The notes beneath the pieces were generated by a model that worked only from the letters and a program-made list of their open reading frames with translations, ran no database searches and had not been told where the DNA came from. Of a DNA stretch of 64,000 nucleotides, positions 1 through 64,000 are shown one piece after another. Within the stretch, counting starts at the first letter, position 1; the number at the start of each line of letters is the position of its first letter. The position numbers and the translations under genes are program-made. The stretch lies in the IMG/VR virus record IMGVR_UViG_3300025098_000012, positions 162,699 through 226,698 of that record, one strand, 5' to 3'.

Positions 1-80
1 TCTGGAACATAATTTGGAGTTGGGCAAGTATGGAGTCCCTGCGAGTCCGAAAATATCTGTTCCATTAACTTCTGATCCAT
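1..80 (-). CDS. Partial hypothetical protein running off the window (MDQKLMEQIFSDSQG...)
   Basis: ATG at 80-78, open to the window edge, with the late-type motif at 102-114 upstream; not in the ORF track. Confidence 0.45.
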   Translation of the reverse strand, partial: MDQKLMEQIFSDSQGLHTCPTPNYVP

Positions 81-84
81 TTTT

Positions 85-603
85 TTAAGCCCCTTCTACG
101 GATAAACAATCTATAGTGTGTATGATTTCTACACTCCTAAAAGACAGGTGGATAGCGTACATTCGTACATCGCCATCTCTCCAAGTCATCACTACCTCTC
201 CCTCAAAGCTCTTAAAAGGACCAGATTTTAATCGAACATAGTCTCCTTGTTTGAAAGAACCCCCTAGATTATCCACTTGCTTGACCATTCTCTTCAAATC
301 AGAGTCGGGGATCACTCCCATACTCATAAGGCCAGTGCGAGAATCTAGTTGAGAGATGATGTCTCTTACTAACCCACATTGCTTTAAACTATAATACTCA
401 ACAGCACCATACCCACTCTTGATGAAGATATACCCTTCCATTAACCAAATAGGTTCATGGTATCTCTGAACCATCAAAGGTATGTATACATCATCAACAT
501 TAAAAGCAGTGTTGGAAACAATTCTATCTTTGAGCGACCCTTTTAGGGCTTCTTCTTCGCCTTTAGTTGAAAGCTCAAGGACAACCCACGAAGTTTCTCT
601 CAT
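85..603 (-). CDS. nusG: NusG/RfaH-like transcription elongation/antitermination factor
   Basis: N-terminal W-VL...GYIFIK NGN-like segment; C-terminal KOW motif FKQGDYVRLKSGPFKSFEGEV. Confidence 0.8.
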   Translation of the reverse strand: MRETSWVVLELSTKGEEEALKGSLKDRIVSNTAFNVDDVYIPLMVQRYHEPIWLMEGYIFIKSGYGAVEYYSLKQCGLVRDIISQLDSRTGLMSMGVIPDSDLKRMVKQVDNLGGSFKQGDYVRLKSGPFKSFEGEVVMTWRDGDVRMYAIHLSFRSVEIIHTIDCLSVEGA

Positions 604-630
604 AGATAACTCACAGTAAAAAGAATGGTG

Positions 631-1824
631 TTAAATAGATACCATTCCTTTTACCATCTTGCTAAAATCCGATAGCGAAAGTTGTTTCTTAGGCGGTACT
701 TTATCCACCTGTGGTTCTGAAACAGCGATTTTTTCTTCAGAAATTGCTTGATGCACTTGTAGGGTTTGTACACCGCCGATCTTCCACTTCAACAAATCAC
801 ACTTGAACATACCACCTGTCGGTCTAATCGGACGACTCGCTAAACTGTCTGCAAGACTTAATAAAGGCATACCATACTTATCCCAAATCTCTTGCAAAAG
901 AGGTCTGTTCCAATATGGGGGTGGCACACCTGCCTTCATACCTAGAGAAATAGCAAACATACACGCAGATTGCAACCTGTCATAAGCAATACCCACAGGA
1001 GTCGATTGCAATAACTCATCGACCAAGCTCAAAGACTTAGAGTTGTCACTCAACAAGAGCTGACAGATAACATCATTACGATCTACATGGAGATATGCCC
1101 TCACACCTAGTAGACCCACCACACCCTCATTCGAGGAAGCTACACCCTCAATCGCTTTTAAAGCATCTCGAATATGACCCTCTGTGAAGTCAGCTATTAA
1201 AACCAACGCTTCACGCTCATACTCGAAGCCTTCCCACTCACACACCTTTTGTAAGCGATCTGCTATTTCTTCTGAGTCCACATGGCGAATGATGAACGCA
1301 GGAGCACACCTACTCAACACAGTCTGTCTCATCTTCTCTGGTTCGGTAGTGGCAAATATACAGACGAGCTTCTTATCGAAGCTACCCCGATCATTCTCCT
1401 CCATCGGCTTCAATAGAGCATCGAGTGCATCCTTAGATAACTGATGGGCCTCATCAAAGAGGTAGAGCTTCTTCTTCCCCGAAAATGAAGAATACCCTAG
1501 TTCCTCTAAGAGCTTCTTCACATCTGCTTTACCACTATTCGTAGCCGCATCTACCTCAATGAATGAGTCATGGCTACCTATTAACATCGCTTTACATGAA
1601 TGACATTCATCACAAGGCTCTCCATTAACAGGAGAGCCACACAATAAAGCACGAGCCATGATCCGACCTAGAGTGGTCTTGCCCGAACCATAAGGACCAG
1701 CGAATAGATAAGACTGTCTCCAACCTGCGTCTGACTTGACAAAGCCTTTGAGCGTTTGGATGGTAGCCTTTTGACCAAGCACATCGCTGTATGTTCTCGG
1801 TCTGTATTTGGTGTCTAAGGACAT
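631..1824 (-). CDS. dnaX: DNA polymerase III gamma/tau clamp-loader ATPase
   Basis: KYRPRTYSDVLGQ, Walker A GPYGSGKTT, Zn motif C...EPCDECHSC, EVDAATNSG, DEAHQLS, SRC motif. Confidence 0.93.
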   Translation of the reverse strand: MSLDTKYRPRTYSDVLGQKATIQTLKGFVKSDAGWRQSYLFAGPYGSGKTTLGRIMARALLCGSPVNGEPCDECHSCKAMLIGSHDSFIEVDAATNSGKADVKKLLEELGYSSFSGKKKLYLFDEAHQLSKDALDALLKPMEENDRGSFDKKLVCIFATTEPEKMRQTVLSRCAPAFIIRHVDSEEIADRLQKVCEWEGFEYEREALVLIADFTEGHIRDALKAIEGVASSNEGVVGLLGVRAYLHVDRNDVICQLLLSDNSKSLSLVDELLQSTPVGIAYDRLQSACMFAISLGMKAGVPPPYWNRPLLQEIWDKYGMPLLSLADSLASRPIRPTGGMFKCDLLKWKIGGVQTLQVHQAISEEKIAVSEPQVDKVPPKKQLSLSDFSKMVKGMVSI

Positions 1825-1899
1825 CTTCTCTCCTCTCGTATAGGTACATATACCTTTATACTATTTCGAGAAGATTTAAGACCCTTAGAAGGGATAAGA

Positions 1900-2379
1900 T
1901 TAAATAACCTCTATCATCCAACCACGACCTAGACCGCCACCAAAAGATCCACGAGATGTCTGTAAGTAATCTTTGATAGCATACGCTATATCAACATCAC
2001 CCTCAAAGCGATCTTCCAAGTCATGAATACCTGCGTTCATATATATATCATCCATCTCAACGGGATGGCTTGCTTCTACTGCTAATGCAAAGTCAAAAAG
2101 ACTCACATTGCAAGACCAATGGTTATCTGGACAGATAAAGTTGATCTTTGATCTTTCTCCATTAGGGATGATGTTTACAACACATCGACCTGTTGCTTGG
2201 CTTTTGACCATTGAAAGTAGCTCTTGGACTGTCATCCTCTCCACTTCGTTTCTTGGTGATCCTGTAGAGATTGACACCTTGATCTTCGAGCTTGCTGTAC
2301 GATTTGAAGCTGTTTTGGACTCAAGTCGAGCAATCCTTTGCTCAAGGTCTTTGATGATTTCACTAGCAGATCTTCTCAT
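1900..2379 (-). CDS. MRRSASE-leader cassette protein (putative virion-internal cargo)
   Basis: ATG at 2379 after GGAG RBS; leader MRRSASEIIKDLEQRIARLESKTASNRTAS; unrelated C-terminal payload. Confidence 0.8.
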   Translation of the reverse strand: MRRSASEIIKDLEQRIARLESKTASNRTASSKIKVSISTGSPRNEVERMTVQELLSMVKSQATGRCVVNIIPNGERSKINFICPDNHWSCNVSLFDFALAVEASHPVEMDDIYMNAGIHDLEDRFEGDVDIAYAIKDYLQTSRGSFGGGLGRGWMIEVI

Positions 2380-2439
2380 GGTTTTTCTCCATTGGTTTAA
2401 GGTTAAAGAGATCACTTATGAGAGGGTATAAATAAACTA
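2358..2439 (-). repeat. 82-bp promoter-UTR-leader cassette, exact inverted copy of 56387-56468
   Basis: Base-by-base identity between the two loci; diverged copies at 5077-5165, 25199-25241, 42979-43036, 50040-50140 and, coding part only, 52613-52669 and 22925-22979. Confidence 0.95.
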
Positions 2440-2440
2440 C
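2427..2440 (-). promoter_or_regulatory. Putative late-promoter motif (sense RTAGTTTATTTAT-like), representative copy
   Basis: Minus-sense copies at 102, 2427, 4620, 5151, 8214, 11852, 15233, 24196, 25228, 26141, 33528, 36237, 39801, 43024, 48806, 49611, 50127, 53623; plus-sense copies at 18111, 54438, 56385, 58476; nearly always oriented toward a downstream start. Confidence 0.75.
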
Positions 2441-2485
2441 AAATAAAGTACCATTAGCATGATGTTGTTTCCTCATCTGTCTCTA

Positions 2486-2758
2486 TTACCCGATCAGACT
2501 CTTGAAGATGCTTTTGTCGAGAGGCTTCATGGTGATCTCACCATTCTTCATAGTGGCTGATTGTGCATCAAGTACCCAAGCACCCTTCTCAGAAGGTACG
2601 ATTTGGATTTGATACTGCACCCCGTCCTCGTAGTTCATCTTCTCCTCAGAGAAAGAGGGAAGTGGAGTACAGAAGAGAGTCGGTGAGTTCCCATGTGGCA
2701 GAGCATTTACTGCCTCTTTTAGATCATTAAGAGTAGGGATGATAGTTGGTTGTAGCAT
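2486..2758 (-). CDS. Hypothetical protein
   Basis: AGGAG RBS; GTAACCCCTTAT motif upstream at 2815-2830. Confidence 0.7.
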   Translation of the reverse strand: MLQPTIIPTLNDLKEAVNALPHGNSPTLFCTPLPSFSEEKMNYEDGVQYQIQIVPSEKGAWVLDAQSATMKNGEITMKPLDKSIFKSLIG

Positions 2759-2814
2759 ATTTTCTCCTTATTGAGAGTGGAAGTTGGTGGGCTTCATTGC
2801 CCCGATACTATGAT

Positions 2815-2830
2815 ATAGATAAGGGGTTAC
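2815..2830 (-). promoter_or_regulatory. Putative early/middle promoter motif GTAACCCCTTATYYAT, representative copy
   Basis: Seven copies: 2815-2830(-), 15261-15276(+), 15608-15623(+), 39102-39117(-), 39822-39837(+), 58173-58188(-), 58456-58471(-), all intergenic and oriented toward a downstream unit. Confidence 0.75.
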
Positions 2831-2881
2831 ACACCACATTCTCGGTATCATTCATATAAAGGGAATGGGAGACAAGACACC

Positions 2882-4003
2882 ATGCAAGTTAAAATAGAAA
2901 ACTACCAATCAATCAAACACGCTGAGTTTGAGGTCAAAGGTCTGACTGTCATTACAGGACCGAATAACACAGGCAAGTCTGCTTGTGCGAGAGCCATTGC
3001 AGGTGCTTTCTCTAACGCTAGGGGTTATTCTCATGTTCGCAAAGGTGAAAAGTCATCAAAAGTCTCCATCGACTTTGATGATGGCAACTCGGTCATTTGG
3101 GAAAAGGGAAAAGGGGTCAACAAATATGAGATCAACGGACAAAAGCTAGATAAGGTTGGATCAAAGACTCCCGATGAACTTGATGACTTAAACATTATTT
3201 CAGTAGATGTAGATGGAAAAACTGTCTGGCCTCAGATAGCTAGACAGTTTGAACAAATCTTCTTGCTTGATATGCCCCCTAGTGTCCTCTCTAGTGCCTT
3301 GTCTGATGTCAAGACGATAGAAGCCTTAGAGAAAGCCTCAAGTTTCTCTAGGAGCGAAACTAAGAGCCTTAATCAACGCATTAAGATTAAGCATGAGGAC
3401 TTAGAGTATGAGCGTAAACGATTACCTAAGTTCAATGAACTGTCAGACGCAGAAAAAGCAATCAATCATATAAATGATCTTGAGGGGTCGATTAAGACCC
3501 TTGAAGAAAGAGTTAAAAAGCTAGAGGCAATCAAAGAAAAGAGAGAAAACCTTATGTTTCAAACACAGTTCGTATCTGCCTTGCAAAATGTACACTTTCC
3601 ACAGGTCAACCCACATGACTTCATGGGGATCAAAGACCTTGAGCGTATCCGTAGAGAAAAGAACCGACTAAGGATCATGGAAGGTATCGTAGGTGTCGGC
3701 TTAACATCATTCCCATCTTTGCCCGATGTGGAGGTCAAAGACCATAGACCACTTGAGCGAGTCTTGAATAAGCGTAAAGAGCTTGACCAAACAATCAAGT
3801 CAATCTCTATGCTAGAGGTCGAACTACCAAAAGTAGATACCACTATCGAGAATGACCTCAAAATCGCTTCGGAACGCTTTGAACTGTTCAGTCGCATCTC
3901 TCGCACCGAACGAGAGGTAGAAAAGCTCACAGAGGAGCTTGACGCTATCAAATGCGAGATTGGTGATACTTGTCCTTTATGTGAACAAGGTATCGACCAC
4001 TAA
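2882..4003 (+). CDS. SbcC/Rad50-like ATPase, N-terminal half ending at the zinc hook
   Basis: IENYQSIKH, Walker A GPNNTGKS, Q-loop region, coiled coil, terminal CPLC; no signature or Walker B motif. Confidence 0.8.
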   Translation: MQVKIENYQSIKHAEFEVKGLTVITGPNNTGKSACARAIAGAFSNARGYSHVRKGEKSSKVSIDFDDGNSVIWEKGKGVNKYEINGQKLDKVGSKTPDELDDLNIISVDVDGKTVWPQIARQFEQIFLLDMPPSVLSSALSDVKTIEALEKASSFSRSETKSLNQRIKIKHEDLEYERKRLPKFNELSDAEKAINHINDLEGSIKTLEERVKKLEAIKEKRENLMFQTQFVSALQNVHFPQVNPHDFMGIKDLERIRREKNRLRIMEGIVGVGLTSFPSLPDVEVKDHRPLERVLNKRKELDQTIKSISMLEVELPKVDTTIENDLKIASERFELFSRISRTEREVEKLTEELDAIKCEIGDTCPLCEQGIDH

Positions 4004-4057
4004 CTCACTTTGTCTCTTCTTTAATCACTTTGAGGACTGAGATTTCTAGCGAGTATA

Positions 4058-4588
4058 TTAAAATCTATACCCCATGCCATAGATCAAACCCCAAACCAAA
4101 TCACCATCTGGATTATATGGTGAGGTTGTCACCCCTGCATACATAGTGCTGTCTTCGTCTTTAACGAACTTCAAACGAAACGCACCCACAGGGAAGAACT
4201 GACCATTAAGAGTAATCGTGTGTCCGACTGAAGCACCAACATCAAGACCTAAAGATTTCTTGTCAGAGATCTCATATCCTAATAACTCATAACTCGCACC
4301 TAGCATAAGACTAGGTGGTGTCTGAGACTCTACAAGTAAACCTTCCTCTGTAAACCTTTTGTTAGAGGAGGTAGGTAGATTGAACACAACCCATAATGCA
4401 AAGTTCTCATACATCTTACGAGATAAGATGAATGTGGCAGAGTTCGTAGGTACAGGTATTGAACCCTCTTCGTACCCACCGATGAACATTTGCGTTGTGC
4501 CTAGACTCACTTCCCAGTTATTCTCTTCAGCGTGAGAAATCGTAGAGGTGAGCAAGAAAGATAAGAGTAAAGCGATAGTAAGTCTCAT
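4058..4588 (-). CDS. Secreted outer-membrane beta-barrel-like protein
   Basis: Signal peptide MRLTIALLLSFLLTSTISHA, amphipathic strands, C-terminal YGMGYRF. Confidence 0.6.
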   Translation of the reverse strand: MRLTIALLLSFLLTSTISHAEENNWEVSLGTTQMFIGGYEEGSIPVPTNSATFILSRKMYENFALWVVFNLPTSSNKRFTEEGLLVESQTPPSLMLGASYELLGYEISDKKSLGLDVGASVGHTITLNGQFFPVGAFRLKFVKDEDSTMYAGVTTSPYNPDGDLVWGLIYGMGYRF

Positions 4589-4636
4589 GGTGTCTCTCCT
4601 TTATGGATAAAAGACACCGATAAAGAGACTATTAAT

Positions 4637-4688
4637 CCCTAGATACGAAAAACCCCCCCCAAAATCTCAAAGGGAGATGAGGTTCTTT
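4637..4688 (-). terminator. Rho-independent terminator, variant copy of the capsid terminator
   Basis: AAAGAACCTCATCT...GAGAT...GGGGTTTTT.GTATCTAGGG, homologous to 6501-6547. Confidence 0.65.
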
Positions 4689-4695
4689 ATAGACC

Positions 4696-5103
4696 CTACA
4701 GGCTGTTTTTTGCTCTGCGAATAACAGCAGGAGATGAAAGTCGATCACCCTTATTAGCACCCTCAATGATAGCAACCCAAGCCTCAACTGGAGAACTCGC
4801 TCTCAACTTCTTCTGTAAAGCCTCTCCCCACACTTGAATGTCCTGTTTAGTCATTTTTTGTGACTTCCAAGAGATCTTCTCTGATCCACCTCTAGTGTAT
4901 TCTAGCGTCATGGTAAACATAGCAATACCATTATCATCTTCAACTGTAGCTGAGTATCCTTCATCACTTTCTACAACACGACCCATAACGAGCGTAGAAA
5001 ATGCCTCCTCAGACCAAGAAAAAGCAAAAGGATTTGCTTGCTTTTCAAGACGGGCGATTCTCATCTCAAGATTTCTGATTACTTCACTAGCTGATCTTCT
5101 CAT
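4696..5103 (-). CDS. MRRSASE-leader cassette protein
   Basis: Leader MRRSASEVIRNLEMRIARLEKQA; cassette UTR and late motif at 5104-5165. Confidence 0.8.
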   Translation of the reverse strand: MRRSASEVIRNLEMRIARLEKQANPFAFSWSEEAFSTLVMGRVVESDEGYSATVEDDNGIAMFTMTLEYTRGGSEKISWKSQKMTKQDIQVWGEALQKKLRASSPVEAWVAIIEGANKGDRLSSPAVIRRAKNSL

Positions 5104-5170
5104 GTTTTTTCTCCATTGGTTTTTGGTTAATGAGATCACCTATGTGAAGATATAAATAAACTATTGAAAT

Positions 5171-5196
5171 CCCTAGATACAAAAAAACCCCATCTC
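5171..5196. repeat. 26-bp direct repeat (half terminator) identical to 6501-6526
   Basis: CCCTAGATACAAAAAAACCCCATCTC at both sites, flanking the LAGLIDADG gene and a membrane gene. Confidence 0.9.
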
Positions 5197-6106
5197 ACTC
5201 CACACCAAACTTAACCATCCAACGACCAATCGTACTCGCACCCACATCAAGATACTTGGCAATCCTACGCTGACTCCAACCCTTACTCCTTAAGTCCTCT
5301 AAGATGCCTTTGTCCATCTTCTTCTTGATAGCATTGTTGCGACCTTGAAAACCAAAGTCCAACTTGTAAGACATACAATCGGGTACATGAGGCTTAATGA
5401 TCTCAATGAAACGATCAGCGTTATCACCCTTAAAGTGAAACTCTCCTGCCTCCCCTTTTTTATGTGTCCAGTTAGGAGCTAAACCAAACTTCTCAAAGAT
5501 TAAGTAAGCGTTAGCTCGACTCCCCTGTTTTGCTCCAAAACAAATCTGAGGCCAATGTCCTGCATTACCATCATCGAGATACCACATAGCCAAAGCTAAC
5601 TCATCTACTTGGTCTATAACATCAGACTTAACAACTTTCCAACCCTTATCCCTATCCTCATAGAACAAGTCTCGATACTCATTAAGCATTGGGTGAGCGT
5701 GGGTGCGAAAGATATATGAGGTAAAATCTCGGCTCTTCGCTGTGGTTAACTCACCACTTGACCATTTGCCCCACTTCTCTTGCTTCCACTCAAGATACTC
5801 TTTCTGATTCGGTGCGTGTCGTTCCTCATAGTGTGAAGCGTTCGTTCTAAAGGCAATACGACCGTCACCTAGCATAGAACCAATAAGGATTGATCTTAAC
5901 TCCCCCTCAATCTTTGGTAGCTCAAGACGATCATATTTAGCCACTGTCTCAATCTCATAGCGTAGTCTCCAACTACGGACACGCTTTATGCTTGAGTCAA
6001 CACCCTCAGAAATCAACAAATCGTTAATCTGCTCCTGTGTTAAGTATTGCTTAGTATAGAGGTCTTCAAAACGCTCTTTAGATATAGGGCATGGTATCGC
6101 TCTCAT
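5195..6106 (-). mobile_element. Free-standing LAGLIDADG homing endonuclease with C-terminal HTH
   Basis: Two motifs, ILIGSMLGDG and LAMWYLDDG; terminal WSQRRIAKYLDVGASTIGRW; ATG at 6106 overlaps the upstream stop (ATGA). Confidence 0.85.
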
Positions 6107-6420
6107 AACCAACCACCCCCTAGATCCTCTTTTCCTGTCAGCAACCAATATACTGTCGCAATCATAAAAAGAGTCATACAGATAAGAAAGTACACAAATC
6201 CTACGATAACAAGTACCCCAATAGAGTTCAAGTTGAGATCAGAAAAGACAAAACCCCAAAAACCTTCCCAACTGAAGTAGCCAAGTAGCCCCCCTATGAC
6301 GAATCCTGTTAAACAAGTCATAAAGACAGACAAGTACAGGCTACACAAAGTAAGGAGGAACTTCCCTACCTTATGTACTAGGAAGCATACCCTGTTGAAG
6401 ATGCGTTCAAAAGCGTTCAT
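6103..6420 (-). CDS. Small membrane protein
   Basis: Two to three hydrophobic segments; GAGG RBS; coupled to the endonuclease gene. Confidence 0.65.
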   Translation of the reverse strand: MNAFERIFNRVCFLVHKVGKFLLTLCSLYLSVFMTCLTGFVIGGLLGYFSWEGFWGFVFSDLNLNSIGVLVIVGFVYFLICMTLFMIATVYWLLTGKEDLGGGWL

Positions 6421-6500
6421 AATGACCTCTTTAGGTTCTTGTGTGGTTGGTTGTGTTCCATTTGTACCACTATGAACCTAAAGAGGTCAAGATTTATTTC

Positions 6501-6547
6501 CCCTAGATACAAAAAAACCCCATCTCCCGAAGAAGATGAGGTTCTTT
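6501..6547 (-). terminator. Rho-independent terminator downstream of the major capsid gene
   Basis: AACCTCATCT-loop-AGATGGGGTT followed by a T-run on the minus strand. Confidence 0.8.
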
Positions 6548-6605
6548 CTAAGTACCTCTTACACCTACTAAGTAGGCGAATGTACAAGCATTGTTATCTT
6601 AAAGA

Positions 6606-7484
6606 TTAACGCTGTACAGTAAGACGAGCAAGACCACGAGGGTTGTAAGCTCCGATACCCAAGTTTTCAAAGACACTGAAGCCGATTGTACGAGCTTTAG
6701 GATCGTCAGCAGAAAGGACGGTCAACTCGGTACGAACAGGGATACGACCAAACATCTCTGGCTCACAGCAGACATAAACAGTTCCAACAGGAACAAGTCG
6801 GCTAGTGATGATCTGAGCACCCCAAAGGGTAGCCTGTAGACCAGTCTTGAGAAGTGCCGCTTGGCTCTCGATGTCGAGAATGTCACGACCGAACTTACGG
6901 ATGTCAGCGTAATCACGAGCATTCATGAATACACGAGCAACACGAAGGTCATGACGCTCAATGAGGCTGTATGCGTCAGCAAGAACAGCACCATTAAGAG
7001 GAGCGATAACAGGAATGTCAGCGTTAGTCTGACCTGCAACGCTATCAAATCCGTTAGCCGCAACTGCATCAAGGATAGCGAATACACGCTCGTCCTCAGC
7101 CGCTTGGATTTGAGCACGAGCAAGATCCTGAGCACGCTCGATAAGGTCGAACCTACGCTCTTTGATCTGTGTGAGTGGGATCTCTGGGTTAGAAGCGATC
7201 TCAAACAATGGGAAGATAACCCTGCGTGGCTTGGTGATAGCAAGGATGTTCTCACCCTCTTCACCAACTACGAAAGCAGTCACATCGGGATCTTTGTCGT
7301 AGATAGGTAAAGCACCATCTGGAAGTTGCTCGACTAAGAAAGTCTTACGACCAACAGAGGTGTAATCTCTACGAAGGCGAAGTGGTTGAGTCATTGAAGC
7401 GGCGAGCTTCGCACGACCCTGTGGAGTCTTAATGTAGTCAGAAATGATCTTCTGTTTTACGGCATTATCAACTGTATTACTCAT
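6606..7484 (-). CDS. Major capsid protein (HK97 fold)
   Basis: 292 aa; HK97-like pattern (VVGEEGE, FEIASNPEI, MNARDYADI, LWGAQIITS, ENLGIGAYNP); lies after protease, scaffold and decoration genes. Confidence 0.85.
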   Translation of the reverse strand: MSNTVDNAVKQKIISDYIKTPQGRAKLAASMTQPLRLRRDYTSVGRKTFLVEQLPDGALPIYDKDPDVTAFVVGEEGENILAITKPRRVIFPLFEIASNPEIPLTQIKERRFDLIERAQDLARAQIQAAEDERVFAILDAVAANGFDSVAGQTNADIPVIAPLNGAVLADAYSLIERHDLRVARVFMNARDYADIRKFGRDILDIESQAALLKTGLQATLWGAQIITSRLVPVGTVYVCCEPEMFGRIPVRTELTVLSADDPKARTIGFSVFENLGIGAYNPRGLARLTVQR

Positions 7485-7506
7485 AATAAATCACTCTTCC
7501 TTTCTA

Positions 7507-8100
7507 TCAAATGCGTTGGTCGTATACCAACTCATCAGAAGTTGAGTCGGGAGCGATTTTAAGAATACCGATAGTAGTAGTATCAGTATGAGCGTTTGCG
7601 TTTCCTGTCTCAGTAGTCAAGAAACCATTACGAGAAGCAACAAGTGAAGCACCTGGAACATATGCTTGAGTCAAAGCTCCACCACCGTTGTCAATACGGA
7701 TTGTCTCATAAAGAAGGTTTGCGTAAGTACCTTGTGCAGAAACATAAGGTCCTCGGTTTGACGCAACACCTGGTTGGTTTTCAAAAGCATTGCCCGAAGC
7801 ATTGTTGATGAAAACACCAAGTACACGCTCAGTTGCAGGTGCAACAGCCTGTGAAGGCCCACCATGCTCATTAGCAGTACCACGAGTAAAAGCGATAGAA
7901 CCACTAAGTACACCGAGTACATTTGTTAAAAGTCCAGGAGCGGTGGTAGTATCACCGTTACCTGCAAAATCTACGGGGTTAGACTGAGTGAAAGCACTGC
8001 TGTGTAGTTGACCTACAGTGTTACGCACACCAACATGGAGGATACGCAACGCAGAGCTTGACTCTGTAAAACCACCACTAGCTTGTCCAAGTAGAGCCAT
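7507..8100 (-). CDS. Probable head decoration/cement protein
   Basis: Gly/Ala/Thr-rich 197 aa directly upstream of the capsid gene, with a late motif at 8214. Confidence 0.55.
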   Translation of the reverse strand: MALLGQASGGFTESSSALRILHVGVRNTVGQLHSSAFTQSNPVDFAGNGDTTTAPGLLTNVLGVLSGSIAFTRGTANEHGGPSQAVAPATERVLGVFINNASGNAFENQPGVASNRGPYVSAQGTYANLLYETIRIDNGGGALTQAYVPGASLVASRNGFLTTETGNANAHTDTTTIGILKIAPDSTSDELVYDQRI

Positions 8101-8245
8101 GAGATTTCTCCTATTTAGCTCGTACTCTCTGTTTTCAAGAGAGTAGTGTTGTGTTGAAATAGGGTGGTCTTACAACCAACCCCGAAAAGGTTTTCCAATA
8201 TAATAGCGTCAGATATAAATAAACTATTACAAGTTTATCTATATC

Positions 8246-9814
8246 TTATCCGAAGAACTTGCTTACATCGGGAGCAGACTCCCAAAGTTTAGAAAGCTCA
8301 TCAGAAGCACTTGAAGCCTCACGAGAGATGTTACCGAGAGTCTTAACAGCCGCTTTACGAGCAGAGGTGCGTGGGCGATAAGAAGCCTTCTTATCAGCCT
8401 TTTCCTCTTTAGCCTCTTCCTCAGTAGCTTCTTCTTCGGTAGCTTCTTCTTCGGTAGCTTCTTCCTCAGTAGCTTCTTCCTCAGTAGCTTCTTCGGTAGA
8501 CTCTTCCTCAGCGTCTTCATCAGCCGCTGTGAAGATTGAAGCGAGGCGAGGGTCCATAGCCATTGCATCTTCTGCGTCCATGTCAAGACCCATGACATCT
8601 TCACCCATGCTCATTGTAGTTTCGACTTCTTCAGCAGTATATCCATACTCTGGATCATTCTGCTCACGAGTGTCATCTGCTTCAAGCTCTGCAAGGAGAG
8701 TTGCCATCTCATTATCAGCAGTAGTGTCCATGTCAGACATATAAGTTGAAAGAGCTTCTGCAAGACGCTCAATCTTTGCTAAACGCTGAGTAGGCTGACC
8801 CTCTGAAGGCTCACTAGCAGGAGCAGTCTCAAGTGCTACAGTGTCGTTCTGACCTTGATAGCCTGTACCAACTTGTACTGCGTTATCAGCGAGTTTACGA
8901 ACCTTGCGAGCAAGACGAGCATTAGCGGCTTTAAGAGTAGCGATTTCTTCTGCGAGAGCTTCGGCTGATGAAGAGTGATCCTCAGCCATCATCATAGCCT
9001 CGTGATCTTCAGCCATCAACATTGCTTCGTGATCTTCAGCTTCAAGATCAGCCATGATTTGTGAAAGCTCATCTTCTGCTTCAAGTTCGTCTGCGAAAGA
9101 CTCACCAAGACCAAGAGCGATTTCATCACGAGAAAGGAAGCCATCCTCATTCATATCAAGATCGTCAAAGATCTCGTCAGAGCCACCCCATTCGTCCATA
9201 GAAATCATGCCATCGCCATCGGTGTCATAAGCGTCAAACATAGAGTGACCCATGTGATCGTCAGCTTCTAGTTCATCACTTGCATTTCCTGGTCCTGTGA
9301 ATTCAAGACCTTCATCATACTCAGTTCCAACTTGTACAGCATTGTCAGCAAGACGAGCAACACGAGCATTAACAGTACGACTAGGAAGATCCATCATGCG
9401 AAGTGCAAGATCCTCGATCTCACGCTGTGAAGCAGTACGACCAAGACGACTTTCAGCGATGCGAATGCACTTAGCCGCTTTACGCTCCATAGCTTTTTTA
9501 AGGTTCTCTTGGCGAAGGTCATCAGTAAGAGCATAATCTTCAACAAGCTCATCGCTTACAGCAGGATGCTCTGGCTCCCAACCATAAGATGCAGGAGCAG
9601 GACCAGAACGGTAAGGTCCTTTACGGACTCCTTCACCGAACTCTGAGTCGAAGCCATACTGATCTACAGAAGGCTGATCGGATGAAGCAGGGTGACCGAA
9701 GTGATCCCAACCAAGATTATCGTATCCTGGGAGGCCAGAGTTTGCTCTGCGATTTCTTCTACGAGCAAGCTCTGCCCTGCGAGACATATTCTTAGAACGA
9801 GAATACCTAGACAT
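8246..9814 (-). CDS. Probable capsid scaffolding protein with an EF-hand pair
   Basis: Very acidic, coiled-coil-like, between protease and capsid genes; DTDGDGMISMDE and DMNEDGFLSRDE loops. Confidence 0.65.
   Translation of the reverse strand: MSRYSRSKNMSRRAELARRRNRRANSGLPGYDNLGWDHFGHPASSDQPSVDQYGFDSEFGEGVRKGPYRSGPAPASYGWEPEHPAVSDELVEDYALTDDLRQENLKKAMERKAAKCIRIAESRLGRTASQREIEDLALRMMDLPSRTVNARVARLADNAVQVGTEYDEGLEFTGPGNASDELEADDHMGHSMFDAYDTDGDGMISMDEWGGSDEIFDDLDMNEDGFLSRDEIALGLGESFADELEAEDELSQIMADLEAEDHEAMLMAEDHEAMMMAEDHSSSAEALAEEIATLKAANARLARKVRKLADNAVQVGTGYQGQNDTVALETAPASEPSEGQPTQRLAKIERLAEALSTYMSDMDTTADNEMATLLAELEADDTREQNDPEYGYTAEEVETTMSMGEDVMGLDMDAEDAMAMDPRLASIFTAADEDAEEESTEEATEEEATEEEATEEEATEEEATEEEAKEEKADKKASYRPRTSARKAAVKTLGNISREASSASDELSKLWESAPDVSKFFG
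8410..8510 (-). repeat. In-frame 15-bp tandem repeat encoding (EEEAT)n
   Basis: Repeated tcagtagcttcttc/tcggtagcttcttc units. Confidence 0.9.
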
Positions 9815-9852
9815 AAGGCTATTCCTTTCTGTGGGGTGAAACAGGGCGAGAC

Positions 9853-11292
9853 TTATTTCTGCCCGTAAGTGTTAAGGGATAAGAGTTTAGCTAATCTTAC
9901 AAGACGAAGAGTGTCTTGCTTCGACAGATTTTTACCATTTAAGTAGCTTGCTTGCTCCAGATAATCAACTACATCATTATACTGACTGGTTGAGCCGAGC
10001 AAACTAGCTAACTTATAAACATGGGTAGGAATCTGAACATTACAGTGATTATTCACTAGAGTTATGTTCAGTACAGCTTCTTCAACAGACTTAGCTGTTC
10101 TAACAGAAGCATCTAAGAGGCTCATGTACTTGGAAGCAGACATACCCTCTTTGACAATCGTATCGTTTTGTTCAACGACAGACTTATCAATAGGTGGGTT
10201 CATTACTTCTTGAGCCTTCTCTGCTTTGAGTTCGTTTTCTAGCTTTTGGCGAAAACGATCTACAATAGCAGTCTCGTAAACATTTTCGAGCTGTTTCAAC
10301 AAAGACTCGGAAGGTGCGTCAGCTTTATCATCACCACCTTCATCCTCATCCATGTCAAAAGGTCCAGCTTTCTTGTTTAGCTGACCATGAGGGTCATACC
10401 AAGGAGAACTCTGTAAACTAGACGCTTTAGCAATCCACTTCTGTGGAACTTCATTAAGTTGATCATCAGAAGCTGATTTAGCCATGTCAGCTTTAGGGAT
10501 GTCTAATACATTGCGAGCGACAGCTCCTACAAATGCAGGGGTTGCAACCCAAGATGCTTCGATGAATGTAACACCTGCTGTACCACCGATTTCTTCATGA
10601 CCACAAAGCTCTGCTACTCTATGTTGATTTCCTTGTTCATCATAGAAAACATTGCCTTTCTCATATTTGATATGAGAACACATCTCGGTTTCATCAGCGG
10701 CCACATGACCACATTTGGTGCAAATGGTAAAGTCTACGCTACATCCCATAGACATTGAGTTCATTTGACCCGACTCAATCTGTTTAACCAAGTCTTTGTG
10801 TTTGCGATCAGTAGCGACAAGGATGTCTACATATAAAGAATCACCGATGTCTCTAAGAACAGCATCAATGATCCGACCCTTAGATAGTTCTTCAACTTGG
10901 ATATGCTCAACAAAGTTATGAGCACCAATGAAGGTCTGATAAGATTTCTTAATCACACCTCTTGACCATGAGTCGAGGTTGTTATTGATGAACTTATCAG
11001 TGCCAGAGCTGACACGATAGTCAGCGTATTTACGATTAATAGTTTGTCCACCCTCAGTGATCGAGCCTGTCTTTGTGTTTGGAGGTGTGATTGCATCGAC
11101 AGAGCAAACGATAGTGGAGTGGGTAAGTAGAAATCTATCGGGAGTGAAAGGTTCGCCTAAGATGTCCTCTGCTTGCTTTTTGAGCGAAGCATTGATGGTT
11201 TTAGCACCAGAAGCGATCCTTACCTTATCCCATTGTAGACCATGAATGGAGGGCTGAACTACATTAGCCCTAGCATATCTTAAAAATGCCAT
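9853..11292 (-). CDS. Prohead (capsid maturation) serine protease with Cys/His insertion
   Basis: TFIGAHNFVEH, KGRIIDA, SMSMGC followed by CTKC-x-CSH, FIEASWVATPAF; head-operon position. Confidence 0.7.
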   Translation of the reverse strand: MAFLRYARANVVQPSIHGLQWDKVRIASGAKTINASLKKQAEDILGEPFTPDRFLLTHSTIVCSVDAITPPNTKTGSITEGGQTINRKYADYRVSSGTDKFINNNLDSWSRGVIKKSYQTFIGAHNFVEHIQVEELSKGRIIDAVLRDIGDSLYVDILVATDRKHKDLVKQIESGQMNSMSMGCSVDFTICTKCGHVAADETEMCSHIKYEKGNVFYDEQGNQHRVAELCGHEEIGGTAGVTFIEASWVATPAFVGAVARNVLDIPKADMAKSASDDQLNEVPQKWIAKASSLQSSPWYDPHGQLNKKAGPFDMDEDEGGDDKADAPSESLLKQLENVYETAIVDRFRQKLENELKAEKAQEVMNPPIDKSVVEQNDTIVKEGMSASKYMSLLDASVRTAKSVEEAVLNITLVNNHCNVQIPTHVYKLASLLGSTSQYNDVVDYLEQASYLNGKNLSKQDTLRLVRLAKLLSLNTYGQK

Positions 11293-11295
11293 GCT

Positions 11296-14200
11296 TTACC
11301 CCTTAACGATGTCGGAAGGTTTGATGATAAAGAGGCAGGTATAACAAGCGAGCAGTTTCTCACTCTTACCTCCTCTTCTTTTGTAAACAGTATTGCCGAG
11401 TGGAGTTTTACACTTGGGACAACAAGGTTTTTCCTCATTCCGACATTGGCGATAAGTACGATCTTTCTTATACCAATAAATAGCTTGCTTCATGTATCTG
11501 GAGGCAACACGATTAGCTTGCTTTTTGACGGCACGAGAAGTTACAGGAACAGTACCAGCTCCACCTGGTATAGTATCTTGATCGTCAGTATAAATGTTCA
11601 AGTAATCACCCGAAGTATCTACAACAAGATCTTCTACAGGATAGCGTTGCGATCCATGAGGGAACTGCACATCGACCATACCAATTGCAGGGAAGATAGC
11701 TATAACGAGTCCAGACCTTGACGGATTACCACCAAGAAAGGGGTATACACGCATCCCTAGCTCGAACGCTTGGGATCTACGCTGATAGTCAACATATTGT
11801 GTAGATCGTTTTTGCATGATTACAGTGCCTCCACTCTTATAGTAGGTGTCAATAAATGATCTATTAAAATTATTTGCTTGTTTATTTGATGAGGTAGACT
11901 CAATTTCTTGTGTCGCTGTGTCATCAAATAGCTCAGTAAGCCTACTTCTTATGTCTTTGAGCCTCTGTCTCTTAGTCGCACCATCTAAACTTTTCACTTT
12001 TTCTAGTTCTTGCTGTATCTGCTCCCATCTAAACTTTTTCGTGTTATCACTGTAGAGCTGAATACCGTCAATGCTACTCCGAGTTTCTTCAATTCTCCAT
12101 CTTGTCCTAAATTCTTCTCCAGCGGCTTCTCTCTCTTCTTCGGTGTATTCTTTACCAGTTGATAGATCAACACCATCAACGAACACCTCGAAAAACTTAT
12201 CTTTGTTTTCTCTCCAAAAGAGCTTCATTTGCTCTTTGACTTTCTTAGAAGGACCAGAGCTATCACCTTTAGGTTTGTAGTAGCCATCCCCCTTAGACTC
12301 TTTTTCGACAGTATGGAGATTAACGAAACCTCCACTCATGTAATCCCTTAACAGTTTCTTCATGTCATCAGACAATGGGTTAGGACAGGGATCATCTGAG
12401 GGGAGGAGCTTCTTGTCTCCCACACCTGCGGCGTTATTTGTAGGCCCACCAGGACAGTAGTCGTCATCTAATAAATCCAACATATCTCCATAAGGTCCTT
12501 GCTCACCTCCAACTACAGCTTTAAAATCTTCTGTGTCGAGGTTTTCAGTGACCGACTCAATCAAATCTCGTGTCTTACTAGGGTTAGTGCCTTGTTGGGA
12601 GAGCATACTGATGCCTTCTTCCCAAGCCTCTGATCCTGTTTGTCTTGCGAGTTCAAGTAATCGGTCGGGTACTTCGGCATACCCATCAATGACACCCTCA
12701 CTATTTATCATGCGTATTGTATTGAGGGCTGTTTCAGATGCTTTTAAGTTTACGAGCTTACCCTGTAATGATTTCTTTTCTTCATCAGACAGACCTTCCC
12801 CATCATTTTCTAGGAGTGCTTTTGCTTCACCAATCTCCTCTGCGACCCTTCCAACCATAGCATTACGCTGTTCTTCATTCATCTTCTTAAAGCGTCTGCC
12901 TTGAACTCTGCGTACATTCTGTAGGTGCTTCTCTTTATCGTGATCATCCCCATCAGTAGGGAACTCAAGTAGCCCGAACTCTGGATCTTCCACAATACTC
13001 TTTTGTGCATGGGTTGTTGCTAAGTAGCTACCTAGATTTTGTGCGTACTCCTTTTGAACAGCCTCATAGTTTTCTAAGTCTGATTTTAAGGAACTGAGAG
13101 AATCTTCTGCATCTTTCAAAGAATTCTTAAGTTGCTTTAGAGTTTCCTCATCTGTGTCATCGTCAGCTTCCGATAACTTTTGTTGAGCTTTATTCACCTT
13201 GTCGGTGGTTTCCTTAATGTCCTTATTGAGTTGTTCTACTGTAGGAGGAGGTGTGGGGGGCTTTAAATCCTTTGCCTCTTCGTCAATGTAAGACTGTAGA
13301 CCATCGAGTCCTTGATTTCTCATCACTTCTTCGACTTTGAATGCACCGGATCCGTAAGCCTGCACCATTTGTTGAACTTGATCTTCGGTCAACTCATCAA
13401 GTGCATCTACAGTTTCACTTATCCTTTGAATAAATGTGCGAGTGCTCTTTCTAGTTGATGCAAGATCCTTCTTCTCAAGTCCTTTGATTTGTTCCTTGAG
13501 ATCACGCTTCTCTTTATCGCTTAAAGAAGGATCTTCGAGCTTTTTTTCGAGATTCTCTATCTTCTCACTCGTGCCTTTGCTTAACTTATCCCTAAAGGCT
13601 TTCTCAAGGCGATCCTTGATTTCTGCCTTTTGGACATAGCTCGGCTGTTCCAATAAAGGAGCACCTTCAACAAACGGAGGTTCTTCTTTCGGAGGTGTAT
13701 CATCCCCCTTTGCGTCATCCTTTCCCGATTCATTTCTAGGTTTTGGCTCACCCTTACCTTTGCTTTTACCCTTGCCTTTGGGTTCTTCTTCTCCTGTTTG
13801 CTTCTCACGCTCTTTAGCTCTCTCGTCCAAGACATCTTTGGTTTCTTTTACTTCTTCTTCAGTAATGTCGGATGCCTCTTGAACATCAACCTCGACAGCA
13901 TCAATCCCCTCTTCTTCAAGAGATGTGGTGAGCTTTTCAGCGACTCTCTTTTTATAAGGACCTCGCTTTTTGCCTTTATCGGATCTTGTTTTTCTTTTCT
14001 TCTTAGGTGGTGGTTCACCTACTTCTTCCCGAACCTCCTCATGGATGTCCATAAGAAGAGCCATAATGTCTCTCATGGTGCGTTCTTCAACAAGAGACAT
14101 ATCTCTCATATCACGACCATTGTTCATCCTTGAGAGCAGGTCATATTGTTCATCATTGAGAGTAGCGGCTACGGAATAGCTGACATCACTAGAGTCTCCC

Positions 14201-14541
14201 TTAGACCCTCTAGCTTTATCCATAGCTTTGTTAAAGTCTTGGACAGCTTTTGGGTGGGCACGATTATAAGCTGTATTAAACGACAACTCATCACCTGTCA
14301 GCCTACTCTTATACTTACGACTTTTGAGCTTGTCTTTGACCTTCTTAACGATCTTCTGCTCTTTTTTCTGTTTCCTTTTCTGCTCTGGCGTGAGCTTTTG
14401 CTTCTTTCGCTTTTTCTTTTTAGTTGGCTTACGAGATCCGTCCTCACGCTTTTGAGAAGCCGCAACTCGGTGTGCCTCTAAAAGAAGGCGATCTGTTTTC
14501 TCTAGCTCCGTTTGGAGTTCTAGTAGAAGGCGACTAATCAT
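11296..14541 (-). CDS. Large charged virion-associated protein; C-terminal 173 aa probably also a separate gene (11296-11817)
   Basis: 1081-aa ORF; internal late motif at 11852, GGAGG at 11828-11832, ATG at 11817; C-terminal SH3-like segment, RVASRY tag and CxxC zinc ribbon. Confidence 0.7.
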   Translation of the reverse strand: MISRLLLELQTELEKTDRLLLEAHRVAASQKREDGSRKPTKKKKRKKQKLTPEQKRKQKKEQKIVKKVKDKLKSRKYKSRLTGDELSFNTAYNRAHPKAVQDFNKAMDKARGSKGDSSDVSYSVAATLNDEQYDLLSRMNNGRDMRDMSLVEERTMRDIMALLMDIHEEVREEVGEPPPKKKRKTRSDKGKKRGPYKKRVAEKLTTSLEEEGIDAVEVDVQEASDITEEEVKETKDVLDERAKEREKQTGEEEPKGKGKSKGKGEPKPRNESGKDDAKGDDTPPKEEPPFVEGAPLLEQPSYVQKAEIKDRLEKAFRDKLSKGTSEKIENLEKKLEDPSLSDKEKRDLKEQIKGLEKKDLASTRKSTRTFIQRISETVDALDELTEDQVQQMVQAYGSGAFKVEEVMRNQGLDGLQSYIDEEAKDLKPPTPPPTVEQLNKDIKETTDKVNKAQQKLSEADDDTDEETLKQLKNSLKDAEDSLSSLKSDLENYEAVQKEYAQNLGSYLATTHAQKSIVEDPEFGLLEFPTDGDDHDKEKHLQNVRRVQGRRFKKMNEEQRNAMVGRVAEEIGEAKALLENDGEGLSDEEKKSLQGKLVNLKASETALNTIRMINSEGVIDGYAEVPDRLLELARQTGSEAWEEGISMLSQQGTNPSKTRDLIESVTENLDTEDFKAVVGGEQGPYGDMLDLLDDDYCPGGPTNNAAGVGDKKLLPSDDPCPNPLSDDMKKLLRDYMSGGFVNLHTVEKESKGDGYYKPKGDSSGPSKKVKEQMKLFWRENKDKFFEVFVDGVDLSTGKEYTEEEREAAGEEFRTRWRIEETRSSIDGIQLYSDNTKKFRWEQIQQELEKVKSLDGATKRQRLKDIRSRLTELFDDTATQEIESTSSNKQANNFNRSFIDTYYKSGGTVIMQKRSTQYVDYQRRSQAFELGMRVYPFLGGNPSRSGLVIAIFPAIGMVDVQFPHGSQRYPVEDLVVDTSGDYLNIYTDDQDTIPGGAGTVPVTSRAVKKQANRVASRYMKQAIYWYKKDRTYRQCRNEEKPCCPKCKTPLGNTVYKRRGGKSEKLLACYTCLFIIKPSDIVKG

Positions 14542-14547
14542 TGCAGA

Positions 14548-15189
14548 CTACCCTCTCAAGTTAAGGAACTTACGAGCAACACGCTGTGCCATCTTCTCAC
14601 TTCTACGAGAAAGATCGGGATCACCTTTGTCTCCACGACCAACACCTTGTAGATCGGGGTCATCGCTAATTTGTACTCTGTTCTTACGGAGGTCTTTGCG
14701 AGGAGGCTTATTCTTAGGAGATCTCCTAACGAGCTTTTCAACTGCTTCGTCCTCTTTTTCAGCTTGGGTCTTAGTCGCTACTCTCTTGTGAGGACAGATA
14801 TATGAACTTGCCTTACGCTCCATACTCGCCATCTTGCGAACATCAAAGCAATGTCCTGCAAAACTCTTTCTGAGAACTCTAAGTGCTTGAGCGAGGATGA
14901 GGTAAAACCTATGAGCGTGTTCGCTCTCTCTGGTGTCTAGCCAAACAGCTTGGAGCTTTCTAACTTCTTCAGCTTTACCGTCTAAAACATCTACATATTT
15001 AAGCTCTTTATCAAGAGAGACAGCTTCCTCAAAAAGTGCTTCTATGGTGAGGAAATGCTTACGGATGCAGTCTGGACATCTTTTACGAGGTTGGTTAAGA
15101 TGATCTTCGAGTAGGACAATCTGTTTACAGATCTCTCGTAAGTTATATAAGGGACTCATAATCGGCAATAAACCTTGATCGTTGCTCAT
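14548..15189 (-). CDS. Late protein with CPDC motif and RVA tags
   Basis: ATG at 15189 with GAGG RBS; late motif at 15233; RKMAS, RKAS, RVATK and terminal RVARKFL. Confidence 0.7.
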   Translation of the reverse strand: MSNDQGLLPIMSPLYNLREICKQIVLLEDHLNQPRKRCPDCIRKHFLTIEALFEEAVSLDKELKYVDVLDGKAEEVRKLQAVWLDTRESEHAHRFYLILAQALRVLRKSFAGHCFDVRKMASMERKASSYICPHKRVATKTQAEKEDEAVEKLVRRSPKNKPPRKDLRKNRVQISDDPDLQGVGRGDKGDPDLSRRSEKMAQRVARKFLNLRG

Positions 15190-15319
15190 AACTACACCTC
15201 TTTTTTTTGGGATACTAACTACAAGTAGGAAATATAAACAAACTATTAAACTAAGAGAGCGTAACCCCTTATTTATATCTCTATGTAAGAACCACCAAAC
15301 ACTCTTAAAGGAGAACAAC

Positions 15320-15583
15320 ATGGGCAAGAAAAGACCAGATCAAGTGAAGCGAGTCCACGAGGCTTTGAAGATGAACGCTAAAGAGGCCAAGTACGGTATG
15401 CCGTACTGTAAGTGGCGAAAAGAAGAATCTCGTTGGGAGATCTCAGACGCTTCGGGTCGAGATGCGTCAATGTTCTTCTATCCCGAAGGGGAGCGTTGGA
15501 CTTATCAAGCTCCTTACTACGATGAGGAGGACTCAACCTTTAGTCGTTCACTTGGGAACGCCTACTGTTGTTACACAGGTTAA
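15320..15583 (+). CDS. Hypothetical protein
   Basis: AAGGAG RBS, ATG at 15320, GTAACCCCTTAT motif upstream. Confidence 0.7.
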   Translation: MGKKRPDQVKRVHEALKMNAKEAKYGMPYCKWRKEESRWEISDASGRDASMFFYPEGERWTYQAPYYDEEDSTFSRSLGNAYCCYTG

Positions 15584-15664
15584 TCCTGTAGCCTTTGTCT
15601 TTGGTGCGTAACCCCTTATTCATATAACTACATAACGAAACCCACTCCCACTAGGAGAAAAAGT

Positions 15665-16162
15665 ATGACTGTTTCAACCCCCAACCCACGATATATCTTG
15701 GTTCAAGAGGAATACGGATACCGACATTGGGTCGGTGTCCTACCCTCCGAGATGAAACGAGATAACATCATCTCGTGGTGGAAGAATCTACCCTCTGTAA
15801 TGGGTATGTTCTTCAACCCAAGTGGGAGCTTCCCTCTTACTCTTATCGAGCTTGAAGATGTAGCACCCGATGGTGCTGACAAAGCCACATGGAAATGGAT
15901 AGACCCCGATGGTCAAGTGCATATCCTTGATCGCTCTAATGTGGTGCTGTTCGCCCATGTTCACATGGATGATGACAGCTACCTCAAAATCCCTCAAGGA
16001 GAGACTTTTCACCATGCAGGGTATGGAGAGATGCCCTTTGCAGATGAGGAGGACGAGGACGAGTGTGATGAGCCTACTGAAGAACAAATCAGAGAGTGGG
16101 CTTCCGAGAGCGAACTCAGTAGAAAGGTGTTCCAATCCTTGTATCCAGAGATGAAGCTATGA
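15665..16162 (+). CDS. Hypothetical protein
   Basis: AGGAG RBS; GTAACCCCTTAT motif at 15608. Confidence 0.75.
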   Translation: MTVSTPNPRYILVQEEYGYRHWVGVLPSEMKRDNIISWWKNLPSVMGMFFNPSGSFPLTLIELEDVAPDGADKATWKWIDPDGQVHILDRSNVVLFAHVHMDDDSYLKIPQGETFHHAGYGEMPFADEEDEDECDEPTEEQIREWASESELSRKVFQSLYPEMKL

Positions 16163-16326
16163 GTCCGACAGTAGTCGTGCCGAGTAGTTGGGTTTTAGCT
16201 TACCTCATCGGTCTTGTTTTTTGTTTTTACAAGGCACACAGGACTGACAAGGTAGAGCTGTTCTTTACCTTTGGTATGATCTATCTACTAGCCCTCACCA
16301 TTGGACTAAGACTCTACTATGCTTGA
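16159..16326 (+). CDS. Small membrane protein (55 aa)
   Basis: Hand translation MSPTVVVPSSWVLAYLIGLVFCF...; ATGA overlap with the upstream gene; not in the track. Confidence 0.6.
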   Translation: MSPTVVVPSSWVLAYLIGLVFCFYKAHRTDKVELFFTFGMIYLLALTIGLRLYYA

Positions 16327-16474
16327 CATCTATTATTCGGCACTCATCAGCCTACTTTTCATCTCATTTGGAATAGGTCTTTTTTACTCAACCACAAGAG
16401 CGAGATACTTCGCCTATGCAGGTGTCGGATCTTACATCATAGGACTATTTTTAGGAGTGTATTATGGCTACTAA
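16319..16474 (+). CDS. Small membrane protein (51 aa)
   Basis: Hand translation MLDIYYSALISLLFISFGIGLFY...GVYYGY; overlaps both neighbours. Confidence 0.6.
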   Translation: MLDIYYSALISLLFISFGIGLFYSTTRARYFAYAGVGSYIIGLFLGVYYGY

Positions 16475-16637
16475 CAAATATGCAAAAAACAAGAGATCAA
16501 TCTACTTATCAGACCCGATAATCCAAGAACTTGAAGCTGAGGCAAAGCGTCAAGATAGAACGGTGTCTTGGCTAATCAAGAGAGCTTGGCTTGAGTCTCG
16601 TGAGAAGATAAAGAAGTATCCCGATGTCGAGCAATGA
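16464..16637 (+). CDS. Ribbon-helix-helix regulator resembling the Myxococcus MXAN_4361/4362 small-protein family
   Basis: AGGAG RBS; KRSIYLSDPIIQELEAEAKRQDRTVSWLIKRAWLESREKIKKYP; not in the track. Confidence 0.7.
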   Translation: MATNKYAKNKRSIYLSDPIIQELEAEAKRQDRTVSWLIKRAWLESREKIKKYPDVEQ

Positions 16638-16998
16638 ATTCACCCACATCGTAGACGGACAAAGACAATGGAGTCAGAAGGGTCTTAGAACCATCCAAAG
16701 TACACTGTGTCTTGAGAATACTTTTTTACGATTTAATACCCTCAAAGTATTACTCACAGAGTCCTTTGAAGAGTGTGGTGGTAAGTTCAAGAAGATTCAA
16801 GAGTCAGATATGATCTGTAGGTGGATGTTGCAGACTCCCTGTTGGGATTGCAGTGTGGTACTGCACCACCAACCCACATACCGAGACTCTATTGTTCTTA
16901 GGGTAGGTGGGGGTGTCGAACCAATGAGGCCAGAGAAAGACCTTTTTCCCTTGTGGGGGATCATAAGGGATAAGTGGGAAAATGAAAACAGAGATTAG
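16624..16998 (+). CDS. Hypothetical protein, DGxRxW paralog 1
   Basis: DGQRQWSQKGL ... LWGIIRDKW. Confidence 0.7.
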   Translation: MSSNEFTHIVDGQRQWSQKGLRTIQSTLCLENTFLRFNTLKVLLTESFEECGGKFKKIQESDMICRWMLQTPCWDCSVVLHHQPTYRDSIVLRVGGGVEPMRPEKDLFPLWGIIRDKWENENRD

Positions 16999-17347
16999 AG
17001 ATGGTCAGAGGGTGTGGACTAAAGATTCCATAGAGATCATTTTAGAGGGGTATAAACCACATCAGTCAGATGATTACTGGTATAAGTTAGGGGCGGTTTT
17101 TCGAGGTGGACTCATAGAAGCAGGTTTTAGTGAACCTAAAACCTTATTAGAAAATAAGATCACCCTCCACCTAAACACTCAAAAATGGTTTTGCCCCATA
17201 CACCTTCTTCGATTAGATGACGGACAGATCGTCTTTCTTTTTGATCTTGAAATGCACCCTGCAAGAGACTTGATCTATCTGTGGGATTATATCAGAGAGG
17301 CTTGGTCAAAAAAGATCAAGGGTAGCGATTACCCCATATCACCCTAA
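16982..17347 (+). CDS. Hypothetical protein, DGxRxW paralog 2
   Basis: DGQRVWTKDSI ... LWDYIREAW. Confidence 0.7.
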   Translation: MKTEIRDGQRVWTKDSIEIILEGYKPHQSDDYWYKLGAVFRGGLIEAGFSEPKTLLENKITLHLNTQKWFCPIHLLRLDDGQIVFLFDLEMHPARDLIYLWDYIREAWSKKIKGSDYPISP

Positions 17348-17639
17348 TCCTCTCAAAAAGGGTTCTAGGGTCTTTGACCGTCTCCAAAATAACCTCATCG
17401 CCATCGCTCCCACAAGCGTCTTTCCCGATGAGTGTTCCTTGTCGGGTAGCTCTCACAAATAGGTGTTGAGAAATCCAAAACATACGAGAGTCATGTTTTG
17501 TTGATTTTAACCCACACTCAGAAAGAGCGTTGGTGATGACGATGAGGGTCATCATCTCATGTTCAGATTTTTGAATCTCGGTCAGTCCGTAAGCAGACCA
17601 CTCCCTTCGACCATTAACTTTCTCGGTGAGCGTATTCAT
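17316..17639 (-). CDS. Hypothetical protein, DGxRxW paralog 3
   Basis: NGRREWSAYGL ... LFERIRVIW. Confidence 0.65.
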   Translation of the reverse strand: MNTLTEKVNGRREWSAYGLTEIQKSEHEMMTLIVITNALSECGLKSTKHDSRMFWISQHLFVRATRQGTLIGKDACGSDGDEVILETVKDPRTLFERIRVIWGNRYP

Positions 17640-17823
17640 TCCTAATGTACCTCAACTTTGCTTCATACTCATCATTTGCAAACAATACATCAATCTCTAC
17701 TTGTGCTTGAGAGGGTGATGACTGCACGATTTTTTCTGCTTCAAGGTCAAGATGATCCAAAGGCTTTGCAGAACCAGTGATGCGAGCATAGGTGTAAGAT
17801 TGAATTAGTTGGTCGATGTTCAT
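17614..17823 (-). CDS. Hypothetical protein
   Basis: GGAGG RBS supports the MNIDQL start at 17823. Confidence 0.6.
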   Translation of the reverse strand: MNIDQLIQSYTYARITGSAKPLDHLDLEAEKIVQSSPSQAQVEIDVLFANDEYEAKLRYIRNEYAHRES

Positions 17824-17845
17824 TTCTTCCTCCATAAGTGGGTGG

Positions 17846-18097
17846 TTAAGACTCGTTATATGATTTAACATCTTCCATCCCATAAGTCCGTACACCTTCT
17901 TTAGCAAACTCACGAGCGATAAGATACTCAGCGAGCTGTCCATTCAGCGTTTCTATACGCTCATCTACATACTCATAAGGGTCATTTCTCTCTTTCCAAC
18001 CTTCGTACCAGTCAATCATCCTTTGGTGTGCTTCGATTTGTGCGTTGATATGATCTATTTTAGATATGTCTATTGTGTATCTTAGTAAAGGGTTCAA
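17846..18097 (-). CDS. Hypothetical protein
   Basis: TTG start with AAGGAGG RBS. Confidence 0.65.
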   Translation of the reverse strand: MNPLLRYTIDISKIDHINAQIEAHQRMIDWYEGWKERNDPYEYVDERIETLNGQLAEYLIAREFAKEGVRTYGMEDVKSYNES

Positions 18098-18145
18098 TAG
18101 ATACCTCCTTGTAGTTCATTTATAATACCACTAAAGAAAAGGAGA

Positions 18146-19579
18146 ATGAATATGCCTACACCACAAGAAGAAAGAAAAATCTCTGCGTTTCAACGCAAAG
18201 CCCTCACAGCTTTTAGGTCGCTTTTGAAAGACCTCAAAAGTTATGGTGCTCAAGCTAAGTCCGAGCATAAAGGTCGAGGACAAGCTGTTATCAATAAGAG
18301 AAAAAGACACATAGTTAAGTCGATTAAGACGCTCCCTCAAGTTCTCACCTTCATGGAGAAGTTTGTCGGATCAGACGAAGTGAGCGATAAAGCATACTCT
18401 TGGAGGAACACTACCCTTTATCTCATTCGTGATCACTTGGCAGGTCAAAAGACGCTAAAAGAGGTGAGCGAGACATTCAAAAAAAACAGCATCCGATCCT
18501 TCAAAGCACTAGAAATCCACAAGAGACAAGCACCTCTTAAGTCAATCATCCCTGTAGAGCTTAGAGCTTACTTACCCGACACAATCACTATTGATGTAGA
18601 CGATGAGGGATATATTAAGACGATCAACGATATGTTCGGCAATAAGACTTACACTTTAGCCGAGAAGATCAAGTCTCAAAAGAAGCTCATCAAAAAGTAC
18701 AACACAATCGTTAAGCTCATTAAAAGGGATCTCAAATCGAGAGATGAGATGACTAAGTTATCTGCAATCATCACTTCAATCATCATGGAAACAGGGATAA
18801 GACCAGGACAGATTGGAAATGGGATTGTAGAAACAGTAGACGACCAAGAAGTTCAAGTTGAAACCTTCGGAGCGATCACGCTGAACACATCTCATGTTAG
18901 CTTTGTGAGGAATAACTTTGCCGAGCTAAGTTTCAGAGGGAAGATGGGAACTGTAAACACAGCGTCCATCTCAAACTCAGCAATCGTCAAAGTGCTGAAA
19001 GATTATGTGGATAATGCTCTTTCATCTGGTTCAGATTACATTTTCATTACGAGTGAAGGTGAAAGGTTCACCTACCAAGACCTCATAAAATACTTTAGGA
19101 CTAACTTTAAGGGATTTAAGATCACTGATTTTAGGAAACTAAGGGCGACACAAGAAGTTTTTGACGGACTCCAAGAAGAAAGAGATTCAATGCTTCGGAG
19201 GATTAAAGAGGTCGCAGAGATGGAGACAGAGGATTTGACTCAGCGTGTTGTTGAGATCGTAGCCGAAACGATCAATAAAGCACACGAGAGGGCACAAGTG
19301 GCTTTGAGCCACGATAGTGGAACAACGACTAAGAAATCGTACATCAACCCCGAAGTTCTACTAAGGTTCTTGAGTACAGCTTCAATGCAAAGCACTCTCA
19401 AAGAGAGCATTACGACAGGTAAGACAAAGCTCCACTTTGACCCTATGATGTTCGTTCGAGAGGCGACTCGAACAGCAGGATTGCGTATGATTTCTGCATC
19501 GGGGAGGACGCTAGAGAGTATAGATACAATCATTGATATGTTAGAGCATATTTTTGATGGTGGTATAGTAGAAGGTTGA
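18146..19579 (+). CDS. DNA topoisomerase IB-like enzyme
   Basis: Catalytic pentad-like motifs GIRPG, FRGKMG, DFRKLRAT, LSH, KKSYINP; late motif at 18111; the start may be 18152. Confidence 0.8.
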   Translation: MNMPTPQEERKISAFQRKALTAFRSLLKDLKSYGAQAKSEHKGRGQAVINKRKRHIVKSIKTLPQVLTFMEKFVGSDEVSDKAYSWRNTTLYLIRDHLAGQKTLKEVSETFKKNSIRSFKALEIHKRQAPLKSIIPVELRAYLPDTITIDVDDEGYIKTINDMFGNKTYTLAEKIKSQKKLIKKYNTIVKLIKRDLKSRDEMTKLSAIITSIIMETGIRPGQIGNGIVETVDDQEVQVETFGAITLNTSHVSFVRNNFAELSFRGKMGTVNTASISNSAIVKVLKDYVDNALSSGSDYIFITSEGERFTYQDLIKYFRTNFKGFKITDFRKLRATQEVFDGLQEERDSMLRRIKEVAEMETEDLTQRVVEIVAETINKAHERAQVALSHDSGTTTKKSYINPEVLLRFLSTASMQSTLKESITTGKTKLHFDPMMFVREATRTAGLRMISASGRTLESIDTIIDMLEHIFDGGIVEG

Positions 19580-19601
19580 AACCCTAAAAAGAGGATGTGT
19601 T

Positions 19602-20225
19602 ATGACTAACATTAATGGCATCAAGACCGACCCGAATAAACAAAGAGGCAAGAACACATTTGGTGGAGGGAATGAAAATTCTCTTTACATTCCGATGTCG
19701 GACATCGAGCAAGAGTTCATCGCTCGTCTTGTTGAGCAGGGAGAAATCTTGGTCGAGTTTCATGGTTGGGGTACGGTTCAGCCTATCGTGACCTTTGGTG
19801 ATAAGGTCATCCATGCTCACATTAAAATCTTGTTCCATAATGCTCCCCCTCCCCCTGGCAAACCTGTTCCTTTCTTTGACATGGATCTTCGGACTCAATC
19901 GGGGATCAGTCTCTACAGACAAAAGATGCCGACATCTTATGGCAACACACCAATCACCATCTCTAACGAGGTTGAACTTGAAATGGTGTGGGATATAGCC
20001 CTCAAATATATTGATCCGAAGCTCATCAAGACGCTCATGCCCCAAGTGAGAGGGTTTACGACAAGGCTTGAAGATCGAGATACGCACGACATCACTGTAA
20101 CTGGTAATATGAGACTTAATAAAGAGCAGGTTAAGTCAGCTCATAGCCTTCATCAGAGCGAACAGAACATCAAAGTATATGATGAAAATAAGCTCGCTGA
20201 GTCGATCACTAAAATCTCAAAGTAA
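19602..20225 (+). CDS. Hypothetical protein
   Basis: GAGG RBS; 207-aa ORF. Confidence 0.7.
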   Translation: MTNINGIKTDPNKQRGKNTFGGGNENSLYIPMSDIEQEFIARLVEQGEILVEFHGWGTVQPIVTFGDKVIHAHIKILFHNAPPPPGKPVPFFDMDLRTQSGISLYRQKMPTSYGNTPITISNEVELEMVWDIALKYIDPKLIKTLMPQVRGFTTRLEDRDTHDITVTGNMRLNKEQVKSAHSLHQSEQNIKVYDENKLAESITKISK

Positions 20226-20561
20226 TAGTCTATAGGGGTGTTTATCCCACTTAACTTTAACTGCACCTTTAGGGAGAGTACATTCAGTTCTCTTGTCTTT
20301 ATCTAGGTAGTAGACCTTACGATTAGAAGATTTCTCGTAGTATTTACTCCCTAGCCGATAGAGAGTCCACTTTAGATTGTGCTTGGCTTTTAGTATGAGA
20401 TTGCTTGGGTATAGTTCTTCAAGAATGTAGCCCATTTCATCCTCATACTCTTTAAGAGACTTATATCGCTTCTCTCCATCTTGAGAGTTCACATAACAAG
20501 ACTCATTTTTATAGACTATAAATACATCGTCTTTCATGTTGTATGTAAGAACGGATTTCAT
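20217..20561 (-). CDS. Hypothetical protein
   Basis: ORF from MKSVLTYN; start uncertain. Confidence 0.5.
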   Translation of the reverse strand: MKSVLTYNMKDDVFIVYKNESCYVNSQDGEKRYKSLKEYEDEMGYILEELYPSNLILKAKHNLKWTLYRLGSKYYEKSSNRKVYYLDKDKRTECTLPKGAVKVKWDKHPYRLLL

Positions 20562-20575
20562 AAAGGTAGACTCCC

Positions 20576-21241
20576 ATGAAGATTTTGATTGTAAGCACAA
20601 CCACGCATAGGGATAAATCAACTAGCAAAATGGTGCTAAGTAAACTGTCAGATAAACTAAATGAAAAGCATGATATAGACTTCATTGATGCAAATGATCT
20701 TCACATCGTTCCTAATCTTAGTTGTTATTCTGATGGGAAAATGAACTGTGCTAATCCAGACGCAGGTAAATATAGATGTTGGGCACATAAACTTAGTCAT
20801 GACAACCCCGATGATTATCGGGGGAAAGATGAGATGAACATCATTTATGACGCTTTAGATTGGTGCGACTTGGTAATATGGGGAACGAGTGTTCGTTGGG
20901 GTAGTCATTCAGCCTTGATGCAGAAGATCATAGAGCGTATGAATACCCTTGAAAACCAACAAACAGTATATGGAGAGAAGAACCCTTTAGAGGGTAAGAA
21001 ATGTGGTGTTGTGGTAACTGGACAGCATTATAAGGCACAATCGGTATCTGAACACCTCATCACACAGTTCGGGTGGATTGGTTTTGATACAGACCCCTCT
21101 TATGTTTTGACTTGGCAGAAATCCCAAGACATACACCTAGAGCAAGAAGATGATAACAACGACCCTCTTGAAGCATATCTCAAATCTAAAGAGGGCAAGG
21201 CACAAGTAGATAACTTCCTTTCATTCATGGAGATCAAATGA
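20576..21241 (+). CDS. Flavodoxin-fold NAD(P)H-dependent FMN reductase / iron-sulfur flavoprotein
   Basis: IVSTTTHR...STS, CYSDG..NC...[39 protein letters not shown]. Confidence 0.75.
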
Positions 21242-22722
21242 GAATCGAAACAGACTTTAAACTCGACTTTAAAGATGTGTTGTTTAAGCCTAAGAGGTCT
21301 ACCCTCACATCACGCAAAGATGTGAAACTATCTAGGGAGATTAAACTCCCTCACAGTAAAAGAATATGGGAGGGTGTACCTATAGTAGCCGCTAATATGG
21401 ACACCGTAGCTACCTTTGAAGCAGGTAAAGTCCTCACCGACCTCCACATGATGGTCTGTCTCCATAAGCATTACACCGAAGAACGATACATGGAGATATA
21501 TGATTGGGTGTATTCCAATCAAGGATGTGGCTACGCTCCATATTGGGCTTACTCTATGGGTATCTCAGACGAAGAATTTGATAGACTTGTGCGTATTCAA
21601 GATAAGACCAATGGAATGATCCTCACGATCTGCATTGATGTGGCTAATGGGTATACAGAGCGTTTCATTGAGTTTGTCGCTAAGGTAAGGAAAAAGTATC
21701 CACTCTCCATCATCATCGCAGGGAATGTAGTCACAGCAGAAATCACTGAACAGTTGATCTTAGCAGGTGCTGACATCGTAAAGGTTGGGATTGGTTCGGG
21801 ATGCTTCGTTGCTGGTACACCTATCCTCACCAATAATGGACTCAAGGCGATTGAGGAAGTTGAGGTAGGAGATAAAGTAATGACTCACATGGGTCGTGAG
21901 CGTACTGTGTCGAACACCTTCACCCATACCGATAAGAATCTACTCGTTAATGTGAATGGTATCAAAGCGACACCAAACCATGAGTTCTATGTGGTACATA
22001 AGTCTGATGCAGATAAGGTGAATGACGAGAACATCCATGAGTACGCAAAGTGGGTTCGAGCTGATGAACTGACCTATTCACATTATCTTTTAGAAGCACC
22101 CTCATTTAGTCTCATAGAAATCAATACCCTAGAAACAGAACCTAACCCATCGGGGATCGCCTATGACCTTGAGGTCGAGGAAGATCACTCATATACGATT
22201 GGGGAGAATAGGACTGTAGTTCATAACTCAGCGTGTACGACCAGAATACAGGCAGGTGTAGGTTATCCACAGTTAAGTGCTGTTATTGAGTGTGCTGATG
22301 CCGCTCATGGTTTAGGTGGACGCATCATGTCAGATGGTGGTTGTACCTGTCCTGGTGATGTAGCTAAGGCATTTGGTGGTGGAGCTGACTATGTGATGCT
22401 TGGGGGTATGCTCGCAGGACACACCGAGAACCTTAGACTTGATGAAGATGGAAACGCACTCTTCTATGGTATGTCATCAGACACAGCCATGAACAAGTAT
22501 CATGGTGGTGTTAATGACTATCGTTCGTCAGAAGGACGCACAGTAGCCATTGAGCGTAAAGGTTCAATCAAAGATACCCTCCAAGACATACTTGGAGGCA
22601 TCCGATCAACCTGTACTTATATTGGTGCAAGCGAGCTAAGAGAACTGAGTAAATGCACGACATTCATTCGTGTTCGTCAGCAATATAACTCTGTGTTTGA
22701 GTCTAGGACGCTTAAGTCTTAG
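21238..22722 (+). CDS. guaC: GMP reductase (type 1) containing an intein
   Basis: [44 protein letters not shown]|[45 protein letters not shown]. Confidence 0.9.
21802..22227 (+). mobile_element. Mini-intein (142 aa, no endonuclease)
   Basis: Starts [10 protein letters not shown]; block B ATPNHEF; [11 protein letters not shown]; ends VVHN before Ser+1. Confidence 0.92.
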
Positions 22723-22985
22723 TAAGCACCTGCGATGTGCTTGATTTCTTCTTCAACCCTCATGGAGAGCGTATACCAACGCTCTGCTAAGTCAGCATAG
22801 TAGCGATCCTCCACATCTCCTCTGAATGAAGGCATCTTTTCAAGTTCACGCTCCATCTCTTGCATAGCCTTTAAGACTTTTTCTGCCGACTTACGAATCG
22901 GTGTTGAAGATTGCTTCTGTTCAAGTCTAGCAATCCTAGACTCAAGATTTCTTATCGTTTCTTCCGCTGTTCTTCTCATGTTCAT
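22719..22985 (-). CDS. MRRxA-leader protein
   Basis: [26 protein letters not shown]; ATGA-coupled to the SOD stop. Confidence 0.7.
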
Positions 22986-23593
22986 AATCCTTTCGAGGCA
23001 TAGCCCCAACTTAATAGATTGTCGATTACTTGCTCTAGGAACTCTTTACGACCATTCTCATAGTCGGGGTAATAAGCGTGTTCCCATAGGTCAATGGTTA
23101 AGATAGGTCGATGACCTCTCATCATTGGTGTGTTTTGATTTAGAGTCGAATAAACTCTAAGCTCGCCTGTCTTAGTCTCGGCTAACCAAACCCAACCAGA
23201 ACCGAAATGACTCGTTCCTTCAAGGATAAGTTCATCTCTAAGTTCTGAGTATCCACCAAAAGTCTTATTAACTTTACCTTGAAAAGATCTTGAGGTGTCC
23301 TCATATCTAATAGGTTTAGGGGAGAGACAGTTCCAATAAAAAGCATGGTTCCAGACACCACCACCAAAGTCGATTACAGACTGTTTGATTTCTTGTGGTA
23401 TCCACTTTGGGTTAGATATGAGTTGATAGAGGCTACCTACTCGTTCAAGCATTTCTGGATATTGCTCAAGAGTCGTATTGAGCTTATCTACATATCCTTT
23501 CTGGTGTGAAAGGTGATGTAGCCTCATAGCCTTTTCAGAGATAATAGGCTCAAGAGCGTCATACTTATATGGTAGTGGTTGTAGTTTAATCAT
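22982..23593 (-). CDS. sod: Fe/Mn superoxide dismutase (Mn-type residues)
   Basis: LHHLSHQKGYV, GGGVWNH, FGSGWVWL, NQN, DLWEHAYY. Confidence 0.93.
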   Translation of the reverse strand: MIKLQPLPYKYDALEPIISEKAMRLHHLSHQKGYVDKLNTTLEQYPEMLERVGSLYQLISNPKWIPQEIKQSVIDFGGGVWNHAFYWNCLSPKPIRYEDTSRSFQGKVNKTFGGYSELRDELILEGTSHFGSGWVWLAETKTGELRVYSTLNQNTPMMRGHRPILTIDLWEHAYYPDYENGRKEFLEQVIDNLLSWGYASKGL

Positions 23594-23607
23594 ATTAAGA
23601 TCCTACT

Positions 23608-24156
23608 TTATGGTCGTTTAAGTATAGCTAGGCATAATCCAGATGAAGGGTATTTACGACCTAGTGATGCCCATACTCGTTTAGCATCATTGCTAGTTGA
23701 ACCTGTTTCCATACAACCATCTGGAACAAATATAAAAGGCTGACCTACTTTATTCCAGTAAGTTCTAGCAAAAGTAAGGTACATATCAGTTCCTATTTTC
23801 TTACCTTTGTATTCATCTTTAATTGCAGTATTGTAAACTGAAAGGATAGGGGCATAAGGTCTATCCTTCCAATCATTCTGAACAAGGTGCGGGTATTTGT
23901 TCAAAAGTTTTTGAACATCATTAGAACATTTTAGGCTCTCAACCTGTGATATGTCTTGCCCCATGATAGGGTTTAGTTTTTTTTCATTTAACCCACCTTG
24001 TATTTGACCAATGCGTTTACGACCATGAAAAATGACAAGTTGATAAAAACTCCCAACATTACCCTTAACAGTGTACTTGATCTTTTCATCTCTCAATGGG
24101 TTAGCTATCTCTAATCTCTTTGCATATTTACTAGCTACTCTTTGATATGGTTTCAT
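23608..24156 (-). CDS. GNAT-like acetyltransferase with RVA tag
   Basis: MKPYQRVASKY start; IKDEYKGKKIGTDMY acetyl-CoA-motif-like segment; SNDAKRVWASL; late motif at 24196. Confidence 0.55.
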   Translation of the reverse strand: MKPYQRVASKYAKRLEIANPLRDEKIKYTVKGNVGSFYQLVIFHGRKRIGQIQGGLNEKKLNPIMGQDISQVESLKCSNDVQKLLNKYPHLVQNDWKDRPYAPILSVYNTAIKDEYKGKKIGTDMYLTFARTYWNKVGQPFIFVPDGCMETGSTSNDAKRVWASLGRKYPSSGLCLAILKRP

Positions 24157-24223
24157 CTGTTTATTCCTTATATGCCTAATCATATAAGTATAGTGATAAA
24201 TAAACTATTGAAAGGTTAAATCT

Positions 24224-25198
24224 ATGATAAAGCTACTATGGAGAACCGATGTCCACATGGGGGATAAAACACCACGCAGACGCACAGGGAACTGGACGGA
24301 TGATGTGGTCAACAAGCTCAAGTGGATTGGTGATCTCGCTAAAGATAAAGAGATTGATGCTGTTCTTGATGGAGGAGACTTCTTTGATGTCAAATCACCT
24401 ACCAAGAATAGCCATAGTTTAGTCCGTAAAGCGTGTGAAGCACATGAGCATTACCCTTGCCCTACTTATGGTCTAGTCGGCAACCACGATGTAAAATATG
24501 GGAACATAGACTACCTACCCGAACAGCCTCTAGGTGTCCTATTCTCATCGGGTGTGTTCAAGCAGTTTGGGGATGATGTAGAAATCAACTTTGAAAAAGA
24601 TGGTGTCAAAGTTCGTGTCGTGGGTGTGCCTTATCATGGTGTCATCTATGACTTTGATCGGCTCAAAAACATAAAGAAGAAAGATGAAGACTACCTGTTA
24701 GTAGCTTGCCACTTGTTAGCCCGACAAGGTAAGACAGGATCTATGTTTGAGAATGAGGATATAATCGGATATGACTTCCTCAACGAAAACACAGAGGTTG
24801 ACGGTTGGTTCTTTGGTCATTGGCACAAAGACCAAGGGATCTCCACGCTCTTAAATGGAGCGAGGGTAGTCAATGTAGGGTCATTAACTAGAGGCTCTTT
24901 GCACCTTGATGACTTAGACCGTAGACCTTGTGTGGTAGAGGTTCAAGCGACCAAAGAGTCGCTTAACTTCATCAGACACGATGTTCCTGTACGAGATGCC
25001 AATGAGGTATTCAAAATAGAGGAAACAGTGCGTGAGAAGGAAGATAAGCAACGCATGGAGGACATCGTAGACAAGATGAAAGCTGTAGCCACATCGGGTT
25101 GGTCTGAACTGACTCTTAAAGAGCGTGTAATGCAGACTATGGGTTCAAATGGAGCTAAGGAGATGGCTATCTCTTACCTTGAACGAGTCGAGGAATAA
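24224..25198 (+). CDS. SbcD/Mre11-like metallophosphoesterase nuclease
   Basis: DVH, GGDFFD, GNHD, HLLA, GHWH motifs. Confidence 0.82.
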   Translation: MIKLLWRTDVHMGDKTPRRRTGNWTDDVVNKLKWIGDLAKDKEIDAVLDGGDFFDVKSPTKNSHSLVRKACEAHEHYPCPTYGLVGNHDVKYGNIDYLPEQPLGVLFSSGVFKQFGDDVEINFEKDGVKVRVVGVPYHGVIYDFDRLKNIKKKDEDYLLVACHLLARQGKTGSMFENEDIIGYDFLNENTEVDGWFFGHWHKDQGISTLLNGARVVNVGSLTRGSLHLDDLDRRPCVVEVQATKESLNFIRHDVPVRDANEVFKIEETVREKEDKQRMEDIVDKMKAVATSGWSELTLKERVMQTMGSNGAKEMAISYLERVEE

Positions 25199-25239
25199 GA
25201 TTAAAGAGATCACTTATGAGGGGGGGTGTAAATAAACTA

Positions 25240-26097
25240 TTAATAGCGATCTTTATCAATAGCGTCTTGGTCAATCTCAACAAAGATACCGTACTCTACC
25301 TCAGCCAAAACATGAGCGATGATATGTCTATCGTCCTTAATCTCTAAACCTCTGACCATGTAGTCATGCTCAAGGATCTCAATGTGAGTGAGGTTGTGAT
25401 ACTCTGGTATATCGTATTCGACCTCATGCTGTACATCACCAAAAGCGAGATTAAGCTGATCGTCATCCATATTCCTAAGAATGTTGCCCTTGATGTTCTT
25501 GGTGATAGCATCACAAAGATTTCTTACTGAACTCGGATCATCATCGAGGTACATATCAGCAAGGTTCATATCAGCAAGGTTCTCAAGCTCGTCTAGCTCA
25601 ACCTCAATAGCCATCTTAACAAGAAGACCTGTAGTACCCTCAATAGAATCATTTTCGGGGTAATTTGGACTGCTTGGGTGAAGCGAAGAAGGAACTTCCA
25701 CCTCGATCTCGCCCTTAACTTTTTTGAGTTCCATTTTGAGTACATCACCATCTACTATTAAAGAAGAGAGAGCGTGTAAAAACTTGTTTGCTTCCTTTTT
25801 GCTTGTGCCTGGAAGCAATGTTTGAACTGCTTGTAGTCCTGTACCTGCGAGTTTATTTCGTGCAGTACGACTAGTAATCCTGTCTGCATCCCGATCAGAG
25901 AGATACATATCTGCATCCCGATCATAATACTTTCCCTCACTAGGGTCATAATAAAGGATCTCCCCTCCTTTAAACTGAAATGGACCTTCCATTCCCTTTA
26001 ATGGGGTGTAGCGATCTTGGTCAAGGCGAGGCATACGGAACTTTCCCATCATTTCTTCGTGGTGTCTTTTAGCTGACGCTTTTCTAATTGAAGCCAT
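25240..26097 (-). CDS. Two-module late protein
   Basis: EGPFQFKGGEILYYDPSEGKYYDRDADMYL module, then RTARNKLAG boundary and an acidic module; late motif at 26141. Confidence 0.7.
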   Translation of the reverse strand: MASIRKASAKRHHEEMMGKFRMPRLDQDRYTPLKGMEGPFQFKGGEILYYDPSEGKYYDRDADMYLSDRDADRITSRTARNKLAGTGLQAVQTLLPGTSKKEANKFLHALSSLIVDGDVLKMELKKVKGEIEVEVPSSLHPSSPNYPENDSIEGTTGLLVKMAIEVELDELENLADMNLADMYLDDDPSSVRNLCDAITKNIKGNILRNMDDDQLNLAFGDVQHEVEYDIPEYHNLTHIEILEHDYMVRGLEIKDDRHIIAHVLAEVEYGIFVEIDQDAIDKDRY

Positions 26098-26172
26098 AAT
26101 ACACTTCCTTTCTAATTTTCCTGTTCATAACTTGGTATCAATAAATAAACTATTAAAGAAAGGACTTTGAAA

Positions 26173-27366
26173 ATGACTCAAGTGATCGCAGTAATAGGTG
26201 GACAATGGGGCGATGAGGGTAAAGGAAAAATCGTTGATTTTTTGTCGCACAAAGCTGACTACTGTATACGCTTTCAAGGAGGAAGCAATGCAGGACACAC
26301 CATCATTTTTGGAGGTGAAACATACAAGCTCCGACTTCTACCTTCTGGTGTACTCAGAGGAGCTAAAGGTGTACTTGGTGCAGGTATGGCAATCAACCTC
26401 GATGTCTTACAAGGCGAGTTTGATATGCTATGTGGGATGGTTGGATATGAAGAAGCAAGTAAGAGGGTTCTGATTGATCATCGTGCTCATCTTATTCTCC
26501 CCATCCATATTCAAGTGGATACCGAACGAGAAGAGAAATCTTCCAATCGCATCGGAACAACACGAAACGGAATCGGTGTCTGTTATGAGGATAAAGCAAG
26601 ACGCATTGGGTTGAGAGTAGGAGATTTGCTTGACCCATCAACATGGAATGAGAAAGTCAAACTCATAGCTGAAGCTCATGGTGGGTATTCATCTTCTCTC
26701 GTAAAAGAAGAAATCTTATTGAAGTTAGAGAGGTGGAGGGAGAGCTGGATACCTTTTATTTATGACAACCTCTCTTTAAAGCTCCATGAAGCGATGAATG
26801 GTGGTGTTGATAAGGTTATTATTGAGGGTGCTCAAGGAACTTTCCTCGACATCTCACATGGAACATACCCATTCGTAACAAGTTCAACCACGATTGCAGG
26901 TGGCATCAGTGCAGGTATTGGATGTGCATTACCTCGTGATGCAGAAATCATTGGAGTAGTGAAAGCCTATTGCACACGAGTCGGTGCTGGTCCTTTCGGG
27001 TTAGAGGACACAGGTGAGCTTGGTGAGCGTTTGAGAAGCAAAGGTGGAGAGTTTGGTGTGGTCACAGGTCGAGCTAGACGCTGTGGTTGGAACTCACTAC
27101 CCATGCTTAAACACGCTCAAGTCTTAAATGGGTTCACCTCACTAGCCATCACCAAAGTAGATGTGCTTGATGGGTTTAGTGAGGTGAGGATCGGATTGGA
27201 GGGTGGCATGAAAGTCTTTGAAGGGTGGGATAACTCGGCAGGAGTTCAAGACTACTCCTTCCTCCATGCAAATCTCAAAGAGTATATTGATTACATCAAT
27301 GAGAATGTAGTCCCTGTGTCGATCATCTCAACAGGTGCTGATAGAGAAGATACGATCTTCGTTTAA
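26173..27366 (+). CDS. purA: Adenylosuccinate synthetase
   Basis: QWGDEGKGK, GGSNAGHT, GTTRNGIG, EGAQG, YPFVTSS, TGRARRCGW, TKVDVL. Confidence 0.93.
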   Translation: MTQVIAVIGGQWGDEGKGKIVDFLSHKADYCIRFQGGSNAGHTIIFGGETYKLRLLPSGVLRGAKGVLGAGMAINLDVLQGEFDMLCGMVGYEEASKRVLIDHRAHLILPIHIQVDTEREEKSSNRIGTTRNGIGVCYEDKARRIGLRVGDLLDPSTWNEKVKLIAEAHGGYSSSLVKEEILLKLERWRESWIPFIYDNLSLKLHEAMNGGVDKVIIEGAQGTFLDISHGTYPFVTSSTTIAGGISAGIGCALPRDAEIIGVVKAYCTRVGAGPFGLEDTGELGERLRSKGGEFGVVTGRARRCGWNSLPMLKHAQVLNGFTSLAITKVDVLDGFSEVRIGLEGGMKVFEGWDNSAGVQDYSFLHANLKEYIDYINENVVPVSIISTGADREDTIFV

Positions 27367-29459
27367 AAGCGATACCTCAACCTAGAGTATCTAAGACCAC
27401 TAGACGCATTACCAACGCAAATAGCCACAGCGTCTTTATCTCCTACCAAGACAGCCTTATCCTTAGCTCTAGTTACTGCTGTATAGAGCAAAGAGCGTTG
27501 TAAGAGGTTTGAGCTATGCTCGGTGGTCATCGGCATAATAATGGTGTCATATTCAAGACCTTGGCTCTTATGGACAGTTGTCGCATAAGCGAGTCTCAAG
27601 AGTTTCCTTACTTGGTCAGATGGGATGTCTACAATCTGATCCTTCACACCTTTGATAAGTACACTCACGCTTGTTTTATCAATCGACCTAATACGACCTA
27701 TATCCCCATTATAGACATTTAGATCATACTCATTCTTGGTAATCATCACCCGATCACCTACTCGGATAGAGTCTTTTCCTACTCGGATGAAAGCACCACC
27801 TATATCGGGGTTCAAAGCCGACCTTAGTTCTCGGTTAAGGTTGGTTACACCGACTTTCCCATGATGGGTGGGGCTGACTACATGGAAGTCTACTTGATCC
27901 ATGTGAAGCTCTTTACATCGGTTCACAATCTCATCAAGAATGTCTTGAGAGGTGTAGCGATCAATAAACTGATAATCCTTATTGTGTTGAGGTACTTCAC
28001 CTGCATGGATCTTATGAGCGGCAATCGTAACACCACTCCCCTCTCCTTGCCTAAAGATTTCCGTAAGGTGTTCTCTCGGTACAGCATTTGACTCTATAAG
28101 TTCTGACAACACAAAGCCTGCCCCGACAGGGGGGAGCTGTGCTATATCACCTACCATGATGACTCGGCACTTAGGCGATATACCTTTCATCACTCTCCAC
28201 ATGAGGTGTAAGTCAATCATAGAGGACTCATCTATAATGACAACCGACTCTGTTCGTGGGTTCTGTGGATTATGCCTCCAAATCTCTCGACTTGGATCAT
28301 TGCTGTTCCCAATACCCTTGACTCCACTTTCTTCGTCTTTCTTCACACCCTCATAGTCGGACTTGTCTGTCTTATCGTCCATAGGTAGACCTGCACCGAA
28401 CGCTCTATGAACAGTGAAAGCGTCCATATTGGTTAAGGCACTTGCTCGCTTTGCGGCAATACCTGTGGGGGCGATGAGCAAGATACTCTCTTTACGATCA
28501 AGCAAGATTTTACATAGTGTATTGAGAATGGTTGTTTTGCCTGTTCCTGGCAATCCTGTCACGATTGAGAATGGTTCTGTAAGACCTTGTTGGATTGCCT
28601 TAAGCTGTGTATTGGTTAATGGGTAGCGTGAATATGATTTGATGTCATCAATACTCATTGATTGAAGCATCGTATTCAATCTAAGAGGCGATTTAATCTC
28701 CTCTGCAACCTCTACCTCCATTTTGTAATAAGAAGGCAAATAAAGGGCAATAGAGGAGTCCTGTTGGATCTTATCGACCACAATGCGAGGGGGCTTTGCT
28801 TCTTTCATCGACTTGATGACTTGACCGATCTCTTTCGGGTTCGTCAAGCCTGTAAGGACAGCAGTATCTTTAAACACTGTATTAGTGTCTAGGTGGCAAT
28901 GGCCTTGATACACACCTTGAAGCATAGACCAAAAGATTGAAGCCTCTACTCGTCCCTCATTTTCGGGATCAAAGTCTTTCTTTAGGAGCGTCTTAGCTAT
29001 TTCATCTGCACCTTGAAAGGACACCCCCTTGTATACCAAAGCCCAAGGATTTGATGCGATGGATTCGGGAGACATTTGAACATCATTCCAAATGGAGTTG
29101 ATGATGTTCAAAGGCACTCCTGCTTCAGAGAGGCTTGATATGACCTCAATAGACTCTTGCATAAGAGGATCAGACCAATCCGTCCAACTGTATAGAGCCG
29201 ACCCTTTGAGGTACTTAGGGTTAATCGGATTACGGACTATATCAAGGTTTTTCTTACCATTACGCTTGTCGAGCGTTTCTTTACCTTGAAAGGTAAACAC
29301 TTGACCTCTTGAGACAGGGCCAGCGATCTTACCTTTGACCACGATAGGCTTCGTATCCGCCTCTGAAGCTACGATACACCGTAAAATATAATATGGGGGA
29401 TTGGCAAAAATCTGCCCCAACACTTTTGCAACATAAAACACAAAGAAAACCTTTCTCAA
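27363..29459 (-). CDS. recD2: RecD2-like SF1B helicase
   Basis: TGLPGTGKTT, APTGIAAKR, DESSMID, GDIAQLPPVG, YATTVHKSQGLEY, LYTAVTRAK. Confidence 0.9.
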   Translation of the reverse strand: MRKVFFVFYVAKVLGQIFANPPYYILRCIVASEADTKPIVVKGKIAGPVSRGQVFTFQGKETLDKRNGKKNLDIVRNPINPKYLKGSALYSWTDWSDPLMQESIEVISSLSEAGVPLNIINSIWNDVQMSPESIASNPWALVYKGVSFQGADEIAKTLLKKDFDPENEGRVEASIFWSMLQGVYQGHCHLDTNTVFKDTAVLTGLTNPKEIGQVIKSMKEAKPPRIVVDKIQQDSSIALYLPSYYKMEVEVAEEIKSPLRLNTMLQSMSIDDIKSYSRYPLTNTQLKAIQQGLTEPFSIVTGLPGTGKTTILNTLCKILLDRKESILLIAPTGIAAKRASALTNMDAFTVHRAFGAGLPMDDKTDKSDYEGVKKDEESGVKGIGNSNDPSREIWRHNPQNPRTESVVIIDESSMIDLHLMWRVMKGISPKCRVIMVGDIAQLPPVGAGFVLSELIESNAVPREHLTEIFRQGEGSGVTIAAHKIHAGEVPQHNKDYQFIDRYTSQDILDEIVNRCKELHMDQVDFHVVSPTHHGKVGVTNLNRELRSALNPDIGGAFIRVGKDSIRVGDRVMITKNEYDLNVYNGDIGRIRSIDKTSVSVLIKGVKDQIVDIPSDQVRKLLRLAYATTVHKSQGLEYDTIIMPMTTEHSSNLLQRSLLYTAVTRAKDKAVLVGDKDAVAICVGNASSGLRYSRLRYRF

Positions 29460-29556
29460 CTAGAGATCATTTTCTTCATGTTATATGATTTAACTCTTAT
29501 GAGAAACTAGCCGAGCGAGGGAAAGTCTCGCTTAACCCTTACTCGACTAAGATTTC

Positions 29557-32500
29557 TTAGCTATCGAGATAATGCTCCATAGCGTACATGAGGTCTAGGT
29601 CTTCCATGCTCGCACCCTTGAAGCTCGCATTGCGAAGGTTCAAAGACTCCTCAGATGGAATACAAGCCTCTGAGATGAACTGAGAAGGTCCACCTGTATG
29701 CTTGTTTCGTCCTGGTCCGTACATAACCTTAACACGATCTTGACCACGAGTAAGGGCAACATAGGCAAGCCTACGCTCAGACTCGATAGAAGATCGTTTA
29801 TCGGGGAACGCTCCACCAGTCATAGGCAAGTACATATCACGACACTCTAAGCCCTTCCAAGAGTGCATAGTACCCAAGAACACACAGTTCTTCTTACCTT
29901 GATTGCCTTGCATAGCTTTTGACTGCTCTTTAAGAGTCATGAAGAAATCAAGACCCTCTTCAAGAGTGCGATTTTGCATCACTCTACGAACAATGCTTGT
30001 ACCACTGTCAGCATATTCTTCCATATCTTCTTGAGAAACTTCGCCCGACTCGGTTTCTTCTGAAAGCTCATTGACCTCTGCTGGACTGAGGTTTTTACCA
30101 AGACGCTCCATCAAGTTTTTACCATCAGCTCCCCTTACCTCATAACACACAAACTCGATAAGCTCTTGTGTAGTACCATCAAAGTCAATGATAGACTGAA
30201 GCATATCAGCATACGCTTTAGCGTTTGCATTACTCCTACGAGCAGTTCGAGGATAAATCTGACTGTAGCCACCTCTCAGATACCAATCGAGTGGGTGCTG
30301 ATCTGCAATCATTGCCCCTCGTTCTACTTTCTCATTGAATGCTTTATCAATGAAGAAATTAAGGTGTCTGTGTGCAATAAATACAGTTTTAGCTCTCAAC
30401 ACAGGATTTGATGACTTGACTGCCATCAGATCAATCGGTGCAAGCATTGTCTTAGAGTCAAGTAGATCATTCTTAGAGTAATAAGGAATCCCTTGAATGA
30501 GTAGTTCAAAAGCATATCCTTTAAGCTCTTTATTAGTACGACAACCAATGCCAAACTTATGCTGTTCTCCACCCTCGTGATCCCAACCCTCAAGATCAAC
30601 AACTTGCTTCATCTCTTCGGCAATCTCCATAGCACCTGGAGACATTGGGTTTTCACCCGAACCATAGCCTTCAAAAGAGATACGACCTTCTTCTTTAGAA
30701 GCGTTTGGATTACAAGTCATAGGGATTTGACGACTATTATGTGCGATCAACTTATTAGCCGCTTGGACGATGTTTCGACCCGACCTAAAGTTAGTACGCA
30801 GGATAGAAGTCTTGAACTCCCCACCCTGTGAGTCAGAAATGTTGATGAACTCTTCTGGTTCTGCACCTCTAAATTCGTAGATCGCTTGCTTGTCATCCCC
30901 AATGAAACAGAAAGTATCGGCTGTCATTCGACCATCACCATAAGGCTTTAAAGTCTCTGGATTGATATGACCTGCGATTAAACCAAACAAGATGTGCTGA
31001 CTCTCGTTCAAATCTTGTGCTTCATCAACAAAGATGTACTTATAAGTGGCTTGAAGCCTCCTCAGAACCTGTGGGTTCTCTACGAGGGTCTTATTAGCGT
31101 TAAGGAGCATATCATCAAAGTCATACGATTTCCCAATAGCTTTAAGATACTCGTAAGCACCATAAACAGCTACTCTTTGCCTATCACCACCCTCAAACCA
31201 AAGCTCGGTTGGAGACTGCAACTTTGACTTCGCAATACCGATGAATTTTGCGTATTCCTTCTCATTTATATCTTTATTGACCATCTGTGTTGGGTCAATG
31301 CCGAGATTAAACCATTGGTTTAATGGAACTTCAAAATGTTTACGAGGGTTATCTTCCGAAGCGAACTTACCTGGAAAACCTGGGAATGGTTCAGCCTTCT
31401 GTAAAGAGTTCATTCCACGACTTGGAGATCCATCACGCTTCGCTTTGAGTTTATTGTTAATCATGGCTCGGAAGCGAGGGTTGTCCCATACAGGATCGTC
31501 TTCATTGGGGAGTACAGCTTCATTTCCCTGTCTACCTACAATGATGCTCCCCAAGTCATTGAGATCGTATCTAGCCCAACCATATCCTTTACTCTCACCC
31601 CAAAGTGCTTTGTCAGCAATCGCTTGAGTAGTACGGATTAAGAGTTGCTTCAAGTCATATTGAAAGGCATCTTCTTCACTCAAGGTTTCTTGGATAATAG
31701 GAGCTTGGTTGATTGCCTTACTTGTATCAATGAAAGGCATTGGTACAACTTCACCAACTGGAGCTGTTGGTCGAAGGGTGACTTGAGCAATAGCCGCTTT
31801 AAGTAGGTTTGCTTGGGCACTCTTTTTTAAGAGCCTCTTACCCCTAAACACCTTAGCGTCAAGGCAAACGCTATTTCCAATAGAGTGTGTTGTTTTTCCA
31901 ACAAACTTACCAACTGACGCTCCGTCAGAGTATTTTAACGCTCTCTTTTCAAGCTCTCCTGCGGCTTCATTGCTGAAAGTCGTTGCAATAATGTTGCTAG
32001 GGCTAACACCAAGCTCTTTAATGGTATATGCAATCTTGGATGCGAGAACACGAGTTTTACCCGAACCTGCACCTGCGGCGATGATTGACTTGCCTGTGAC
32101 CATCATCGCTTCTTCTTGCTCTGGTGTAAGACCTTGCTTCTCACCTGTGCGAGTTTGGAAAGCTGTGTTGGTGTTGATGATACGACTCGCCTCACTAAGA
32201 ACAGCTTGTCGGTTCGATGTGTTTCGGCTCATGTCCAAAAGAAGATCAAACTTAGTCTCACGCTCTTGAAGAAGATGAATACGCCCATCCTCAGAAAGAC
32301 TGCCTGCACGAATACGAGCATCAATACTCTTGATTTCTTCTGCAAGAAGGTTTGACTCTTGAAGGTCGGCAATACCAAGCTCTACTTCATTCGCTTGATC
32401 AAGCTCTTCACAAGCCATAACGATCCATTTACCGATTGTAGTTGCTCGGCTCGCTCTCGGTGCTTGAAGAAGGGCATTAAGGTCGATGAAATCCTCATGA

Positions 32501-32883
32501 CAAGCACTAGAAATCGCACATAATGCCTCTTTAGTTCTCTTGTCTGGATATCTCTCTTTTAACTGTACAAGTCGAGAGTTAAACCAACCCATAACCTCTT
32601 GGACCGCTGATGCTACACCAATCGCCTCTTCAGCATCTAAAGTTCCTTTACGAGCTTGAGAGAGCTTGGTATGAATAGGACCTGATGCGAGGCCAGGTAG
32701 TCCTTCTTCAAGAAGGGGTTCGATCATGGTATCAACCATAGCATCGAACTCGCCCTTGTAGCGTTTTAGGATAGTCTCAGCCTTCTTTAAGCCTTTGGGA
32801 TCTCCCCCAAGCTCTTCATAGGCTTTCATCGCTAGACTCAACTTCATCAAGTCAGCAAAAATTCGTGTATCTGGCGTTGTCAT
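29557..32883 (-). CDS. UvrD/PcrA-like SF1A helicase with N-terminal extension and insertions
   Basis: AGAGSGKT, VDEAQD, GDDKQAIYEFRGA, NFRS, TMHSWKGLE, ERRLAYVALTRG. Confidence 0.88.
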   Translation of the reverse strand: MTTPDTRIFADLMKLSLAMKAYEELGGDPKGLKKAETILKRYKGEFDAMVDTMIEPLLEEGLPGLASGPIHTKLSQARKGTLDAEEAIGVASAVQEVMGWFNSRLVQLKERYPDKRTKEALCAISSACHEDFIDLNALLQAPRASRATTIGKWIVMACEELDQANEVELGIADLQESNLLAEEIKSIDARIRAGSLSEDGRIHLLQERETKFDLLLDMSRNTSNRQAVLSEASRIINTNTAFQTRTGEKQGLTPEQEEAMMVTGKSIIAAGAGSGKTRVLASKIAYTIKELGVSPSNIIATTFSNEAAGELEKRALKYSDGASVGKFVGKTTHSIGNSVCLDAKVFRGKRLLKKSAQANLLKAAIAQVTLRPTAPVGEVVPMPFIDTSKAINQAPIIQETLSEEDAFQYDLKQLLIRTTQAIADKALWGESKGYGWARYDLNDLGSIIVGRQGNEAVLPNEDDPVWDNPRFRAMINNKLKAKRDGSPSRGMNSLQKAEPFPGFPGKFASEDNPRKHFEVPLNQWFNLGIDPTQMVNKDINEKEYAKFIGIAKSKLQSPTELWFEGGDRQRVAVYGAYEYLKAIGKSYDFDDMLLNANKTLVENPQVLRRLQATYKYIFVDEAQDLNESQHILFGLIAGHINPETLKPYGDGRMTADTFCFIGDDKQAIYEFRGAEPEEFINISDSQGGEFKTSILRTNFRSGRNIVQAANKLIAHNSRQIPMTCNPNASKEEGRISFEGYGSGENPMSPGAMEIAEEMKQVVDLEGWDHEGGEQHKFGIGCRTNKELKGYAFELLIQGIPYYSKNDLLDSKTMLAPIDLMAVKSSNPVLRAKTVFIAHRHLNFFIDKAFNEKVERGAMIADQHPLDWYLRGGYSQIYPRTARRSNANAKAYADMLQSIIDFDGTTQELIEFVCYEVRGADGKNLMERLGKNLSPAEVNELSEETESGEVSQEDMEEYADSGTSIVRRVMQNRTLEEGLDFFMTLKEQSKAMQGNQGKKNCVFLGTMHSWKGLECRDMYLPMTGGAFPDKRSSIESERRLAYVALTRGQDRVKVMYGPGRNKHTGGPSQFISEACIPSEESLNLRNASFKGASMEDLDLMYAMEHYLDS

Positions 32884-32893
32884 GATTAACTCC

Positions 32894-33487
32894 TTATTTT
32901 AGCAGGTCATACTCTTCTTTAGAGATATAAACAGGATATGGGTTAGGTTGAATTAGATGAGCGTTGAACTCAACTCCAAAGTGATCACACACTGTCTCAA
33001 TGGCATCGAGGTTCTTCTGAGTATCTTCCCAAACAGACACGCTCTGAATGTTAGGGTATTTCTTGAGGAGATCAAAGGTTAGTTTAGCCTTATAGCGAGA
33101 TGTAGACCCTGTGCCTGGTTTTAGGTGAACCTCATCAAAGTCCAACCCTTTACCCTTTAATAGCTCGGCTACACGATAACGCATAGCACCGTTGTCATTA
33201 AGGCGACCTGTACACATGATCGCAAGAGTGTCCATGTCAGAGATAGAGCGTTTAGCTTCACCAACAACACCATTAAACCAATAATCCCCACTAGGCTTTT
33301 GAGGGATAAAAGGTTCACTTAAACTAATGGCCTCGTTGAACCAATAACCCATTTTTTTGTTCGACCACCACTCTGGTGGTTCGGGGCTACGGAACAATGT
33401 ATTATCAAAGTCAAAGATATGAAGCTCAAGACTTTCTGAGCTTGTTTTCATATACTTTGTTGCCACTCTCGCAACAAGATTTCTCAT
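32894..33487 (-). CDS. HAD-family phosphatase ('Swiss Army Knife' RNA-repair type) with RVA tag
   Basis: MRNLVARVATKYMKTS, then IFDFDNTLF, CTGR, WED; GAGGAG RBS; late motif at 33528. Confidence 0.7.
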   Translation of the reverse strand: MRNLVARVATKYMKTSSESLELHIFDFDNTLFRSPEPPEWWSNKKMGYWFNEAISLSEPFIPQKPSGDYWFNGVVGEAKRSISDMDTLAIMCTGRLNDNGAMRYRVAELLKGKGLDFDEVHLKPGTGSTSRYKAKLTFDLLKKYPNIQSVSVWEDTQKNLDAIETVCDHFGVEFNAHLIQPNPYPVYISKEEYDLLK

Positions 33488-33542
33488 GTCTGTTCTCCTC
33501 AAAGGTAATATACAGAAGTATCTCATAATAAAGGATCTACAA

Positions 33543-34424
33543 ATGTTAATTATACTTTCCCCGACATCACAGTTAGCTACTGACACTCTTAGGCTGTCAA
33601 ATCCTCCTGCACTATCGGTAGAAGCAGAATATGGTGGGTTCGTCCTTGAGGGTACAAAATACACTGCCGCTCATCACCAACCACTCGGATCACCTTATGT
33701 CGGTCGCCATGTCACCCCCTTTGGTAGACCTGCACCTTGTAATGACTCCAATATACCAAAGCTCAATGATAATGAAGTAGCCATCATCTCACACCTCGAC
33801 ATCGACACTCTTGGTGGACTTATGAGAGCTACAGATCAGTTCGAGGATAACCCTGTCTTTTGGTTCTATGCTGAACATATCGACACCAATGGCATCCACA
33901 AGGCAAGACAAGACCACCCCTGTTGGGTTCTATATAATGGACTTAACGCATGGATCAATGAAAACTATCCAGAGATAGACACAAAGAGAAACAACGATGT
34001 GACCGATTTCTGCTACAAAGCATTCGACTTCATTAAAGAAATGCTTAATGACGGTCTGCTTGCTACTCGAATGGGTAATGCTCACATCTATCTCCAAGAA
34101 AAGCTCGATGAGTCCTCCTTTGTAGAGATGAAACCATGTGGTCTGATCGTTAGACGAACAAGAGGTGAAAAGGTAAATCATCTCTATCGTGGAGAAAATG
34201 CGATCATCACTTACGATGAAAAATATAAGAAGATTAGGATTTCTACTGCTGACCCCATTCCAAACCTATCTTGTAGACGACTCGTTCAAGAATGGTGGGG
34301 TGATAGAGCTGGTGGACACGATCAGATCGCAGGTTCTGCAAGAGGCCAAATCATGTCCGAAGATCAGTTTAGGGAGGCAATAGAAAGGTTTGAAACTGAA
34401 CTAACTAGAGCATTACAAAGGTAA
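33543..34424 (+). CDS. DHH-like phosphoesterase
   Basis: SHLDIDTLGG and C-terminal GGHDQIAGS; AAGGA RBS before ATG 33543. Confidence 0.5.
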   Translation: MLIILSPTSQLATDTLRLSNPPALSVEAEYGGFVLEGTKYTAAHHQPLGSPYVGRHVTPFGRPAPCNDSNIPKLNDNEVAIISHLDIDTLGGLMRATDQFEDNPVFWFYAEHIDTNGIHKARQDHPCWVLYNGLNAWINENYPEIDTKRNNDVTDFCYKAFDFIKEMLNDGLLATRMGNAHIYLQEKLDESSFVEMKPCGLIVRRTRGEKVNHLYRGENAIITYDEKYKKIRISTADPIPNLSCRRLVQEWWGDRAGGHDQIAGSARGQIMSEDQFREAIERFETELTRALQR

Positions 34425-34427
34425 TAA

Positions 34428-35468
34428 ATGGCTTTCACAGAAAAAGTAAACAACATTAGAAGGGCAAAAAGCCACATCGTTCAAACTTTCCATGAGATCT
34501 TTGAAGAGTTTGATGAACTTTGGGAAAAGAATCCTCACGAAACAGCCACAGGCATAATCAATGAGGTCTTAAAAGAAAGCGGATTTGATCAGTGGATCTG
34601 TGAACACATGAATAGGGATGTTTGGATCAGTGGAGCTGATCAATGCCTTATGGTGTGGGTAAAAACACGAAACTACAAGACCCATATTGATGTAACGATT
34701 GCCTGTCGTGGTTCAGCAAAGAACCTAAAACTAGACACACACAAGCCTCTATGGAAAATGATTGATTTGCTCCTAAGTACGATTAGAGGATCTTACTTCA
34801 AAACTAGAGAGGTCGGATTTGAACAGCTTTTAGAAATCTATTCATTAGAACGATTAGAGGGCATAAAAGAAGATCTAAAAGATCAAGTAGACAGGAAAGC
34901 AAGAGTCATCATCAATCAACAAAGCCAAGAGGTCAAAGATGAACTCAATGACTTGTTCACTGATGTTGAACTCGAAAAGAAGCTGAAGCACATCCAAAAT
35001 AACATCCCAACACTCACAACATATTACGATTGGGAGATGGGTCAAAATGGAGTTACAAAAAGATACTACTCAAAGCAACTCTCGGACTTAGGGAAGAGGC
35101 TTTATAAAGAGTGCTTAGAAGATCGCTTACTTATGATTAACTTCTTAGGGAGCGTTATTATGGAATGTGGGGCGAAGCGAGTTCGTTGCACTAGAAGAAC
35201 CAAACCAACGAGTCCAGATCGAAGCCCTACTTTTCTGTTTGAAAAAAATGGAAAGACCCTCTATGTGCGTTTCTTTCCTGTGTGCATCAATCTCAGCCCA
35301 AGAGAAAACTCTTTTGATGACGAAAATGAGATTGATCTGCCCGAAAATAACCCCGATAAATTCGATATACTCTCAAGCATCGAAAGTCATTGGGAACATC
35401 TATACGGAGAAAACAAAACTCCGTACCTCAACTGGACAATCGAAAACCCATATGGTTGGGTAGATTAA
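34428..35468 (+). CDS. Hypothetical protein
   Basis: 346-aa ORF in operon with the upstream gene. Confidence 0.7.
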   Translation: MAFTEKVNNIRRAKSHIVQTFHEIFEEFDELWEKNPHETATGIINEVLKESGFDQWICEHMNRDVWISGADQCLMVWVKTRNYKTHIDVTIACRGSAKNLKLDTHKPLWKMIDLLLSTIRGSYFKTREVGFEQLLEIYSLERLEGIKEDLKDQVDRKARVIINQQSQEVKDELNDLFTDVELEKKLKHIQNNIPTLTTYYDWEMGQNGVTKRYYSKQLSDLGKRLYKECLEDRLLMINFLGSVIMECGAKRVRCTRRTKPTSPDRSPTFLFEKNGKTLYVRFFPVCINLSPRENSFDDENEIDLPENNPDKFDILSSIESHWEHLYGENKTPYLNWTIENPYGWVD

Positions 35469-36190
35469 GAAGAAGCCATACCAAAGAAGTAATAACCCTC
35501 AACTTTACCTACCTTCTTTTGAATCCTCTTACCACTTACAGTGTAAGTAGCAAGTTTAGAAGATTCAGCATAAGACATACCACCTTGATCTTGTACTTTT
35601 AAAATACGAACAACTTGACCAGGATCAATGTTGTTTGGGCTTTCAAGTAACTCTTTCGTAGAGGCAACAGCCTCTTTCTTTGTAGAATACTTTTTATTAG
35701 TATTGCTACTCCTAATATAAAAAACTTCACCATTTGGTTTATCTGTCGTGATCTTCCTTTTTCCCGCAGGAGTAGTTAAAACTACACCTCCGTTCCAAGG
35801 GATTTCAACCTCAATGACTGCTCCTGCTCTCTTCTTCCCACCCATCATTTTCTCTTGAACCATCTTTTTTGCTTCTTCTTTATTTCGTGCCTTCACCTTT
35901 ACTTCAAATTCCTTTTCGGCAACAACCTTTTCTTCTCCGAAAGCAACACAACCAGCGTCATCCCACTTGCCATAGTCATCATAATGCTCGTCAGCATACT
36001 CTTGAGCTTTCTTCTTAGACATAACTTCACGAGTAGCCATAGTGAAACCGCCTTTTTCAGCAATGGTTCCAGTATAACCACCACTTCCATACTCGTATCG
36101 AGCTTCTTGTACGAGTTCAGCGAATACTCGGTTTGCGTTTGCACCATAGCCAGAATTGACAAAGCCATCTGCTCCTGCTTGTTTCTTCAT
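35465..36190 (-). CDS. Late hypothetical protein
   Basis: AAGGAG RBS before MKKQAGADG; ARYEYGSGGYTGTIAEK; late motif at 36237. Confidence 0.7.
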   Translation of the reverse strand: MKKQAGADGFVNSGYGANANRVFAELVQEARYEYGSGGYTGTIAEKGGFTMATREVMSKKKAQEYADEHYDDYGKWDDAGCVAFGEEKVVAEKEFEVKVKARNKEEAKKMVQEKMMGGKKRAGAVIEVEIPWNGGVVLTTPAGKRKITTDKPNGEVFYIRSSNTNKKYSTKKEAVASTKELLESPNNIDPGQVVRILKVQDQGGMSYAESSKLATYTVSGKRIQKKVGKVEGYYFFGMASS

Positions 36191-36257
36191 AACATTTCTC
36201 CTTGTGTGCCGTGTTAAATCAACACCCATGAGGAGTTATAAAGAAACTACAAAAGCA

Positions 36258-37355
36258 CTAGGCGATCTCTGACCAATCCAAATCCCTAGCCTTAATCGAA
36301 TCATATCCTCGCCTACTACCTAACTCCCAATCAACACTCGCTAACAATAACCTCTTAGCTGTACCCCTACCCAAAAATACGGTCTGCTTCTTAAGGTTGT
36401 TCCTCAAAGTGATGTTCACACTCTTAAAGAGATAACCCTCTTTGAGCTTGTTAATGTAGTCTTCACGACACACTTCCTCTACATCACCCTCTAAGTTGAT
36501 TAACTTCACAGGCTTACTAGACCAACTGCTCACTTGACCGTTAGCCTTAGCCTCCTTGACTCCAGATAACTTAGAGATCACATCATAGTTCACACGCTCT
36601 AAATCAAAGTGCGTTCCAAACTTGAACCCATGATCCAAAACAAGATGCTTCACCACATCATGTTGACCACAACTATATATCCCAATGTCTTCTCTATGAA
36701 TGTTCACAACTCCCTTAGAGCAAAGCGACCAACCCAACCTAAAGTAATCAGATAACTCACCTCTAGGGATCTCAACCTCTACACCTGTACGCACCATCGC
36801 TATCGTATCTGGTTTGTTCTTGCTATGTAGCTTTGCTCTTTTCTTCGGACAGTTTGCAGATGCTTTGATCCTAGCCCTCACCTCTGGATCTTTTAGAGCC
36901 TTTTTGTGCGAATCATGCCATCTTTGGCGAGGTTCACCCTCTCTTGAAGCTAAAACACGCTCCCGATAACTCTCATCTTCCCATAGTTCCTTACCTCTTT
37001 TACTCATCTCCATCTTCACGATAGGATTAGAGCAATAGTGTTTCAAAGCGTTAGAGGATGAACCCATGCCCCCACTGTTCATGTTCAAACAAAGTGGGTC
37101 ATGGTCAGAACCCCCGATATATTTCTCACCAACCAACTCGGCTTCATAAGCGTAAGCGTCATCCTCGTTCTCAAAGACCCTAATGATTTCTTTTTCAAAC
37201 TCATTAGGGTGAGCTTTCATTTTACGCAAGAGCAAGAGTCCAGAGCCTTGATACTTACTCCCATCGGGATCACGATCTGAGTAAGTTCCTTTACCCAAGT
37301 AATACTCGCCTGTCCTCTTGTTGAACTGACGATATACATAATAACCTTTTGCCAT
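36258..37355 (-). mobile_element. Free-standing GIY-YIG (Seg-like) homing endonuclease
   Basis: YYVYRQFNKRTGEYYLGK, YQGSG, FEKEII, EAEL, LNMNSGG; directly downstream of nrdB. Confidence 0.8.
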
Positions 37356-37439
37356 TTCAATGCCTTTCAAAGAAGTTATTGAAAAGCGTACCAAAACGAC
37401 AAATGTTAGTCAAGAACTAAAGGTCATAAATACCTATTT

Positions 37440-38414
37440 TTAGGCGATTTCTGACCAATCCCATTCACCTACAAGACCGTTGGCGGAGTAGTCTGACACA
37501 ACCCCCTCAAAGAAGTTCTTGAAAGAGTCACCACTTACGACCCAATCGAGCCATTGGAGTGGATTTTTCTTTTGTTTGAAGACGGGTTTAAGTCCGAGTT
37601 GTAGAAGTCTACGATCAGCGAGGTATCGGACATAGGTTTTGAGATCATCTGAAGTGAGATCATTGATAGCACCGTTATGATTATAAACGAGGTCAATGAG
37701 TTTATCTTCTAGTTCAACAGCCTTCTCATAGTTTGTGTAGATGTAGCTCTTAAGTTTATCGGTCACAACACGAGGGTGTTCTTCACAATAAGCATGAAAG
37801 AGCTTTGTCATACCCTCTACATGAGTAGATTCATCTCTAATGCTCCATTCCACGATCTCGCACATACCTTTCATCTTCCCGAACCGTTGGAAGTTGAGGA
37901 GCATAACGAAAGCAGAGAATAAGCTCATGCCCTCGTTACATACAGATCGGGCAAGCTCAAATGCGATGTTGGTGATACGACCTAAACCTTCTGGTGCTTG
38001 AGTCATAAACTCGATCTTCTCACGCATCTCATCAAACTCTAGGAACGCAGAGTATTCTTTAACTGCAAGTCCTAGAGTGTCATTTAATAGTGCGTATGCT
38101 CTTTGATGTGTTCCTTCACGATTAGCGAAGGATAAGAGCATATTTCTGATCTCGTTGTTCTTGAACTCTTTGATAAAGATGTCGCAGTAGTTCCCACCGA
38201 CAGCAACATCGGATTGAGTGAAGATCCGTAGGATTTGTGTGATGTGTTGTTTCTCCGAGTCAGAAATCTGACCACCTTTCCATTGGTTCACATCTTCCTG
38301 TAGCTTCGCCTCCCAAGTTCCCCAATGAATTTTCTCGTGTTCCTCTGCGATGTTCATCGCCCAAGGATACTGAAATGGCTTGTAAGTTGTACTGAACTCA
38401 AGTAGTCCTGCCAT
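37440..38414 (-). CDS. nrdB: Ribonucleotide reductase class Ia beta subunit
   Basis: FTQSD, REGTHQRAY, EGMSLFSAF, RDESTH di-iron ligands and radical Tyr. Confidence 0.93.
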   Translation of the reverse strand: MAGLLEFSTTYKPFQYPWAMNIAEEHEKIHWGTWEAKLQEDVNQWKGGQISDSEKQHITQILRIFTQSDVAVGGNYCDIFIKEFKNNEIRNMLLSFANREGTHQRAYALLNDTLGLAVKEYSAFLEFDEMREKIEFMTQAPEGLGRITNIAFELARSVCNEGMSLFSAFVMLLNFQRFGKMKGMCEIVEWSIRDESTHVEGMTKLFHAYCEEHPRVVTDKLKSYIYTNYEKAVELEDKLIDLVYNHNGAINDLTSDDLKTYVRYLADRRLLQLGLKPVFKQKKNPLQWLDWVVSGDSFKNFFEGVVSDYSANGLVGEWDWSEIA

Positions 38415-38480
38415 GTTCTTAACCTCTCGTTATAGAGTTGAATGTTATTGATACCACCCTACAATGAGAGAATATAAAAA

Positions 38481-39077
38481 CTACAAATCACCCATCTTCT
38501 CTTTGAGAACCTTCTTATACTCCGACCATGATCTCCTAAAGGTTCGCATGAAGCCCTCAAGATCATCGTAGAGGCTAGATGGATTGAGTACACCTGTGAG
38601 CTTCGGCAAGTTCCAACCCCCACTGAAGATGTTATCAAGAAACTCCTGTGCATCTTTATGCCCTGTATGCTCTCGCTCATCGTTGAAGTTGATCAAATAC
38701 TCGACTACATCTTCACCGTAGCTAAACTCTATGTCGATCTGTAAGCGATCTTCATCACAGAGCATCACCCCACAAAAGTCACACTCTTCCTCGACTGTTT
38801 CCTCGACTCTAAAGCCAAGCTCATGCAAGAGCTTAAGAAACGCTCCGATAGCGTAAAAGGTGTTTTGGTTTTCAAGCACCTCGTCTGAGACACCACGAAC
38901 ACCATTACGCTTCTCGGTCATCCGTTGCTCTATGAGATTTTGTCGAGCGTTTTCCTCGATAGCACACTCAAACATAAGTCCGTATGTGCGAAATGTGTCT
39001 TCAACACCTTTAAGTGCAGTGTCAGTTTCAAGAAAGTCTGCGAAGATGAACTTCTCGTCATCATGGATCTCATTCAT
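38481..39077 (-). CDS. Hypothetical protein
   Basis: AGGAGG RBS; GTAACCCCTTAT motif at 39102. Confidence 0.7.
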   Translation of the reverse strand: MNEIHDDEKFIFADFLETDTALKGVEDTFRTYGLMFECAIEENARQNLIEQRMTEKRNGVRGVSDEVLENQNTFYAIGAFLKLLHELGFRVEETVEEECDFCGVMLCDEDRLQIDIEFSYGEDVVEYLINFNDEREHTGHKDAQEFLDNIFSGGWNLPKLTGVLNPSSLYDDLEGFMRTFRRSWSEYKKVLKEKMGDL

Positions 39078-39198
39078 ATTGTCCTCCTGTTCTAAGGGGC
39101 GATAGATAAGGGGTTACATCTGCAACCTCTAAACTACTAACGCTTCCTAGAACACAAAACGGACAATTTTTCTTTTTCAAACTTAGAAAAAAGTTTTT

Positions 39199-39753
39199 TT
39201 ACTGACCAAAGTCCCAAGGAAGGTCGTACATATCTTGACCCGAACGAGCGTCTTTCCAACCAACTCGTGCTTGGATAGAACCACGAGCAGGAATGATTTC
39301 TCCCTTAGCTAGAAGCTCGTTACTGTATTTAGCTCCGACACCATTAGTAGCAATCGTGATATGTGGGTCATCATTCTTAACAAGTCGAGCTAAAGGACCT
39401 TGAGGCTCAACAAGAACAGCCATACCCTTATCGTCATGTGCGTAGCCCACGATGTTAAGAACAACATTCTTACCGATAAGATCAGCATAAGGCTCAAGGA
39501 TGTTAGACTCAGCACGACCCTCTCTCTTGAGAGCTTTCTTTTCCTTCTTATCAAAGAACTCAATGGTCATGTGGTGAGCGGCTACTTTCCAACCCATAGC
39601 TTCTGGATCAAGACCCGATTGATCTTGGAACCAGTTAAGCAAATCTCTCTTATCAATAACAGCTTCGGCAAACATGACGCTTGCAGGTTTATCTTGGGCG
39701 AGCTTCCTCATGTGTACAGAAGCGACTCTTCGGATCATGCGATTGTAGTTCAT
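39199..39753 (-). CDS. 2H phosphoesterase with RVA tag
   Basis: RRVASVHMRKLA leader; HMTI and HITI motifs; late motif at 39801. Confidence 0.75.
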   Translation of the reverse strand: MNYNRMIRRVASVHMRKLAQDKPASVMFAEAVIDKRDLLNWFQDQSGLDPEAMGWKVAAHHMTIEFFDKKEKKALKREGRAESNILEPYADLIGKNVVLNIVGYAHDDKGMAVLVEPQGPLARLVKNDDPHITIATNGVGAKYSNELLAKGEIIPARGSIQARVGWKDARSGQDMYDLPWDFGQ

Positions 39754-39898
39754 GTTAAACTCCTTTTAGAGATTGGTTAAACGCATATAAACTAGAGTCA
39801 TATAAACAATCTACAAATCCTGTAACCCCTTATCTATGAGATTGTGTGGGAGAGGTATGTAAGCCTTGCCCAAGCCTTACTCCAACAAGGAGATCCAA

Positions 39899-42025
39899 AT
39901 GAGAGTTTTCAAGAACAAGTTCGCCAAAAAGTGTAATGTCTGTAAGACCCCTGTAGCTGAGGGTGCAGGGTTCACATATCAGCCACAGGGTGGAGCGTAC
40001 ACCACCATCTGCAATAGCTCTGTATGTCTTGACGCAAGTCCTGCACAGGTCAAGGCTCTCCTTAACGCACCCTCTGTGCGTGAGATCAATGCACAAGGTG
40101 AGATCAAGATGCCTTATGAGGCAGACGCTTTACCTATCTTGCGTGGGATGCCTGGAGCAAGGTGGAATGGCGATCTCAAGTGTTGGACTGTAAGTCTTGC
40201 ACCGAAGGATCGTCAGCGTGTGATGGAGGGTGTGCGTAGGCTCAACCTCAGCTTCCCTATCGGCTTCGATGGAGTACAGCAAGATAGCTCTGTCTTAGAT
40301 GCTATCAGTCGAGCCAAAGACGGTGGTGCTTACACCTATCAACTTGATGGGGTCAAGTTCCTGTCAAGCCATGAGAACTGCTTGCTTGCAGATGACATGG
40401 GTCTTGGGAAGACCCTACAGGCACTCATGGCTATCGAGATGGGTGGTCGAGCTATCGTACTTTGCCCTGCAACTTTGAAGCTCAATTGGGCAAACGAGGT
40501 TCGCAAGTGGAGGTCTGACCTCTCTCCAGTGGTCTGTAAAGGTCGCAAGGGGTTCAAGCTCCCTCAAGCGAATGAGGTTGTCATCCTCAACTATGAGATC
40601 CTCCCTACAGAGATGACTCCTACTGACAAGTGGGGTGATGACTCTGAGAATGTACCTCAAGCATGGCGAGATGTGCTTGCTCAAACAACCCTTATCGCTG
40701 ACGAGGCTCACCTCTGTAAGAGCCACAAGGCGATCCGTAGCAAGCGTACTAAGGTTCTCTCCAACCTCTGTAAGAGGAGTTGGGCGATGACTGGAACTCC
40801 CCTCTTGAGCAAAGGTTTTGACCTATGGGGTGTAGTCAGCACCTTCGGAATGGGTCGCACCATCTTCGGTGGCTTCAAGGGGTTCATCCGAGACATGAAC
40901 GCTCATCAAAACTACTATGGTGGATGGGAGTTCGGCACACCTAACCCATGTGTACCAGAGAAGCTCCGTAGGGTCATGCTCCGTAGGACTAAGACTGAGG
41001 TCTTGACCAACCTCCCACCTAAGACCTACCAAGATGTACTTGTCGAGGTAGGCTCAAAGCGACTCCTCAAGATGAGTGAGAAGATGCTTGAGGCAATGAA
41101 GGAGAATGGCTCAAACGCTATCCCCGACTTTAGCGAGTTCAGTCGCATCCGAGCCGAGCTTGCCGAGTCTCGTATCTCTGCCCTTGAAGAGATGGTTGAG
41201 AGCTTCGAGGAGGCTAACGAGCCTGTGGTCGTGTTCTCTGCACACCGATCACCAATCGAGGCTATGGCAAAGCGTGATGGTTGGGCTGTAATCATGGGGG
41301 ATACCGACCAAGATGATCGTGAAGATGCTGTTATGGCTTTCCAAGCTGGAATGCTCAAAGGGATCGCCTGTACCATCAAAGCTGGTGGTGTCGGGATCAC
41401 CCTCACCAAAGCAAGCAAGATGATCTTCTGTGATCAAGAGTGGAATCCTGCTCTTAATCTCCAAGCTGAGGATCGTATCTGTCGTATCGGTCAGACTGCT
41501 TCTAACTTGCAGTACATCCGACTCGTATCGGACTGTGCGATGGATCTTCATGTCCTCAAACTCATAGACAAGAAAAAGGCTCTTATCGAGGCATCAATCG
41601 AGAAAGAGTGTGGAGCGTTGACCTCAACTGCTACCACTAAGGGTGTCGCTATCAAGCAAGAGACTCGTGAGGAGCGTGATGCTCGTATCGCTAAAGCTGT
41701 TCAGCGAGACGCTCAAAACGCTGTCTCTAACCAACTTACAGAGTGGACTAAGGCAATCCCATCAAAGATCCTCAATCGTTCTGTAGACGCTAACCTACAA
41801 GCTCAAATCATCACAGCAAGTGAGTCTCTTGACGGTGCTTGTGATGGGGCAACCGATAAGGACGGAATGGGGTTCAACAAACCCGACAGCTATGTGATGA
41901 AGAACATCAACTCAAGTGGTCTACTCCATGACCTCGATCAGCAAGACTTGCTCAAGTTCGCTTGGTCAAAACTCCTCAAGTATCGGGGTCAAGTAGGAAC
42001 TATCGCACCTAGCCTTTACCTATAA
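39899..42025 (+). CDS. SNF2/SMARCAL1-like SF2 helicase
   Basis: LADDMGLGKT, DEAH, TGTP, LRRTK, NLQAEDRICRIGQ; AAGGAG RBS before ATG 39899. Confidence 0.88.
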   Translation: MRVFKNKFAKKCNVCKTPVAEGAGFTYQPQGGAYTTICNSSVCLDASPAQVKALLNAPSVREINAQGEIKMPYEADALPILRGMPGARWNGDLKCWTVSLAPKDRQRVMEGVRRLNLSFPIGFDGVQQDSSVLDAISRAKDGGAYTYQLDGVKFLSSHENCLLADDMGLGKTLQALMAIEMGGRAIVLCPATLKLNWANEVRKWRSDLSPVVCKGRKGFKLPQANEVVILNYEILPTEMTPTDKWGDDSENVPQAWRDVLAQTTLIADEAHLCKSHKAIRSKRTKVLSNLCKRSWAMTGTPLLSKGFDLWGVVSTFGMGRTIFGGFKGFIRDMNAHQNYYGGWEFGTPNPCVPEKLRRVMLRRTKTEVLTNLPPKTYQDVLVEVGSKRLLKMSEKMLEAMKENGSNAIPDFSEFSRIRAELAESRISALEEMVESFEEANEPVVVFSAHRSPIEAMAKRDGWAVIMGDTDQDDREDAVMAFQAGMLKGIACTIKAGGVGITLTKASKMIFCDQEWNPALNLQAEDRICRIGQTASNLQYIRLVSDCAMDLHVLKLIDKKKALIEASIEKECGALTSTATTKGVAIKQETREERDARIAKAVQRDAQNAVSNQLTEWTKAIPSKILNRSVDANLQAQIITASESLDGACDGATDKDGMGFNKPDSYVMKNINSSGLLHDLDQQDLLKFAWSKLLKYRGQVGTIAPSLYL

Positions 42026-42037
42026 GGAAGAATAACA

Positions 42038-42559
42038 ATGACAAAAGTAATGTATATACATGGACTAGAGGGAGAACCTAATGGAGTGAAAGGGTCGTAC
42101 TGTCAGACCCATTACAACGCAGTCGCTCCACAGATACCAGCCACCTTAGAGTCTCTTATGAGGAGTCGTAAAGACTGTATCAAGACCTGCTATAAAATCG
42201 CTAAAAAAGCTGTCCTATCCCATAAGCCCGACATCATCATCGGGTCGAGCTTTGGAGGAGGGATCACTATGGCTCTTATGCAGAACAATGTCCATAAAGG
42301 TAAGGCAATCTTACTCGCACCTGCTGGTGTTAAATATGGACTTCCAACCCTAATCCCAAAAGGAAACCGAGTGGTTATCCTCCATGACCCCACAGACGAC
42401 ATCGTACCTTTTAAGGACAGCGTTCGTATCTATGGAGACAATATACTTGATGGGTGTGATGTTAAGCTCATCAAAACAGATGGAGGACACCGACTCATCA
42501 ACCTCACAACCGATGGTCTATTAGACCAAGTGGTTCTTAGTCTAAGCGAAGATCAATGA
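42038..42559 (+). CDS. Alpha/beta hydrolase (YqiA/esterase-like)
   Basis: YIHGLEG, GSSFGG nucleophile elbow, HDPTDDIVP, GGH. Confidence 0.8.
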   Translation: MTKVMYIHGLEGEPNGVKGSYCQTHYNAVAPQIPATLESLMRSRKDCIKTCYKIAKKAVLSHKPDIIIGSSFGGGITMALMQNNVHKGKAILLAPAGVKYGLPTLIPKGNRVVILHDPTDDIVPFKDSVRIYGDNILDGCDVKLIKTDGGHRLINLTTDGLLDQVVLSLSEDQ

Positions 42560-42878
42560 TGCCACTGTGTTGCCTCTTAACATAATTAAGACCATCACTA
42601 TAGAAAGAATCTTCTGAGTCAATCTCCACATCAAGGATCTCAACACTACTTCCATTTGCTTTGAAGGTAACAGCGGCCCAACCTTCCACACCTTCTCGTG
42701 GATTACCTTCACCATCGTACTGATAGTCATAACCCGCAAAGTCCTCTAACTCTGGCTCATCATCATCGTCTGACTCTTGCCACTCCTCATATGCCTCCTC
42801 ATACTCCTGCACAGCGTTTTGATGGTCATCCCATTCCTCTGCACTTGTTTCTGAGTAAAGAGTTAAGTCAAATCCCAT
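42537..42878 (-). CDS. Acidic hypothetical protein, possibly frameshifted at its 5' end
   Basis: The frame stays open 30 codons upstream to 42968; cassette UTR and ATG lie in the adjacent frame. Confidence 0.6.
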   Translation of the reverse strand: MGFDLTLYSETSAEEWDDHQNAVQEYEEAYEEWQESDDDDEPELEDFAGYDYQYDGEGNPREGVEGWAAVTFKANGSSVEILDVEIDSEDSFYSDGLNYVKRQHSGIIDLRLD

Positions 42879-43035
42879 GACAAAGTAATCTTCTCTTTGG
42901 CTGTAACCAAGATAACACTCTTGAGTCCAGTTTATCTCAAGATCGTTATTAAAATTGAGATCAGATTTTTAAAGAAATCATATCCATTTGGTTTAAGGTT
43001 AATGTGATCACTTATGTGGGTTCATAAAGAAACTA

Positions 43036-44799
43036 TCAGCCTTGACAGCTCATACATTCATCAAGATCATAATCTTTTAATGCCTTACGCTCAATCTTCT
43101 CACTCACTTTATCGGCTACAACACCAGCGTTGGTGCGAAGATAGTACAAGCCCTTGAGCTTCTTCTTCCATGCACTCAAATGAACAGCGTTGACATAGTT
43201 CTTATCTGAACCAGCAGGGAAGAATAAGTTGACCGACTGACCTTGGCAAACCCACTCTTGACGAACGGAAGCGTGTTCCACAATCCACATTTGGTCGATC
43301 TCAAAAGCAGTCTTGAATGTGTCCTTTTCAATCTGAGTTAAGAAATCTAAGTGCTGTACGCTCCCTTGATTGAGGATGATACTCTGACGCACTTCATCGA
43401 GATCAATGTCCTCTTTCTTCTCAAGCACAGCTTCAAGATACTTATTGAACTGCAAAAACGACCCTGCTCGTGTCCTATGCGTAAACGCATTTGACTTCCA
43501 AGGTTCGATACTTGGGCTTGTATCGAGAATGATAGCCGAGTTAGCGTTTGGGGCGATGGCGAGAAGATGGCTATTCCTCATGCCCGATCCGATACCGTCA
43601 AGGTACTCACCCTTGATTTCTGCTAAACGCTTAGAGGAAGCTACTGCTCGTTCTTTGATGGTTGAGTAAATCTTACGGTTAGCCGAGACAGCAAAGATCG
43701 ACTCAAAGGGCAGACCCTTTTTTTGAAGATAGGCATGAAAACCCATTGTACCTAAACCAAGAGAGCGTTCGGCTTCTGCACTCTTGATCGCCTTCTCAAG
43801 TTGAGGGGGAGCGTTTTCAATGAAATACTGTAGGACATCATCTAAGAACTCGATCAAGTCCTCAACGATGGGGGTATCTTTCCATTCATCGAACATTTCA
43901 ACATTGAGACTAGATAGACAACAGACTGCCGAGCGATTAGGACCTGTGGGAAGATGAATTTCATTACAGAGATTTGAGCCATGTATCTCCAACCCCTTAT
44001 CCTTGAGGGGCTGTGGGAGATGTCTATTGGCTTCATCAATAAAGTTGAGGTAAGGCTCTCCTGTACGGAAGCGTACTTCAAGGATGCGTTGCCATAGTTC
44101 ACGAGCATCTACGGTGTCTCTGACTGTATTATCGGCAGGGTCAATGAGATTCCAAGTTCCACCGCTCATCACAGCAGTCATAAACTCATCAGTAATGTTA
44201 AGGGCATTGTTAAGGTTGAAACACTTACGGTTAGTGTCTCCACCTGTAGGAAGTCGAAGGTTCATAAACTCAACGACATCGGGGTGGCTAATGTCGAGGT
44301 AAGCCGCATAACTACCTTTGCGTGTAGACCCTTGCCTATACGCAACCATATCCGAGTCTACGGTTTTGAGAAAAGGAATAGGTCCTGGTGCTTTTTTGCT
44401 AACTGAGCGAACATCATCCCAATGTCCACCGACACCCCCTCCCATAACGCTCATCCACCGAAGCTCCTCTGTGTGTTCGATCAGACCCTCAACTGTGTCG
44501 GGTACATAAGTGAGGAAGCAAGAAATCGGCATACCTGTACTCTCAGCGTTCGAGAGTATAGGTGAACTGAACATGAACCAACCTTTGGTTGCGTACTCTA
44601 ACACCCTCTCAGCAAGTTCTTTATTTGGGGTGTATGCGTAAGCGGCTCTCCTAAATGCTTCCTGTGGTGATCCGTCCGACTCTTTCATGTAATAAGAGTT
44701 CAATAGTGTCAATGCGTGGTCTGAAAAAGGGAATCCCATGCCTTTTCCTTTCATTTTTTCAATCGGTTTTTTCTCATAGTTGCACTTGAGTTCTCTCAA
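43036..44799 (-). CDS. nrdA: Ribonucleotide reductase class Ia alpha subunit
   Basis: PISCFL, GGGVG, GSNLCNEI, VCCLSSLN, APNANS, QGQSVN, LYYLR, C-terminal CMSCQG. Confidence 0.93.
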   Translation of the reverse strand: MRELKCNYEKKPIEKMKGKGMGFPFSDHALTLLNSYYMKESDGSPQEAFRRAAYAYTPNKELAERVLEYATKGWFMFSSPILSNAESTGMPISCFLTYVPDTVEGLIEHTEELRWMSVMGGGVGGHWDDVRSVSKKAPGPIPFLKTVDSDMVAYRQGSTRKGSYAAYLDISHPDVVEFMNLRLPTGGDTNRKCFNLNNALNITDEFMTAVMSGGTWNLIDPADNTVRDTVDARELWQRILEVRFRTGEPYLNFIDEANRHLPQPLKDKGLEIHGSNLCNEIHLPTGPNRSAVCCLSSLNVEMFDEWKDTPIVEDLIEFLDDVLQYFIENAPPQLEKAIKSAEAERSLGLGTMGFHAYLQKKGLPFESIFAVSANRKIYSTIKERAVASSKRLAEIKGEYLDGIGSGMRNSHLLAIAPNANSAIILDTSPSIEPWKSNAFTHRTRAGSFLQFNKYLEAVLEKKEDIDLDEVRQSIILNQGSVQHLDFLTQIEKDTFKTAFEIDQMWIVEHASVRQEWVCQGQSVNLFFPAGSDKNYVNAVHLSAWKKKLKGLYYLRTNAGVVADKVSEKIERKALKDYDLDECMSCQG

Positions 44800-44839
44800 A
44801 GAAGAACCAAGCGACTCTTATGCTTGTGGTATTTATTAT

Positions 44840-45772
44840 CTACAAAATACCAAGTACACCAACCTTAAACTTCAACCAACTGTCCCGACCACCAGAGACT
44901 ACATTGTTCTCACACTCATAAAGCACATTCAGCAACCTACGAAGGTTTTGCACACCTCCAAAGGAATAAATCTTGGGTGCGATAAAGTTTTTTATCGCAT
45001 ATGGATTTTTCCTCAGATCGCTTGCAATCTGCTCAAGGTTCATCTTGGCTTCTACTCGTAAACCTACTTCAAGTAGATTGATACAGTTCGACAATAAGAT
45101 CCCATTACAGACAGCCATCGTCTGATCTGTCTTAGATGAACGCTCAATCTTCTCACAGACCTTGATGAACGCTTTGTGGTTTCTCTCCATGATCGCATTG
45201 GACAAGTCAATGAAGCTCGCTTCGGTCAGATCAGAAATCAAGTTTACTACGATGTTTGGTGTGATCTGATCTTCATCTCCAACAGCATGGACATACTTCA
45301 CCACTTCCCATCGCAAAGCACCTAAATCAATCCCGACCCTGTTCACAACAGCACGACACAGAACAGGGTCGATCTTCTTTTCATATTTCTCTACATATTT
45401 ATGCACCCAATCGCTCGCCCATTCTTTCTTTTGATCCTCGTACTGTGGTTCATCAAGTTTTCTTGAAAGATAACCCTCTAAGGCTTTCGGTAGGCGATCA
45501 TTTGTGTGTACGACTAAGACCTCACTCGCTCCTCTTGCTTTGAGATGTTGATCGAGCTTCTTGTTCTTGGTCGGGTTAGTTAGCACAACAAAGATTGGGT
45601 CTGTATCAAATAATCCAGACTCGAAGGCTGTCATGAGATCATCGGTCTTAGCGTCTACCTCACGAACATCATATCCATTAGCCCGATACTCAAGTGTGAT
45701 GTCTCTTGCTGTTAGGTCAATCCACTGTTTTGATGATCCGTATAAGACCATTACATTTTCGTCATTACTCAT
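44840..45772 (-). CDS. holA: DNA polymerase III delta subunit-like
   Basis: VLYGSS, inactive AAA+-like architecture, DLGALRWEVVKY, NPYAIK; adjacent to a delta-prime-like gene. Confidence 0.65.
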   Translation of the reverse strand: MSNDENVMVLYGSSKQWIDLTARDITLEYRANGYDVREVDAKTDDLMTAFESGLFDTDPIFVVLTNPTKNKKLDQHLKARGASEVLVVHTNDRLPKALEGYLSRKLDEPQYEDQKKEWASDWVHKYVEKYEKKIDPVLCRAVVNRVGIDLGALRWEVVKYVHAVGDEDQITPNIVVNLISDLTEASFIDLSNAIMERNHKAFIKVCEKIERSSKTDQTMAVCNGILLSNCINLLEVGLRVEAKMNLEQIASDLRKNPYAIKNFIAPKIYSFGGVQNLRRLLNVLYECENNVVSGGRDSWLKFKVGVLGIL

Positions 45773-46352
45773 TTTTTAACCCTAAGAAATAGCCATATAC
45801 GCACACCTTGCGTACATGAGGTCTTTTAAGAACAGCCTTCAGATCATCGTCATAACGCTCTACTAATCCCTCATCAACTAACACATCCACATACGCTTCA
45901 AGAAAAGCTCTATGTTGCCCCTTCTCGATCTTTTTAAGGCAATCTGATACGAGGATAAGGTTTTCATCAGAAAGAGCCTTAGAGAGCGTTTTAGCGTCCT
46001 CATAAAGTGGGTGTTGAGGTTGGGGCTGATAATGAAACCTCTCCCCACACCTTGATCGGATCGTTTCGGGAACAGACCCATAGTCTCTAGCCCATAAGAT
46101 CAGTTCGGGGGCAGAGGGATAAGGTTCTTCAATCCTCTTAAGTAAGATGTCTAGCGTTTGAGGGTTCGCTTCATCAAGAGGACCTGCTACTAAGAGTGGG
46201 TTATCTTGAGGCCAAACTTGAGAGTACATCTCCACTAACTCTTTTACAGCGTCAGTCTTTAAGTCTCGGTAGGGGGGTTTAATGAGAGTCTTACCTTCCA
46301 TGAGATCAGCTAAGGCTCTCTCAACTCCCGACCCATGATGTATGAATAGCAT
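45765..46352 (-). CDS. holB: DNA polymerase III delta-prime-like subunit (short)
   Basis: LLVAGPLDEANPQTLDILLKRIEEP; PETIRSRC. Confidence 0.65.
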   Translation of the reverse strand: MLFIHHGSGVERALADLMEGKTLIKPPYRDLKTDAVKELVEMYSQVWPQDNPLLVAGPLDEANPQTLDILLKRIEEPYPSAPELILWARDYGSVPETIRSRCGERFHYQPQPQHPLYEDAKTLSKALSDENLILVSDCLKKIEKGQHRAFLEAYVDVLVDEGLVERYDDDLKAVLKRPHVRKVCVYGYFLGLKNE

Positions 46353-46429
46353 ATAATCTCCTTTCTTTTACCCTTATAGATTTTTACCCTTTACATCTCC
46401 TCGTAAGTCTCATATAAGGGTTCTTGTGT

Positions 46430-47110
46430 TTCCCCTTTGGGGATTGTCTCTAGTCCTCTTAAGTGAGATCAAGACAGGAGATGGTTAATGACCATTAGGT
46501 GGGATAGTCTAGCTTCTAGTACGCACCTAACGACACAAAATTAACTGTTCATACGCTGTGGCTTATATGTACCCTAACCTTTTAACCGAGATTGGGTATG
46601 CTCCTTGGGAGAAGAGCTGACTTAATACACTTGTTAAGTTTCATTCTAGGAATACCTCAACTAGATCAGCTTAGTCTCTTACTCGTAGCTTACATTAGAT
46701 ACTCTTTAGAGTAGATAAACTCTTAGAGGAGTATACTCTAAGAGTTAGTAAGATACGAAGTATCGCTAGAGTTAAAAAGAATACTAAGAAAAAAACTACA
46801 ACTACAACTTTAACTTCTACAAGTTCAAGTTCTACATCTACTACTACTAATAGTACACCTACAGGTACTAGTAGTTCTTCTTCAACTCATTCAGCTTCAG
46901 CTACTATATGTTCTACTCTATCTTAACCTACATCTTCTACATCATCTTATCTTATTATATCTTCCAGTATATCGTATTATCCATATATGCGATATGTGTA
47001 TATAGAAGATACCTTATCAGTAAGGATAAGGTATCAAAAGATAGTATTTCCTCTTAGTTAAATAGAGGAAATATGGTATAATCTCTCTAAGATACTAAGA
47101 GAGAGATTAA
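46430..47110. other. Long non-coding region with dense hairpins and skewed low-complexity tract; candidate replication origin and/or RNA
   Basis: No start-bearing long ORF; several 9-11 bp inverted repeats; G-poor (ACT)n tract; sits at a gene-orientation switch. Confidence 0.5.
47074..47082 (+). promoter_or_regulatory. Extended -10 sigma70-type promoter
   Basis: TGGTATAAT about 35 nt upstream of ATG 47116. Confidence 0.55.
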
Positions 47111-47115
47111 GAGAA

Positions 47116-47463
47116 ATGAAGTTAATAGAGATCAACCTATCTGGAACAAATGAAAAGGATGTAAAGAGCTTATGTGAAGCTCTAAGCAGAAGGTTCTTAG
47201 GTTGTACTCTCTACAGGACTATCGGTTATTGGAGTGAAGAAGGTTATCAGTTTAAGAAATCTTATGAGGGGACCAAAGAGGAACAGGGGTATGGGATTAA
47301 GGTCTTAATAGAAGATGATCTCGATCAAGTGGAAAAGATTATAAGAACCTACTTATCGGAAACAGATCTGAACTGGGTTCAAGTAGTATCTTATGGGGTA
47401 GATACCCATCATGTAAACTTGAGGGGGGAGTTTAAAAGGGTAAGTTCATATAAGGGTAGGTGA
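47116..47463 (+). CDS. Hypothetical protein
   Basis: 115-aa ORF after the extended -10 element. Confidence 0.6.
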   Translation: MKLIEINLSGTNEKDVKSLCEALSRRFLGCTLYRTIGYWSEEGYQFKKSYEGTKEEQGYGIKVLIEDDLDQVEKIIRTYLSETDLNWVQVVSYGVDTHHVNLRGEFKRVSSYKGR

Positions 47464-47493
47464 ACCAACCAACCTTAAAAGGAGACTCACCCT

Positions 47494-47838
47494 ATGAGTG
47501 AAGTAAAAGATTTAAAAGAGCAGATCGTTCGTATTCGGGAAAACACCAAGATCACTCAGATCATGGTTTCAAGGTGTGTGAAGATGCCTCGTGGTGGAGG
47601 AGATGTTTTCGTTTCCTTAACAGGAAACTACGGTGAGCCTAATGATGTGGAGGGAGGATTAAGCCTCGAAGATGCAAAAGTGGCGACCCATTTACTTGGG
47701 CTTGAAGCAAACATCATGGCTTTCCAACAAGCTAGATCATCGGGTATCTTATCGGCACAACAATGTGATAGTGCCATAAAGCACACAAAGAACAACTTTG
47801 GTCAGCTCCTTATGAGCCTAGATGGAGACAAAAAATAA
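47494..47838 (+). CDS. Hypothetical protein
   Basis: AAGGAG RBS. Confidence 0.7.
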   Translation: MSEVKDLKEQIVRIRENTKITQIMVSRCVKMPRGGGDVFVSLTGNYGEPNDVEGGLSLEDAKVATHLLGLEANIMAFQQARSSGILSAQQCDSAIKHTKNNFGQLLMSLDGDKK

Positions 47839-48677
47839 TGATTGAACAAGCGTATATTGATCGCATTTATGAGAGACTTACAGCTATGGATGTCCAACTT
47901 GATGCTGACCCTATTGAGTTTGGACCTAGTCGGCTTAACTACAAGACATCAGAGGTTCGAGGGCATCTTTCATCAACTGAAAAAATCTTCATGGAAGTCA
48001 GTCACAATCTTCAAAAGATCAAGCGTGATCTGTTGATCCGACAGACCGAATATAACATCGAACAGACTCAGCTCATTGCTAATGATCCCCATGTGCGTTC
48101 GGGTCGCTCCCAAAAAGAGCGTGAAGCACTAGCGGCCACTAGACTCGTTCATATCCAATCAAAGATCAATGACCTCACTTTGTCGGCTCATGATCTTGAG
48201 GACTTGATGACGGTTATTAAGGCAAAGCGTACAGACCTTAAAGACCTTCAAGGTCGATTACGAGATCAGTTGAAGTTATGCCAAGAGCAGATCGCTTTAG
48301 GTCAGCGTTGGGGGTCTAAGACCTTTACATCTAGGACTTTTGATGACCCTAATGTGATCTCCACCGAAGTCAATACAGCTAAACTTGTGGATCAGTTTAT
48401 CACTCAGCGTCAAAATGCTGAAGCGAAGGTTGATGAGCAAGCTGAACAAATGACTCAAGTCGAAGCAGAGACACCTAAGCGAGAAGTAATCTCTGTAGAG
48501 GACGAACTTAGTGTAGCTTTGTCTCAATCTCCTAAAGACAGTTCCCCCTTAAATGGAACAAACACTAAAGCGAATGAGGACGAGATTGAGGGCTTTGTAA
48601 AGACTCCGTTGGAGGAGATTGATACAAATGTTGATGCGATTGATCTTGATGATCTTTTTGCTGAGTTTGGTGGTTAG
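47838..48677 (+). CDS. Coiled-coil protein with acidic tail
   Basis: TAATG overlap; helical N-terminal half; C-terminal DLDDLFAEFGG. Confidence 0.7.
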   Translation: MIEQAYIDRIYERLTAMDVQLDADPIEFGPSRLNYKTSEVRGHLSSTEKIFMEVSHNLQKIKRDLLIRQTEYNIEQTQLIANDPHVRSGRSQKEREALAATRLVHIQSKINDLTLSAHDLEDLMTVIKAKRTDLKDLQGRLRDQLKLCQEQIALGQRWGSKTFTSRTFDDPNVISTEVNTAKLVDQFITQRQNAEAKVDEQAEQMTQVEAETPKREVISVEDELSVALSQSPKDSSPLNGTNTKANEDEIEGFVKTPLEEIDTNVDAIDLDDLFAEFGG

Positions 48678-48817
48678 GTAGACAAGGGGCTGAGTCTTTC
48701 TGCATAGGGCAGAAAATACGAACGATACCACCGCATTTATAACAGGAATGAGGAGACATACTAAGAGCCTTTGAGCGAGGGTTGAGAGGGTATTCTTTGA
48801 TACCCATAAAAATACTA

Positions 48818-48979
48818 TTAAACAACCCTTACCAAAGAGACTCGATAAAGAAGGTTAAAGAGATCTCCTTTGTGCCTCTTTCTTTTATTTGTCTCTTCGA
48901 TTTCTATTCGGACAGGTTTAGCCGAGTCCTCGCTACAGCAAAGAGTACAGCATATCACTAATATAAAGGTCAGTCTCAT
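48818..48979 (-). CDS. Small secreted/lipoprotein-like protein (53 aa)
   Basis: AGGAGG RBS; MRLTFILVICCTLCCSEDS...; not in the track. Confidence 0.55.
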   Translation of the reverse strand: MRLTFILVICCTLCCSEDSAKPVRIEIEETNKRKRHKGDLFNLLYRVSLVRVV

Positions 48980-49035
48980 CGAAAAAATACCTCCTATTTA
49001 ATCTTGGGAAACAGGGGGTATTTAATGACTATGAA

Positions 49036-49566
49036 TCAAAGTTTGAGAGGATCGCCATTATCGTCAAAAAGACGCTCAACATCGAATGTTCCGTCTTCGG
49101 ATACTTTCATACTCCATAGGTCTTGGGTAGCCTTATGTACTAGGGTAGACTCACCACCTGCTTGGCTCAAAAAGCTCGCTGAAAGGTTAGGTCCACTCAA
49201 CACGATGAAGTGATCCTCAATGCTCGCAACTTTCATGCTTGCTACACGCAAGAAGTTAGCAGGGATGCGATCAATCTTGTTGCGTCCGTCAAACTTTACA
49301 AACACCTCTCCGTCAAGAGAGGTAACGTCACCTGTTGCAGTCTTAACAGATACGACTGTTCCCTTTGTGCCAGCAGTCGGGAGCTGACCAGGTAAGATCA
49401 CACCGTTATTAGTGTGTGAGACTACACGCATACCATCTTCAAAGTTGAGTGCTTCTCTTTTATTCTTGCGACCCCGATCAGTTAAGTCAGAAATCTTAGT
49501 ATCAAGAACAGCGTCCATGCTAGAGGTCTTTTGAAACGAGCCAAATACAATGTCATTATCCCACAT
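49036..49566 (-). CDS. Late hypothetical protein
   Basis: AGGAG RBS, late motif at 49611; LRVASMKVAS boundary. Confidence 0.7.
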   Translation of the reverse strand: MWDNDIVFGSFQKTSSMDAVLDTKISDLTDRGRKNKREALNFEDGMRVVSHTNNGVILPGQLPTAGTKGTVVSVKTATGDVTSLDGEVFVKFDGRNKIDRIPANFLRVASMKVASIEDHFIVLSGPNLSASFLSQAGGESTLVHKATQDLWSMKVSEDGTFDVERLFDDNGDPLKL

Positions 49567-49657
49567 AATCAGTCTCCTAGTGTGAATAAAGTGTCTGATT
49601 ATGTGGGCGATATAAAGAAACTATTAAAGTAGATCTCTACCTGTGGATCATAAACGA

Positions 49658-50074
49658 TTACTTAGCAGGGATTGAGTTTGGCAGATTAGTGATTGTTTCA
49701 CTAATCCAATCATGACCACTATCTAACAAGTCTTCACCCCAAAAGCTAGGGTCAGAGATTTTCACTGTAATGCAAATGCAAGATTCACATTCCGATGTAG
49801 TTACAAAATCTTCAATCATCTGACTGTGGGGCCACTGATTGATAGAGGTTTTAAAATCTTCTACAGATCTTTTTAGGATCGCCCTGTTCATGTGCATGAA
49901 ACAAAGGTTAATTTTGTCTTCTTCATACTCACGATCATCTACCATGATGATAGCACGAGCATTACTTAATTTTGCTGTCTTTGCGGCAGACTTCGTTCTT
50001 CTTGAGGTGCTGTTTTCAAGTCGAGCAATACGATCTTCAAGATTTCTGATGGTTTCGTTTGCTGATCTTCTCAT
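49658..50074 (-). CDS. MRRSA-leader cassette protein
   Basis: MRRSANETIRNLEDRIARLENSTSRRTKSAAKTA; cassette UTR at 50075-50140. Confidence 0.8.
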   Translation of the reverse strand: MRRSANETIRNLEDRIARLENSTSRRTKSAAKTAKLSNARAIIMVDDREYEEDKINLCFMHMNRAILKRSVEDFKTSINQWPHSQMIEDFVTTSECESCICITVKISDPSFWGEDLLDSGHDWISETITNLPNSIPAK

Positions 50075-50107
50075 AATGGTTCTCCATTTGGTTTAAGATT
50101 AAAGGGA

Positions 50108-50788
50108 TCACTTATTGATAGGGGGGATAAATAAACTATTAACACGCTCGTACTTGATGACCTCATCAACCAAACCAAGCTCAAGACACTTCTTAGGGTT
50201 CATCCAAAGATCACGCTTTAGAAGATCTTTGAGTTGCTTCTTCTTCATGTTGGTGTTCTTGAGGTAAATGGACTCCAACATTTCCATGAGCGAGTCCATA
50301 GACTCTTTCTCATCAGTTAGGTTCTCGTATGTTCCCCATACACCTGTGCTGATTTGGTGGATGAGCATGAAACTATGCTCGGTGATGAAGCGTTTAGTTC
50401 CGACACAAGACATGATAGTCGCCGCTGACGCCGCCGACCCCTCGACATAAGTGAAAACAGGGATGTCCGAGTCTAAGATATGGCTCGCCCCTGCAAGACC
50501 ACTAAAGGCACATCCTCCACCACTATTGATATGAAGGTGGATCGCAGGAGCTTGAGAGAGTCCAAGATCAGTGACCATATTAATGATCTGTTGACCGATG
50601 GACTTGATCGCAATCCCCATCTCCATGACAGACTTCGGAGAGATGCCTTGATAGAGGTAGATGTGATTGTCGCTTACGGTAATCTCACCATAGAAATCTG
50701 CTTGTGCGTTTTTGCGTTGAACATGAGCTTCTTCGTCATCATAAATTCTACGCATAGTGGGTGGGTGGTTAAAGTATTTCATAATCAT
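50108..50788 (-). CDS. clpP: ClpP-like (S14) serine protease
   Basis: LHINSGGG, VEGSAASAATII, FMLIHQ, RDLWMNPKKCLELGLVDEV. Confidence 0.8.
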   Translation of the reverse strand: MIMKYFNHPPTMRRIYDDEEAHVQRKNAQADFYGEITVSDNHIYLYQGISPKSVMEMGIAIKSIGQQIINMVTDLGLSQAPAIHLHINSGGGCAFSGLAGASHILDSDIPVFTYVEGSAASAATIMSCVGTKRFITEHSFMLIHQISTGVWGTYENLTDEKESMDSLMEMLESIYLKNTNMKKKQLKDLLKRDLWMNPKKCLELGLVDEVIKYERVNSLFIPPINK

Positions 50789-51207
50789 GCCCTTTCTCGG
50801 ATTATGTGAAATCCTTCTAGCCAAGCTAGAACAAGAGGTCTAAGAGATTGAGTGGCGAGTGGGGAAAAACACTCTGGCATTTTCCGATGTCCTAAGATAC
50901 AGTGGTCTTTCTTATACGACAGACAATGGTCTTTTTCATCACAGTCTTTGGGTACATCAAGGAGCTTTAGACAGCCTCTAGGCTCTCTAAGGTTTTGATT
51001 CATCAGAGGGGTTGTGAACCCTCTCATTGCTTGGTCGAGTATGTCATGTGAGACTTCGGGGATTAAACGCTCTACAGGTGTTCCTACAAGGTCAGAGAAC
51101 GCACCCCAATTTGTACTCTCATAAGGAAGGATCTTAGCGATCTTAGGGTTATTCCAATGACGATCAGTAAGGGTCATAAAGATTAACCCATCTCTACGGT
51201 ACATCAT
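50785..51207 (-). CDS. Hypothetical Cys-containing protein
   Basis: 140-aa ORF coupled to neighbours. Confidence 0.6.
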   Translation of the reverse strand: MMYRRDGLIFMTLTDRHWNNPKIAKILPYESTNWGAFSDLVGTPVERLIPEVSHDILDQAMRGFTTPLMNQNLREPRGCLKLLDVPKDCDEKDHCLSYKKDHCILGHRKMPECFSPLATQSLRPLVLAWLEGFHIIRERA

Positions 51208-51527
51208 TAGTGGACGACCTCATCCTTCTTCATGAGTTCGATTTCTCTAAGGCATATATTAGCAAGATCTTCGGATATGATCTTTTCATCGGTGAGGTAA
51301 TCTACAACTAAAGGGTGTAATGTGCCGATAAGAAGGATCGGTTGGCGATCATCATTTTTATCGGGGGTTACTAACACTTGCATTTCGGGGAAGATACGCT
51401 CTATCCCCATCATTCGCCCAACATAGAACCACATTTTAATCAGTTCTTCTTTTGAGTCTGACTGAGCTACTATATTGTTGAGTATTGCCTGCAATACTTC
51501 AACAGGATCTATTGAGTCGTTGTCCAT
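51207..51527 (-). CDS. Hypothetical protein
   Basis: GGAG RBS; TAATG overlap. Confidence 0.65.
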   Translation of the reverse strand: MDNDSIDPVEVLQAILNNIVAQSDSKEELIKMWFYVGRMMGIERIFPEMQVLVTPDKNDDRQPILLIGTLHPLVVDYLTDEKIISEDLANICLREIELMKKDEVVH

Positions 51528-51575
51528 GATACATCTCTCCTTTTATATAGAGAGATGTATCTAAAGACTACAAAC

Positions 51576-51860
51576 TTAATGTTGTCTATGCAGACATCTC
51601 GCCCTAACCTCATTGAGCATAGATTCGATCTTATTAAACTTATCTAAAAATTCTTTATAGGGTCGAAGCACATCTTCATCACTGAGGTTATCGAGCATTT
51701 CAGCGGCATCATCAAAGATTCTTTTAAGATCACGATTTTCACTTAGAAAGTCATGGTTTTCATACTTTTTTCTAAGGTCTACGAGCCTACCTAGATTGTC
51801 ATCTAGGTTTTCTCTCACATCGTGAAACATCTTGGTTTTAGAGACTGCGTTTCTTACCAA
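51576..51860 (-). CDS. Hypothetical protein
   Basis: ORF overlapping the upstream stop; start uncertain. Confidence 0.55.
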   Translation of the reverse strand: MVRNAVSKTKMFHDVRENLDDNLGRLVDLRKKYENHDFLSENRDLKRIFDDAAEMLDNLSDEDVLRPYKEFLDKFNKIESMLNEVRARCLHRQH

Positions 51861-53584
51861 CTTTTTTTTTGATAAGAAGCTCTTCTACGACCACCACTCA
51901 TAGCACCCTCAAGTTTACGGATGAGTTTCTGTAGACCTGCAATGGCTTTACGAGTACGAACTTCAACAGGCTGACGACCTGCACGACCAGTTCCTTGAAT
52001 ACGATCAAGTGCGAGGCGAATGTCGTTCGCAGACTCTTGGGAAAGTTGATCTCGATTAGTGCCGAGTGAACGCTGTGTTGCCATGAGCTGTTGTACAGCT
52101 CGCTCATCAACGATACCGTTATCTTGGAATGAAGCAATCGCCGCACGAACAACAGAAACGGTATCTGTGATCATAGCTTGTGAGTAAGCAATGTCTTGGT
52201 TCTGCCACATTCCAGGATTTGAAGTAAGACCGATTGGATACGAGCCATAGAGAGGACCGCTCTTACGGTGTTCACCTCTCTGTGAATATGCAGAGACATA
52301 ACCCTTCTTGAGCTTAGACTTGAGCTGTTTAACAAAGAAAGCCTGTGCTTCATAAGAGTCCATAAATGATTTATCGGCTCTACGACCCGAAGAACCAAGA
52401 CGACCATAAAGGATTTCTACATCTGATCCGCTAACGACCATCTCGTAGAATTTGCTTTTGTTCTCGGACTCACCGATGAGATAAAGCATACAAGAGGTAG
52501 CCTCTGCCATTGAGCGACCCTCATGATAAGCTGTGCTTGAGCGAACACCTGCGAGTTGTGGCTCACCTGCGGCTTCACGATTCATGCTTGCAGTGCGATT
52601 GAGGTTTGCCTCAAGACGAGCGATCCTCATCTCAAGGTTACGGATTACTTCACTAGCTGATCTTCTCATTTGAGATCCTTTCTTTAGAAGCCTTCTGACT
52701 TCATCTTTAGAGTAAGAGTTGTCGAGCTTACGCTCATTACGATAGATGAGGTGACGCAAACGCTTACGCTCCTCATCATTGAGTGAATCAATGCCTCTAC
52801 GCTGACCTTTATTGATAAGCATAAAGTCATCACGCTCAAGATAGGCATTGGATTTAAGGTCTGCAAGTAGCTTAGATGCTGGAGATGACTGACTAGCAAT
52901 GATTTCTTCAACCACATTCATCTGTCTTTCAGAGAGCTGAATACGATCTTCAGCTTTAGACTTGAGTTGTGCCAAGAAACGATTACGAGGGTCGAGTTCA
53001 AGTGCCTTTTCAATACGGACAAGCTGATTACTTGTCTGATTACCAACCATTTGAGTTTGCATCAGTTTTTCGTCAAGCACTTCAATCTGTCTCTCGGAAA
53101 GCTCTCTACCACCCATAAACTGATCGTAGAGACTTCTGAAAAAACGATTAGTAGGTTGCATCGCAATCGCTTGGTTGAGCTTCGTTAAGATGTCTTGATC
53201 GGGATTCTCAATACGCTCTTCAGTTTCGATTAGGATTTCCTCAACCCTGTAGTGAAGGGGATCTCCTTGTTGAAGCTCATTTAAGATGTCTTTCCACCAA
53301 TCACTATTCGGATTAAGAGCAAGAACTGCTTGAACACGCTCAATGCTCTCTACATCTCTGAACTTACCTGGAAAGTCGATCTTGAGTTGGATGAGTCCAT
53401 CACTGATGGACATATCTCCAAGACTCCTTAACAGAGACACAAGAACATCTGGTCCTTTTTTGTTGAGTTTAACTTCAAAATCGTCAAAGTTAATCATGGC
53501 ATTGTCTCTACGAGACTCCATCTCAAGCATCTCTAGTGCTTCTTCTACTGTGGTATTGTAGAAATATATTTGATTGGCTTTCAT
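51854..53584 (-). CDS. Multidomain late protein: helical repeats + internal MRRSASE leader + WGR domain
   Basis: LSERQ repeats; MRRSASEVIRNLEMRIARLE; SKFYEMVVSGSDVEILYGRLGSSG...QLKSKLKKGY; late motif at 53623. Confidence 0.75.
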   Translation of the reverse strand: MKANQIYFYNTTVEEALEMLEMESRRDNAMINFDDFEVKLNKKGPDVLVSLLRSLGDMSISDGLIQLKIDFPGKFRDVESIERVQAVLALNPNSDWWKDILNELQQGDPLHYRVEEILIETEERIENPDQDILTKLNQAIAMQPTNRFFRSLYDQFMGGRELSERQIEVLDEKLMQTQMVGNQTSNQLVRIEKALELDPRNRFLAQLKSKAEDRIQLSERQMNVVEEIIASQSSPASKLLADLKSNAYLERDDFMLINKGQRRGIDSLNDEERKRLRHLIYRNERKLDNSYSKDEVRRLLKKGSQMRRSASEVIRNLEMRIARLEANLNRTASMNREAAGEPQLAGVRSSTAYHEGRSMAEATSCMLYLIGESENKSKFYEMVVSGSDVEILYGRLGSSGRRADKSFMDSYEAQAFFVKQLKSKLKKGYVSAYSQRGEHRKSGPLYGSYPIGLTSNPGMWQNQDIAYSQAMITDTVSVVRAAIASFQDNGIVDERAVQQLMATQRSLGTNRDQLSQESANDIRLALDRIQGTGRAGRQPVEVRTRKAIAGLQKLIRKLEGAMSGGRRRASYQKKSW

Positions 53585-53649
53585 CACATCTCCTTCGGTT
53601 TGTTTCACAGCAAAGGAGGAGGTATAAATAAACTATAAAAGGTAAAGAT

Positions 53650-54165
53650 ATGAACCCCATCTTAAAGATCTCTCCCGAAAACCAAGACCGATTAAACAAA
53701 GCACTAGAATCTATTCTGAACGAACACTTGATGCTCACACAGATGTACTCATTCGAGGGTTCGGATAAAGATTTGGTTCGAGTCGCAGAATTTTCGTCCA
53801 CTTGCCTCGAACACCTTAGCAATGTCCTTATTAGTGATACTGACATCACATGGGATTGGGAGGCATACCAAAAGGCTCGCAAAGAGTTCATGGACAAGCC
53901 CACTCCTCAAACTAAAGAAAAGCTGATCCTCCATATTCAGTTTAATCTTGGTGTGCATGAGTCGTCCCTTCACACAGGGGAGAAATGGGAACTAGTTGAA
54001 GATAAGAACGGATACTTGAAGTTCAAACCTGTTTACCCGAACAAGTTCCACATTCGTTTAGGTCAGTTAGAGGACTTAAAGAAATCTTACACCTTTGTTG
54101 ATGATGTGGTATACAACCAAGATGGGCTTTATGTTCAGTACAACGAGGTACAAAATGACACATGA
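53650..54165 (+). CDS. Hypothetical protein
   Basis: 171-aa ORF with AAGG RBS. Confidence 0.65.
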   Translation: MNPILKISPENQDRLNKALESILNEHLMLTQMYSFEGSDKDLVRVAEFSSTCLEHLSNVLISDTDITWDWEAYQKARKEFMDKPTPQTKEKLILHIQFNLGVHESSLHTGEKWELVEDKNGYLKFKPVYPNKFHIRLGQLEDLKKSYTFVDDVVYNQDGLYVQYNEVQNDT

Positions 54166-54442
54166 CGAGTTGATCGCTAAGTGGAAGTCATTATTCACAG
54201 ATGAATATGGGGATTCGACACTGACATATCTTGAAGTGCCTGATTCTTGGTATTTATTAGTCGATACACTATGTGATCAAATCCAAAGCCACCTAGTAAA
54301 AACACCCGAAGCTGGTTTCTTTTATGTAGTTCAGATTAAAGAGAAGTTTGGTGGTTTAAGGTTTTATACTAACAGTCATGACTCAACTATAGAGGGTCTG
54401 ATCCGAATGGCAGAAGCATATAGCTACCACATACCTCAATAG
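54155..54442 (+). CDS. Hypothetical phage protein (QIKEKFGGLRFY motif)
   Basis: GAGG RBS before MTHDEL; motif recurrent in phage proteins. Confidence 0.7.
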   Translation: MTHDELIAKWKSLFTDEYGDSTLTYLEVPDSWYLLVDTLCDQIQSHLVKTPEAGFFYVVQIKEKFGGLRFYTNSHDSTIEGLIRMAEAYSYHIPQ

Positions 54443-54483
54443 TTGTTTTATATCCTCAACTAACAACAAAGGGGGGTATAAAT

Positions 54484-54750
54484 ATGTCATTACCTAGAGA
54501 ACGAAAAAGAGCTGACTATCGAGTCATTGCTCGCATCTTGCAACTGAGTCATGGACAAGCAGATCCAAAAGACTCATTGCTTGAAAAGATTTCTAATGTA
54601 TTTAATCGTAATGGTGGCTCTTGGGTATTATTCTTTGAAGGACACCCAAAACACAGCAAGCTACTTAAAGTAGTGATAAAAGCTGTCGTAAAACATAAGA
54701 AGGATCAACATGAGCGAAGAACTAGAAGCCAAATCAGTTGGGAAGATTAA
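54484..54750 (+). CDS. Late hypothetical protein
   Basis: Late motif at 54438; GGGGG RBS. Confidence 0.6.
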   Translation: MSLPRERKRADYRVIARILQLSHGQADPKDSLLEKISNVFNRNGGSWVLFFEGHPKHSKLLKVVIKAVVKHKKDQHERRTRSQISWED

Positions 54751-56386
54751 ACCCCGATCAAAAGCGATCACTCGTAAGCTCAATCCTGCCGAGATGAAAT
54801 CGAGGGTCAAAGTGGCGATGACCACAGGAGGCTCTATGATGGGGTCGGGTGGGAACTTCTACTCACCAGAGTTATCTACTGACTTTCTTGAACTACCTCA
54901 AAGTCAAGACGAACAACGCAACTACTTTAGGTTCTTTTATCGCACTGACCCCTTCGTAGGACAGGCGATTGATCTACATACAGAGCTTCCCCTCTCTAAG
55001 ATCAGATTAGGGCTACCTAAAGCTCGCAACCGAGACATGGCTTATGAAGCACTTAGGTTCTGTGAAAAATGGGCGAAGCGAGTCGGACTACTTCACCGAC
55101 TCATAGAAATCTTACATGAGTTCAACCTGCTCGGTGAGGTTTTTGTTTTCTGTGAGGACAATAATCCAGATGTGCCTCAAGAGGTGACACATAGTGGTCG
55201 GAATGTTCTTAAAGAAGATGGCGAAGCGTTTACTGAGTGGACTGAGTATGAGGACTCCCATGAACGAGCTTACAAGTGGCTCAAGAGGAACTATAAAGGG
55301 TGGACAGGTGTTCGTATCCTCCCTCCCGAACAAGTTCACATGGAGAGTTTTCCTTTCACTAGTGAGAAGATCATTCAACTTATTCCCGATAGTAAAACTC
55401 GTGATGTAGTTGAACGAGCTTCGGTTAATGATCCCTCTGCTCTTCGTATTGTAGACTCAATGCCAGGAGATGTTGTAGAAGCTATTCGAGATGGTCGCAA
55501 CATTGACCTCAATACTGATCCCGATCAAGGATCATTCGTTTATTATATGGCTCGTAAGAAATCACAATATGAACCTCGTGGACACTCTATGCTTGAGCGT
55601 TGTCTTCGTATCCTCGTTTATCGAGATAAATTAAGACAAGCCCAAACTTCTATCGCTTCAAGACACATGACTCCTATCCGACTCGTATATGCAGAGGATA
55701 TGGATGCGTCTGATGTTGAAGAGTTGAGAGATCAAGTGGATCTTGCACTACAAGATCCAGACTATTCTATCATCGCTAACTTCCAAGTCTCTTGGGAAGA
55801 GATGGGTGCTGACTCTCGTTTGCTTGAACTATCGGGCGAATATGATATGACAGACCGACAGATGTATGCAGGTCTAGGTGTTACAGAATCTCTGTTATCT
55901 GGTGAGTCTAGTTATAGTGGCGATAGGATCAACTTAGAAGTCATCAACACACGCTATATGCTTATGCGTGAGGTTCTTCAAGAGATGGTTGAAGAGAACA
56001 TCTTGAAGCCAATGTGTAGACGAATGGGTTTCGTTGAAATAGATGAAGATGGTGATGAGGTTGTAGTACACCCAACCCTTAGCTTCACTCGACTTGGATT
56101 GCGTGATAATCAAGATACCTTTGACGCTCTCTTTAACCTGTATCAGAAGGGTTCATTGGACATTGATGTGATCCTAGAACTCCTCAATGTAGATCCTATG
56201 ACAACTAAGGCTAAACTTGAGCGTGATATGTGGACACTCAATGACTCTCAGTTTAACGAAGTTCTGAGAGGGGTCTATGGTGAAGCAGGTCGTATGTTAG
56301 CCGAGAACACAGAAGCGATTGAGATCATCGCTAAGAATCTTGGATTAAAGTACAACCCACCAGAAGATGACGGTGGTCGTTTCTAA
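54710..56386 (+). CDS. Portal protein
   Basis: 558 aa; FFYRTDPFVGQAIDLHTELPLS, EFNLLGEVF, GHSMLERC, QAQTSIA, GVTESLLSGE are typical of large-phage portals. Confidence 0.75.
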   Translation: MSEELEAKSVGKIKPRSKAITRKLNPAEMKSRVKVAMTTGGSMMGSGGNFYSPELSTDFLELPQSQDEQRNYFRFFYRTDPFVGQAIDLHTELPLSKIRLGLPKARNRDMAYEALRFCEKWAKRVGLLHRLIEILHEFNLLGEVFVFCEDNNPDVPQEVTHSGRNVLKEDGEAFTEWTEYEDSHERAYKWLKRNYKGWTGVRILPPEQVHMESFPFTSEKIIQLIPDSKTRDVVERASVNDPSALRIVDSMPGDVVEAIRDGRNIDLNTDPDQGSFVYYMARKKSQYEPRGHSMLERCLRILVYRDKLRQAQTSIASRHMTPIRLVYAEDMDASDVEELRDQVDLALQDPDYSIIANFQVSWEEMGADSRLLELSGEYDMTDRQMYAGLGVTESLLSGESSYSGDRINLEVINTRYMLMREVLQEMVEENILKPMCRRMGFVEIDEDGDEVVVHPTLSFTRLGLRDNQDTFDALFNLYQKGSLDIDVILELLNVDPMTTKAKLERDMWTLNDSQFNEVLRGVYGEAGRMLAENTEAIEIIAKNLGLKYNPPEDDGGRF

Positions 56387-56446
56387 TAGTTTATTTATAC
56401 CCTCTCATAAGTGATCTCTTTAACCTTAAACCAATGGAGAAAAACC

Positions 56447-56740
56447 ATGAGAAGATCTGCTAGTGAAACTATTAGAAATCTTGAAGATCGTATCGCTCGC
56501 CTTGAAGGTAAGACAGCGAAAATCAACCTCAAATCCCTTGCCAAGCACATAAGTAAAAAAAGAAGCGATGGTACTGGTACTGTTGGCTTTGTGGAATATG
56601 ACGCACGAAGCCAAACAGTAATTTTCCTCAATGGGGACTATGAAGATATAGTAGTACCTGTAGACAAGTTGTTAGCTCAACTTATCCGAGAGGAGATGGG
56701 TAATGACCTGTATGACTTAGAGGGCAACACTATCAGTTAA
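56447..56740 (+). CDS. MRRSASE-leader cassette protein (plus strand; track strand label is wrong)
   Basis: ATGAGAAGATCTGCTAGT at 56447 reads MRRSAS on the + strand, ending TAA at 56738-56740. Confidence 0.85.
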   Translation: MRRSASETIRNLEDRIARLEGKTAKINLKSLAKHISKKRSDGTGTVGFVEYDARSQTVIFLNGDYEDIVVPVDKLLAQLIREEMGNDLYDLEGNTIS

Positions 56741-57249
56741 GAGGATAAAGCCTTATATAGCTTCTCCCACTGACGCACCTTTGAGTCCTCTAGCGATGAG
56801 AGCATATTGAACACCTCCCAATAGCGTAAGGTGTCCTCATAATCCTCTCTCCTAGAGGTTTTCTCGTTTAATAGACCCTCTACCCTACGCATTATCATTT
56901 CTTTGCGTGTAGGGTCTTCGTAGGTGTCCTCAAAGATGTCTTTCTTTGGTTGGTACTTCCACACCTCAAGCCCATACTTGAGTTCTAGGGCTGTGCAAGC
57001 CCTACCAAAGTCAAGACCCTCTTTTTCCATTACCGTAGCGATGGAGTCTCGCACCTTACCACAGGCGAAACAGAACCAAGTGTTTGTCTCTGGATAAACA
57101 CGAGCTGAGGGTGCGTTATCCGATCCATCCCCATGTAAGTCGCACCTAAACTGTTGTTGGTTGGTGTGTCCATGCACATCATAGTTATAAGCACTTAATA
57201 CTGAGAGAATAGGTATCTTCTCTTTGATTCTTTCGGCTCTTTTGCTCAT
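56737..57249 (-). CDS. Stand-alone CHC2 primase zinc-binding-domain protein
   Basis: FRCDLHGDGSDNAPSARVYPETNTWFCFACG; no TOPRIM domain. Confidence 0.8.
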   Translation of the reverse strand: MSKRAERIKEKIPILSVLSAYNYDVHGHTNQQQFRCDLHGDGSDNAPSARVYPETNTWFCFACGKVRDSIATVMEKEGLDFGRACTALELKYGLEVWKYQPKKDIFEDTYEDPTRKEMIMRRVEGLLNEKTSRREDYEDTLRYWEVFNMLSSLEDSKVRQWEKLYKALSS

Positions 57250-57479
57250 TTACTGCCTCGCTTCATCACTTGTCGTAAGTGATGGTATCGTTCATTGACC
57301 ATCACTTCTTCATGGCATTCCCCAAACGATAACTCTTGAGGGGGAGCGTTCACGCTCACATAAGTTGATACTCCGTCTGACTCACAAAGATGGACGGACA
57401 CCTCTCTACTGCTGTCCATATAGATAAGCCCGAAGCATAGGGCAATAAAAGCGATCACAGCGATTCCGTCAGATGTCAT
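57246..57479 (-). CDS. Small membrane-anchored protein
   Basis: N-terminal hydrophobic helix; GGAG RBS. Confidence 0.6.
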   Translation of the reverse strand: MTSDGIAVIAFIALCFGLIYMDSSREVSVHLCESDGVSTYVSVNAPPQELSFGECHEEVMVNERYHHLRQVMKRGSK

Positions 57480-57837
57480 ATTTAACTCCTAGTGCCTTCC
57501 ATGAAGCGTAAGCGAACCAGTCCTCTTGAGAGAGTATCATCTCATAGTCATGGGCGAGACCGATGCGAACATAGTTCTCATTGAACTCAAGACTTGGGGT
57601 GTACTTAAAGTCTCTCTCTGCCTCTAGGAAAGCCTCAAACTCACCATAGTAGAGGTTATATTTCTCATACTCCTCATATTCCTCATAGTCTGGAGTATTG
57701 AGGTCTGTCCTCACCAGCAACTTGCGAGTGGTGAAAGGCATGACTCTTTGTTCGGTAAAGTCGATGTCGTATTCAAGCATTGCTGTTTTCCTCTCGGTAG
57801 TGAAGCTCATCTCCGATAGAGATGTATAGATCTTCAT
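57469..57837 (-). CDS. Hypothetical protein
   Basis: 122-aa ORF coupled to the downstream gene. Confidence 0.6.
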   Translation of the reverse strand: MKIYTSLSEMSFTTERKTAMLEYDIDFTEQRVMPFTTRKLLVRTDLNTPDYEEYEEYEKYNLYYGEFEAFLEAERDFKYTPSLEFNENYVRIGLAHDYEMILSQEDWFAYASWKALGVKYDI

Positions 57838-57991
57838 ACTCGTTGGTTGGGTGGGTGGCGAGTATGTGCTTTTGGATCGCCACTAGAGTCTCGTTAGGTA
57901 AAGCGAGTTGATCATAAGGTGGGATCTCATCACCGTTAATGGTGATGGTGTGGTCGCCTTCAAGGTTTGGTAGTGAGACTGTGATGTTCAT
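57773..57991 (-). CDS. Hypothetical protein
   Basis: AAGGAG RBS. Confidence 0.6.
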   Translation of the reverse strand: MNITVSLPNLEGDHTITINGDEIPPYDQLALPNETLVAIQKHILATHPTNEYEDLYISIGDELHYREENSNA

Positions 57992-58189
57992 AGAGTGTTC
58001 TCCTTTGGGAAGTTTTAGTATTGCTCCTCCACCACCGAGTCAGAGGACTCAACTCCCATCTAAAGGTGCGTGGTGGTGTTAGGGTTCTTATGGGTAAAGA
58101 GTTCGATGAGGGCTAGGGTTAGAAGAATGTGTTTCAAGTTTCTCCTTTGGGAGTGAGTGGTTATACAATGTTATAGATAAGGGGTTACA

Positions 58190-58442
58190 AACACCCCGAC
58201 TCTCCTAAGAGAAGCCGAGGTGTCGGGCAAGTGAGCTGACCTCGCCAAGCATATCTGAGTCTGCGTAAAGCCCGTTTCTATAGGAAAGACGCAACATCTC
58301 ACCTTATGTTGGCTCAAACCCCCCTTTTGAGATTGAACCTACGATGCGAGGTCAGAATCACCCACAACGACCACTACCCTTTCAATGGGTGGTTTACCTT
58401 TACAACAGCGTAAAGGCTTTGTTGGGCTAGTGGCATCCCCCA
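58190..58442 (-). ncRNA. Candidate structured non-coding RNA of unrecognised family, with its own terminator
   Basis: GTAACCCCTTAT motif + TATAAT upstream; 10-bp helix CTGACCTCGC/GCGAGGTCAG; multiple hairpins; terminal hairpin with G-U pairs only on the minus strand. Confidence 0.6.
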
Positions 58443-58519
58443 ACGACATTATACAATAAATAAGGGGTTACAGTTGTAGTTTCTTTATCGCTCTCAATAT
58501 AAAGAAAAAGGAGCTTACT

Positions 58520-60382
58520 ATGCAGAATATAACTAGTAGAATAAGACCACCAAGAGCAGTAGTCGAACAGATCGAAGAATACCTATTAAGCCAAGTCGGG
58601 GTATACGAAACCCTTAATCTAAATGTTAATGTTCCCCCACCTCCAAGAACTCGTGGTTATGTAGAGGACTTAGACTTGAGAGTGGAGATAATTCCTCCTC
58701 ATGCGTCTGAAAAATATAATAGAGTTGAAGCTAAATATGACTCTACGAACTCTGTTCTTTATGTGAACCTCCCCTACTTTGAAAAAAAATATGAGGGAAG
58801 GGAACTAGCAGAAGCTCTTTACAGAGTAGTCGCTCACGAGCTAGTTCATGTATATCAAATCCTTTATACTAGATCACGAGATGGCGATCCGAGATCTGAC
58901 TCTCCAACAGCAGGGCTTCCTGGACTTAGAGAGAGAACCCCACAATATAGACAGGAAACAGGTGAGATACTTGACCATCGTTTAGACGACAATGAGTTTT
59001 ACCCACGCTTAGAGGACACCATCAATGCAATCAACTTTGTAGCGAGAACAAGGCAAGATGAGATAGCGAGTATCATTTCTTATGTTGTAGGTGAGTCAAA
59101 ACGACCAGCGTACCGTTCTAAGCACTTAAGAGAGCCTATGGCATGGCTTGAAGACTTAGGGAAGTACGCACCTAAAAAGTTCCTCAAAGCTGTGAGAAAG
59201 ATCAAGAACGAGTTCCCCGAAACAGCAAAAATGCGTACTGCCGATTTCTTTAGGCAGGTTAGTCCTCCCGATGAGTTAAGTACCTTTAGTAATGGAACAC
59301 CCACAGGTAAAGGAACAGACCTTAAAGACAAAGGTGAAGGCTCTCAAATGCCAAATGGAGATGGAGCTAGGAATATAGGTCGCCCTAGCCCCGACTCCCC
59401 TAACCTTAAATCAAGAAATCTTGATCGCTCTGAGTCTTATGGTCGTAAGCCTGCTGAGGGATTTGATGGAGGTTATGTGCATGATAGTGGTAGCGGTAGT
59501 GCTAGGGTTATCCCTTATGATAGTGGTTTTGCGAACAACTCATCTCCTTTGAGAAAAGCGTCAAAGCGTGTTGCTCACAGATACTTAGATTCATTAAAAG
59601 CACCTTCGATGAAGACATCGGCAAGACCGATACGCATTGATAAAGCTAAGATCAAAGAGATGACTAAGGATGCGATCAAAACCCTTGAGGACATAGTTAA
59701 GAAAACTAAGGAGGAAACCTTATCCAAAGCTATCAAACGCAAGACGAGAGACGGAACTATATTTCTAGGTAGCTACCTAGATTCTGGTTCCTCTATTGAG
59801 ATTCAGATCATGGTCAAAGAAACGCACGAAAATGGGCAGTACATCTACAATCCACAAAGGGGTTTGCATGAGATCGAAATCTATCTTGCAGATAGAACCG
59901 TCAAAGAACTGACTCACCCTTATCTGTATAAAATGTCAATAAGACCAGCGATGGTTAAGCACATATACTCTATTCTCATACATGAGATTACTCATGCCGT
60001 TGAGCGAATCCGATACTTGCAGACTGACGAGGACTTGCTAGGCTTTGGTTTAAATCAAGGATCTAGGTTTGATAAGGCAAAGATCAAGACACGCAAAGAC
60101 AAAGATAAGGTATTAAAGGCGTATTACAATGACCCTAGCGAGGTTAAGGCTTACCTCCAACAGATTGCTGATGAAGTAGAGGAATACCTTAACCAAAAGC
60201 ATGGAGGGCTGTCTAAAGAATCCCTACAGTCTGGTTGGAGAGATTCTTTTGGTTATTACGGTTCTAAGACTTGGGATCAAGTTTCTAAATACCTCACCCC
60301 AAAGAACCAAAAGTATATCAAGAAAGCAGTGCTCTCACATCTCATAGAGACCATAGACTCAAAGGAATCAACCAATGGCTAA
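58520..60382 (+). CDS. Polyprotein-like late protein with two HExxH metallopeptidase-like modules
   Basis: AHELVHVYQ...DDNEFY and IHEITHAVE...DPSEVKAY; RTAD, RKAS, RVAHRYL, KTSA boundaries; late motif at 58476. Confidence 0.75.
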   Translation: MQNITSRIRPPRAVVEQIEEYLLSQVGVYETLNLNVNVPPPPRTRGYVEDLDLRVEIIPPHASEKYNRVEAKYDSTNSVLYVNLPYFEKKYEGRELAEALYRVVAHELVHVYQILYTRSRDGDPRSDSPTAGLPGLRERTPQYRQETGEILDHRLDDNEFYPRLEDTINAINFVARTRQDEIASIISYVVGESKRPAYRSKHLREPMAWLEDLGKYAPKKFLKAVRKIKNEFPETAKMRTADFFRQVSPPDELSTFSNGTPTGKGTDLKDKGEGSQMPNGDGARNIGRPSPDSPNLKSRNLDRSESYGRKPAEGFDGGYVHDSGSGSARVIPYDSGFANNSSPLRKASKRVAHRYLDSLKAPSMKTSARPIRIDKAKIKEMTKDAIKTLEDIVKKTKEETLSKAIKRKTRDGTIFLGSYLDSGSSIEIQIMVKETHENGQYIYNPQRGLHEIEIYLADRTVKELTHPYLYKMSIRPAMVKHIYSILIHEITHAVERIRYLQTDEDLLGFGLNQGSRFDKAKIKTRKDKDKVLKAYYNDPSEVKAYLQQIADEVEEYLNQKHGGLSKESLQSGWRDSFGYYGSKTWDQVSKYLTPKNQKYIKKAVLSHLIETIDSKESTNG

Positions 60383-62336
60383 AAATGTACCTACCGATGA
60401 GAAGTTATGGACTGAGATACAATCTCTAGCTAAAGGTGAGTCTAGTAAGCCTGTTTCTAGGGGTAAAGAGTCTGTCAATCCTGTGAATGATGGGAAAGGG
60501 TTTGAAACTTTCCCATCGGCTTATGCTAACGGTTGGGCTTTGGCTCAGTACAAGCGACTAGGTGGTAAGTGGAAAAAGGAATCTAAAAAAGCAGGTCTGA
60601 TAAGACCTCCAAAACATATTGTAGATAAAGTTTCAGAGATACTGACGGCAGGGTTTGCTTCTTATTGGGTTGGGAAGCAAAAGGAAATGGATAATAAACC
60701 GTATTTATCTATATCTCTTGAAAAGATCTCTAACTTTGAAAACCTTATCGAAGATTTAGATGAAGCGTATATGTCCGTAAGGATGAAACGAGCTACTTTT
60801 GATGAATTGGAAAGAGCTTTAAGAGCTTTGAGAGTATCGACTCAAGAGCTTATAGATATGTTTAAAGGGCGAATACCTCCTACCCTTGAAAAGATGAGTC
60901 ATATTTTAGAAAACATGAGTCCGATTAGTGTCTTTGAAGAACCTAAAAAATATAAAAAAGAATTTATGTTTTTAGGTAGGACATTCGGTTTAATTTCAGA
61001 GTTGAGATCTCTGAGACAAGATCCTGTTTCTTACATCTCAGAGAAATCAAGGGCATTATATGAGGGTGAAGCTAATAAAGTTAAAAGGTTTGATAAATTC
61101 TTAGATCGACCTTCTCAATCGACATGGATTTTTCAAACAGAAGATTTAGGCACACTTCGGTTACAAGTAAGAGAATCTAAGGGTGCTAAGGGTTTAGCGT
61201 ATTATCGTTATGATGAAATTGATGATCTACATACAATAACCGTTAGGGTGTTTCCTAACTCCAATGACTTGAGTGGGGAAGATCTAGGTAAGATTAAAGA
61301 TTATGTACGGCATGAGTTAGTTCATGCTATGCAAAAAAAAATGTCATTGGACTTCAATGTTGATCAAGCAGGTATTCCTTTCCAAAAGCGAGATATGACT
61401 TACTTGCAAGGACATAAATACAAAGAAAAAGACCTTAAAGCTCAATATGAAAGAGAGGGTCTTGACTCAGATTTGGTAAGTATCCATGCACTTGATGACA
61501 TCGAGTTTTATACGAGACTTTTAGATGAAGTGGTGGAATTTCAGAGACTTAATGTGAGTGGTTCAGACCTTAATCAAGAGGTGCATGAGTGGGTGTCCAA
61601 AAGAAAATTTTTTGTAAGTTTAAAAAGGTTTAAGAAAAAGAATTGGAACAAGGCTGTTGGTATTTTCTTTGAAGCAGTCAGTTCTAATCGAAAGTATGCT
61701 CGTAAGTGGGACAAAGATCATTGTGAGTCTAAGAGTTGCGATGAGATGGGCTTCTCTGAAAAGGCTTCATGTCGCCCCTATAAGAACTGCTACGAGAAGT
61801 CAGCGTCCTCCAAAGTTAAACCCATGTACTTAGGTTCAGAAAGTGGAGCGATGGCTTACGATTTCTACTTTATGCGTGTGGAAAAGGATTACTATTACCA
61901 CTACACATACAGAGATCGTGCCGAAGAAATAATAGAGGATGGTTATTTAAGACCCAATTTCTACAACGATCAACCAGGAGGACAAGGTGTTTTTGCCATC
62001 TCTGGATCTTATGGACAAGAGGTCACAGACCTTCAAGTCAGTGGTTCTAGGAAAAAACACATGGATAGGATAGTTGCCCTCAAGTTTAAGACTAAAACTG
62101 AGCCTAAGTATGGATACCCCGAAGAAATCATTTGGGATAAACCTGTGAAACTTATTCGACCAGAGATTGTTAGCTTTTCGGAAGCTGAGGCAGACATTAA
62201 GAGGAATGAGGACTTAGGAGAATACTTCAAGGTATTTTACGACTTTAAGAAGGCTGTCGAGATTAAAAAAGAATATGGAACAGTGATCTCTAGGGTTGCT
62301 CACAGATACTTAAGGAATCTAAAAAATGAAACATAA
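60375..62336 (+). CDS. Polyprotein-like protein: small basic module, HExxH module, Cys module, ART-like module
   Basis: FPSAYANGW; RHELVHAMQ...DDIEFY; WDKDHC...MGFSEKASC; YHYTY...IIEDGYLRP; terminal RVAHRYL. Confidence 0.75.
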   Translation: MAKNVPTDEKLWTEIQSLAKGESSKPVSRGKESVNPVNDGKGFETFPSAYANGWALAQYKRLGGKWKKESKKAGLIRPPKHIVDKVSEILTAGFASYWVGKQKEMDNKPYLSISLEKISNFENLIEDLDEAYMSVRMKRATFDELERALRALRVSTQELIDMFKGRIPPTLEKMSHILENMSPISVFEEPKKYKKEFMFLGRTFGLISELRSLRQDPVSYISEKSRALYEGEANKVKRFDKFLDRPSQSTWIFQTEDLGTLRLQVRESKGAKGLAYYRYDEIDDLHTITVRVFPNSNDLSGEDLGKIKDYVRHELVHAMQKKMSLDFNVDQAGIPFQKRDMTYLQGHKYKEKDLKAQYEREGLDSDLVSIHALDDIEFYTRLLDEVVEFQRLNVSGSDLNQEVHEWVSKRKFFVSLKRFKKKNWNKAVGIFFEAVSSNRKYARKWDKDHCESKSCDEMGFSEKASCRPYKNCYEKSASSKVKPMYLGSESGAMAYDFYFMRVEKDYYYHYTYRDRAEEIIEDGYLRPNFYNDQPGGQGVFAISGSYGQEVTDLQVSGSRKKHMDRIVALKFKTKTEPKYGYPEEIIWDKPVKLIRPEIVSFSEAEADIKRNEDLGEYFKVFYDFKKAVEIKKEYGTVISRVAHRYLRNLKNET

Positions 62337-64000
62337 GTCTTTAATCGAAAAGGTGGCCCAACGCTATTTAGAGTCTGTAAAGCGTGATGATCCTAAAAAA
62401 AAGAACACTGGTAAGGGTGGGTTAGGTACTTGGTTTGCAGGGCATGGTGGTGGAGATCCCGATGATCGTGCTACATGGGGCGATTGGATTGCTATAACAC
62501 CTGTAAAACACACTATCAAAAAAGAAGATGGAGAGGACAAGACCTATGAACCAGGAGACATTGTTGGCCCATGTGCCATATCTAGTGAAAAAGAGTGGTC
62601 AGATGTTACAAGTGGGGGAAAAAAACCCCTCAAGTGTATGCCACGAGAAAAAGCATGGAAAATGCCCAAGAAAGACCGAGCCGAGATTGCCAAAAAGAAA
62701 AGGCGGGAAGAAGCGAAGCATCGTGGGAAGAAGCCTGTTAATACTCCGACTTTCTCTGATGAAGCTAAAGAGATCACAGAGAAAAAGAAGAAGACTTCTG
62801 GCTTAATCAGACCTCCAAAACACATTGTAGATCAAGTAGCAGAAATAGGTAAAGGATTACTCGCCCAATACTGGATTAAAAGGGAAAAAGAGGATAGCTC
62901 CAAAGGTGGACTAGATCCAGAGTCTGTTGAGGGTCTTGAGTGGATACTTGAGGATCTTGATTATCTGCCACTTGGGGTCAAAAGAGGTGAACATGATGAG
63001 GAAGAAGTGATCTTCCAAGTCAGAAATGTACAGAGAGCTTTTTCCGAGATAGATGAACAGATGGAATCTGCAAACCTCAAATACTCAGACTTCCACAAAA
63101 TCAAGACAAAGATAGATCAGCTCGATGCACAGAGCATCTTTAATGACCCAAGAGGGAATAAGGCTCTCATCGGGTCTATCTCGGATAGGGCATCTGATTT
63201 ACTTCGTGAGTTTAAAAAATGGTCAACAGGGAGTAAACAATACATCCCCACCTTAATGCGTAATGACTACCTTGAAGCTGTCGAACGACTGTCAAAGTAC
63301 AAGGTCAAGGACAGTGGTAGATACTATGTTGAAGATGATGAGCTAGGCTTAGTGGCAGTACATCTTCAAGAGTCCTCACATGGTGCGGCTCAATACTATT
63401 GGGATGGTATTCACCACATCATATTTAATGTTCTCAAGAATATGACTGAACTCCCTCTCAAGTATTTAACAGATCGAGAAACGATAGCAGGACATGAGCT
63501 AGTTCATGCAATGCAACAACATTACGCTAATAAAGCGAACATAGAGGAAGCAGGATTACCAAGTCAGAAAAGAGATGAACAGTTTCGTTTTGACATGAAG
63601 GAGAAACAGAAAGAGCTGAGAGTCCAATATGCTAGAGAGGGGATGGATTTTGAGCTGATCTCTATCCATGCGTTAGATGACATAGAGTTTTACTCTCGCC
63701 TACTCGATGAGGTTACTGAGTTCAAAAGACGCAATAAGGGTCTTAATGATGAAATACATAAATGGGTAAAAAAACGACCTTTTTTTGTAAGTCTTAAGAG
63801 ATTTAAGCGTAGGAATTGGAAAAAAGCAGTAGGCATCTTTGTTGATGCTGTGCAACTTAAAGCTAAGTCAGCTAGTCGGGTAGCTCATCTCTATTTGCAA
63901 GCGGCTGCTCAACCTGCACAAGACCTAGCAGGTGTCAAAACATGGGTCGATAAAACCCGACAAGACCAAATCAATAACGATACCTCTACCCCAAATAAAT
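62326..64000 (+). CDS. Partial polyprotein-like protein with HExxH module (runs off the window)
   Basis: Hand translation MKHKSLIEKVAQRYL...KKTSGLIRPPKHIVD...GHELVHAMQ...HALDDIEFYSRLLDEV...KSASRVAHLYL; not in the track. Confidence 0.8.
   Translation, partial: MKHKSLIEKVAQRYLESVKRDDPKKKNTGKGGLGTWFAGHGGGDPDDRATWGDWIAITPVKHTIKKEDGEDKTYEPGDIVGPCAISSEKEWSDVTSGGKKPLKCMPREKAWKMPKKDRAEIAKKKRREEAKHRGKKPVNTPTFSDEAKEITEKKKKTSGLIRPPKHIVDQVAEIGKGLLAQYWIKREKEDSSKGGLDPESVEGLEWILEDLDYLPLGVKRGEHDEEEVIFQVRNVQRAFSEIDEQMESANLKYSDFHKIKTKIDQLDAQSIFNDPRGNKALIGSISDRASDLLREFKKWSTGSKQYIPTLMRNDYLEAVERLSKYKVKDSGRYYVEDDELGLVAVHLQESSHGAAQYYWDGIHHIIFNVLKNMTELPLKYLTDRETIAGHELVHAMQQHYANKANIEEAGLPSQKRDEQFRFDMKEKQKELRVQYAREGMDFELISIHALDDIEFYSRLLDEVTEFKRRNKGLNDEIHKWVKKRPFFVSLKRFKRRNWKKAVGIFVDAVQLKAKSASRVAHLYLQAAAQPAQDLAGVKTWVDKTRQDQINNDTSTPNK

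What the first reader, a model, noticed from the sequence alone, without database searches (positions are those of the whole stretch)
9853..11292. Genome-wide [KR]-x-A/S processing code matched to the prohead protease
Seen: KTAS, RTAS, KQAN, KSAS, RKAS, KVAS, KLAD/RLAD, KKAG and KKTS sites fall at domain boundaries in scaffold, protease, the 1081-aa protein, cassette proteins and the 58-64 kb proteins. Paralogous modules begin right after them (KKA|GLIRPPKHIVD, KKTS|GLIRPPKHIVD). They are not conspicuous in nrdA/B, guaC or dnaX. Established: assemblin-fold maturation proteases (herpesvirus, related to phage prohead proteases) cut after Ala before Ser. Inference: the protease cuts [KR]-x-A|(S/G/small) to release cargo modules inside the head.
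Basis: partly seen in the sequence, partly recalled or inferred. Interest (0 to 1): 0.8.

Follow-up and report, generated by a model that had tools for sequence, protein, structure and literature searches.

The report
Predicted capsid protease cut-site code
In this uncultured giant phage, a short Lys/Arg-x-Ala-(Ser/Gly) motif marks the places where head proteins and a family of leader-tagged cargo proteins are probably cut by the capsid maturation protease; this resembles the T4 and herpesvirus schemes but uses a new motif, and no experiment has yet shown the cutting.

Summary
ORF 9853-11292 (-) is a head-maturation protease with invariant H130 and S181 (the MSMG motif). It lies between a 1081-aa protein and an acidic scaffold, followed by a 292-aa major capsid protein.

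- **Every cited tetrapeptide exists.** The core [KR]-x-A-[S/G] is enriched.
- **Unbiased scan.** R.AS is the top of 8000 a.bc patterns in the non-enzyme proteins.
- **Late genes.** Genes behind a promoter-like DNA motif carry 23 sites against 7.6 expected from shuffles. All other genes carry 13 against 13.9.
- **Conservation.** P3 and P1 stay fixed while P2 varies. This holds in the protease's disordered linker (K in 109 and A in 101 of 116 homologues), before the scaffold's conserved C-terminal tail, and at the fusion junction of the 1081-aa protein.
- **Leader family.** A 20-aa N-terminal leader (MRRSASExIRNLExRIARLE) fronts 57 otherwise unrelated proteins. In 46 of them [KR]-x-A follows within eight residues.
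- **Distant relatives.** A 485-kb relative has a different leader that also ends in [KR]-x-A. Phage G, Tunturi_5 and Bxz1 keep K-x-A-S/G just after their protease domains.

Cleavage itself, the enzyme responsible and the assemblin fold remain inferred. I rate this a new variant of a known kind.

The parts
9853..11292 (-). Head-maturation protease, 479 aa: catalytic domain about residues 35-263, disordered linker 264-337, helical C-terminal domain 386-471
   Evidence: phrog_18299 head maturation protease, E = 1.8e-15. 1576 metagenomic homologues. AlphaFold models. Gene order 1081-aa protein, protease, scaffold, MCP.
10750..10905 (-). Codons from H130 (10903-10905) to S181 (10750-10752, the MSMG motif): the putative catalytic His and Ser
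   Evidence: Both residues are invariant in 33-40 homologues. hhalign places S181 on HK97 gp4 position 114 in its MSVGF motif, which from memory is the catalytic Ser114, and on T4 gp21 position 140, which from memory is the catalytic Ser140. Both E-values are weak.
10282..10503 (-). Protease linker (residues 264-337) with three candidate self-cleavage sites: KSA|S (10468-10479), KAS|S (10417-10428) and KKA|G (10363-10374)
   Evidence: pLDDT is below 50 over residues 264-337. Among 116 homologues the column of K289 is K in 109, P2 varies (A44, S37, V16, T7), P1 is A in 101 and P1' is S in 73. Site density is 2.56 per 100 aa in the linker against 0.44 in the catalytic domain.
8246..9814 (-). Acidic scaffold-like protein, 522 aa, with an EF-hand. 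Conserved candidate sites: RRA|N (9740-9751), RTA|S (9428-9439), RLA|D (9344-9355), KLA|D (8885-8896), RLA|S (8537-8548) and KKA|S (8381-8392)
   Evidence: EF-hand Pfam hits. In the alignment of 16 orthologues G[KR]xAS has x = T, R, N, Y, S, F or K, and KKAS/KKAA is kept in all 16, including the 43%-identical relative.
8249..8383 (-). Scaffold C-terminal tail (residues 478-522) downstream of KKA|S. It is the best-conserved part of the scaffold and is presumed to be the capsid-binding tail.
   Evidence: One search shows the tail nearly invariant while the rest of the scaffold diverges. The MCP is 87-100% conserved. That the tail binds the capsid is inferred by analogy with the herpesvirus M-site.
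11296..14541 (-). 1081-aa protein: a variable Lys/Glu-rich N-terminal region of about 886 aa fused to a conserved C-terminal domain of about 190 aa. Candidate site KQA|N lies at 11872-11883.
   Evidence: Orthologues carry KQAN, KKAS, RTAN or RVAG at the same column. In L001, L027 and L012 the C-terminal domain is a stand-alone gene of 180-216 aa.
14548..15327 (-). 259-aa protein, the first gene of the head operon. It has KMA|S (14824-14835) and RKA|S (14806-14817) at a point where relatives carry large insertions.
   Evidence: The promoter-like motif lies at 15233-15246.
2260..2379 (-). Leader copy 1: the 20-aa leader followed by S-KTA|S-NRTA|S, at the N-terminus of gene 1900-2415
4984..5103 (-). 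Leader copy 2: leader followed by KQA|N, gene 4696-5139
22860..22979 (-). Leader copy 3 (MRRTAEE variant), gene 22719-23009. The nearest [KR]xA (RKSA|E) lies 10 residues downstream, making this a weaker case.
49955..50074 (-). Leader copy 4: leader followed by NSTSRRT-KSA|A, gene 49658-50074
52550..52669 (-). Leader copy 5, internal (residues 314-333) to the 584-aa WGR-domain protein 51854-53608, followed by ANLN-RTA|S
   Evidence: The promoter-like motif sits upstream of the full ORF at 53623-53636.
56447..56566 (+). Leader copy 6: leader followed by G-KTA|K, gene 56411-56740
60585..60596 (+). KKA|G junction in front of the GLIRPPKHIVD paralogous module in the 653-aa HExxH protein
62788..62799 (+). 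KKTS|G junction in front of the second GLIRPPKHIVD module (ORF 62326 to the end of the window)
6606..7484 (-). Major capsid protein, 292 aa, with no delta domain and no [KR]xA[SG] site. Predicted to stay uncut.
   Evidence: phrog_2522, E = 2e-51. Zero sites.
54710..56386 (+). Portal protein, 558 aa, with no site
   Evidence: phrog_16240, E = 8e-32. Zero sites.

Best explanation
The phage encodes a serine prohead protease of the phage G gp19 / Bxz1 gp95 family. Its preferred substrate motif is Lys/Arg at P3, any residue (mostly polar) at P2, Ala (rarely Ser) at P1, and Ser or Gly (less often Asn, Ala, Lys) at P1'.

Inside the procapsid the protease is proposed to do four things:
1. It frees its own catalytic domain by cutting in the disordered linker at residues 272-310.
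2. It chops the acidic scaffold and detaches it from its conserved C-terminal tail at KKA|S.
3. It separates the conserved C-terminal domain of the 1081-aa protein from its Lys/Glu-rich extension.
4. It removes a 20-residue amphipathic N-terminal leader from a large family of small, unrelated cargo proteins. The leader acts as a capsid-targeting sequence.

What is shown: the motif exists, it is restricted to late genes, it is conserved in position with a free P2, and the leader families exist.

What is inferred: that cleavage happens, which enzyme does it, and that the leader targets proteins to the capsid.
For: **Enrichment in this window**
- R.AS is the top of 8000 patterns in non-enzyme proteins.
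- Late-set genes carry 23 sites vs 7.6 from shuffles; all other genes carry 13 vs 13.9.

**Conservation at predicted positions**
- Protease linker site across 116 homologues: K 94%, A 87%, S 63%, with P2 free. It lies in a region with pLDDT below 50.
- Scaffold G[KR]xAS and KKAS are conserved down to 43% protease identity.
- The 1081-aa junction site is conserved with variable P2 and coincides with a gene-fusion boundary.

**Leader families**
- 57 distinct leader proteins share only the leader.
- 46 of 57 have [KR].A starting at residues 21-28, against 41 of 516 control windows. The spacing between leader and site varies.
- LR745208.1 has a different 28-aa leader in 10 genes. It ends in [KR][ETQ]A and conservation stops right after the Ala.

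**Distant and cultured relatives**
- K-x-A-S/G follows the protease domain in phage G gp19 (KVA|S, KIA|S), Tunturi_5 gp331 (KVA|S) and Bxz1 gp95 (KTA|G).
- LR745208.1 lacks any ClpP-like homologue yet keeps the sites.

**Shell proteins**
- MCP and portal have no sites.
Against: - There are no proteomic or biochemical data for any member of this protease family.
- Fold assignment is weak and there is no Pfam match.
- Many matches are unlikely to be cut: RSAS at leader residues 3-6, the conserved RVAS-x-Y-[LM] helices, and KLAS in the folded C-terminal domain.
- Paralogy and orthology make the site counts non-independent.
- 11 of 57 leader proteins lack [KR].A near the leader.
- The whole-genome excess in LR745208.1 is only about 1.26-fold.
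- In that relative the [KR]xA is at a fixed position in 9 of the 10 copies, so it could simply be the last residues of the conserved leader.
Confidence: 0.6

Rival explanations
1. The motif is a real, conserved short linear motif with a non-proteolytic role. It could be a docking or helix-capping element that tethers proteins to scaffold, portal or shell, or a basophilic Ser-phosphorylation site of the [KR]-x-x-S type. The leaders would then be permanent assembly or oligomerisation tags.
For: - RVA[SH]-x-Y-[LM] recurs as a conserved helix-like element with P2 fixed as Val, at the termini of six or more proteins.
- RSAS sits inside the leader itself.
- The leader has a heptad-like I/L pattern and resembles a scaffold segment (CIRIAESRLGRTAS).
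Against: - P1' is often Gly, Lys, Arg or Asn rather than Ser, which argues against a phospho-acceptor.
- Ala at P1 is the best-conserved position.
- The sites lie in disordered linkers and at conservation or fusion boundaries rather than inside the conserved elements.
- Multiple redundant copies in the protease linker fit processing better than docking.
Confidence: 0.17
2. The sites are cleaved, but by another enzyme: the ClpP-like protease (50108-50824), one of the HExxH proteins (58.5-64 kb), or a host protease. The 479-aa protein would be only a substrate, or would have a different specificity.
For: - The ClpP-like gene matches head-maturation protease families (phrog_94, E = 4e-43).
- In relatives it lies within about 4 kb downstream of the MCP gene.
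- Phage G packages ClpP and ClpX in virions (PMC12484599).
- Three paralogues carry HExxH motifs.
Against: - LR745208.1 keeps the scaffold sites and a [KR]xA-ending leader family but has no detectable ClpP-like or HExxH-paralogue homologue.
- K-x-A-S/G directly after the catalytic domain is shared by distant members of the 479-aa family in very different hosts. That pattern is typical of autoprocessing.
Confidence: 0.13
3. The signal is mostly an artefact of composition and shared ancestry. Lys/Ala/Ser-rich linkers and repeated paralogous modules would inflate the counts, and the junction residues would simply be the end of a recombining cassette made of promoter plus 5' coding region.
For: - Four of the six leader genes share about 60 nt of upstream DNA as well as the leader.
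- The loose motif is not enriched window-wide.
- The excess in LR745208.1 is weak.
Against: - The excess survives leader masking and within-protein shuffling.
- P2 varies while P3 and P1 are kept across 43-96% identity.
- Spacing between leader and site varies from 0 to 7 residues.
- An unrelated leader in a distant genome ends the same way.
Confidence: 0.1

Closest known systems
Bacteriophage T4 gp21 prohead protease with the capsid-targeting sequence (CTS) of the internal proteins (IPI-III, Alt)
   Same: A short conserved N-terminal leader is shared by otherwise unrelated packaged proteins and ends at the protease's consensus site. The scaffold is degraded and the protease processes itself. 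The cargo genes are diverse and hypervariable (my knowledge of T4; reviewed in PMC3012670 and PMC9026906, listed but not opened).
   Different: The T4 motif is Leu/Ile-x-Glu with cleavage after Glu, and its CTS is about 10 residues. Here the motif is [KR]-x-Ala followed by Ser/Gly and the leader is a 20-residue amphipathic helix. T4's MCP is itself cleaved, whereas the MCP here has no delta domain and no site. Sequence similarity to gp21 is not significant.
Herpesvirus assemblin (pUL26/pUL80a) with its R-site and M-site
   Same: Cleavage after Ala and before Ser. One site releases the protease domain from a C-terminal extension, and another lies a few tens of residues from the scaffold C-terminus and detaches the capsid-binding tail. 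The positions match the KSA|S / K-x-A|S linker sites and the scaffold KKA|S site. The herpesvirus consensus (V/L/I)-x-A|S is from my own knowledge.
   Different: P3 is basic here rather than aliphatic. Protease and scaffold are separate genes, not nested ones. The protease has a zinc-ribbon insert after the catalytic Ser. The structural match is weak: HCMV protease ranks 6th at E = 0.49.
phiKZ gp175 / SPN3US gp245 giant-phage prohead proteases
   Same: Many head and ejection proteins of a giant phage lose N-terminal propeptides at a simple three-residue motif. Multiple motif copies occur within propeptides (PMC10052503).
   Different: My recollection is that their motif ends in Glu (S/A/G-x-E). 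Those proteases are T4 gp21-like, and that work rests on mass spectrometry, whereas this finding is purely computational.
HK97 gp4 (family S78) prohead protease
   Same: The best, though weak, profile alignment puts MSMGC of the window protease on MSVGF of gp4, and H130 falls next to gp4 position 65, which from memory is the catalytic His.
   Different: No significant sequence or Pfam match. HK97 removes a delta domain from its MCP and has no cargo leader system.

Membership tests
Phage head-maturation (prohead) serine protease | Sequence match to an annotated prohead protease family | tested here: met
   phrog_18299 'head maturation protease', E = 1.8e-15, residues 103-261. tblastn hits to annotated head maturation proteases of Tunturi_5, BcepSauron, Stormageddon and Lauda. 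These annotations are computational, not experimental.
Phage head-maturation (prohead) serine protease | Gene lies in the head module next to scaffold and major capsid protein | tested here: met
   Order in relatives: portal, 259-aa protein, 1081-aa protein, protease, scaffold, 197-aa protein, MCP. The same core order is in the window.
Phage head-maturation (prohead) serine protease | Conserved catalytic His and Ser | tested here: inconclusive
   H130, H165 and S181 are invariant in 33-40 homologues. S181 aligns to the residues I recall as the catalytic Ser of HK97 gp4 and T4 gp21, but at E = 0.014 and 0.11. Catalysis was not tested.
Phage head-maturation (prohead) serine protease | Demonstrated cleavage of head proteins | not testable with these tools
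   No proteomic or biochemical data were found for this family.
Herpesvirus assemblin / HK97 gp4 / T4 gp21 fold | Three-dimensional fold similarity to solved assemblin-like proteases | tested here: inconclusive
   The model has pLDDT 72.5. The Foldseek top PDB hit is T4 gp21 5jbl (E = 0.04, probability 0.66, TM 0.28/0.42). HCMV protease 1nju ranks 6th (E = 0.49). No hit reaches E <= 0.001.
Herpesvirus assemblin / HK97 gp4 / T4 gp21 fold | Sequence or profile membership (Pfam S21, S77, S78) | tested here: not met
   No Pfam protease family matched the window protein or any of 33 homologues, even at E <= 10. There were no PDB sequence hits.
T4-type capsid-targeting sequence system | Short N-terminal leader shared by otherwise unrelated proteins | tested here: met
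   Six copies in the window. 166 stretches and 57 distinct proteins in viral contigs share only residues 1-20.
T4-type capsid-targeting sequence system | Leader ends at the protease consensus site | tested here: met
   46 of 57 have [KR].A starting at residues 21-28, against 8% of control windows. The consensus itself is inferred from the protease, scaffold and 1081-aa alignments, not measured.
T4-type capsid-targeting sequence system | Leader directs packaging into the prohead and is removed | not testable with these tools
   This needs virion proteomics or reporter-packaging experiments.

The most novel reading that the evidence does not exclude
Cutting after Ala and before Ser/Gly, as herpesvirus assemblin does, may be a shared and possibly ancestral trait of a very large, uncharacterised branch of prohead proteases. 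That branch includes phage G, mycobacteriophage cluster C, Tunturi_5 and abundant aquatic giant phages. Lineage-specific leader peptides ending in [KR]-x-A would then define each phage's whole set of packaged and injected proteins. The ejected effector repertoire of uncultured giant phages could in that case be read directly from sequence.
Probability: 0.35. Interest if true: 0.75.

Novelty: new variant of a known kind. Interest (0 to 1): 0.6.

Why it matters
If the motif is a true cut site, four things follow.

1. It gives the first substrate specificity for a widespread prohead protease family that has no Pfam model and no biochemistry.
2. It links phage and herpesvirus maturation more closely, through cleavage after Ala before Ser and through R-site-like and M-site-like positions.
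3. It supplies a sequence rule (leader plus [KR]-x-A) that picks out packaged cargo proteins in uncultured giant phages. These are mostly small proteins of unknown function and are plausible early-acting or anti-defence effectors.
4. It offers a compact tag for loading foreign proteins into large capsids.

The predictions can be tested at once in cultured relatives (phage G, Tunturi_5, Bxz1).

Tried and rejected
- **Family and structure searches that found nothing.** Pfam scans of the protease alone and of 33 homologues gave no protease family, only a zinc-ribbon insert. PDB sequence and profile searches gave nothing relevant. Megablast of the head module against cultured phages gave no match.
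- **Whole-genome replication in LR745208.1.** K.AS and R.AS are only about 1.26-fold over expectation and rank far from the top. The 'genome-wide' claim therefore does not replicate at that level. The replication came instead from that genome's own leader family.
- **MRRSAS-type leader in LR745208.1.** A search found none.
- **Literature.** Searches for cleavage specificity of phage G gp19, Bxz1 gp95, BcepSauron or Tunturi_5 found nothing. One search was poorly targeted and wasted.
- **Sec or Tat signal peptide reading of the leader.** Rejected, because the leader has no hydrophobic core.
- **Kinase-site reading.** Considered unlikely, because P1' is often not Ser.
- **MCP processing at KLA|A (residue 28).** Considered and not adopted. 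The MCP is already the size of a mature HK97-fold protein, and the site lies within fully conserved sequence.
Full report
**Context**

The window is identical to part of IMG/VR contig UViG_3300025098_000012, which is 226.7 kb. Its closest record among deposited phages is the 485-kb uncultured phage LR745208.1, with 43% protease identity.

The minus strand between 6.6 and 15.3 kb holds a head module:
- a 259-aa protein
- a 1081-aa protein
- the 479-aa ORF of the finding (9853-11292)
- a 522-aa acidic protein with an EF-hand, in the scaffold position
- a 197-aa protein
- a 292-aa major capsid protein (phrog_2522, E = 2e-51)

The portal is elsewhere in the window (54710-56386). In relatives it lies just upstream of the same module. 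The rest of the window is largely replication and nucleotide-metabolism genes: DnaX, RNR large and small subunits, an IMPDH-like protein with an intein, adenylosuccinate synthetase, and UvrD, RecD and SNF2 helicases.

**The protease**

The ORF matches phrog_18299 'head maturation protease' (E = 1.8e-15). It belongs to a large unnamed family with 1576 metagenomic proteins at E <= 1e-5.

Cultured members include phage G gp19, mycobacteriophage Bxz1 gp95 and the rest of cluster C, Tunturi_5 gp331, BcepSauron and Erwinia jumbo phages.

There is no Pfam or PDB sequence match.

An AlphaFold model of residues 1-270 has pLDDT 72.5. Its best PDB neighbour is T4 gp21 (E = 0.04, probability 0.66), and HCMV protease ranks 6th. 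hhalign puts S181 on the MSVGF serine of HK97 gp4 (position 114) and on position 140 of T4 gp21. From memory these are the catalytic serines. Significance is poor for both alignments.

So 'prohead serine protease' is well supported by family, position and conserved residues. 'Assemblin fold' is plausible but not established here.

**Is the motif more than chance?**

All quoted tetrapeptides exist.
- The loosest reading, [KR].[AT][SNDG], is at background over the whole window: 81 vs 72.
- The tight core is not at background: [KR].AS is 33 vs 11.0.
- In a scan of all 8000 a.bc patterns, R.AS is the single most over-represented pattern in proteins without an enzyme annotation (18 vs 3.3, P = 1.4e-8). 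It is unremarkable in the enzymes.

The DNA word ATAGTTTATTTATA occurs 15 times against 0.87 expected. It lies upstream of the head operon, the portal operon and the small 'cassette' genes.

With the paralogous leaders masked, genes behind this word hold 23 [KR].A[SG] against 7.6 +/- 2.7 from within-protein shuffles (0 of 2000 shuffles reach 23). All remaining genes hold 13 against 13.9. MCP, portal, NrdA, NrdB, the IMPDH-like protein and DnaX have none.

**Comparative evidence at individual sites**

Thirty related loci were retrieved (58-94% protease identity), plus LR745208.1. Across them the MCP is 87-100% identical while the scaffold and the 1081-aa protein diverge quickly. That contrast makes conserved islands informative.

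*Scaffold.*
- G[KR]xAS at residue 126 keeps K/R, A and S, with x = T, R, N, Y, S, F or K.
- KKAS (or KKAA) at residue 475 is present in all 16 distinct orthologues. It follows an acidic low-complexity run directly and precedes the best-conserved segment, the 45-residue C-terminal tail.

*Protease.*
- The full-length model shows a confident catalytic domain, a region with pLDDT below 50 from residue 264 to 337, and a confident helical C-terminal domain.
- All three candidate sites (KSA|S 272, KAS|S 289, KKA|G 307) fall in the disordered stretch.
- Across 116 homologues the 289-292 columns read K in 109, then a variable residue (A44, S37, V16, T7), then A in 101, then S in 73. The neighbouring columns are variable.
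- Site density in the linker is about six times that in the catalytic domain.

*1081-aa protein.*
- KQA|N at residue 887 appears as KQAN, KKAS, RTAN or RVAG in orthologues.
- It lies about 23 residues upstream of a domain that is a separate gene of 180-216 aa in three other lineages. It therefore marks a fusion junction.

*58-64 kb paralogues.*
- The BLASTP alignment between the two proteins begins exactly at the GLIRPP module, after KKA and after KKTS.

**The leader family**

Six genes in the window carry MRR[ST]A[SNE]ExI[RK][ND]LExRIARLE. It is at the N-terminus in five of them and internal in the WGR-domain protein.

A scan of viral contigs found 166 such stretches, several per genome, giving 57 distinct proteins. 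Fifty-four of these, 90 residues or longer, were aligned. They share nothing beyond residue 20: mean column identity is 10%, and the Pfam hits are two with WGR and one with cupin/JmjC domains.

In 46 of 57, [KR].A begins at residues 21-28, at variable offsets. The comparison figure is 41 of 516 control windows in the same proteins. P2 is T, Q or S. P1' is S (17), G (10), K (5), R (4) or N (3).

LR745208.1 has no such leader. It does have a different one, M(T)TLRSKLIRLAHENPALRPQLLPLL-[KR][ETQ]A, in 10 genes, and similarity stops right after the Ala. That genome has no ClpP-like homologue.

**Distant cultured relatives**

K-x-A-S/G follows the catalytic domain in:
- phage G gp19 (KVA|S and KIA|S)
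- Tunturi_5 gp331 (KVA|S)
- Bxz1 gp95 (KTA|G)

The Tunturi_5 scaffold-position protein also has KQA|G and KVA|S near its C-terminus.

**Interpretation**

The pattern is what a maturation-protease code looks like:
- self-release sites in the protease linker
- several scaffold sites, including one that detaches the conserved tail
- removal of a targeting leader from diverse cargo
- no sites in the shell or portal proteins

It works like T4's CTS with gp21 and like the herpesvirus R-site and M-site, but with a new consensus.

I put 0.6 on this reading. The rest is split between three alternatives:
- a non-proteolytic linear motif
- cleavage by another protease (a ClpP-like gene at 50108-50824 and three HExxH paralogues are present)
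- inflation by composition and shared ancestry

Not every match can be a cut site. RSAS at leader residues 3-6, the RVA[SH]-x-Y-[LM] element with fixed Val, and KLAS inside the folded C-terminal domain are better read as structural or docking features.

No experimental cleavage data exist for any family member in the searchable literature. The proposal is therefore a prediction, and it can be tested directly in phage G, Tunturi_5 or Bxz1.

Noticed in passing
window 50108-50824 (-): A second, ClpP-like protease (phrog_94 'head maturation protease', E = 4e-43). In relatives L020, L022 and L031 it lies about 4 kb downstream of the MCP gene. It is absent from LR745208.1.
   Followed up: partly
window 2427-2440, 5151-5164, 8214-8227, 15233-15246, 53623-53636, 56386-56399 and 9 more sites: Promoter-like word ATAGTTTATTTATA, 15 hits (up to 2 mismatches) against 0.87 expected. 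It lies upstream of the head, portal and leader-bearing genes. Four leader genes also share about 60 nt of upstream sequence including a GGAGA ribosome-binding site.
   Followed up: partly
window 11491-11511 (-), and also in 14548-15327 (C-terminus), 23608-24183 and 39199-39753 (N-termini), 58520-60382, 60375-62336 (C-terminus), and 62326 to the window end (two copies): A second recurring short element, (K)RVA[SHQR]-x-[YF]-[LM]. It is often preceded directly by a [KR]xA[SNQ] match, and Val is conserved in orthologues. It may be a docking helix, and it resembles part of the LR745208.1 leader (KLIRLAHENP).
   Followed up: partly
window 9188-9244 (-), scaffold residues 191-209: The scaffold-like protein has an EF-hand calcium-binding motif (PF13202, E = 1.7e-9) that is conserved in most orthologues. 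This is unusual for a scaffolding protein.
   Followed up: no
window 58520-63999 (+): Three large paralogous proteins carry HExxH (zincin-like) motifs, two motifs in the first protein. They are built from modules separated by [KR]xA/S junctions, and no family match was found.
   Followed up: partly
window 10597-10743 (-), protease residues 184-232: A Cys/His-rich zinc-ribbon-like insert directly follows the putative catalytic Ser. It is conserved across homologues (12 of 33 match Zn_ribbon_3).
   Followed up: no
window 21238-22722 (+): The IMPDH/GMP-reductase-like gene is interrupted by a Hint (intein) domain at residues about 189-326. One protease homologue elsewhere (P0087) also carries an intein.
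   Followed up: no
window 5195-6148 (-) and 36258-37394 (-): A LAGLIDADG homing endonuclease lies immediately downstream of the MCP gene, and a second homing-endonuclease-like gene lies next to the RNR small subunit.
   Followed up: no
LR745208.1, loci L032-L041 (for example record positions 15260, 20726, 31271, 226080, 275652, 351549, 351847, 390939, 398566, 433288): Ten genes share a 28-aa N-terminal leader, M(T)TLRSKLIRLAHENPALRPQLLPLL[KR][ETQ]A, followed by unrelated sequence.
   Followed up: yes
window 51854-53608 (-): In this 584-aa WGR-domain protein the leader is internal (residues 314-333). The promoter-like word lies upstream of the full ORF, so the N-terminal 313 residues may be a separate module released by cleavage.
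   Followed up: partly
L125 (Bxz1 gp95) and L027:585-8180: In some relatives the head-module proteins are giant fusions. Bxz1 gp95 is 1370 aa with the protease domain at its N-terminus. The L027 homologue of the 259-aa protein is 2531 aa.
   Followed up: no

Follow-up and report, generated by a model that had tools for sequence, protein, structure and literature searches.

The RVA tag, a peptide of about 14 residues built around the core RVAx[RK][YF][LM], is a short linear motif that is portable, restricted to one clade and subject to purifying selection, seen here in an uncultured huge phage. Chance is excluded as its origin, and the motif exists, is conserved, is modular and is absent from replication enzymes. 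To judge from their sequences, its carriers are mostly enzymes of the host-takeover type and are otherwise unrelated to one another. We give about an even chance to the reading that the tag is a capsid-targeting or docking peptide for one partner, probably for the loading of proteins into the head. The window analyzed here is the final 64 kb of a 226,698-bp IMG/VR contig from this phage, whose sole GenBank relative by DNA is LR745208.1, a 485-kb unannotated "uncultured phage."

Recurrence and anatomy of the RVA tag

All nine strings listed in the preliminary description were found, each in the frame of a long open reading frame. The pattern proposed there, RVAx[RK][YF][LM], holds strictly for five of the nine, and the other four differ from it at one or two positions. 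The strict pattern was observed 5 times against an expectation of 0.001 from per-protein shuffles (n = 1000, maximum 1), and a loose pattern was observed 11 times against 0.16 expected from shuffles of the window proteins. A 14-column profile, built from the window copies plus a few orthologous copies and run on every six-frame open reading frame, returned nine instances in eight genes with scores of 10.7–15.3 bits, the next best scoring 4.5 and the noise reaching at most 3. The tag census of the source genome covered 74 kb in total, and the further 10 kb beyond the window (L059) contained no tag.

With tag positions counted after correction of the gene starts by RBS and upstream stops, four tags are N-terminal, two are C-terminal and three lie at domain junctions, in agreement with the placement originally described. 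The N-terminal tags occupy residues 6–15 and comprise RVASKYA (24121–24141, minus strand; residues 6–12 of 182) in the GNAT-like gene 23608..24156, RVATKYM (33449–33469, minus strand; residues 7–13 of 197) in the HAD gene 32894..33487, RVASVHM (39709–39729, minus strand; residues 9–15 of 184) in the 2H gene 39199..39753, and KVAQRYL (62350–62370, plus strand; residues 9–15) in the gene 62326..64000. Both C-terminal tags lie within 14 residues of the protein end, namely RVARKFL (14563–14583, minus strand; residues 203–209 of 213) in the focal gene and RVAHRYL (62292–62312, plus strand; residues 640–646 of 653) in the gene 60375..62336. The junction tags are RVASRYM (11491–11511, minus strand; residues 1011–1017 of 1081) in a 1081-aa protein, a second RVAHRYL (59567–59587, plus strand; residues 350–356 of 620) in the gene 58520..60382, and RVAHLYL (63877–63897, plus strand; residues 518–524), which makes the gene 62326..64000 a carrier of two tags. 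The three genes at 58520–64000 are paralogues, so the window holds about six independent carrier lineages.

Selection acts on the peptide, since codon choice differs between tag copies: arginine is encoded by CGT, AGA, AGG or CGG and valine by all four of its codons. The same codon differences rule out a DNA-level element. The two RVAHRYL copies have 18 identical bases in common. A further string, RVARVFM in the major head protein (6924–6944), was rejected as a tag or tag mimic because it is this lineage's version of a segment conserved in the capsid fold; phage G and Tunturi_5 have the segment as well, without the tag consensus.

The window copies align without gaps over about 14 residues, with a small or hydrophobic residue at −2, Arg or Lys at 0, Arg or Lys at +4, Tyr, Phe or His at +5, Leu or Met at +6, and usually a hydrophobic residue at +9. 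Val at +1 and Ala at +2 are invariant among the aligned copies. The amphipathic helical character postulated for the peptide is supported by a mean hydrophobic moment of 0.57, against 0.27 for background 14-mers (top 3%), and by a helix in the AlphaFold model of the focal protein. The tags carry a net charge of +1 to +4 and present one hydrophobic and one basic face. Proteins bearing the MRRSASE leader gave no score with the tag profile, which confirms that the two elements are distinct. Pro, Gly, Ser and Lys abound in the linkers beside the other tags, and neither a shared protease cleavage motif nor a consistent Glu-type site was found beside the tags and their orthologues.

Genomic setting and expression signals of the carriers

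Two of the carriers open the head operon. The focal gene (14548..15189, minus strand; 213 aa) comes first, with an RBS and an ATG start at 15189, and the gene for the coiled-coil-rich 1081-aa protein (11296..14541, minus strand) lies directly upstream of the prohead protease gene. Downstream of these two tagged genes the operon holds the prohead protease, a scaffold candidate, a decoration-like gene and the capsid gene. Its features include the protease (phrog_18299; 11292–9853, minus strand), a 522-aa EF-hand protein (9814–8246, minus strand) and a 197-aa protein (8100–7507, minus strand), after which the capsid gene comes next. The major head protein (phrog_2522; 6606–7484) is an HK97-type capsid protein with 89% identity to its counterpart in LR745208, 46% to that of Tunturiibacter phage Tunturi_5 and 38% to that of Bacillus phage G. 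The head genes of the window are of the phage G type and not of the T4 type.

The remaining window genes belong to replication and nucleotide metabolism, with clamp-loader subunits, SbcC-like and Metallophos proteins, several helicases and SNF2. The two subunits of RNR are also encoded, as are a topoisomerase-IB-like protein, one that is ClpP-like (50108–50824, match 9.6e-26) and a WGR protein. The profile scan of the window found no tag on the clamp loader, helicases, RNR, SbcCD-like, SNF2, ClpP-like, capsid or protease proteins. No recognized replication or nucleotide-metabolism protein carries the tag. A sliding-clamp-binding motif was dropped as a candidate on the same ground, because all replication proteins are without the tag.

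A promoter-like motif is shared by most of the tagged transcription units. Allowing at most two mismatches, TAGTTTATTTAT occurs 29 times in the window against 7.9 expected and is nearly always intergenic. It lies 31–48 nt upstream of the focal, GNAT-like and 2H genes and of the operon beginning at 58520. Before the focal gene it takes the form TAGTTTGTTTAT (15234..15245, minus strand; 44 nt upstream), and the equivalent sites are at 24196–24207 (minus strand), 39802–39813 (minus strand) and 58477–58488 (plus strand). The motif also stands before the decoration/capsid operon, the topoisomerase-like gene and the MRRSASE-leader genes; its position before the decoration/capsid operon is what leads us to infer that it is late. 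The description had placed all tagged genes under a late motif, which is true of four of the five tagged transcription units at up to two mismatches; the HAD gene has TAGTTTATTTAT only in a version with three mismatches. Its designation of the carriers as late proteins brings structural proteins to mind, but most carriers are enzymes (HAD, 2H, GNAT-like and HExxH). Another sequence, ATAAGGGGTTAC, was considered as the late motif meant there and rejected, as it proved to be a different element, one that belongs to divergent intergenic regions.

The enzyme carriers could be assigned with differing firmness. The 182-aa product of 23608..24156 (minus strand) is a GNAT-like acetyltransferase with Atlas feature scores of 0.97 and 0.94, and all ten of its best named matches are GNAT. 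The 197-aa product of 32894..33487 (minus strand) is a HAD_SAK_1 phosphatase (Pfam 5.9e-19), whose catalytic motif DFDNT begins at residue 26. The 184-aa product of 39199..39753 (minus strand) is 2H phosphoesterase-like, with two HxTx motifs and a tRNA_lig_CPD match of 9.3e-5 that is slightly short of the Pfam cut-off; its orthologue at L021:7505–8242 passes the cut-off (CPD 4e-6) and keeps the N-terminal tag. The three paralogues on the plus strand are HExxH proteins: a 620-aa protein with two HExxH modules and a linker that bears the tag, N-terminal to module 2 (58520..60382), a 653-aa protein that has one more domain at its C-terminal end and also ends in a tag (60375..62336), and a paralogue with N-terminal and junction tags that starts at ATG 62326 and runs off the window (62326..64000). 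In all of 11 sequences compared, H148, E149, H152 and Glu residues further downstream are unchanged, and the module model has four strands followed by a long HExxH helix. Foldseek against the PDB gave nothing significant for the HExxH module (best related structure, the SPRTN domain, probability 0.30), and the HExxH modules matched no Pfam family, including MPTase-PolyVal. We regard these carriers as candidate peptidase-like proteins of putative zincin type, the invariant HExxH being the ground for a tentative MPTase assignment. Searches of PHROGs, the ESM Atlas and PDB sequences gave no useful information on the focal, 1081-aa, protease and HExxH proteins.

Conservation and shuffling of the tag

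Orthologues of the focal protein retain the tag at the C-terminus. The conserved N-domain of the protein is predicted to be a four-helix bundle (residues 13–114) with a CPDC motif and conserved His and Glu. AlphaFold2 modeled the bundle with pLDDT 87–97, a highly charged tail with 54–66 and a terminal helix at residues 196–212 with about 74; the tag sits within this predicted helix, after the low-confidence tail. We found 509 homologues (E ≤ 0.001), none of them named, on contigs of up to ~375 kb, and the family is absent from GenBank phages other than LR745208. Orthologues at 55–60% identity keep the C-terminal tag as RIALKHL, RVARSYL, RIVARYL or RVVDRYL. At a score of at least 6, the tag is C-terminal in 47 of 120 focal homologues and at the junction in 13, with both in 4, while 64 of the 120 have no tag. 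The 138-aa homologues are made up of the bundle and, right behind it, the tag. The focal protein itself has a degenerate second tag, RKASSYI, at its bundle/tail junction (14797..14817, minus strand; residues 125–131), where some homologues have a perfect one (e.g., RVASAYM, RVAHQYM).

In the 1081-aa protein, a conserved beta-rich block and a Pro/Gly/Thr linker precede the tag, and a zinc ribbon at the C-terminus follows it. Although the linker varies, members of the family with as little as ~30% identity still have the tag, as RVASAYM, TVASKHV, RVASRHM or RVASLYL, and one orthologue ends directly after it. This protein was also considered as a portal and rejected: hhalign against the phage G portal gave a probability of 0.4, and a PDB profile search came back empty.

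The tag plus its domain behaves as a shuffled unit, internal tags being mostly the N-terminal tags of downstream modules. Several rearrangements show this. HAD homologues down to ~50% identity carry the tag at the N-terminus, ~12 residues ahead of the catalytic DxDxT, one (P0246) has a C-terminal tag in place of the N-terminal one, a HAD–CPD fusion (P0247) has it at the junction, and the most distant homologues (40% identity) have no tag. In the HExxH family, some members have a tag cassette of ~20 residues between two flanks that others share without it, P0140 and P0141 among the latter. Module 2 of the 58520 gene is free-standing in LR745208, with an N-terminal tag, and P0125 is a fusion in which an HExxH module is followed by the tag and then a GNAT-like domain. 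Mosaicism is strong among homologues of the 58520 gene, which include additional PAP2, GNAT and ferritin-like parts. Throughout, the tag persists in orthologues at 30–55% identity while the flanking linkers vary.

The recurrence was replicated in LR745208, which was read whole (597 called genes; 55% GC compared with 43% in the window). Seventeen matches to the core pattern [VI]A.[RK][FYH][LMI] were counted there against 1.96 expected (200 shuffles, maximum 8). Eleven of the 17 are no more than 30 residues from a protein end (0.385 expected, maximum 2), some N-terminal distances being approximate as genes were called by the longest-ORF rule. Profile matches of at least 5 bits numbered 8 against 0.5 expected. 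Tagged proteins of LR745208 include an ART-PolyVal ADP-ribosyltransferase (9e-12), a 2H enzyme of the 2',5'-RNA-ligase type (2_5_RNA_ligase2, 4.7e-13) and a HAD–topoisomerase IB fusion encoded inside the head operon. At the matching operon place, L026 encodes a 2534-aa protein with a PolyA_pol-type nucleotidyltransferase (PF01743), a TopoIB core and a charged tail of the focal type. Additionally, C39-like peptidases (C39_2 4.5e-6) bear C-terminal tags in two distant phages.

Phage G and Tunturi_5 served as negative controls, and the 40 kb around their head genes contained no tags. This absence, together with that of the focal family elsewhere in GenBank, indicates that the tag system is clade-specific. 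Both phages share the capsid protein (38–46% identity) and the protease yet have no tags there, making the conserved capsid core alone an unlikely receptor.

Possible function of the tag

Known systems offer several likenesses to the RVA tag. In T4, diverse defence-countering internal proteins share only a capsid targeting sequence (CTS), which directs its carriers into the prohead core (PMC3012670). The RVA tag resembles the CTS of IPI–III and Alt in that one short peptide is common to unrelated phage proteins, here with nine instances in eight proteins, and in that an ADP-ribosyltransferase is among the carriers in both (here in LR745208). Alt is the ADP-ribosyltransferase that carries the T4 CTS. 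In T4 this sequence occurs solely at the N-terminus, and the prohead protease cuts it off at an L/I-x-E site. The RVA tag, in contrast, is also found at C-termini and junctions, lacks a consistent cleavage motif and has no sequence similarity to the CTS.

Encapsulin and microcompartment peptides are short, conserved peptides or amphipathic helices and sit on flexible linkers at the termini or between the domains of unrelated cargo, and the encapsulin cargo-loading peptides bind the interior of an HK97-fold shell. A conserved peptide on a flexible linker of unrelated enzymes and an HK97-type capsid protein are likewise found here, although the consensus is Gly/Ser/Leu-rich in encapsulin cargo and basic (RVAxRYL) in the phage, and the container here is a DNA-filled head. 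The MIX motif of type VI effectors is N-terminal and flags polymorphic effectors for one delivery machine; it offers an analogy only, as machine, sequence and position rules all differ from those of the RVA tag. Polyvalent proteins, which combine two to fifteen effector domains per polypeptide (PMC5512222), are predicted to be packaged in the capsid and to enter the host along with the DNA (Iyer et al. 2017; PMC5512222; PMC7824862). The RVA carriers are similar to them in their repertoire (ART-PolyVal, 2H, GNAT, HExxH and cysteine peptidase) and in their mosaic, rapidly shuffled architectures. They differ in that many are single-domain proteins, such as the HAD, 2H and GNAT-like proteins of the window, with a peptide in common. 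Multi-domain carriers and relatives are the 58520 gene with its two HExxH modules, P0125, P0148, P0247 and the 2534-aa protein of L026.

A mechanism of head loading can be proposed on this basis. The RVA tag would be a self-contained basic amphipathic helix on a flexible linker, placed at an N-terminus, a C-terminus or a junction, and would bind one common partner inside the assembling prohead. The unrelated enzymes and the two head-operon proteins would thereby be co-packaged and would later enter the host together with the DNA. That the tag works from either protein end suggests binding of one common partner. A role in the prohead is favored because of the head-operon context, the shared promoter motif, the repertoire resembling injected effectors and the T4 precedent. 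We infer a single receptor, its location in the prohead and the presence of the carriers in virions.

An alternative that we consider rather unlikely is that the tags dock separate enzymes onto one cytoplasmic scaffold, without head packaging, as a non-covalent equivalent of the giant fused protein encoded by relatives. The same domains are indeed fused in relatives (HAD–CPD in P0247, HAD–TopoIB in LR745208 and nucleotidyltransferase–TopoIB in L026), HAD_SAK_1 and CPD are by their Pfam names members of an RNA-repair toolkit that act as assemblies, and the tag sits on linkers in a position-independent manner. Such docking leaves unexplained why two carriers head a morphogenesis operon and why the capsid-operon promoter motif is used, and it gives no obvious reason for an ADP-ribosyltransferase, GNAT and peptidases to join one complex. 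The two readings are also compatible, as the complex itself could be packaged. A proteolysis element is decidedly improbable, whether as a degron for the ClpP-like protein with a host unfoldase or as a docking or processing site of the prohead protease. The phage does have both proteins, known Clp degrons are located at N- or C-termini, and the internal tags lie exactly at module junctions, but internal tags would be unfit as terminal degrons. A long-conserved destabilizing signal on enzymes, even duplicated in the focal family, would be unexpected, and the tags have no common adjacent cleavage motif.

A basic amphipathic helix with a high hydrophobic moment at protein ends would also suit generic membrane targeting of the MinD or FtsA type, which we hold to be very unlikely indeed. 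Membrane-targeting helices are not known to show sequence conservation between unrelated proteins, whereas the RVA tag does not vary in Val-Ala and hardly varies in Arg and Tyr/Phe, however unrelated the carriers or distant the phages; this conservation points to a specific protein groove. Chance recurrence or a functionless remnant of paralogy has next to no probability. Three carriers are paralogous and two tags share their 18 bases, but five strict matches against 0.001 expected, the bimodal scores, the replication in LR745208, the orthologues that retain the tag while it shifts between termini and the unrelated folds of the remaining carriers all stand against it.

The loading reading can be extended in bolder directions. 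The RVA tag might be a universal loading signal, such that any enzyme gaining the 14-residue helix joins a receptor-bound, non-covalent "polyvalent" payload injected with the genome; we consider this improbable. Multiply tagged proteins, i.e., the focal family and the product of the 62326 gene, would then act as cross-linkers of an internal protein body. In the boldest form, the focal four-helix bundle is itself a candidate tag receptor by helix addition, by analogy with FAT/talin and LD motifs, and the focal protein would polymerize head-to-tail through its own tags. Foldseek against the PDB returned only generic helical bundles for this domain (best E 0.06), and the bundle has significant matches to proteins of giant eukaryotic viruses. 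These matches suggest that the focal protein is cargo rather than tag receptor, a further cargo with a biochemical function of its own.

If the RVA tag is a loading signal, sequence alone would reveal the set of packaged and injected effectors of a large uncultured huge-phage clade, and RNA-repair-type enzymes, an ADP-ribosyltransferase, an acetyltransferase and peptidases may be delivered at infection. A single lineage would then use T4-style targeting peptides and giant fused polyvalent proteins as interchangeable solutions, and foreign proteins could be loaded into capsids by means of a compact peptide whose position does not matter. The RNA-repair-type carriers could equally work in the cytoplasm of the producing cell, a point that counts against packaging.

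Focal-protein bundle and topoisomerase IB proteins

In the focal protein (213 aa; window 14548-15189, minus strand), encoded by the first gene of the head operon, the N-terminal domain is a four-helix bundle (residues 13-114) with significant Foldseek matches to predicted proteins of giant eukaryotic viruses, namely those of Fadolivirus at 46% identity (E 7e-7), Yasminevirus at 39%, and Tetraselmis virus 1 at 34%. Because CxxC, His, and Glu residues are conserved in the bundle, a metal site is suggested.

A topoisomerase-IB-like protein is encoded at window 18146-19579 (Pfam, 8.6e-12), with the late-type motif upstream. Its N-terminus (LTAFRSLL, residues about 21-28) is similar to KVAFRHLL, a variant in the phage relative LR745208 of the RVA tag, a short basic amphipathic helix, and it is possible that LTAFRSLL represents a divergent tenth instance of this tag. 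In the head operons of LR745208 and of a metagenomic relative, L026, fusions join the topoisomerase IB domain to HAD or nucleotidyltransferase domains, and a charged segment of the focal type follows these fusions. The head operon of the latter relative encodes a genuine giant protein of the polyvalent type (L026:576-8177; 2534 aa), in which a topoisomerase IB core and a charged tail of the focal type are joined to a PolyA_pol-type nucleotidyltransferase domain (Pfam PF01743).

Additional modules of the HExxH proteins

The 58520 gene, which encodes a 620-aa protein with two HExxH modules, contains a 110-aa low-complexity module (window 59234-59569; residues 239-350) directly upstream of its RVA tag. 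This module, with the conserved stretches NIGRPSPDSPNLK and GYVHDSGSGSARVIPYDSGF, recurs at 52–77% identity in over 50 metagenomic proteins that otherwise differ from one another, at the N-terminus, at the C-terminus, or internally, and is a second mobile module besides the RVA tag. In the 653-aa paralogue encoded by the 60375 gene, the C-terminal domain (window 61791-62336) immediately precedes the C-terminal RVA tag. A weak, below-threshold Tox-ART-HYD1 match (E 0.14) lies around its YHYT motif, and the domain may be ADP-ribosyltransferase-like.

Intergenic elements and the MRRSASE leader

Seven exact intergenic copies of ATAAGGGGTTAC (longer version, TATAGATAAGGGGTTAC) occur at window 2819, 15261, 15608, 39106, 39822, 58177, and 58460, mostly between divergent genes. 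They lie 29–72 nt from a start codon in either orientation, and ATAAGGGGTTAC is, besides the late-type motif TAGTTTATTTAT, a second element resembling a promoter or operator.

Six ORFs carry an MRRSASExIRNLExRIARLE leader, starting at window 2379, 5103, 22979, 50074, 52669, and 56447; upstream of four of the six, a stretch of about 75 nt that includes TAGTTTATTTAT is conserved between them, and one leader copy is internal to a WGR-domain ORF (51854-53608).

Other genes near the capsid and elsewhere

A 522-aa protein (window 8246-9814), flanked by a protease and a decoration-like gene, contains an EF-hand calcium-binding loop (1.7e-9) and a C-terminal motif, SKLWESAPDVSKFFG, kept in the metagenomic relative L011 and in LR745208; it is a candidate scaffold that has a terminal motif of its own. 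Next to the capsid gene is a gene for a LAGLIDADG homing endonuclease (window 5195-6148), and a ClpP-like protease of the phage is encoded at window 50108-50824 (9.6e-26).

What the first reader, a model, noticed from the sequence alone, without database searches (positions are those of the whole stretch)
36258..37461. GIY-YIG endonuclease ends with the same peptide as nrdB (DWSEIA*)
Seen: 36259-36279 and 37441-37461 match at 20/21 nt, and both ORFs terminate D-W-S-E-I-A-stop. Inference: the endonuclease inserted at the 3' end of nrdB with duplication, capturing the original nrdB end as its own C-terminus. Established: the NrdB C-terminal tail binds NrdA, so the endonuclease may carry an NrdA-binding peptide.
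Basis: partly seen in the sequence, partly recalled or inferred. Interest (0 to 1): 0.6.

Follow-up and report, generated by a model that had tools for sequence, protein, structure and literature searches.

The report
Homing endonuclease cassette duplicating nrdB's end
A selfish endonuclease gene sits inside the last codons of a marine jumbo phage's ribonucleotide reductase gene nrdB, carries a spare copy of those codons so nrdB stays intact, and reads through the displaced original ones, which is why both proteins end in DWSEIA.

Summary
A 21-nt direct repeat (20/21) occurs only twice in the 226.7-kb record, and both ORFs end in DWSEIA. The repeats flank a 1182-nt unit holding a copy of the nrdB end with a TAA stop, an 84-nt regulatory spacer, and a GIY-YIG-type homing endonuclease (HEG) ORF with no stop codon of its own.

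Endonuclease-free relatives with at least 90% identical NrdB (L113/L114) have nrdB running straight into the sequence and gene that follow the HEG in the window.

More distant orthologues of the HEG sit just after the nrdB stop, without the repeat or the tail. The duplication is therefore a variant confined to one subclade.

Among HEG-bearing genomes a highly similar block runs from the nrdB 3' part through the HEG and stops at the right repeat. This is a homing and co-conversion signature.

The shared peptide is best read as a DNA-level by-product. Two close relatives have lost it while keeping the ORF intact. The closest precedent is the fungal mitochondrial mobile-ORF elements that carry C-terminal duplications.

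The parts
37440..38414 (-). nrdB, the class I ribonucleotide reductase small subunit (324 aa), ending GEWDWSEIA with a TAA stop
   Evidence: Pfam PF00268 E 4e-64; PHROG 86 E 5e-77. The tail motif G[DE][WF]DW.. is conserved in relatives with and without the endonuclease.
37441..37461 (-). Left copy of the 21-nt direct repeat (R): the last six nrdB codons plus part of the TAA stop. This is the replacement end that keeps nrdB intact.
   Evidence: A TAA stop followed by the spacer is seen where the endonuclease spacer is present.
37356..37439 (-). 84-nt spacer (S) between nrdB and the endonuclease. It has a conserved TTGACT box (37408-37413) and TACGCT (37385-37390), and a hairpin (37351-37400) that pairs the Shine-Dalgarno GAAAGG and the ATG.
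   Evidence: The spacer is conserved ahead of every orthologue. The motif is unique in the window. RNA fold gives -18.9 kcal/mol, z -4.4. The consensus promoter scan did not list it.
36258..37355 (-). Homing endonuclease ORF (365 aa). It has a GIY-YIG-type N-terminal domain (aa 1 to about 95), a helical repeat linker, and a confidently folded C-terminal domain (aa 280-355). It has no stop codon of its own and ends in the displaced nrdB codons.
   Evidence: dN/dS is 0.13-0.38 against orthologues. Orthologues L086, L090 and L092 stop right after K-[SG]-[LV].
36259..36279 (-). Right copy of the repeat (R'): the displaced original nrdB end, now the endonuclease's last six codons DWSEIA plus a TAG stop
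   Evidence: Colinear with the nrdB end (TAG stop) and flank of the endonuclease-free L113/L114. It is the right edge of the highly similar block shared by endonuclease-bearing genomes.
36280..37461 (-). The inserted unit, 1182 nt (R + S + endonuclease ORF up to its last native codon TTG). Removing it in silico restores an uninterrupted nrdB identical to the native one.
35465..36257 (-). Original nrdB-downstream flank (36191-36257) and the next gene (241 aa from the ATG at 36190, no family match)
   Evidence: 35/40 identity in the first 40 nt after the stop; 755 identities over the 830 aligned positions (57 further columns are gaps); and 88% protein identity to the region that directly follows nrdB in L113. 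No Pfam or PHROG hit.
43036..44799 (-). nrdA, the RNR large subunit (587 aa as listed): the proposed partner of the NrdB tail
   Evidence: PF02867 E 1e-106 and PF00317.

Best explanation
The repeat marks a free-standing GIY-YIG-type homing endonuclease cassette lodged inside the last six codons of nrdB. The cassette brings its own copy of those codons and a TAA stop, so NrdB is made unchanged. It also brings an 84-nt regulatory spacer and an endonuclease ORF that has lost its own stop codon. That ORF runs on into the displaced original nrdB end and uses its TAG, so the shared DWSEIA peptide is a by-product of how the DNA was joined. Shown here: the anatomy of the cassette; the matching endonuclease-free allele; the sporadic presence of the endonuclease; purifying selection on the ORF; and a highly similar block, shared by diverged genomes, that starts in the nrdB 3' part and ends at the right repeat. 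Inferred: the enzyme cuts endonuclease-free nrdB 3' ends during co-infection, and break repair copies the cassette. Its recognition site must be longer than the 21-nt repeat, otherwise carrier genomes would be cut. The right repeat, being the conserved gene end, serves as the right-hand homology arm. That would let the cassette enter genomes whose DNA downstream of nrdB is unrelated. The founding junction was probably an illegitimate join between an older-type donor (cassette just after the nrdB stop) and an endonuclease-free recipient.
For: 1. The repeat is real and occurs only twice.
2. The endonuclease-free L113/L114 have nrdB, the same 21 nt, a TAG stop, and then the same flank and gene as follow the endonuclease in the window. 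In-silico removal of the 1182-nt unit gives a colinear locus, with 84/93 identities just after the junction.
3. The right copy has TAG like the empty site, whereas the left copy has TAA followed by the spacer.
4. All 12 full-length or partial orthologues lie directly after nrdB. Only the subclade at least 86% identical to the window's protein carries the tail; the others end K-[SG]-[LV] plus 0-2 residues.
5. The endonuclease is present or absent among near-identical backbones: L004 (present) and L115 (absent) have 99.4% identical nrdB.
6. Block structure among carriers: endonuclease 91-97% identity; last 185 nt of nrdB 92-96% in four of five genomes; rest of nrdB 79-89%; upstream 1 kb 50-83%. 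On the right side identity falls from 96-98% and 20-21/21 in the repeat to 63-83% in the next 40 nt.
7. dN/dS is 0.13-0.38.
8. Decay products exist: 57-59-aa remnants (L110/L111), tail deletions (L103, L104), and an allele with the spacer but no endonuclease (L115-L118).
9. No group I intron or other Rfam family lies in 35400-38600.
10. There is a precedent in fungal mitochondria (PMC3630166).
Against: No cleavage site or activity is known. The family assignment rests on motifs, a PHROG hit and weak fold matches. Orthologues without the duplication show that it is not needed for residence next to nrdB. A 21-nt homology arm is short. The empty-site allele could in principle be a revertant made by recombination between the two repeats, so colinearity alone does not give the direction of the event. 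The TAG stop and Z-like sequences after nrdB in more distant endonuclease-free relatives (L008, L014) argue for insertion, but only weakly. In L094 both copies share a GGT codon and the repeat seems to extend 18 nt past the stop. That points to gene conversion between the copies and is not predicted by a simple one-step model.
Confidence: 0.7

Rival explanations
1. The tail is a selected functional mimic. The endonuclease keeps the NrdB C-terminal peptide because it docks onto NrdA, for example to ride with the dNTP-synthesis or replication machinery or to modulate RNR.
For: The six terminal residues are identical to NrdB's. The tail follows a confidently folded domain and is itself low-confidence, so probably flexible. 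NrdA is encoded 5.6 kb away. From general knowledge, short C-terminal R2 peptides can bind R1 in other class I RNRs. The tail is retained in six of eight distinct variants of the subclade.
Against: It is fully explained at the DNA level. It is lost or replaced in P0018 and P0020 with the ORF intact. It is absent from all more distant orthologues. It lacks the first Trp of the conserved G[DE]WDW motif. Being in frame is a one-in-three outcome. No binding test could be run.
Confidence: 0.07
2. This was a secondary local event in a genome that already carried the endonuclease. A short patch of the resident nrdB end was copied to the endonuclease's stop codon by template switching or gene conversion, unrelated to any insertion.
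For: Older orthologues at the same site lack the repeat. The flank after the right copy is homologous to the flank after tail-less orthologues. L094 shows that the two copies can be homogenised.
Against: The right copy carries TAG and is followed by the empty-site flank, not by the TAA and spacer of the resident left copy. The window's flank is closer to the endonuclease-free L113 (35/40) than to other carriers (26-30/41). A patch landing exactly at the last sense codon and ending exactly at the nrdB stop would be a coincidence.
Confidence: 0.15
3. The match is due to chance or to an assembly artefact.
For: None beyond the shortness of the repeat.
Against: Zero matches in 100 shuffles. The same structure is found in assemblies from several samples and assemblers.
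Confidence: 0.01

Closest known systems
Fungal mitochondrial mobile ORF elements (mORFs) with carboxy-terminal duplication: Allomyces macrogynus atp6 (Paquin et al. 1994) and Glomus atp6, atp9, cox2, nad3 (PMC3630166)
   Same: An endonuclease ORF is lodged in the 3' part of a conserved gene. The element supplies an in-phase replacement C-terminus, and the native C-terminus is displaced downstream. The element is present in some close relatives and absent from others.
   Different: This case is in a phage. The duplication is only 21 nt (six codons) rather than tens to hundreds of nt. The endonuclease is a separate cistron with its own spacer and ribosome-binding site, not fused to the host gene. 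The displaced native end is translated as the endonuclease's own C-terminus. The two copies are nearly identical, so a foreign origin of the inserted copy cannot be shown.
Free-standing GIY-YIG homing endonucleases of T4-like phages (Seg proteins; I-TevI as the structural model)
   Same: A GIY-YIG-type N-terminal domain, a linker and a C-terminal domain. The gene lies next to a nucleotide-metabolism gene, is sporadically distributed, shows co-conversion of flanking DNA, and has a ribosome-binding site sequestered in a hairpin (PMC2988022).
   Different: Seg genes sit in intergenic regions with their own stop codons. The T4 review does not mention a terminal duplication of the target gene. Pfam does not recognise this protein.
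mobE of phages T4 and Aeh1 (an HNH endonuclease between or within RNR genes; Friedrich et al. 2007, cited in PMC2988022)
   Same: A homing endonuclease associated with phage RNR genes that invades the coding region while RNR function is kept.
   Different: mobE belongs to the HNH family, and in Aeh1 it splits nrdA into two polypeptides. Here nrdB stays whole because its end is duplicated.
C-terminal tail of class I RNR small subunits, which binds the large subunit
   Same: The same six terminal residues as this phage's NrdB, at a free C-terminus.
   Different: They are attached to an unrelated protein, the upstream conserved Trp is missing, and no evidence of binding exists.

Membership tests
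GIY-YIG nuclease superfamily | GIY ... (10-11 residues) ... YIG motif near the N-terminus | tested here: met
   Y6-V7-Y8 and Y19-L20-G21 with 10 residues between them; nearly invariant in 14 homologues.
GIY-YIG nuclease superfamily | Conserved Arg, Glu and Asn of the active site | tested here: inconclusive
   R44 is nearly invariant, and E71 and N91 are invariant. Their positions resemble I-TevI R27, E75 and N90 as I recall them. No residue-level superposition was made.
GIY-YIG nuclease superfamily | beta-beta-alpha-beta-alpha fold matching solved GIY-YIG domains | tested here: inconclusive
   The predicted secondary structure is E5-12, E18-24, H40-48, E53-61, H64-75, but pLDDT there is 42-69. 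Foldseek top hits are PD-T4-3, I-TevI (1ln0, 1mk0) and UvrC, with prob up to 0.99 and E 0.05-1.
GIY-YIG nuclease superfamily | Match to Pfam PF01541 above the gathering score | tested here: not met
   No hit for the window protein. One of 14 homologues hits at E 0.013. PHROG 314 'homing endonuclease' does hit, at E 6e-15.
Free-standing homing endonuclease gene (mobile element) | Present or absent among otherwise near-identical genomes at one conserved site | tested here: met
   L004 (present) versus L115 (absent) have 99.4% identical nrdB. L113/L114 are empty sites. All orthologues lie after nrdB.
Free-standing homing endonuclease gene (mobile element) | Element and adjacent flank more similar between genomes than the backbone (co-conversion) | tested here: met
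Free-standing homing endonuclease gene (mobile element) | Site-specific cleavage of the element-free allele | not testable with these tools
   Needs protein expression and cleavage mapping.
mORF-type element with C-terminal duplication | Inserted replacement C-terminus in phase with the host gene, and native C-terminus displaced downstream of the endonuclease ORF | tested here: met
   The left copy completes nrdB. The right copy plus flank is colinear with the empty site.
mORF-type element with C-terminal duplication | Inserted copy demonstrably foreign (more divergent than the native copy) | tested here: inconclusive
   Only one coding difference and the stop codon differ, which is too little signal.
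mORF-type element with C-terminal duplication | Endonuclease ORF fused in phase to the host gene (seen in several fungal cases) | tested here: not met
   A TAA stop, an 84-nt spacer and a separate ribosome-binding site and ATG separate the two ORFs.
Group I intron or intein carrying the endonuclease | Intron RNA fold, or an in-frame protein-splicing domain | tested here: not met
   No Rfam match at E up to 1 in 35400-38600. Stop codon and spacer lie between the ORFs.
NrdA-binding C-terminal tail of class I RNR beta | Binds the large subunit | not testable with these tools
The sequence is identical over 6 residues only.

The most novel reading that the evidence does not exclude
The duplicated gene end is an adaptation of the selfish element. 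By carrying the conserved last 21 nt of nrdB at its right border, the cassette places both homology arms inside a conserved essential gene, as an intron or intein does. It can then home into phages whose DNA downstream of nrdB is unrelated, and the host gene is never damaged. A further, less likely layer (about 0.07) is that the captured peptide also tethers the nuclease to NrdA.
Probability: 0.4. Interest if true: 0.6.

Novelty: new variant of a known kind. Interest (0 to 1): 0.45.

Why it matters
Homing endonucleases next to phage RNR genes are common. What is unusual here is a free-standing cassette that enters the coding region, repairs the gene with a built-in spare end, and borrows the displaced end, including its stop codon, for its own ORF. 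I found this described only for fungal mitochondrial mobile ORFs, not for phages.

The locus offers a natural series: empty site, older intergenic insertion, duplicated insertion, and several decay products. This series could be used to test how much flanking homology a homing element needs, and how such elements cope with hypervariable neighbourhoods.

It is also a caution for annotation. Identical terminal peptides in neighbouring genes can be recombination scars rather than shared functional modules.

Tried and rejected
- **Megablast against the phage collection:** no match for 35400-38500.
- **Pfam and NCBIfam:** nothing significant for the endonuclease.
- **Profile search of PDB sequences:** only spurious hits.
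- **Pattern scan of IMG/VR for the right repeat with TAG:** found nothing, with the window's own record left out of the results.
- **Metagenome scan with the endonuclease:** added only one identical and four outgroup loci.
- **Spacer-like sequence after the endonuclease in L103 as promoter consensus:** considered and rejected, because the motif is unique in the window.
- **Group I intron or intein:** considered and rejected (stop codon and spacer present).
- **Homology between the spacer and the downstream flank, and the exact founding junction:** I tried to read deeper homology from short AT-rich matches and to fix whether 21, 25 or 33 nt were inserted. The alignments are too short to decide, so I leave this open.
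- **Two joints in run X4** (36255 to 37441 and 36292 to 37438): they suggest an allele with the endonuclease deleted and both repeats kept about 36 nt apart. I could not fetch that contig, so this remains tentative.

Full report
**Setting.** The window is the last 64 kb of a 226,698-nt IMG/VR virus record. It comes from marine metagenomes, and near-identical contigs of up to about 345 kb exist. It is therefore a marine jumbo phage with no cultured relative in the phage collection. The region of interest reads on the minus strand.

**Observation.**
- nrdB (37440-38414; PF00268, E 4e-64) ends GEWDWSEIA with a TAA stop.
- After 84 nt a second ORF starts at the ATG at 37355 and runs to 36258, ending ARDLDWSEIA with a TAG stop.
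- Positions 36259-36279 and 37441-37461 agree at 20 of 21.
- No other copy exists in the window (0.00 expected by chance) or in the whole record.
- The arrangement recurs in independent assemblies.

**What the second ORF is.**
- Pfam and NCBIfam do not recognise it.
- PHROG 314 'homing endonuclease' matches at E 6e-15.
- The N-terminus has YVY, ten residues, then YLG. R44, E71 and N91 are (nearly) invariant in 14 homologues.
- An AlphaFold model built on that alignment has low overall confidence (mean pLDDT 58.6). It does show the beta-beta-alpha-beta-alpha order at the N-terminus and a confident C-terminal domain at residues 280-355.
- Foldseek ranks GIY-YIG nucleases first (PD-T4-3, I-TevI 1ln0 and 1mk0, UvrC), with probability 0.99 but E-values of only about 0.05-0.09.

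I accept 'GIY-YIG-type homing endonuclease' as the working assignment, with moderate support. dN/dS against orthologues is 0.13-0.38, so the ORF encodes a protein under selection.

**Where the tail belongs.** Eighty relatives of NrdB were fetched. All end with a G[DE][WF]DW-type tail, whether or not an endonuclease follows. DWSEIA is therefore native to NrdB. The endonuclease family was found only directly downstream of nrdB, preceded by a homologous spacer. The one exception is a second copy next to a UvrD-type helicase gene in L110.

The more distant orthologues (57-75% identity) end K-[SG]-[LV] plus zero to two residues, and no repeat is detectable there. The NrdB-like tail is confined to the subclade at least 86% identical to the window's protein (P0001, P0014, P0017, P0021: DWSEIA; P0002: DWSGIA). 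Within that subclade:
- P0020 stops after DWS, because unrelated DNA replaces the rest.
- P0018 ends ESLVLD, because a copy of the nrdB-endonuclease spacer replaces the tail.

**The empty site.** Looking up other members of the NrdB clusters gave endonuclease-free close relatives.
- **L113/L114.** nrdB ends with the same 21 nt (one codon GGT instead of GAG) and a TAG stop. It is followed at once by the flank and the 241-aa gene that follow the endonuclease in the window.
- **In-silico removal.** Removing the 1182-nt unit 36280-37461 leaves an NrdB identical to the native protein and a locus colinear with L113. There are 84/93 identities in the first 100 alignment columns after the junction, and 755 identities over the 830 aligned positions of repeat, flank and next gene, with 57 further columns being gaps.
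- **Which copy is original.** The right copy shares the TAG stop with the empty site. The left copy has TAA followed by the spacer. The right copy is therefore the displaced original gene end, and the left copy came with the cassette.
- **L115-L118.** This second endonuclease-free allele keeps the left copy and the whole spacer but lacks the endonuclease and about 2.9 kb after it. Its nrdB is 99.4% identical to that of the endonuclease-bearing L004. I read it as a deletion derivative.
- **L110/L111.** Remnant ORFs of 57-59 aa show internal deletions of the endonuclease.

Together these are the stages expected for a homing endonuclease gene: invasion, residence, decay and loss.

**Evidence of movement.** Among five endonuclease-bearing genomes, pairwise identities are as follows.

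| Segment | Identity between carriers |
|---|---|
| Upstream 1 kb | 50-83% |
| Rest of nrdB | 79-89% |
| Last 185 nt of nrdB | 92-96% (four of the five genomes) |
| Spacer | 81-98% |
| Endonuclease | 91-97% |
| Last 200 nt of the endonuclease | 96-98% |
| Right repeat | 20-21 of 21 |
| Next 40 nt after the repeat | 63-83% |

The window's own downstream flank is closer to the endonuclease-free L113 (35/40) than to other carriers. A highly similar block thus sits in diverged backgrounds, with a co-conversion tract on the nrdB side and a sharp right edge at the repeat.

**Mechanism proposed.**
- **Shown:** the anatomy, the empty site, the block structure and the decay series.
- **Inferred, homing:** the enzyme cuts endonuclease-free nrdB 3' ends in mixed infections, and the break is repaired from the carrier genome.
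- **Inferred, immunity:** carrier genomes keep an intact copy of the gene end on the left and of the end plus flank on the right. Immunity therefore requires a recognition site that spans more than the 21-nt repeat. This fits the 30-40-bp sites of I-TevI-type enzymes (general knowledge).
- **Inferred, homology arm:** because the region after nrdB is hypervariable in these phages, a right border made of the conserved gene end would let repair finish inside nrdB, whatever lies downstream. The sharp right edge fits this. I rate this add-on at about 0.4.
- **Inferred, founding event:** it was probably an illegitimate join between the last sense codon of an older-type cassette and the recipient's gene end. 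The exact junction cannot be recovered from such short sequences.

**The peptide.** The endonuclease reads DWSEIA because it enters the displaced end in the nrdB frame. The other two frames would also have ended, after 10 and 13 codons, so no selection is needed to explain an open frame. The tail follows a folded domain and is modelled with low confidence, so it is probably exposed. NrdA is encoded nearby. Loss of the tail in two close variants, its absence from older orthologues and the missing first Trp all argue that it is incidental.

**Regulatory anatomy.** The spacer carries a conserved TTGACT box and TACGCT 17 nt apart. A hairpin (-18.9 kcal/mol, z -4.4) pairs the Shine-Dalgarno sequence and the start codon. 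Transcripts reading through from nrdB would have the start site closed. Transcripts starting at the internal box would lack the 5' arm of the hairpin. This resembles the translational control described for T4 homing endonucleases (PMC2988022), but it is inference only. The generic promoter scan did not list the site.

**Comparison with known systems.** The closest match in architecture is the fungal mitochondrial mobile ORF with carboxy-terminal duplication (Paquin et al. 1994, as cited in PMC3630166). Within phages the closest are the free-standing GIY-YIG Seg genes, and mobE in the RNR genes of T4 and Aeh1 (PMC2988022). Homing endonucleases are known to cluster near RNR genes (PMC10448857). 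I found no description of a terminal duplication of the target gene for phage elements in these papers. That is an absence in a limited search, not proof.

**Open points.**
- In L094 the two ends of a 1201-nt Logan contig overlap by 21 nt. The right copy is followed by TAA and the start of the spacer, and both copies carry GGT. By de Bruijn logic, assuming k = 31 for Logan assemblies (recalled from memory, not checked here), this implies an exact repeat of about 39 nt. It points to gene conversion between the copies, or to insertion into a spacer-bearing allele.
- Run X4 holds a contig whose joints suggest both repeats about 36 nt apart with the endonuclease gone. I could not retrieve it.

**Verdict.** The finding is real. 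The NrdA-binding idea stays speculative. I class the finding as a new variant of a known kind, of moderate interest.

Noticed in passing
window 37351-37400 (minus strand): A stable hairpin (-18.9 kcal/mol, z -4.4) pairs the endonuclease's Shine-Dalgarno sequence and ATG. The conserved TACGCT box lies inside its 5' arm, so only read-through transcripts would be closed. This resembles the control of T4 homing endonuclease genes.
   Followed up: partly
L110 861-1034 and 1624-2697; L111 995-1174: These relatives carry a 57-59-aa remnant of the endonuclease after nrdB (an internal deletion). L110 also has a second, intact copy of the family in front of a UvrD-type helicase gene, preceded by a terminator-like hairpin instead of the nrdB spacer.
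   Followed up: partly
L094 1-21 and 1181-1201: The two ends of this 1201-nt contig overlap by 21 nt. This implies an exact repeat of about 39 nt that reaches 18 nt past the stop codon, with both copies reading SGIA. It suggests gene conversion between the two copies.
   Followed up: partly
L106/L107/L108, nrdB 3' end: nrdB ends DWSEISKK in these genomes, apparently through a one-base loss before the stop, while the copy behind the endonuclease still reads DWSEIA. The extreme NrdB C-terminus tolerates change.
   Followed up: no
window 33000-37400 and the matching parts of L103, L104, L105, L113, L115: The stretch between nrdB and the UvrD/RecD-type helicase gene differs in gene content in almost every relative (0 to 5 small genes, on either strand). 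It is a hot spot of rearrangement next to the endonuclease.
   Followed up: partly
nrdB alignment, columns 701-800 (window about 37620-37720): nrdB is mosaic. In this 100-nt bin the window differs from L105 at 34 positions but from L113 and L103 at only 1, against 10-20 elsewhere. This indicates recombination inside the gene.
   Followed up: no
run X4 laid on window 36255-37441: A contig at depth 38.5 joins the nrdB end to the last 20 nt or so of the endonuclease and then to the downstream flank. This looks like an allele that lost the endonuclease but kept both repeat copies.
   Followed up: partly
window 43036-44799 (minus strand): The NrdA ORF is short (587 aa as listed). It matches only the all-alpha and barrel domains, with no ATP-cone hit, and the barrel match is in two stretches.
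   Followed up: no

What the first reader, a model, noticed from the sequence alone, without database searches (positions are those of the whole stretch)
39199..39814. Tagged 2H phosphodiesterase
Seen: RVASVHM-RKLA leader, then two HxT motifs. Established: 2H enzymes cleave cyclic phosphates, and phage Acb1 is a 2H-type nuclease that degrades CBASS signals. Inference: an injected RNA-repair or anti-signalling enzyme.
Basis: partly seen in the sequence, partly recalled or inferred. Interest (0 to 1): 0.6.

Follow-up and report, generated by a model that had tools for sequence, protein, structure and literature searches.

The report
Leader-tagged phage cyclic phosphodiesterase
A marine jumbo phage encodes a CNPase/tRNA-ligase-type 2',3'-cyclic phosphodiesterase, probably for RNA-end repair, that carries a short address peptide shared with many late and head-assembly proteins, so it may be loaded into the capsid and delivered with the DNA.

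Summary
Window 39199-39753 (-) is a 184-aa gene with two invariant HxT motifs (H61-M-T63, H131-I-T133), preceded by a roughly 23-residue leader whose core is R-V-A-S-x-[H/Y]-M-[R/K].

The protein is a 2H phosphoesterase of the CNPase / tRNA-ligase-CPD branch. All 21 family members hit PF08302. The AF2 model has pLDDT 90.5 and matches CNPase at Z 12.3-12.7 and Trl1 at Z 11.2. It is not Acb1-like (Z 5.9) and not LigT-like (Z 6-7).

Phage relatives of this fold are fused to CCA-adding enzymes, SAK-HAD phosphatases and AAA_33 kinases. A SAK-HAD gene 6 kb away carries the same leader. No RNA ligase was found in a complete 376-kb relative. I therefore favour ligase-free RNA (tRNA) 3'-end healing over signal degradation.

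The leader is real and modular. At least 10 proteins in this genome carry it at one end or the other (0.001 expected by chance). These include head-operon proteins. More distant orthologues of the enzyme lack it.

The tagged transcription units sit behind a promoter-like motif that also precedes the head operon, a baseplate gene and a lysin gene. Capsid loading and co-injection is thus plausible (about 0.4) but unproven.

Verdict: a known enzyme kind in a new, interesting delivery context.

The parts
39199..39753 (-). CDS of the 184-aa 2H (CNPase/Trl1-CPD type) cyclic phosphodiesterase, P0001
39685..39753 (-). N-terminal leader, residues 1-23. The model shows a detached helix (residues 3-19) of low confidence. 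The core RVASVHMR is at 39706-39729.
   Evidence: (present in the 72-96% identical homologues that are not N-terminally truncated, absent in the four 48-54% identical ones)
39559..39576 (-). HxT motif 1 (residues 60-65), on a beta strand of the model
39346..39366 (-). HxT motif 2 (residues 130-136), on a beta strand of the model
39760..39765 (-). Ribosome-binding site AAGGAG
   Evidence: read directly
39802..39813 (-). Late-type promoter-like motif (TAGATTGTTTAT), ending 48 nt upstream of the ATG
   Evidence: (19 in window vs 0.79 expected)
39821..39837 (-). 17-mer core of a roughly 27-nt recurrent element (candidate early promoter) directly upstream of the late-type motif
39102..39118 (+). 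Second perfect copy of the 17-mer, inverted, just 3' of the gene. Role unknown; a hairpin was called at 39112-39127.
32894..33487 (-). SAK-type HAD phosphatase gene carrying the same leader (core at 33446-33469) and the same late-type motif (33528-33539). Likely partner enzyme.
   Evidence: (PF10307 E 1.3e-18); the tag is conserved in the TARA relative L011
38481..39077 (-). Conserved 198-aa acidic neighbour, in synteny with the 2H gene. Weak resemblance to a T3SS-chaperone/YbjN-like fold.
23608..24156 (-). 182-aa protein of unknown function with the N-terminal RVAS tag (24118-24141) and the late-type motif (24196-24207)
14548..15327 (-). ORF holding the first gene of the head operon (about 213 aa from the start after the late-type motif at 15234-15245, i.e. 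about 14548-15189). A tag-like motif sits at its C-terminus (14560-14583).
11296..14541 (-). 1081-aa K/E-rich head-operon protein. Its C-terminal barrel-helix-zinc-ribbon domain contains the motif (11488-11511). An internal late-type motif lies at 11852-11863.
9853..11292 (-). Prohead maturation protease. It has a tag-like stretch at residues 384-392, conserved only in close relatives.
6606..7484 (-). HK97-type major capsid protein
58520..64000 (+). Three consecutive large genes (620, 653 and >558 aa), each carrying the motif (59567-59590 internal; 62292-62315 C-terminal; 62350-62373 N-terminal). They lie behind one late-type motif at 58477-58488.

Best explanation
The gene encodes a standalone 2',3'-cyclic phosphodiesterase of the CNPase / tRNA-ligase-CPD branch of the 2H superfamily.

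Chemistry (inferred from the family): H61 and H131 act as the acid/base pair, and T63 and T133 hold the phosphate. The enzyme opens a 2',3'-cyclic phosphate, as left by metal-independent RNases such as anticodon or acceptor-end nucleases, to a 2'-phosphate.

Pathway (inferred from fusions and neighbours): the SAK-type HAD phosphatase 6 kb away, which carries the same leader and promoter motif, then removes the phosphate. In the complete relative, tandem CCA-adding enzymes carrying the same tag could rebuild a tRNA 3' end. No ligase would be needed.

Leader: the first ~23 residues are a detachable address peptide shared by many late proteins. I read it as most likely a cargo-loading signal that brings the enzyme into the procapsid, perhaps clipped by the prohead protease near A-Q-E/D at residues 19-21, so that it enters the next host with the DNA.

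My odds: enzyme class 0.9, RNA-end healing 0.6, capsid loading 0.4. The overall confidence given is for the composite statement.
For: Enzyme class:
- Pfam PF08302 scores 22.5 bits for this protein, and all 21 family members match (best E 1e-7).
- The AF2 model has pLDDT 90.5, with both motifs on strands.
- Foldseek's top hits are nearly all 2H proteins.
- VIA-align gives CNPase Z 12.7 (rmsd 2.9 over 139 residues) and Trl1 kinase-CPD Z 11.2, then a gap down to Z 7.6. The wide search gives CNPase 12.3 and Acb1 5.9.

RNA healing:
- ESM Atlas phage clusters join this fold to PolyA_pol (545 aa), HAD_SAK_1 (300 aa) and AAA_33 (271 aa).
- The tagged HAD_SAK_1 gene is in the window, and its tag is conserved in a TARA relative.
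- The complete relative G001 has two tandem PolyA_pol domains in one frame with the tag, plus 9 tRNA genes.
- G001 has no Rnl1, Rnl2, RtcB or Tpt1.
- Iyer et al. 2021 (PMC7824862) assign 2H and standalone SAK-HAD proteins of jumbo phages to RNA repair.

Tag:
- 0.001 occurrences expected, 4-10 observed.
- Conservation is at protein level.
- It sits at either terminus.
- It is absent from the four 48-54% identical orthologues, which are operon-internal; one orthologue carries a different leader.
- It is present in head-operon proteins.

Timing:
- The motif TARHTYNTTTAT occurs 19 times in the window against 0.79 expected.
- It precedes the head operon, the gene upstream of the capsid gene, a baseplate wedge gene, an amidase gene and every tagged transcription unit.
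- It is conserved upstream of the 2H gene in relatives.
Against: - No activity, virion or timing data exist.
- This protein's own Pfam score is 0.5 bit under the curated cut-off.
- The gene lies among nucleotide-metabolism and replication genes (nrdB, nrdA, SNF2, UvrD). It also has the candidate early-promoter element upstream, so 'late' rests on a motif alone.
- The protease's tag-like stretch is not conserved beyond close relatives.
- The loose tag pattern also hits a conserved strand inside the capsid protein, and even the catalytic motif of the enzyme itself, so loose matches are unreliable.
- The CCA-adding enzymes are absent from the 73%-complete contig that holds the window.
- A CPDase that makes 2'-phosphate ends would block RtcB-type sealing, so without a phosphatase it would not repair anything.
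Confidence: 0.5

Rival explanations
1. Anti-signalling enzyme. The 2H domain degrades an immune second messenger (CBASS/type III CRISPR cyclic oligonucleotides, as Acb1 does, or 2'-5'-linked oligonucleotides, as coronavirus NS2 and rotavirus VP3 do) rather than healing RNA ends.
For: - Acb1, NS2, VP3 and a poxvirus cGAMP phosphodiesterase all share the 2H fold and appear among the weaker structural matches (Z 5.0-6.1; BFVD ranks 26 and 37).
- Iyer et al. 2017 (PMC5512222) argued that phage 2H domains not linked to ligases may counter nucleotide signals. No ligase was found here.
Against: - The protein is twice as close to CNPase/Trl1-CPD (Z 11-12.7) as to any signal-degrading 2H enzyme.
- All family members hit the tRNA-ligase CPD model.
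- Phage relatives are fused to CCA-adding, SAK-HAD and polynucleotide-kinase-like domains.
- There is no sequence match to Acb1.
Confidence: 0.12
2. Nucleotide salvage. The enzyme and the HAD phosphatase convert 2',3'-cyclic mononucleotides from host RNA breakdown into nucleosides that feed the phage's dNTP supply. The tag would organise a metabolic complex.
For: - The order 2H, then a ~190-aa gene, then nrdB, with nrdA nearby, is conserved from close relatives to 51%-identical untagged ones.
- The region is rich in nucleotide-metabolism genes, read by eye.
- A dNK-type kinase is present.
- CNPase itself acts on free 2',3'-cNMPs.
Against: - Fusions of this fold in phages are to RNA-end enzymes, not to salvage enzymes.
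- The tag is shared with head-operon and unrelated large proteins.
- In the tagged lineages the gene has its own promoter motifs rather than being read only with nrdB.
Confidence: 0.12
3. The leader is a real shared peptide but not a capsid address. It might dock the late proteins on another hub: RNA or ribosome, a membrane, a phage factory, or the chaperone-like 198-aa neighbour. Or it might control their stability.
For: - The peptide is a basic amphipathic helix. It sits on three RNA-end enzymes and on a protein with hydrophobic C-terminal segments.
- The neighbour shows weak T3SS-chaperone-like matches (Z 4.4-6.5).
- The 2H gene also has the candidate early-promoter element.
Against: - The motif occurs in head-operon proteins next to the prohead protease.
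- Its carriers sit behind the same motif as head, baseplate and lysis genes.
- It works from either terminus, as known cargo-loading peptides do.
Confidence: 0.3
4. The leader is an artefact: a wrong start codon or a chance resemblance.
For: The more distant orthologues start at the residue equivalent to position 22-24.
Against: - There is no start codon at that position in this gene.
- A strong ribosome-binding site precedes the annotated ATG.
- The motif is kept in all homologues that are not N-terminally truncated despite synonymous changes.
- The chance expectation is 0.001.
Confidence: 0.02

Closest known systems
CPD domain of fungal/plant tRNA ligase Trl1 (PF08302) and the catalytic domain of vertebrate CNPase
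   Same: Both have two HxT motifs and the same fold at Z 11-12.7. All family members match the Pfam model. The expected chemistry is opening of a 2',3'-cyclic phosphate to a 2'-phosphate.
   Different: This protein is a standalone 160-aa domain with no fused kinase or ligase. No ligase or Tpt1 is present in the complete relative. It carries an added N-terminal leader and is of phage origin.
2H phosphoesterases and standalone 'Swiss-army-knife' HAD phosphatases of jumbo phages (Iyer et al. 2021, PMC7824862)
   Same: The same two enzyme families occur in a jumbo phage and are interpreted as RNA-end processing or a counter-nucleotide function.
   Different: In that paper the enzymes go with ATP-grasp ligases. 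Here no ligase was found. Both enzymes also share a terminal peptide and a promoter motif, and neither feature came up in the term searches I ran in that paper.
Phage Acb1 (anti-CBASS 2H nuclease)
   Same: It belongs to the 2H superfamily, has HxT motifs and is a small standalone phage protein.
   Different: The structural match is only Z 5.9 (rmsd 4.3 over 114 residues), against 12.3 for CNPase. There is no sequence similarity, and the family context differs.
T4 capsid targeting sequence, the HK97 protease targeting tail and encapsulin cargo-loading peptides (from my own knowledge), and packaged polyvalent/MuF-fused 2H domains (Iyer et al. 2017, PMC5512222)
   Same: In each case a short terminal peptide or a fusion brings enzymes into an HK97-fold shell for delivery. 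2H domains are already predicted as virion cargo (BFVD ranks 19 and 39).
   Different: The sequence motif here is unrelated. It is shared by about 10 (RVAS type) plus about 10-22 (second leader type) proteins. Loading, cleavage and ejection are all untested.
E. coli CCA-adding enzyme with an HD domain that has 2',3'-cyclic phosphodiesterase and phosphatase activities (from my own knowledge, not checked with the tools)
   Same: The same three activities (open the cyclic phosphate, remove the phosphate, rebuild CCA) are proposed for ligase-free tRNA 3'-end repair.
   Different: Here the activities would sit on separate 2H, HAD and nucleotidyltransferase proteins. In other phages they occur as 2H-nucleotidyltransferase fusions.

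Membership tests
2H phosphoesterase superfamily | Two H-x-T/S motifs, conserved across the family | tested here: met
   H61-M-T63 and H131-I-T133 are invariant in 21 sequences.
2H phosphoesterase superfamily | Two-lobed alpha+beta fold with each motif on a beta strand | tested here: met
   The AF2 model (pLDDT 90.5) has strands at 61-66 and 131-136. The top structural matches are nearly all 2H proteins.
2H phosphoesterase superfamily | Phosphodiesterase activity dependent on the two histidines | not testable with these tools
   Needs an enzyme assay with H61A/H131A controls.
tRNA-ligase CPD / CNPase branch (PF08302) | Score at or above Pfam's gathering cut-off | tested here: inconclusive
   This protein scores 22.5 bits against a cut-off of 23. 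All 21 family members match at E <= 0.01, best 9.8e-8.
tRNA-ligase CPD / CNPase branch (PF08302) | Structure closer to CNPase/Trl1-CPD than to other 2H branches | tested here: met
   CNPase Z 12.3-12.7 and Trl1 Z 11.2; the next branch is at Z 7.6. Atlas rows carry PF08302.
tRNA-ligase CPD / CNPase branch (PF08302) | Fusion to a polynucleotide kinase (and ligase) domain | tested here: not met
   The protein is a standalone 184 aa. An AAA_33 kinase is encoded elsewhere and has no tag. No ligase was found.
Acb1 anti-CBASS nucleases | Sequence or close structural kinship with Acb1 | tested here: not met
   No tblastn match to Acb1 genes in 50,697 phage records. 7t27 aligns at Z 5.9. BFVD Acb1 models have TM 0.38-0.42.
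Acb1 anti-CBASS nucleases | Cleavage of 3'-5' cyclic oligonucleotide signals | not testable with these tools
   Needs an assay on cGAMP and cA3.
LigT/ThpR | Match to PF02834 and closest fold | tested here: not met
   1 of 21 members matches, at E 0.0035. Z is 6.1-7.1.
Capsid-targeting (cargo-loading) peptides | Short terminal peptide shared by several otherwise unrelated proteins of one phage | tested here: met
   10 carriers, at the N- or C-terminus, against 0.001 expected.
Capsid-targeting (cargo-loading) peptides | Expression together with head genes | tested here: inconclusive
   A promoter-like motif is shared with head, baseplate and lysin genes. There are no transcript data, and a second, probably early, element lies upstream.
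Capsid-targeting (cargo-loading) peptides | Physical presence in procapsid/virion; binding to shell or scaffold; removal by the prohead protease | not testable with these tools
   Needs virion proteomics or co-expression.

The most novel reading that the evidence does not exclude
The RVAS-type motif, and perhaps the related second leader (MRRSASE...RIARLE, about 22 copies in the complete relative), would be a general cargo-loading code of a widespread marine jumbo-phage clade. It would load dozens of late proteins into the HK97-type head. Among them would be a complete ligase-free tRNA 3'-end repair kit: a CNPase-type cyclic phosphodiesterase, a SAK-HAD phosphatase and tandem CCA-adding enzymes. 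The incoming genome would then arrive with ready-made protection against tRNA-cutting defences.
Probability: 0.3. Interest if true: 0.8.

Novelty: new variant of a known kind. Interest (0 to 1): 0.58.

Why it matters
2H enzymes in phages are known, and some are predicted to travel in the virion as parts of giant fusion proteins. Here the same idea would be realised differently: a short portable peptide on small single-domain enzymes.

If the peptide is a loading signal, three things follow:
- It would name the internal cargo of an abundant, uncultured marine jumbo-phage clade from sequence alone.
- It would point to pre-packaged RNA repair as a counter-defence.
- It would offer a compact tag for loading foreign proteins into HK97-type shells.

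The predicted ligase-free route (cyclic phosphodiesterase, then phosphatase, then CCA-adding enzyme) is directly testable with purified proteins.

Tried and rejected
- Complex prediction of the capsid protein with leader residues 1-40 gave 'no answer' (score 0.00, controls not run). It is evidence neither for nor against binding.
- PHROGs, NCBIfam and the PDB sequence search gave nothing for the enzyme.
- The protein atlas gave nothing for the 1081-aa head-operon protein. I first took that protein for a portal and dropped the idea, because it is a low-complexity K/E-rich protein.
- The protease's tag-like stretch looked like strong support but is conserved only in close relatives, so I give it little weight.
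- Loose tag patterns also hit a conserved capsid-protein strand and the enzyme's own first catalytic motif. Only terminal, strict matches are counted.
- A text search for the motif strings in papers found nothing relevant.
- RNA evidence is one 151-nt metatranscriptome contig at 39441-39591, too little to show expression.
- Foldseek found nothing for the 198-aa neighbour. VIA-align matches to T3SS chaperones are below the tool's reliability bar.
- The large representative-protein search was not used, as the family was already settled.
- No other genetic code was needed.

Full report
WHERE WE ARE

The window is the last 64 kb of a 226,698-bp IMG/VR virus contig that CheckV rates 73% complete. 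GC content is 43%. A 375,691-bp relative rated 100% complete (G001) carries a 95%-identical copy of the gene. Holders of the DNA are marine and seawater metagenomes, and relatives occur in TARA assemblies. This is an uncultured marine jumbo phage. Its HK97-type capsid protein has more than 2,000 close relatives in public data.

THE OBSERVATION

The ORF is at 39199-39753 on the minus strand (184 aa), with an AAGGAG site 6 nt before the ATG. The two HxT motifs are there and are invariant in 21 homologues. The leader is there as well.

WHAT THE ENZYME IS

- Pfam gives one match, the tRNA-ligase phosphodiesterase domain PF08302. The score is 22.5 bits against a cut-off of 23.
- Scanned one by one, all 21 family members match it (best E 9.8e-8). 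Only one touches LigT_PEase.
- An AlphaFold model built on the family alignment has mean pLDDT 90.5. Residues 1-20 form a low-confidence detached helix, and each HxT lies on a strand.
- Foldseek against the PDB returns almost only 2H proteins.
- VIA-align puts the CNPase catalytic domain at Z 12.7 (rmsd 2.9 Å over 139 residues), the fungal Trl1 kinase-CPD at 11.2 and RICH at 10.0. A gap then follows, down to 7.6 and below for the bacterial and plant CPDases, LigT and rotavirus VP3.
- The search that does not lean on Foldseek agrees: CNPase 12.3, Acb1 (7t27) 5.9, MHV ns2 6.1, Usb1 5.1-5.3.
- Among viral models the best matches are giant-virus proteins, several of about 740-770 aa, one of them annotated as an RNA ligase. 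Acb1 models come only at ranks 26 and 37.

The protein is therefore a member of the CNPase/Trl1-CPD branch. The expected chemistry is opening of a 2',3'-cyclic phosphate. It is not an Acb1 relative in any useful sense.

WHAT IT IS PROBABLY FOR

Domain fusions in relatives. ESM Atlas clusters of phage proteins join this fold to three partners:
- a CCA-adding nucleotidyltransferase (545 aa; PF01743 in all members);
- HAD_SAK_1 (300 aa);
- an AAA_33 kinase (271 aa).

Plant and fungal tRNA ligases and eukaryotic 'Swiss army knife' repair proteins also appear in that list.

The partner phosphatase. The window itself encodes a HAD_SAK_1 phosphatase (32894-33487, E 1.3e-18). It begins with the same leader and sits behind the same promoter motif. 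In a TARA relative both the gene order and the leader are kept.

CCA-adding enzymes and tRNAs. The complete relative G001 has one 948-aa frame with two tandem CCA-adding-type domains, followed by the tag and a small domain. In the window's genome that small domain is a separate tagged 122-aa protein. G001 also has nine tRNA genes.

No ligase. Neither genome shows Rnl2-type or RtcB ligases or Tpt1. The Rnl1 model also found nothing, but its control rang nowhere, so that blank is weak.

My reading is a ligase-free healing route for RNA, most simply tRNA 3' ends: open the cyclic phosphate (2H), remove the phosphate (HAD), rebuild the end (CCA-adding enzyme). This is inference from fusions and neighbours, not a demonstration. 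The same activities are known together in the E. coli CCA-adding enzyme's HD domain; that is my recollection and was not checked here.

Two rivals remain.
- Degradation of immune nucleotides was proposed by Iyer et al. 2017 for phage 2H domains that lack ligase partners.
- Salvage of 2',3'-cyclic mononucleotides is suggested by the very stable position of the gene just upstream of nrdB, which holds even in 51%-identical relatives.

THE LEADER

Occurrence. The strict motif is expected 0.001 times in the proteome and is seen 4-5 times. A slightly looser form finds ten carriers in the 227-kb contig. Eight are at the N-terminus. One is at a C-terminal end and one lies about 70 residues from a C-terminus, inside a folded domain. 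A further tag-like stretch ends the first head-operon protein. Codon usage differs between copies, so the protein is what is conserved.

Modularity.
- Within the enzyme family the leader is present in the 72-96% identical homologues, apart from one N-terminally truncated sequence. It is missing from the four at 48-54% identity. Two of those four instead have a C-terminal extension.
- The untagged genes examined are operon-internal, while the tagged ones have their own upstream motifs. One orthologue has a different 35-residue leader.
- The leader evolves faster than the domain, but its core is kept.

Carriers. Carriers in the window include the following:
- the first gene of the head operon;
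- the C-terminal domain of the 1081-aa K/E-rich protein that precedes the prohead protease;
- three consecutive large proteins at 58.5-64 kb.

The C-terminal domain of the 1081-aa protein exists as a standalone gene. In an IMG/VR relative that gene lies immediately upstream of the protease. In a 485-kb huge phage its upstream neighbours are a scaffold-like acidic protein and a SAK-HAD fusion.

A second, longer leader (20 residues, zipper-like) heads six more proteins in the window and about 22 in the complete relative. Its first ten residues line up with the first leader without gaps. That alignment is by eye only.

TIMING

A 12-nt motif (TARHTYNTTTAT) occurs 19 times in the window against 0.79 expected and 43 times in the contig. 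Nearly all copies lie 20-60 nt upstream of a start codon in the right orientation.

It precedes:
- the head operon;
- the gene upstream of the capsid gene;
- a baseplate wedge gene;
- an amidase/endolysin gene;
- most genes with the second leader;
- every transcription unit that holds an RVAS-tagged gene, including the 2H gene (39802-39813) and the HAD gene.

I take it for the late promoter. This is inferred from the company it keeps.

The 2H gene also has a copy of a different, roughly 27-nt element directly upstream. That element has 45 copies in the contig and precedes, among others, the DNA polymerase. The gene may therefore be made both early and late. Both elements are conserved upstream of the gene in close relatives.

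HOW THE PIECES FIT

Four facts together make capsid loading the best single explanation of the tag:
- It is a short peptide that works from either end.
- It is shared by otherwise unrelated late proteins, including head-operon proteins.
- A prohead protease is encoded in the same operon.
- 2H domains are already predicted to ride in virions as fusions (BFVD ranks 19 and 39).

An acidic residue follows the motif within 5-15 residues in each carrier (A-Q-E/D at residues 19-21 here). That would suit a T4- or phiKZ-type protease, but glutamate is common and this remains a suggestion.

I put capsid loading at about 0.4. Docking on some other hub is about 0.3. One candidate hub is the conserved acidic 198-aa neighbour, whose model weakly resembles secretion chaperones (Z 4.4-6.5, below the reliability bar). 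The single complex prediction allowed (capsid protein plus leader) returned no answer and counts for nothing.

VERDICT

The enzyme assignment is right, but the closest analogue is CNPase/Trl1-CPD, not Acb1. RNA-end healing is favoured over anti-signalling. 'Injected' is a reasonable but untested reading.

The enzyme alone is a new member of a known kind. The portable tag, shared with a matching phosphatase and with head proteins and set under a common late-type motif, is what lifts it to a new variant worth a bench test.

Noticed in passing
window 2320-2379(-), 5044-5103(-), 22920-22979(-), 50015-50074(-), 52610-52669(-), 56447-56506(+): A second 20-residue leader (MRRSASE...RIARLE type, zipper-like) heads at least 10 proteins in the contig and about 22 in the complete relative. 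Most copies have a near-identical ~60-nt upstream region. One copy is internal to a 584-aa ORF.
   Followed up: partly
window 39102-39118(+) and 39821-39837(-); 45 copies in the contig: A ~27-nt element with a 17-mer core recurs 45 times, often in inverted pairs; one pair forms a perfect hairpin outside the window. A perfect inverted pair brackets the 2H gene. It may be an early promoter, a terminator or a cassette boundary.
   Followed up: partly
window 36258-37394(-) and 37440-37470(-): The 378-aa ORF just downstream of nrdB ends with the same six residues and about 24 nt as nrdB. This looks like a homing-endonuclease insertion that duplicated the nrdB 3' end. Pfam found no domain, and the GIY-YIG look is by eye only. 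In a distant relative nrdB is a 642-aa ORF.
   Followed up: partly
window 38481-39077(-): The acidic 198-aa protein is always next to the tagged 2H gene. The AF2 model has pLDDT 88.5. The best structural matches are T3SS class I chaperones and YbjN-like proteins at Z 4.4-6.5, below the reliability bar.
   Followed up: partly
window 11852-11863(-) inside gene 11296-14541: A late-type motif and start codon inside the 1081-aa gene would give a separate 173-aa C-terminal product (small barrel, motif helix, zinc ribbon). Standalone homologues occur in an IMG/VR relative (immediately upstream of the prohead protease) and in a 485-kb huge phage.
   Followed up: partly
G001 257904-260747(-) (loci L082/L083): In the complete relative, two tandem CCA-adding-type nucleotidyltransferase units lie in one frame with the tag and a small C-terminal domain. 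The window's contig has only that small domain, as a 122-aa tagged ORF.
   Followed up: partly
contig 155362-161904(-), just upstream of the window (locus L081): A giant 2181-aa ORF lies behind a late-type motif and has no PHROG match. It carries a weak tag-like stretch that is conserved in the relative. It could be a virion enzyme.
   Followed up: no
window 8246-9814(-): The very acidic 522-aa protein between the protease and the capsid gene (scaffold position) has an EF-hand calcium-binding motif and two internal repeats.
   Followed up: no
locus L019 9890-10444: A 44%-identical orthologue of the enzyme carries a different 35-residue N-terminal leader. Different lineages therefore put different leaders on the same enzyme.
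   Followed up: no
window 39441-39591: One 151-nt contig from a seawater metatranscriptome maps inside the gene at about 97% identity. DNA carry-over cannot be excluded.
   Followed up: partly
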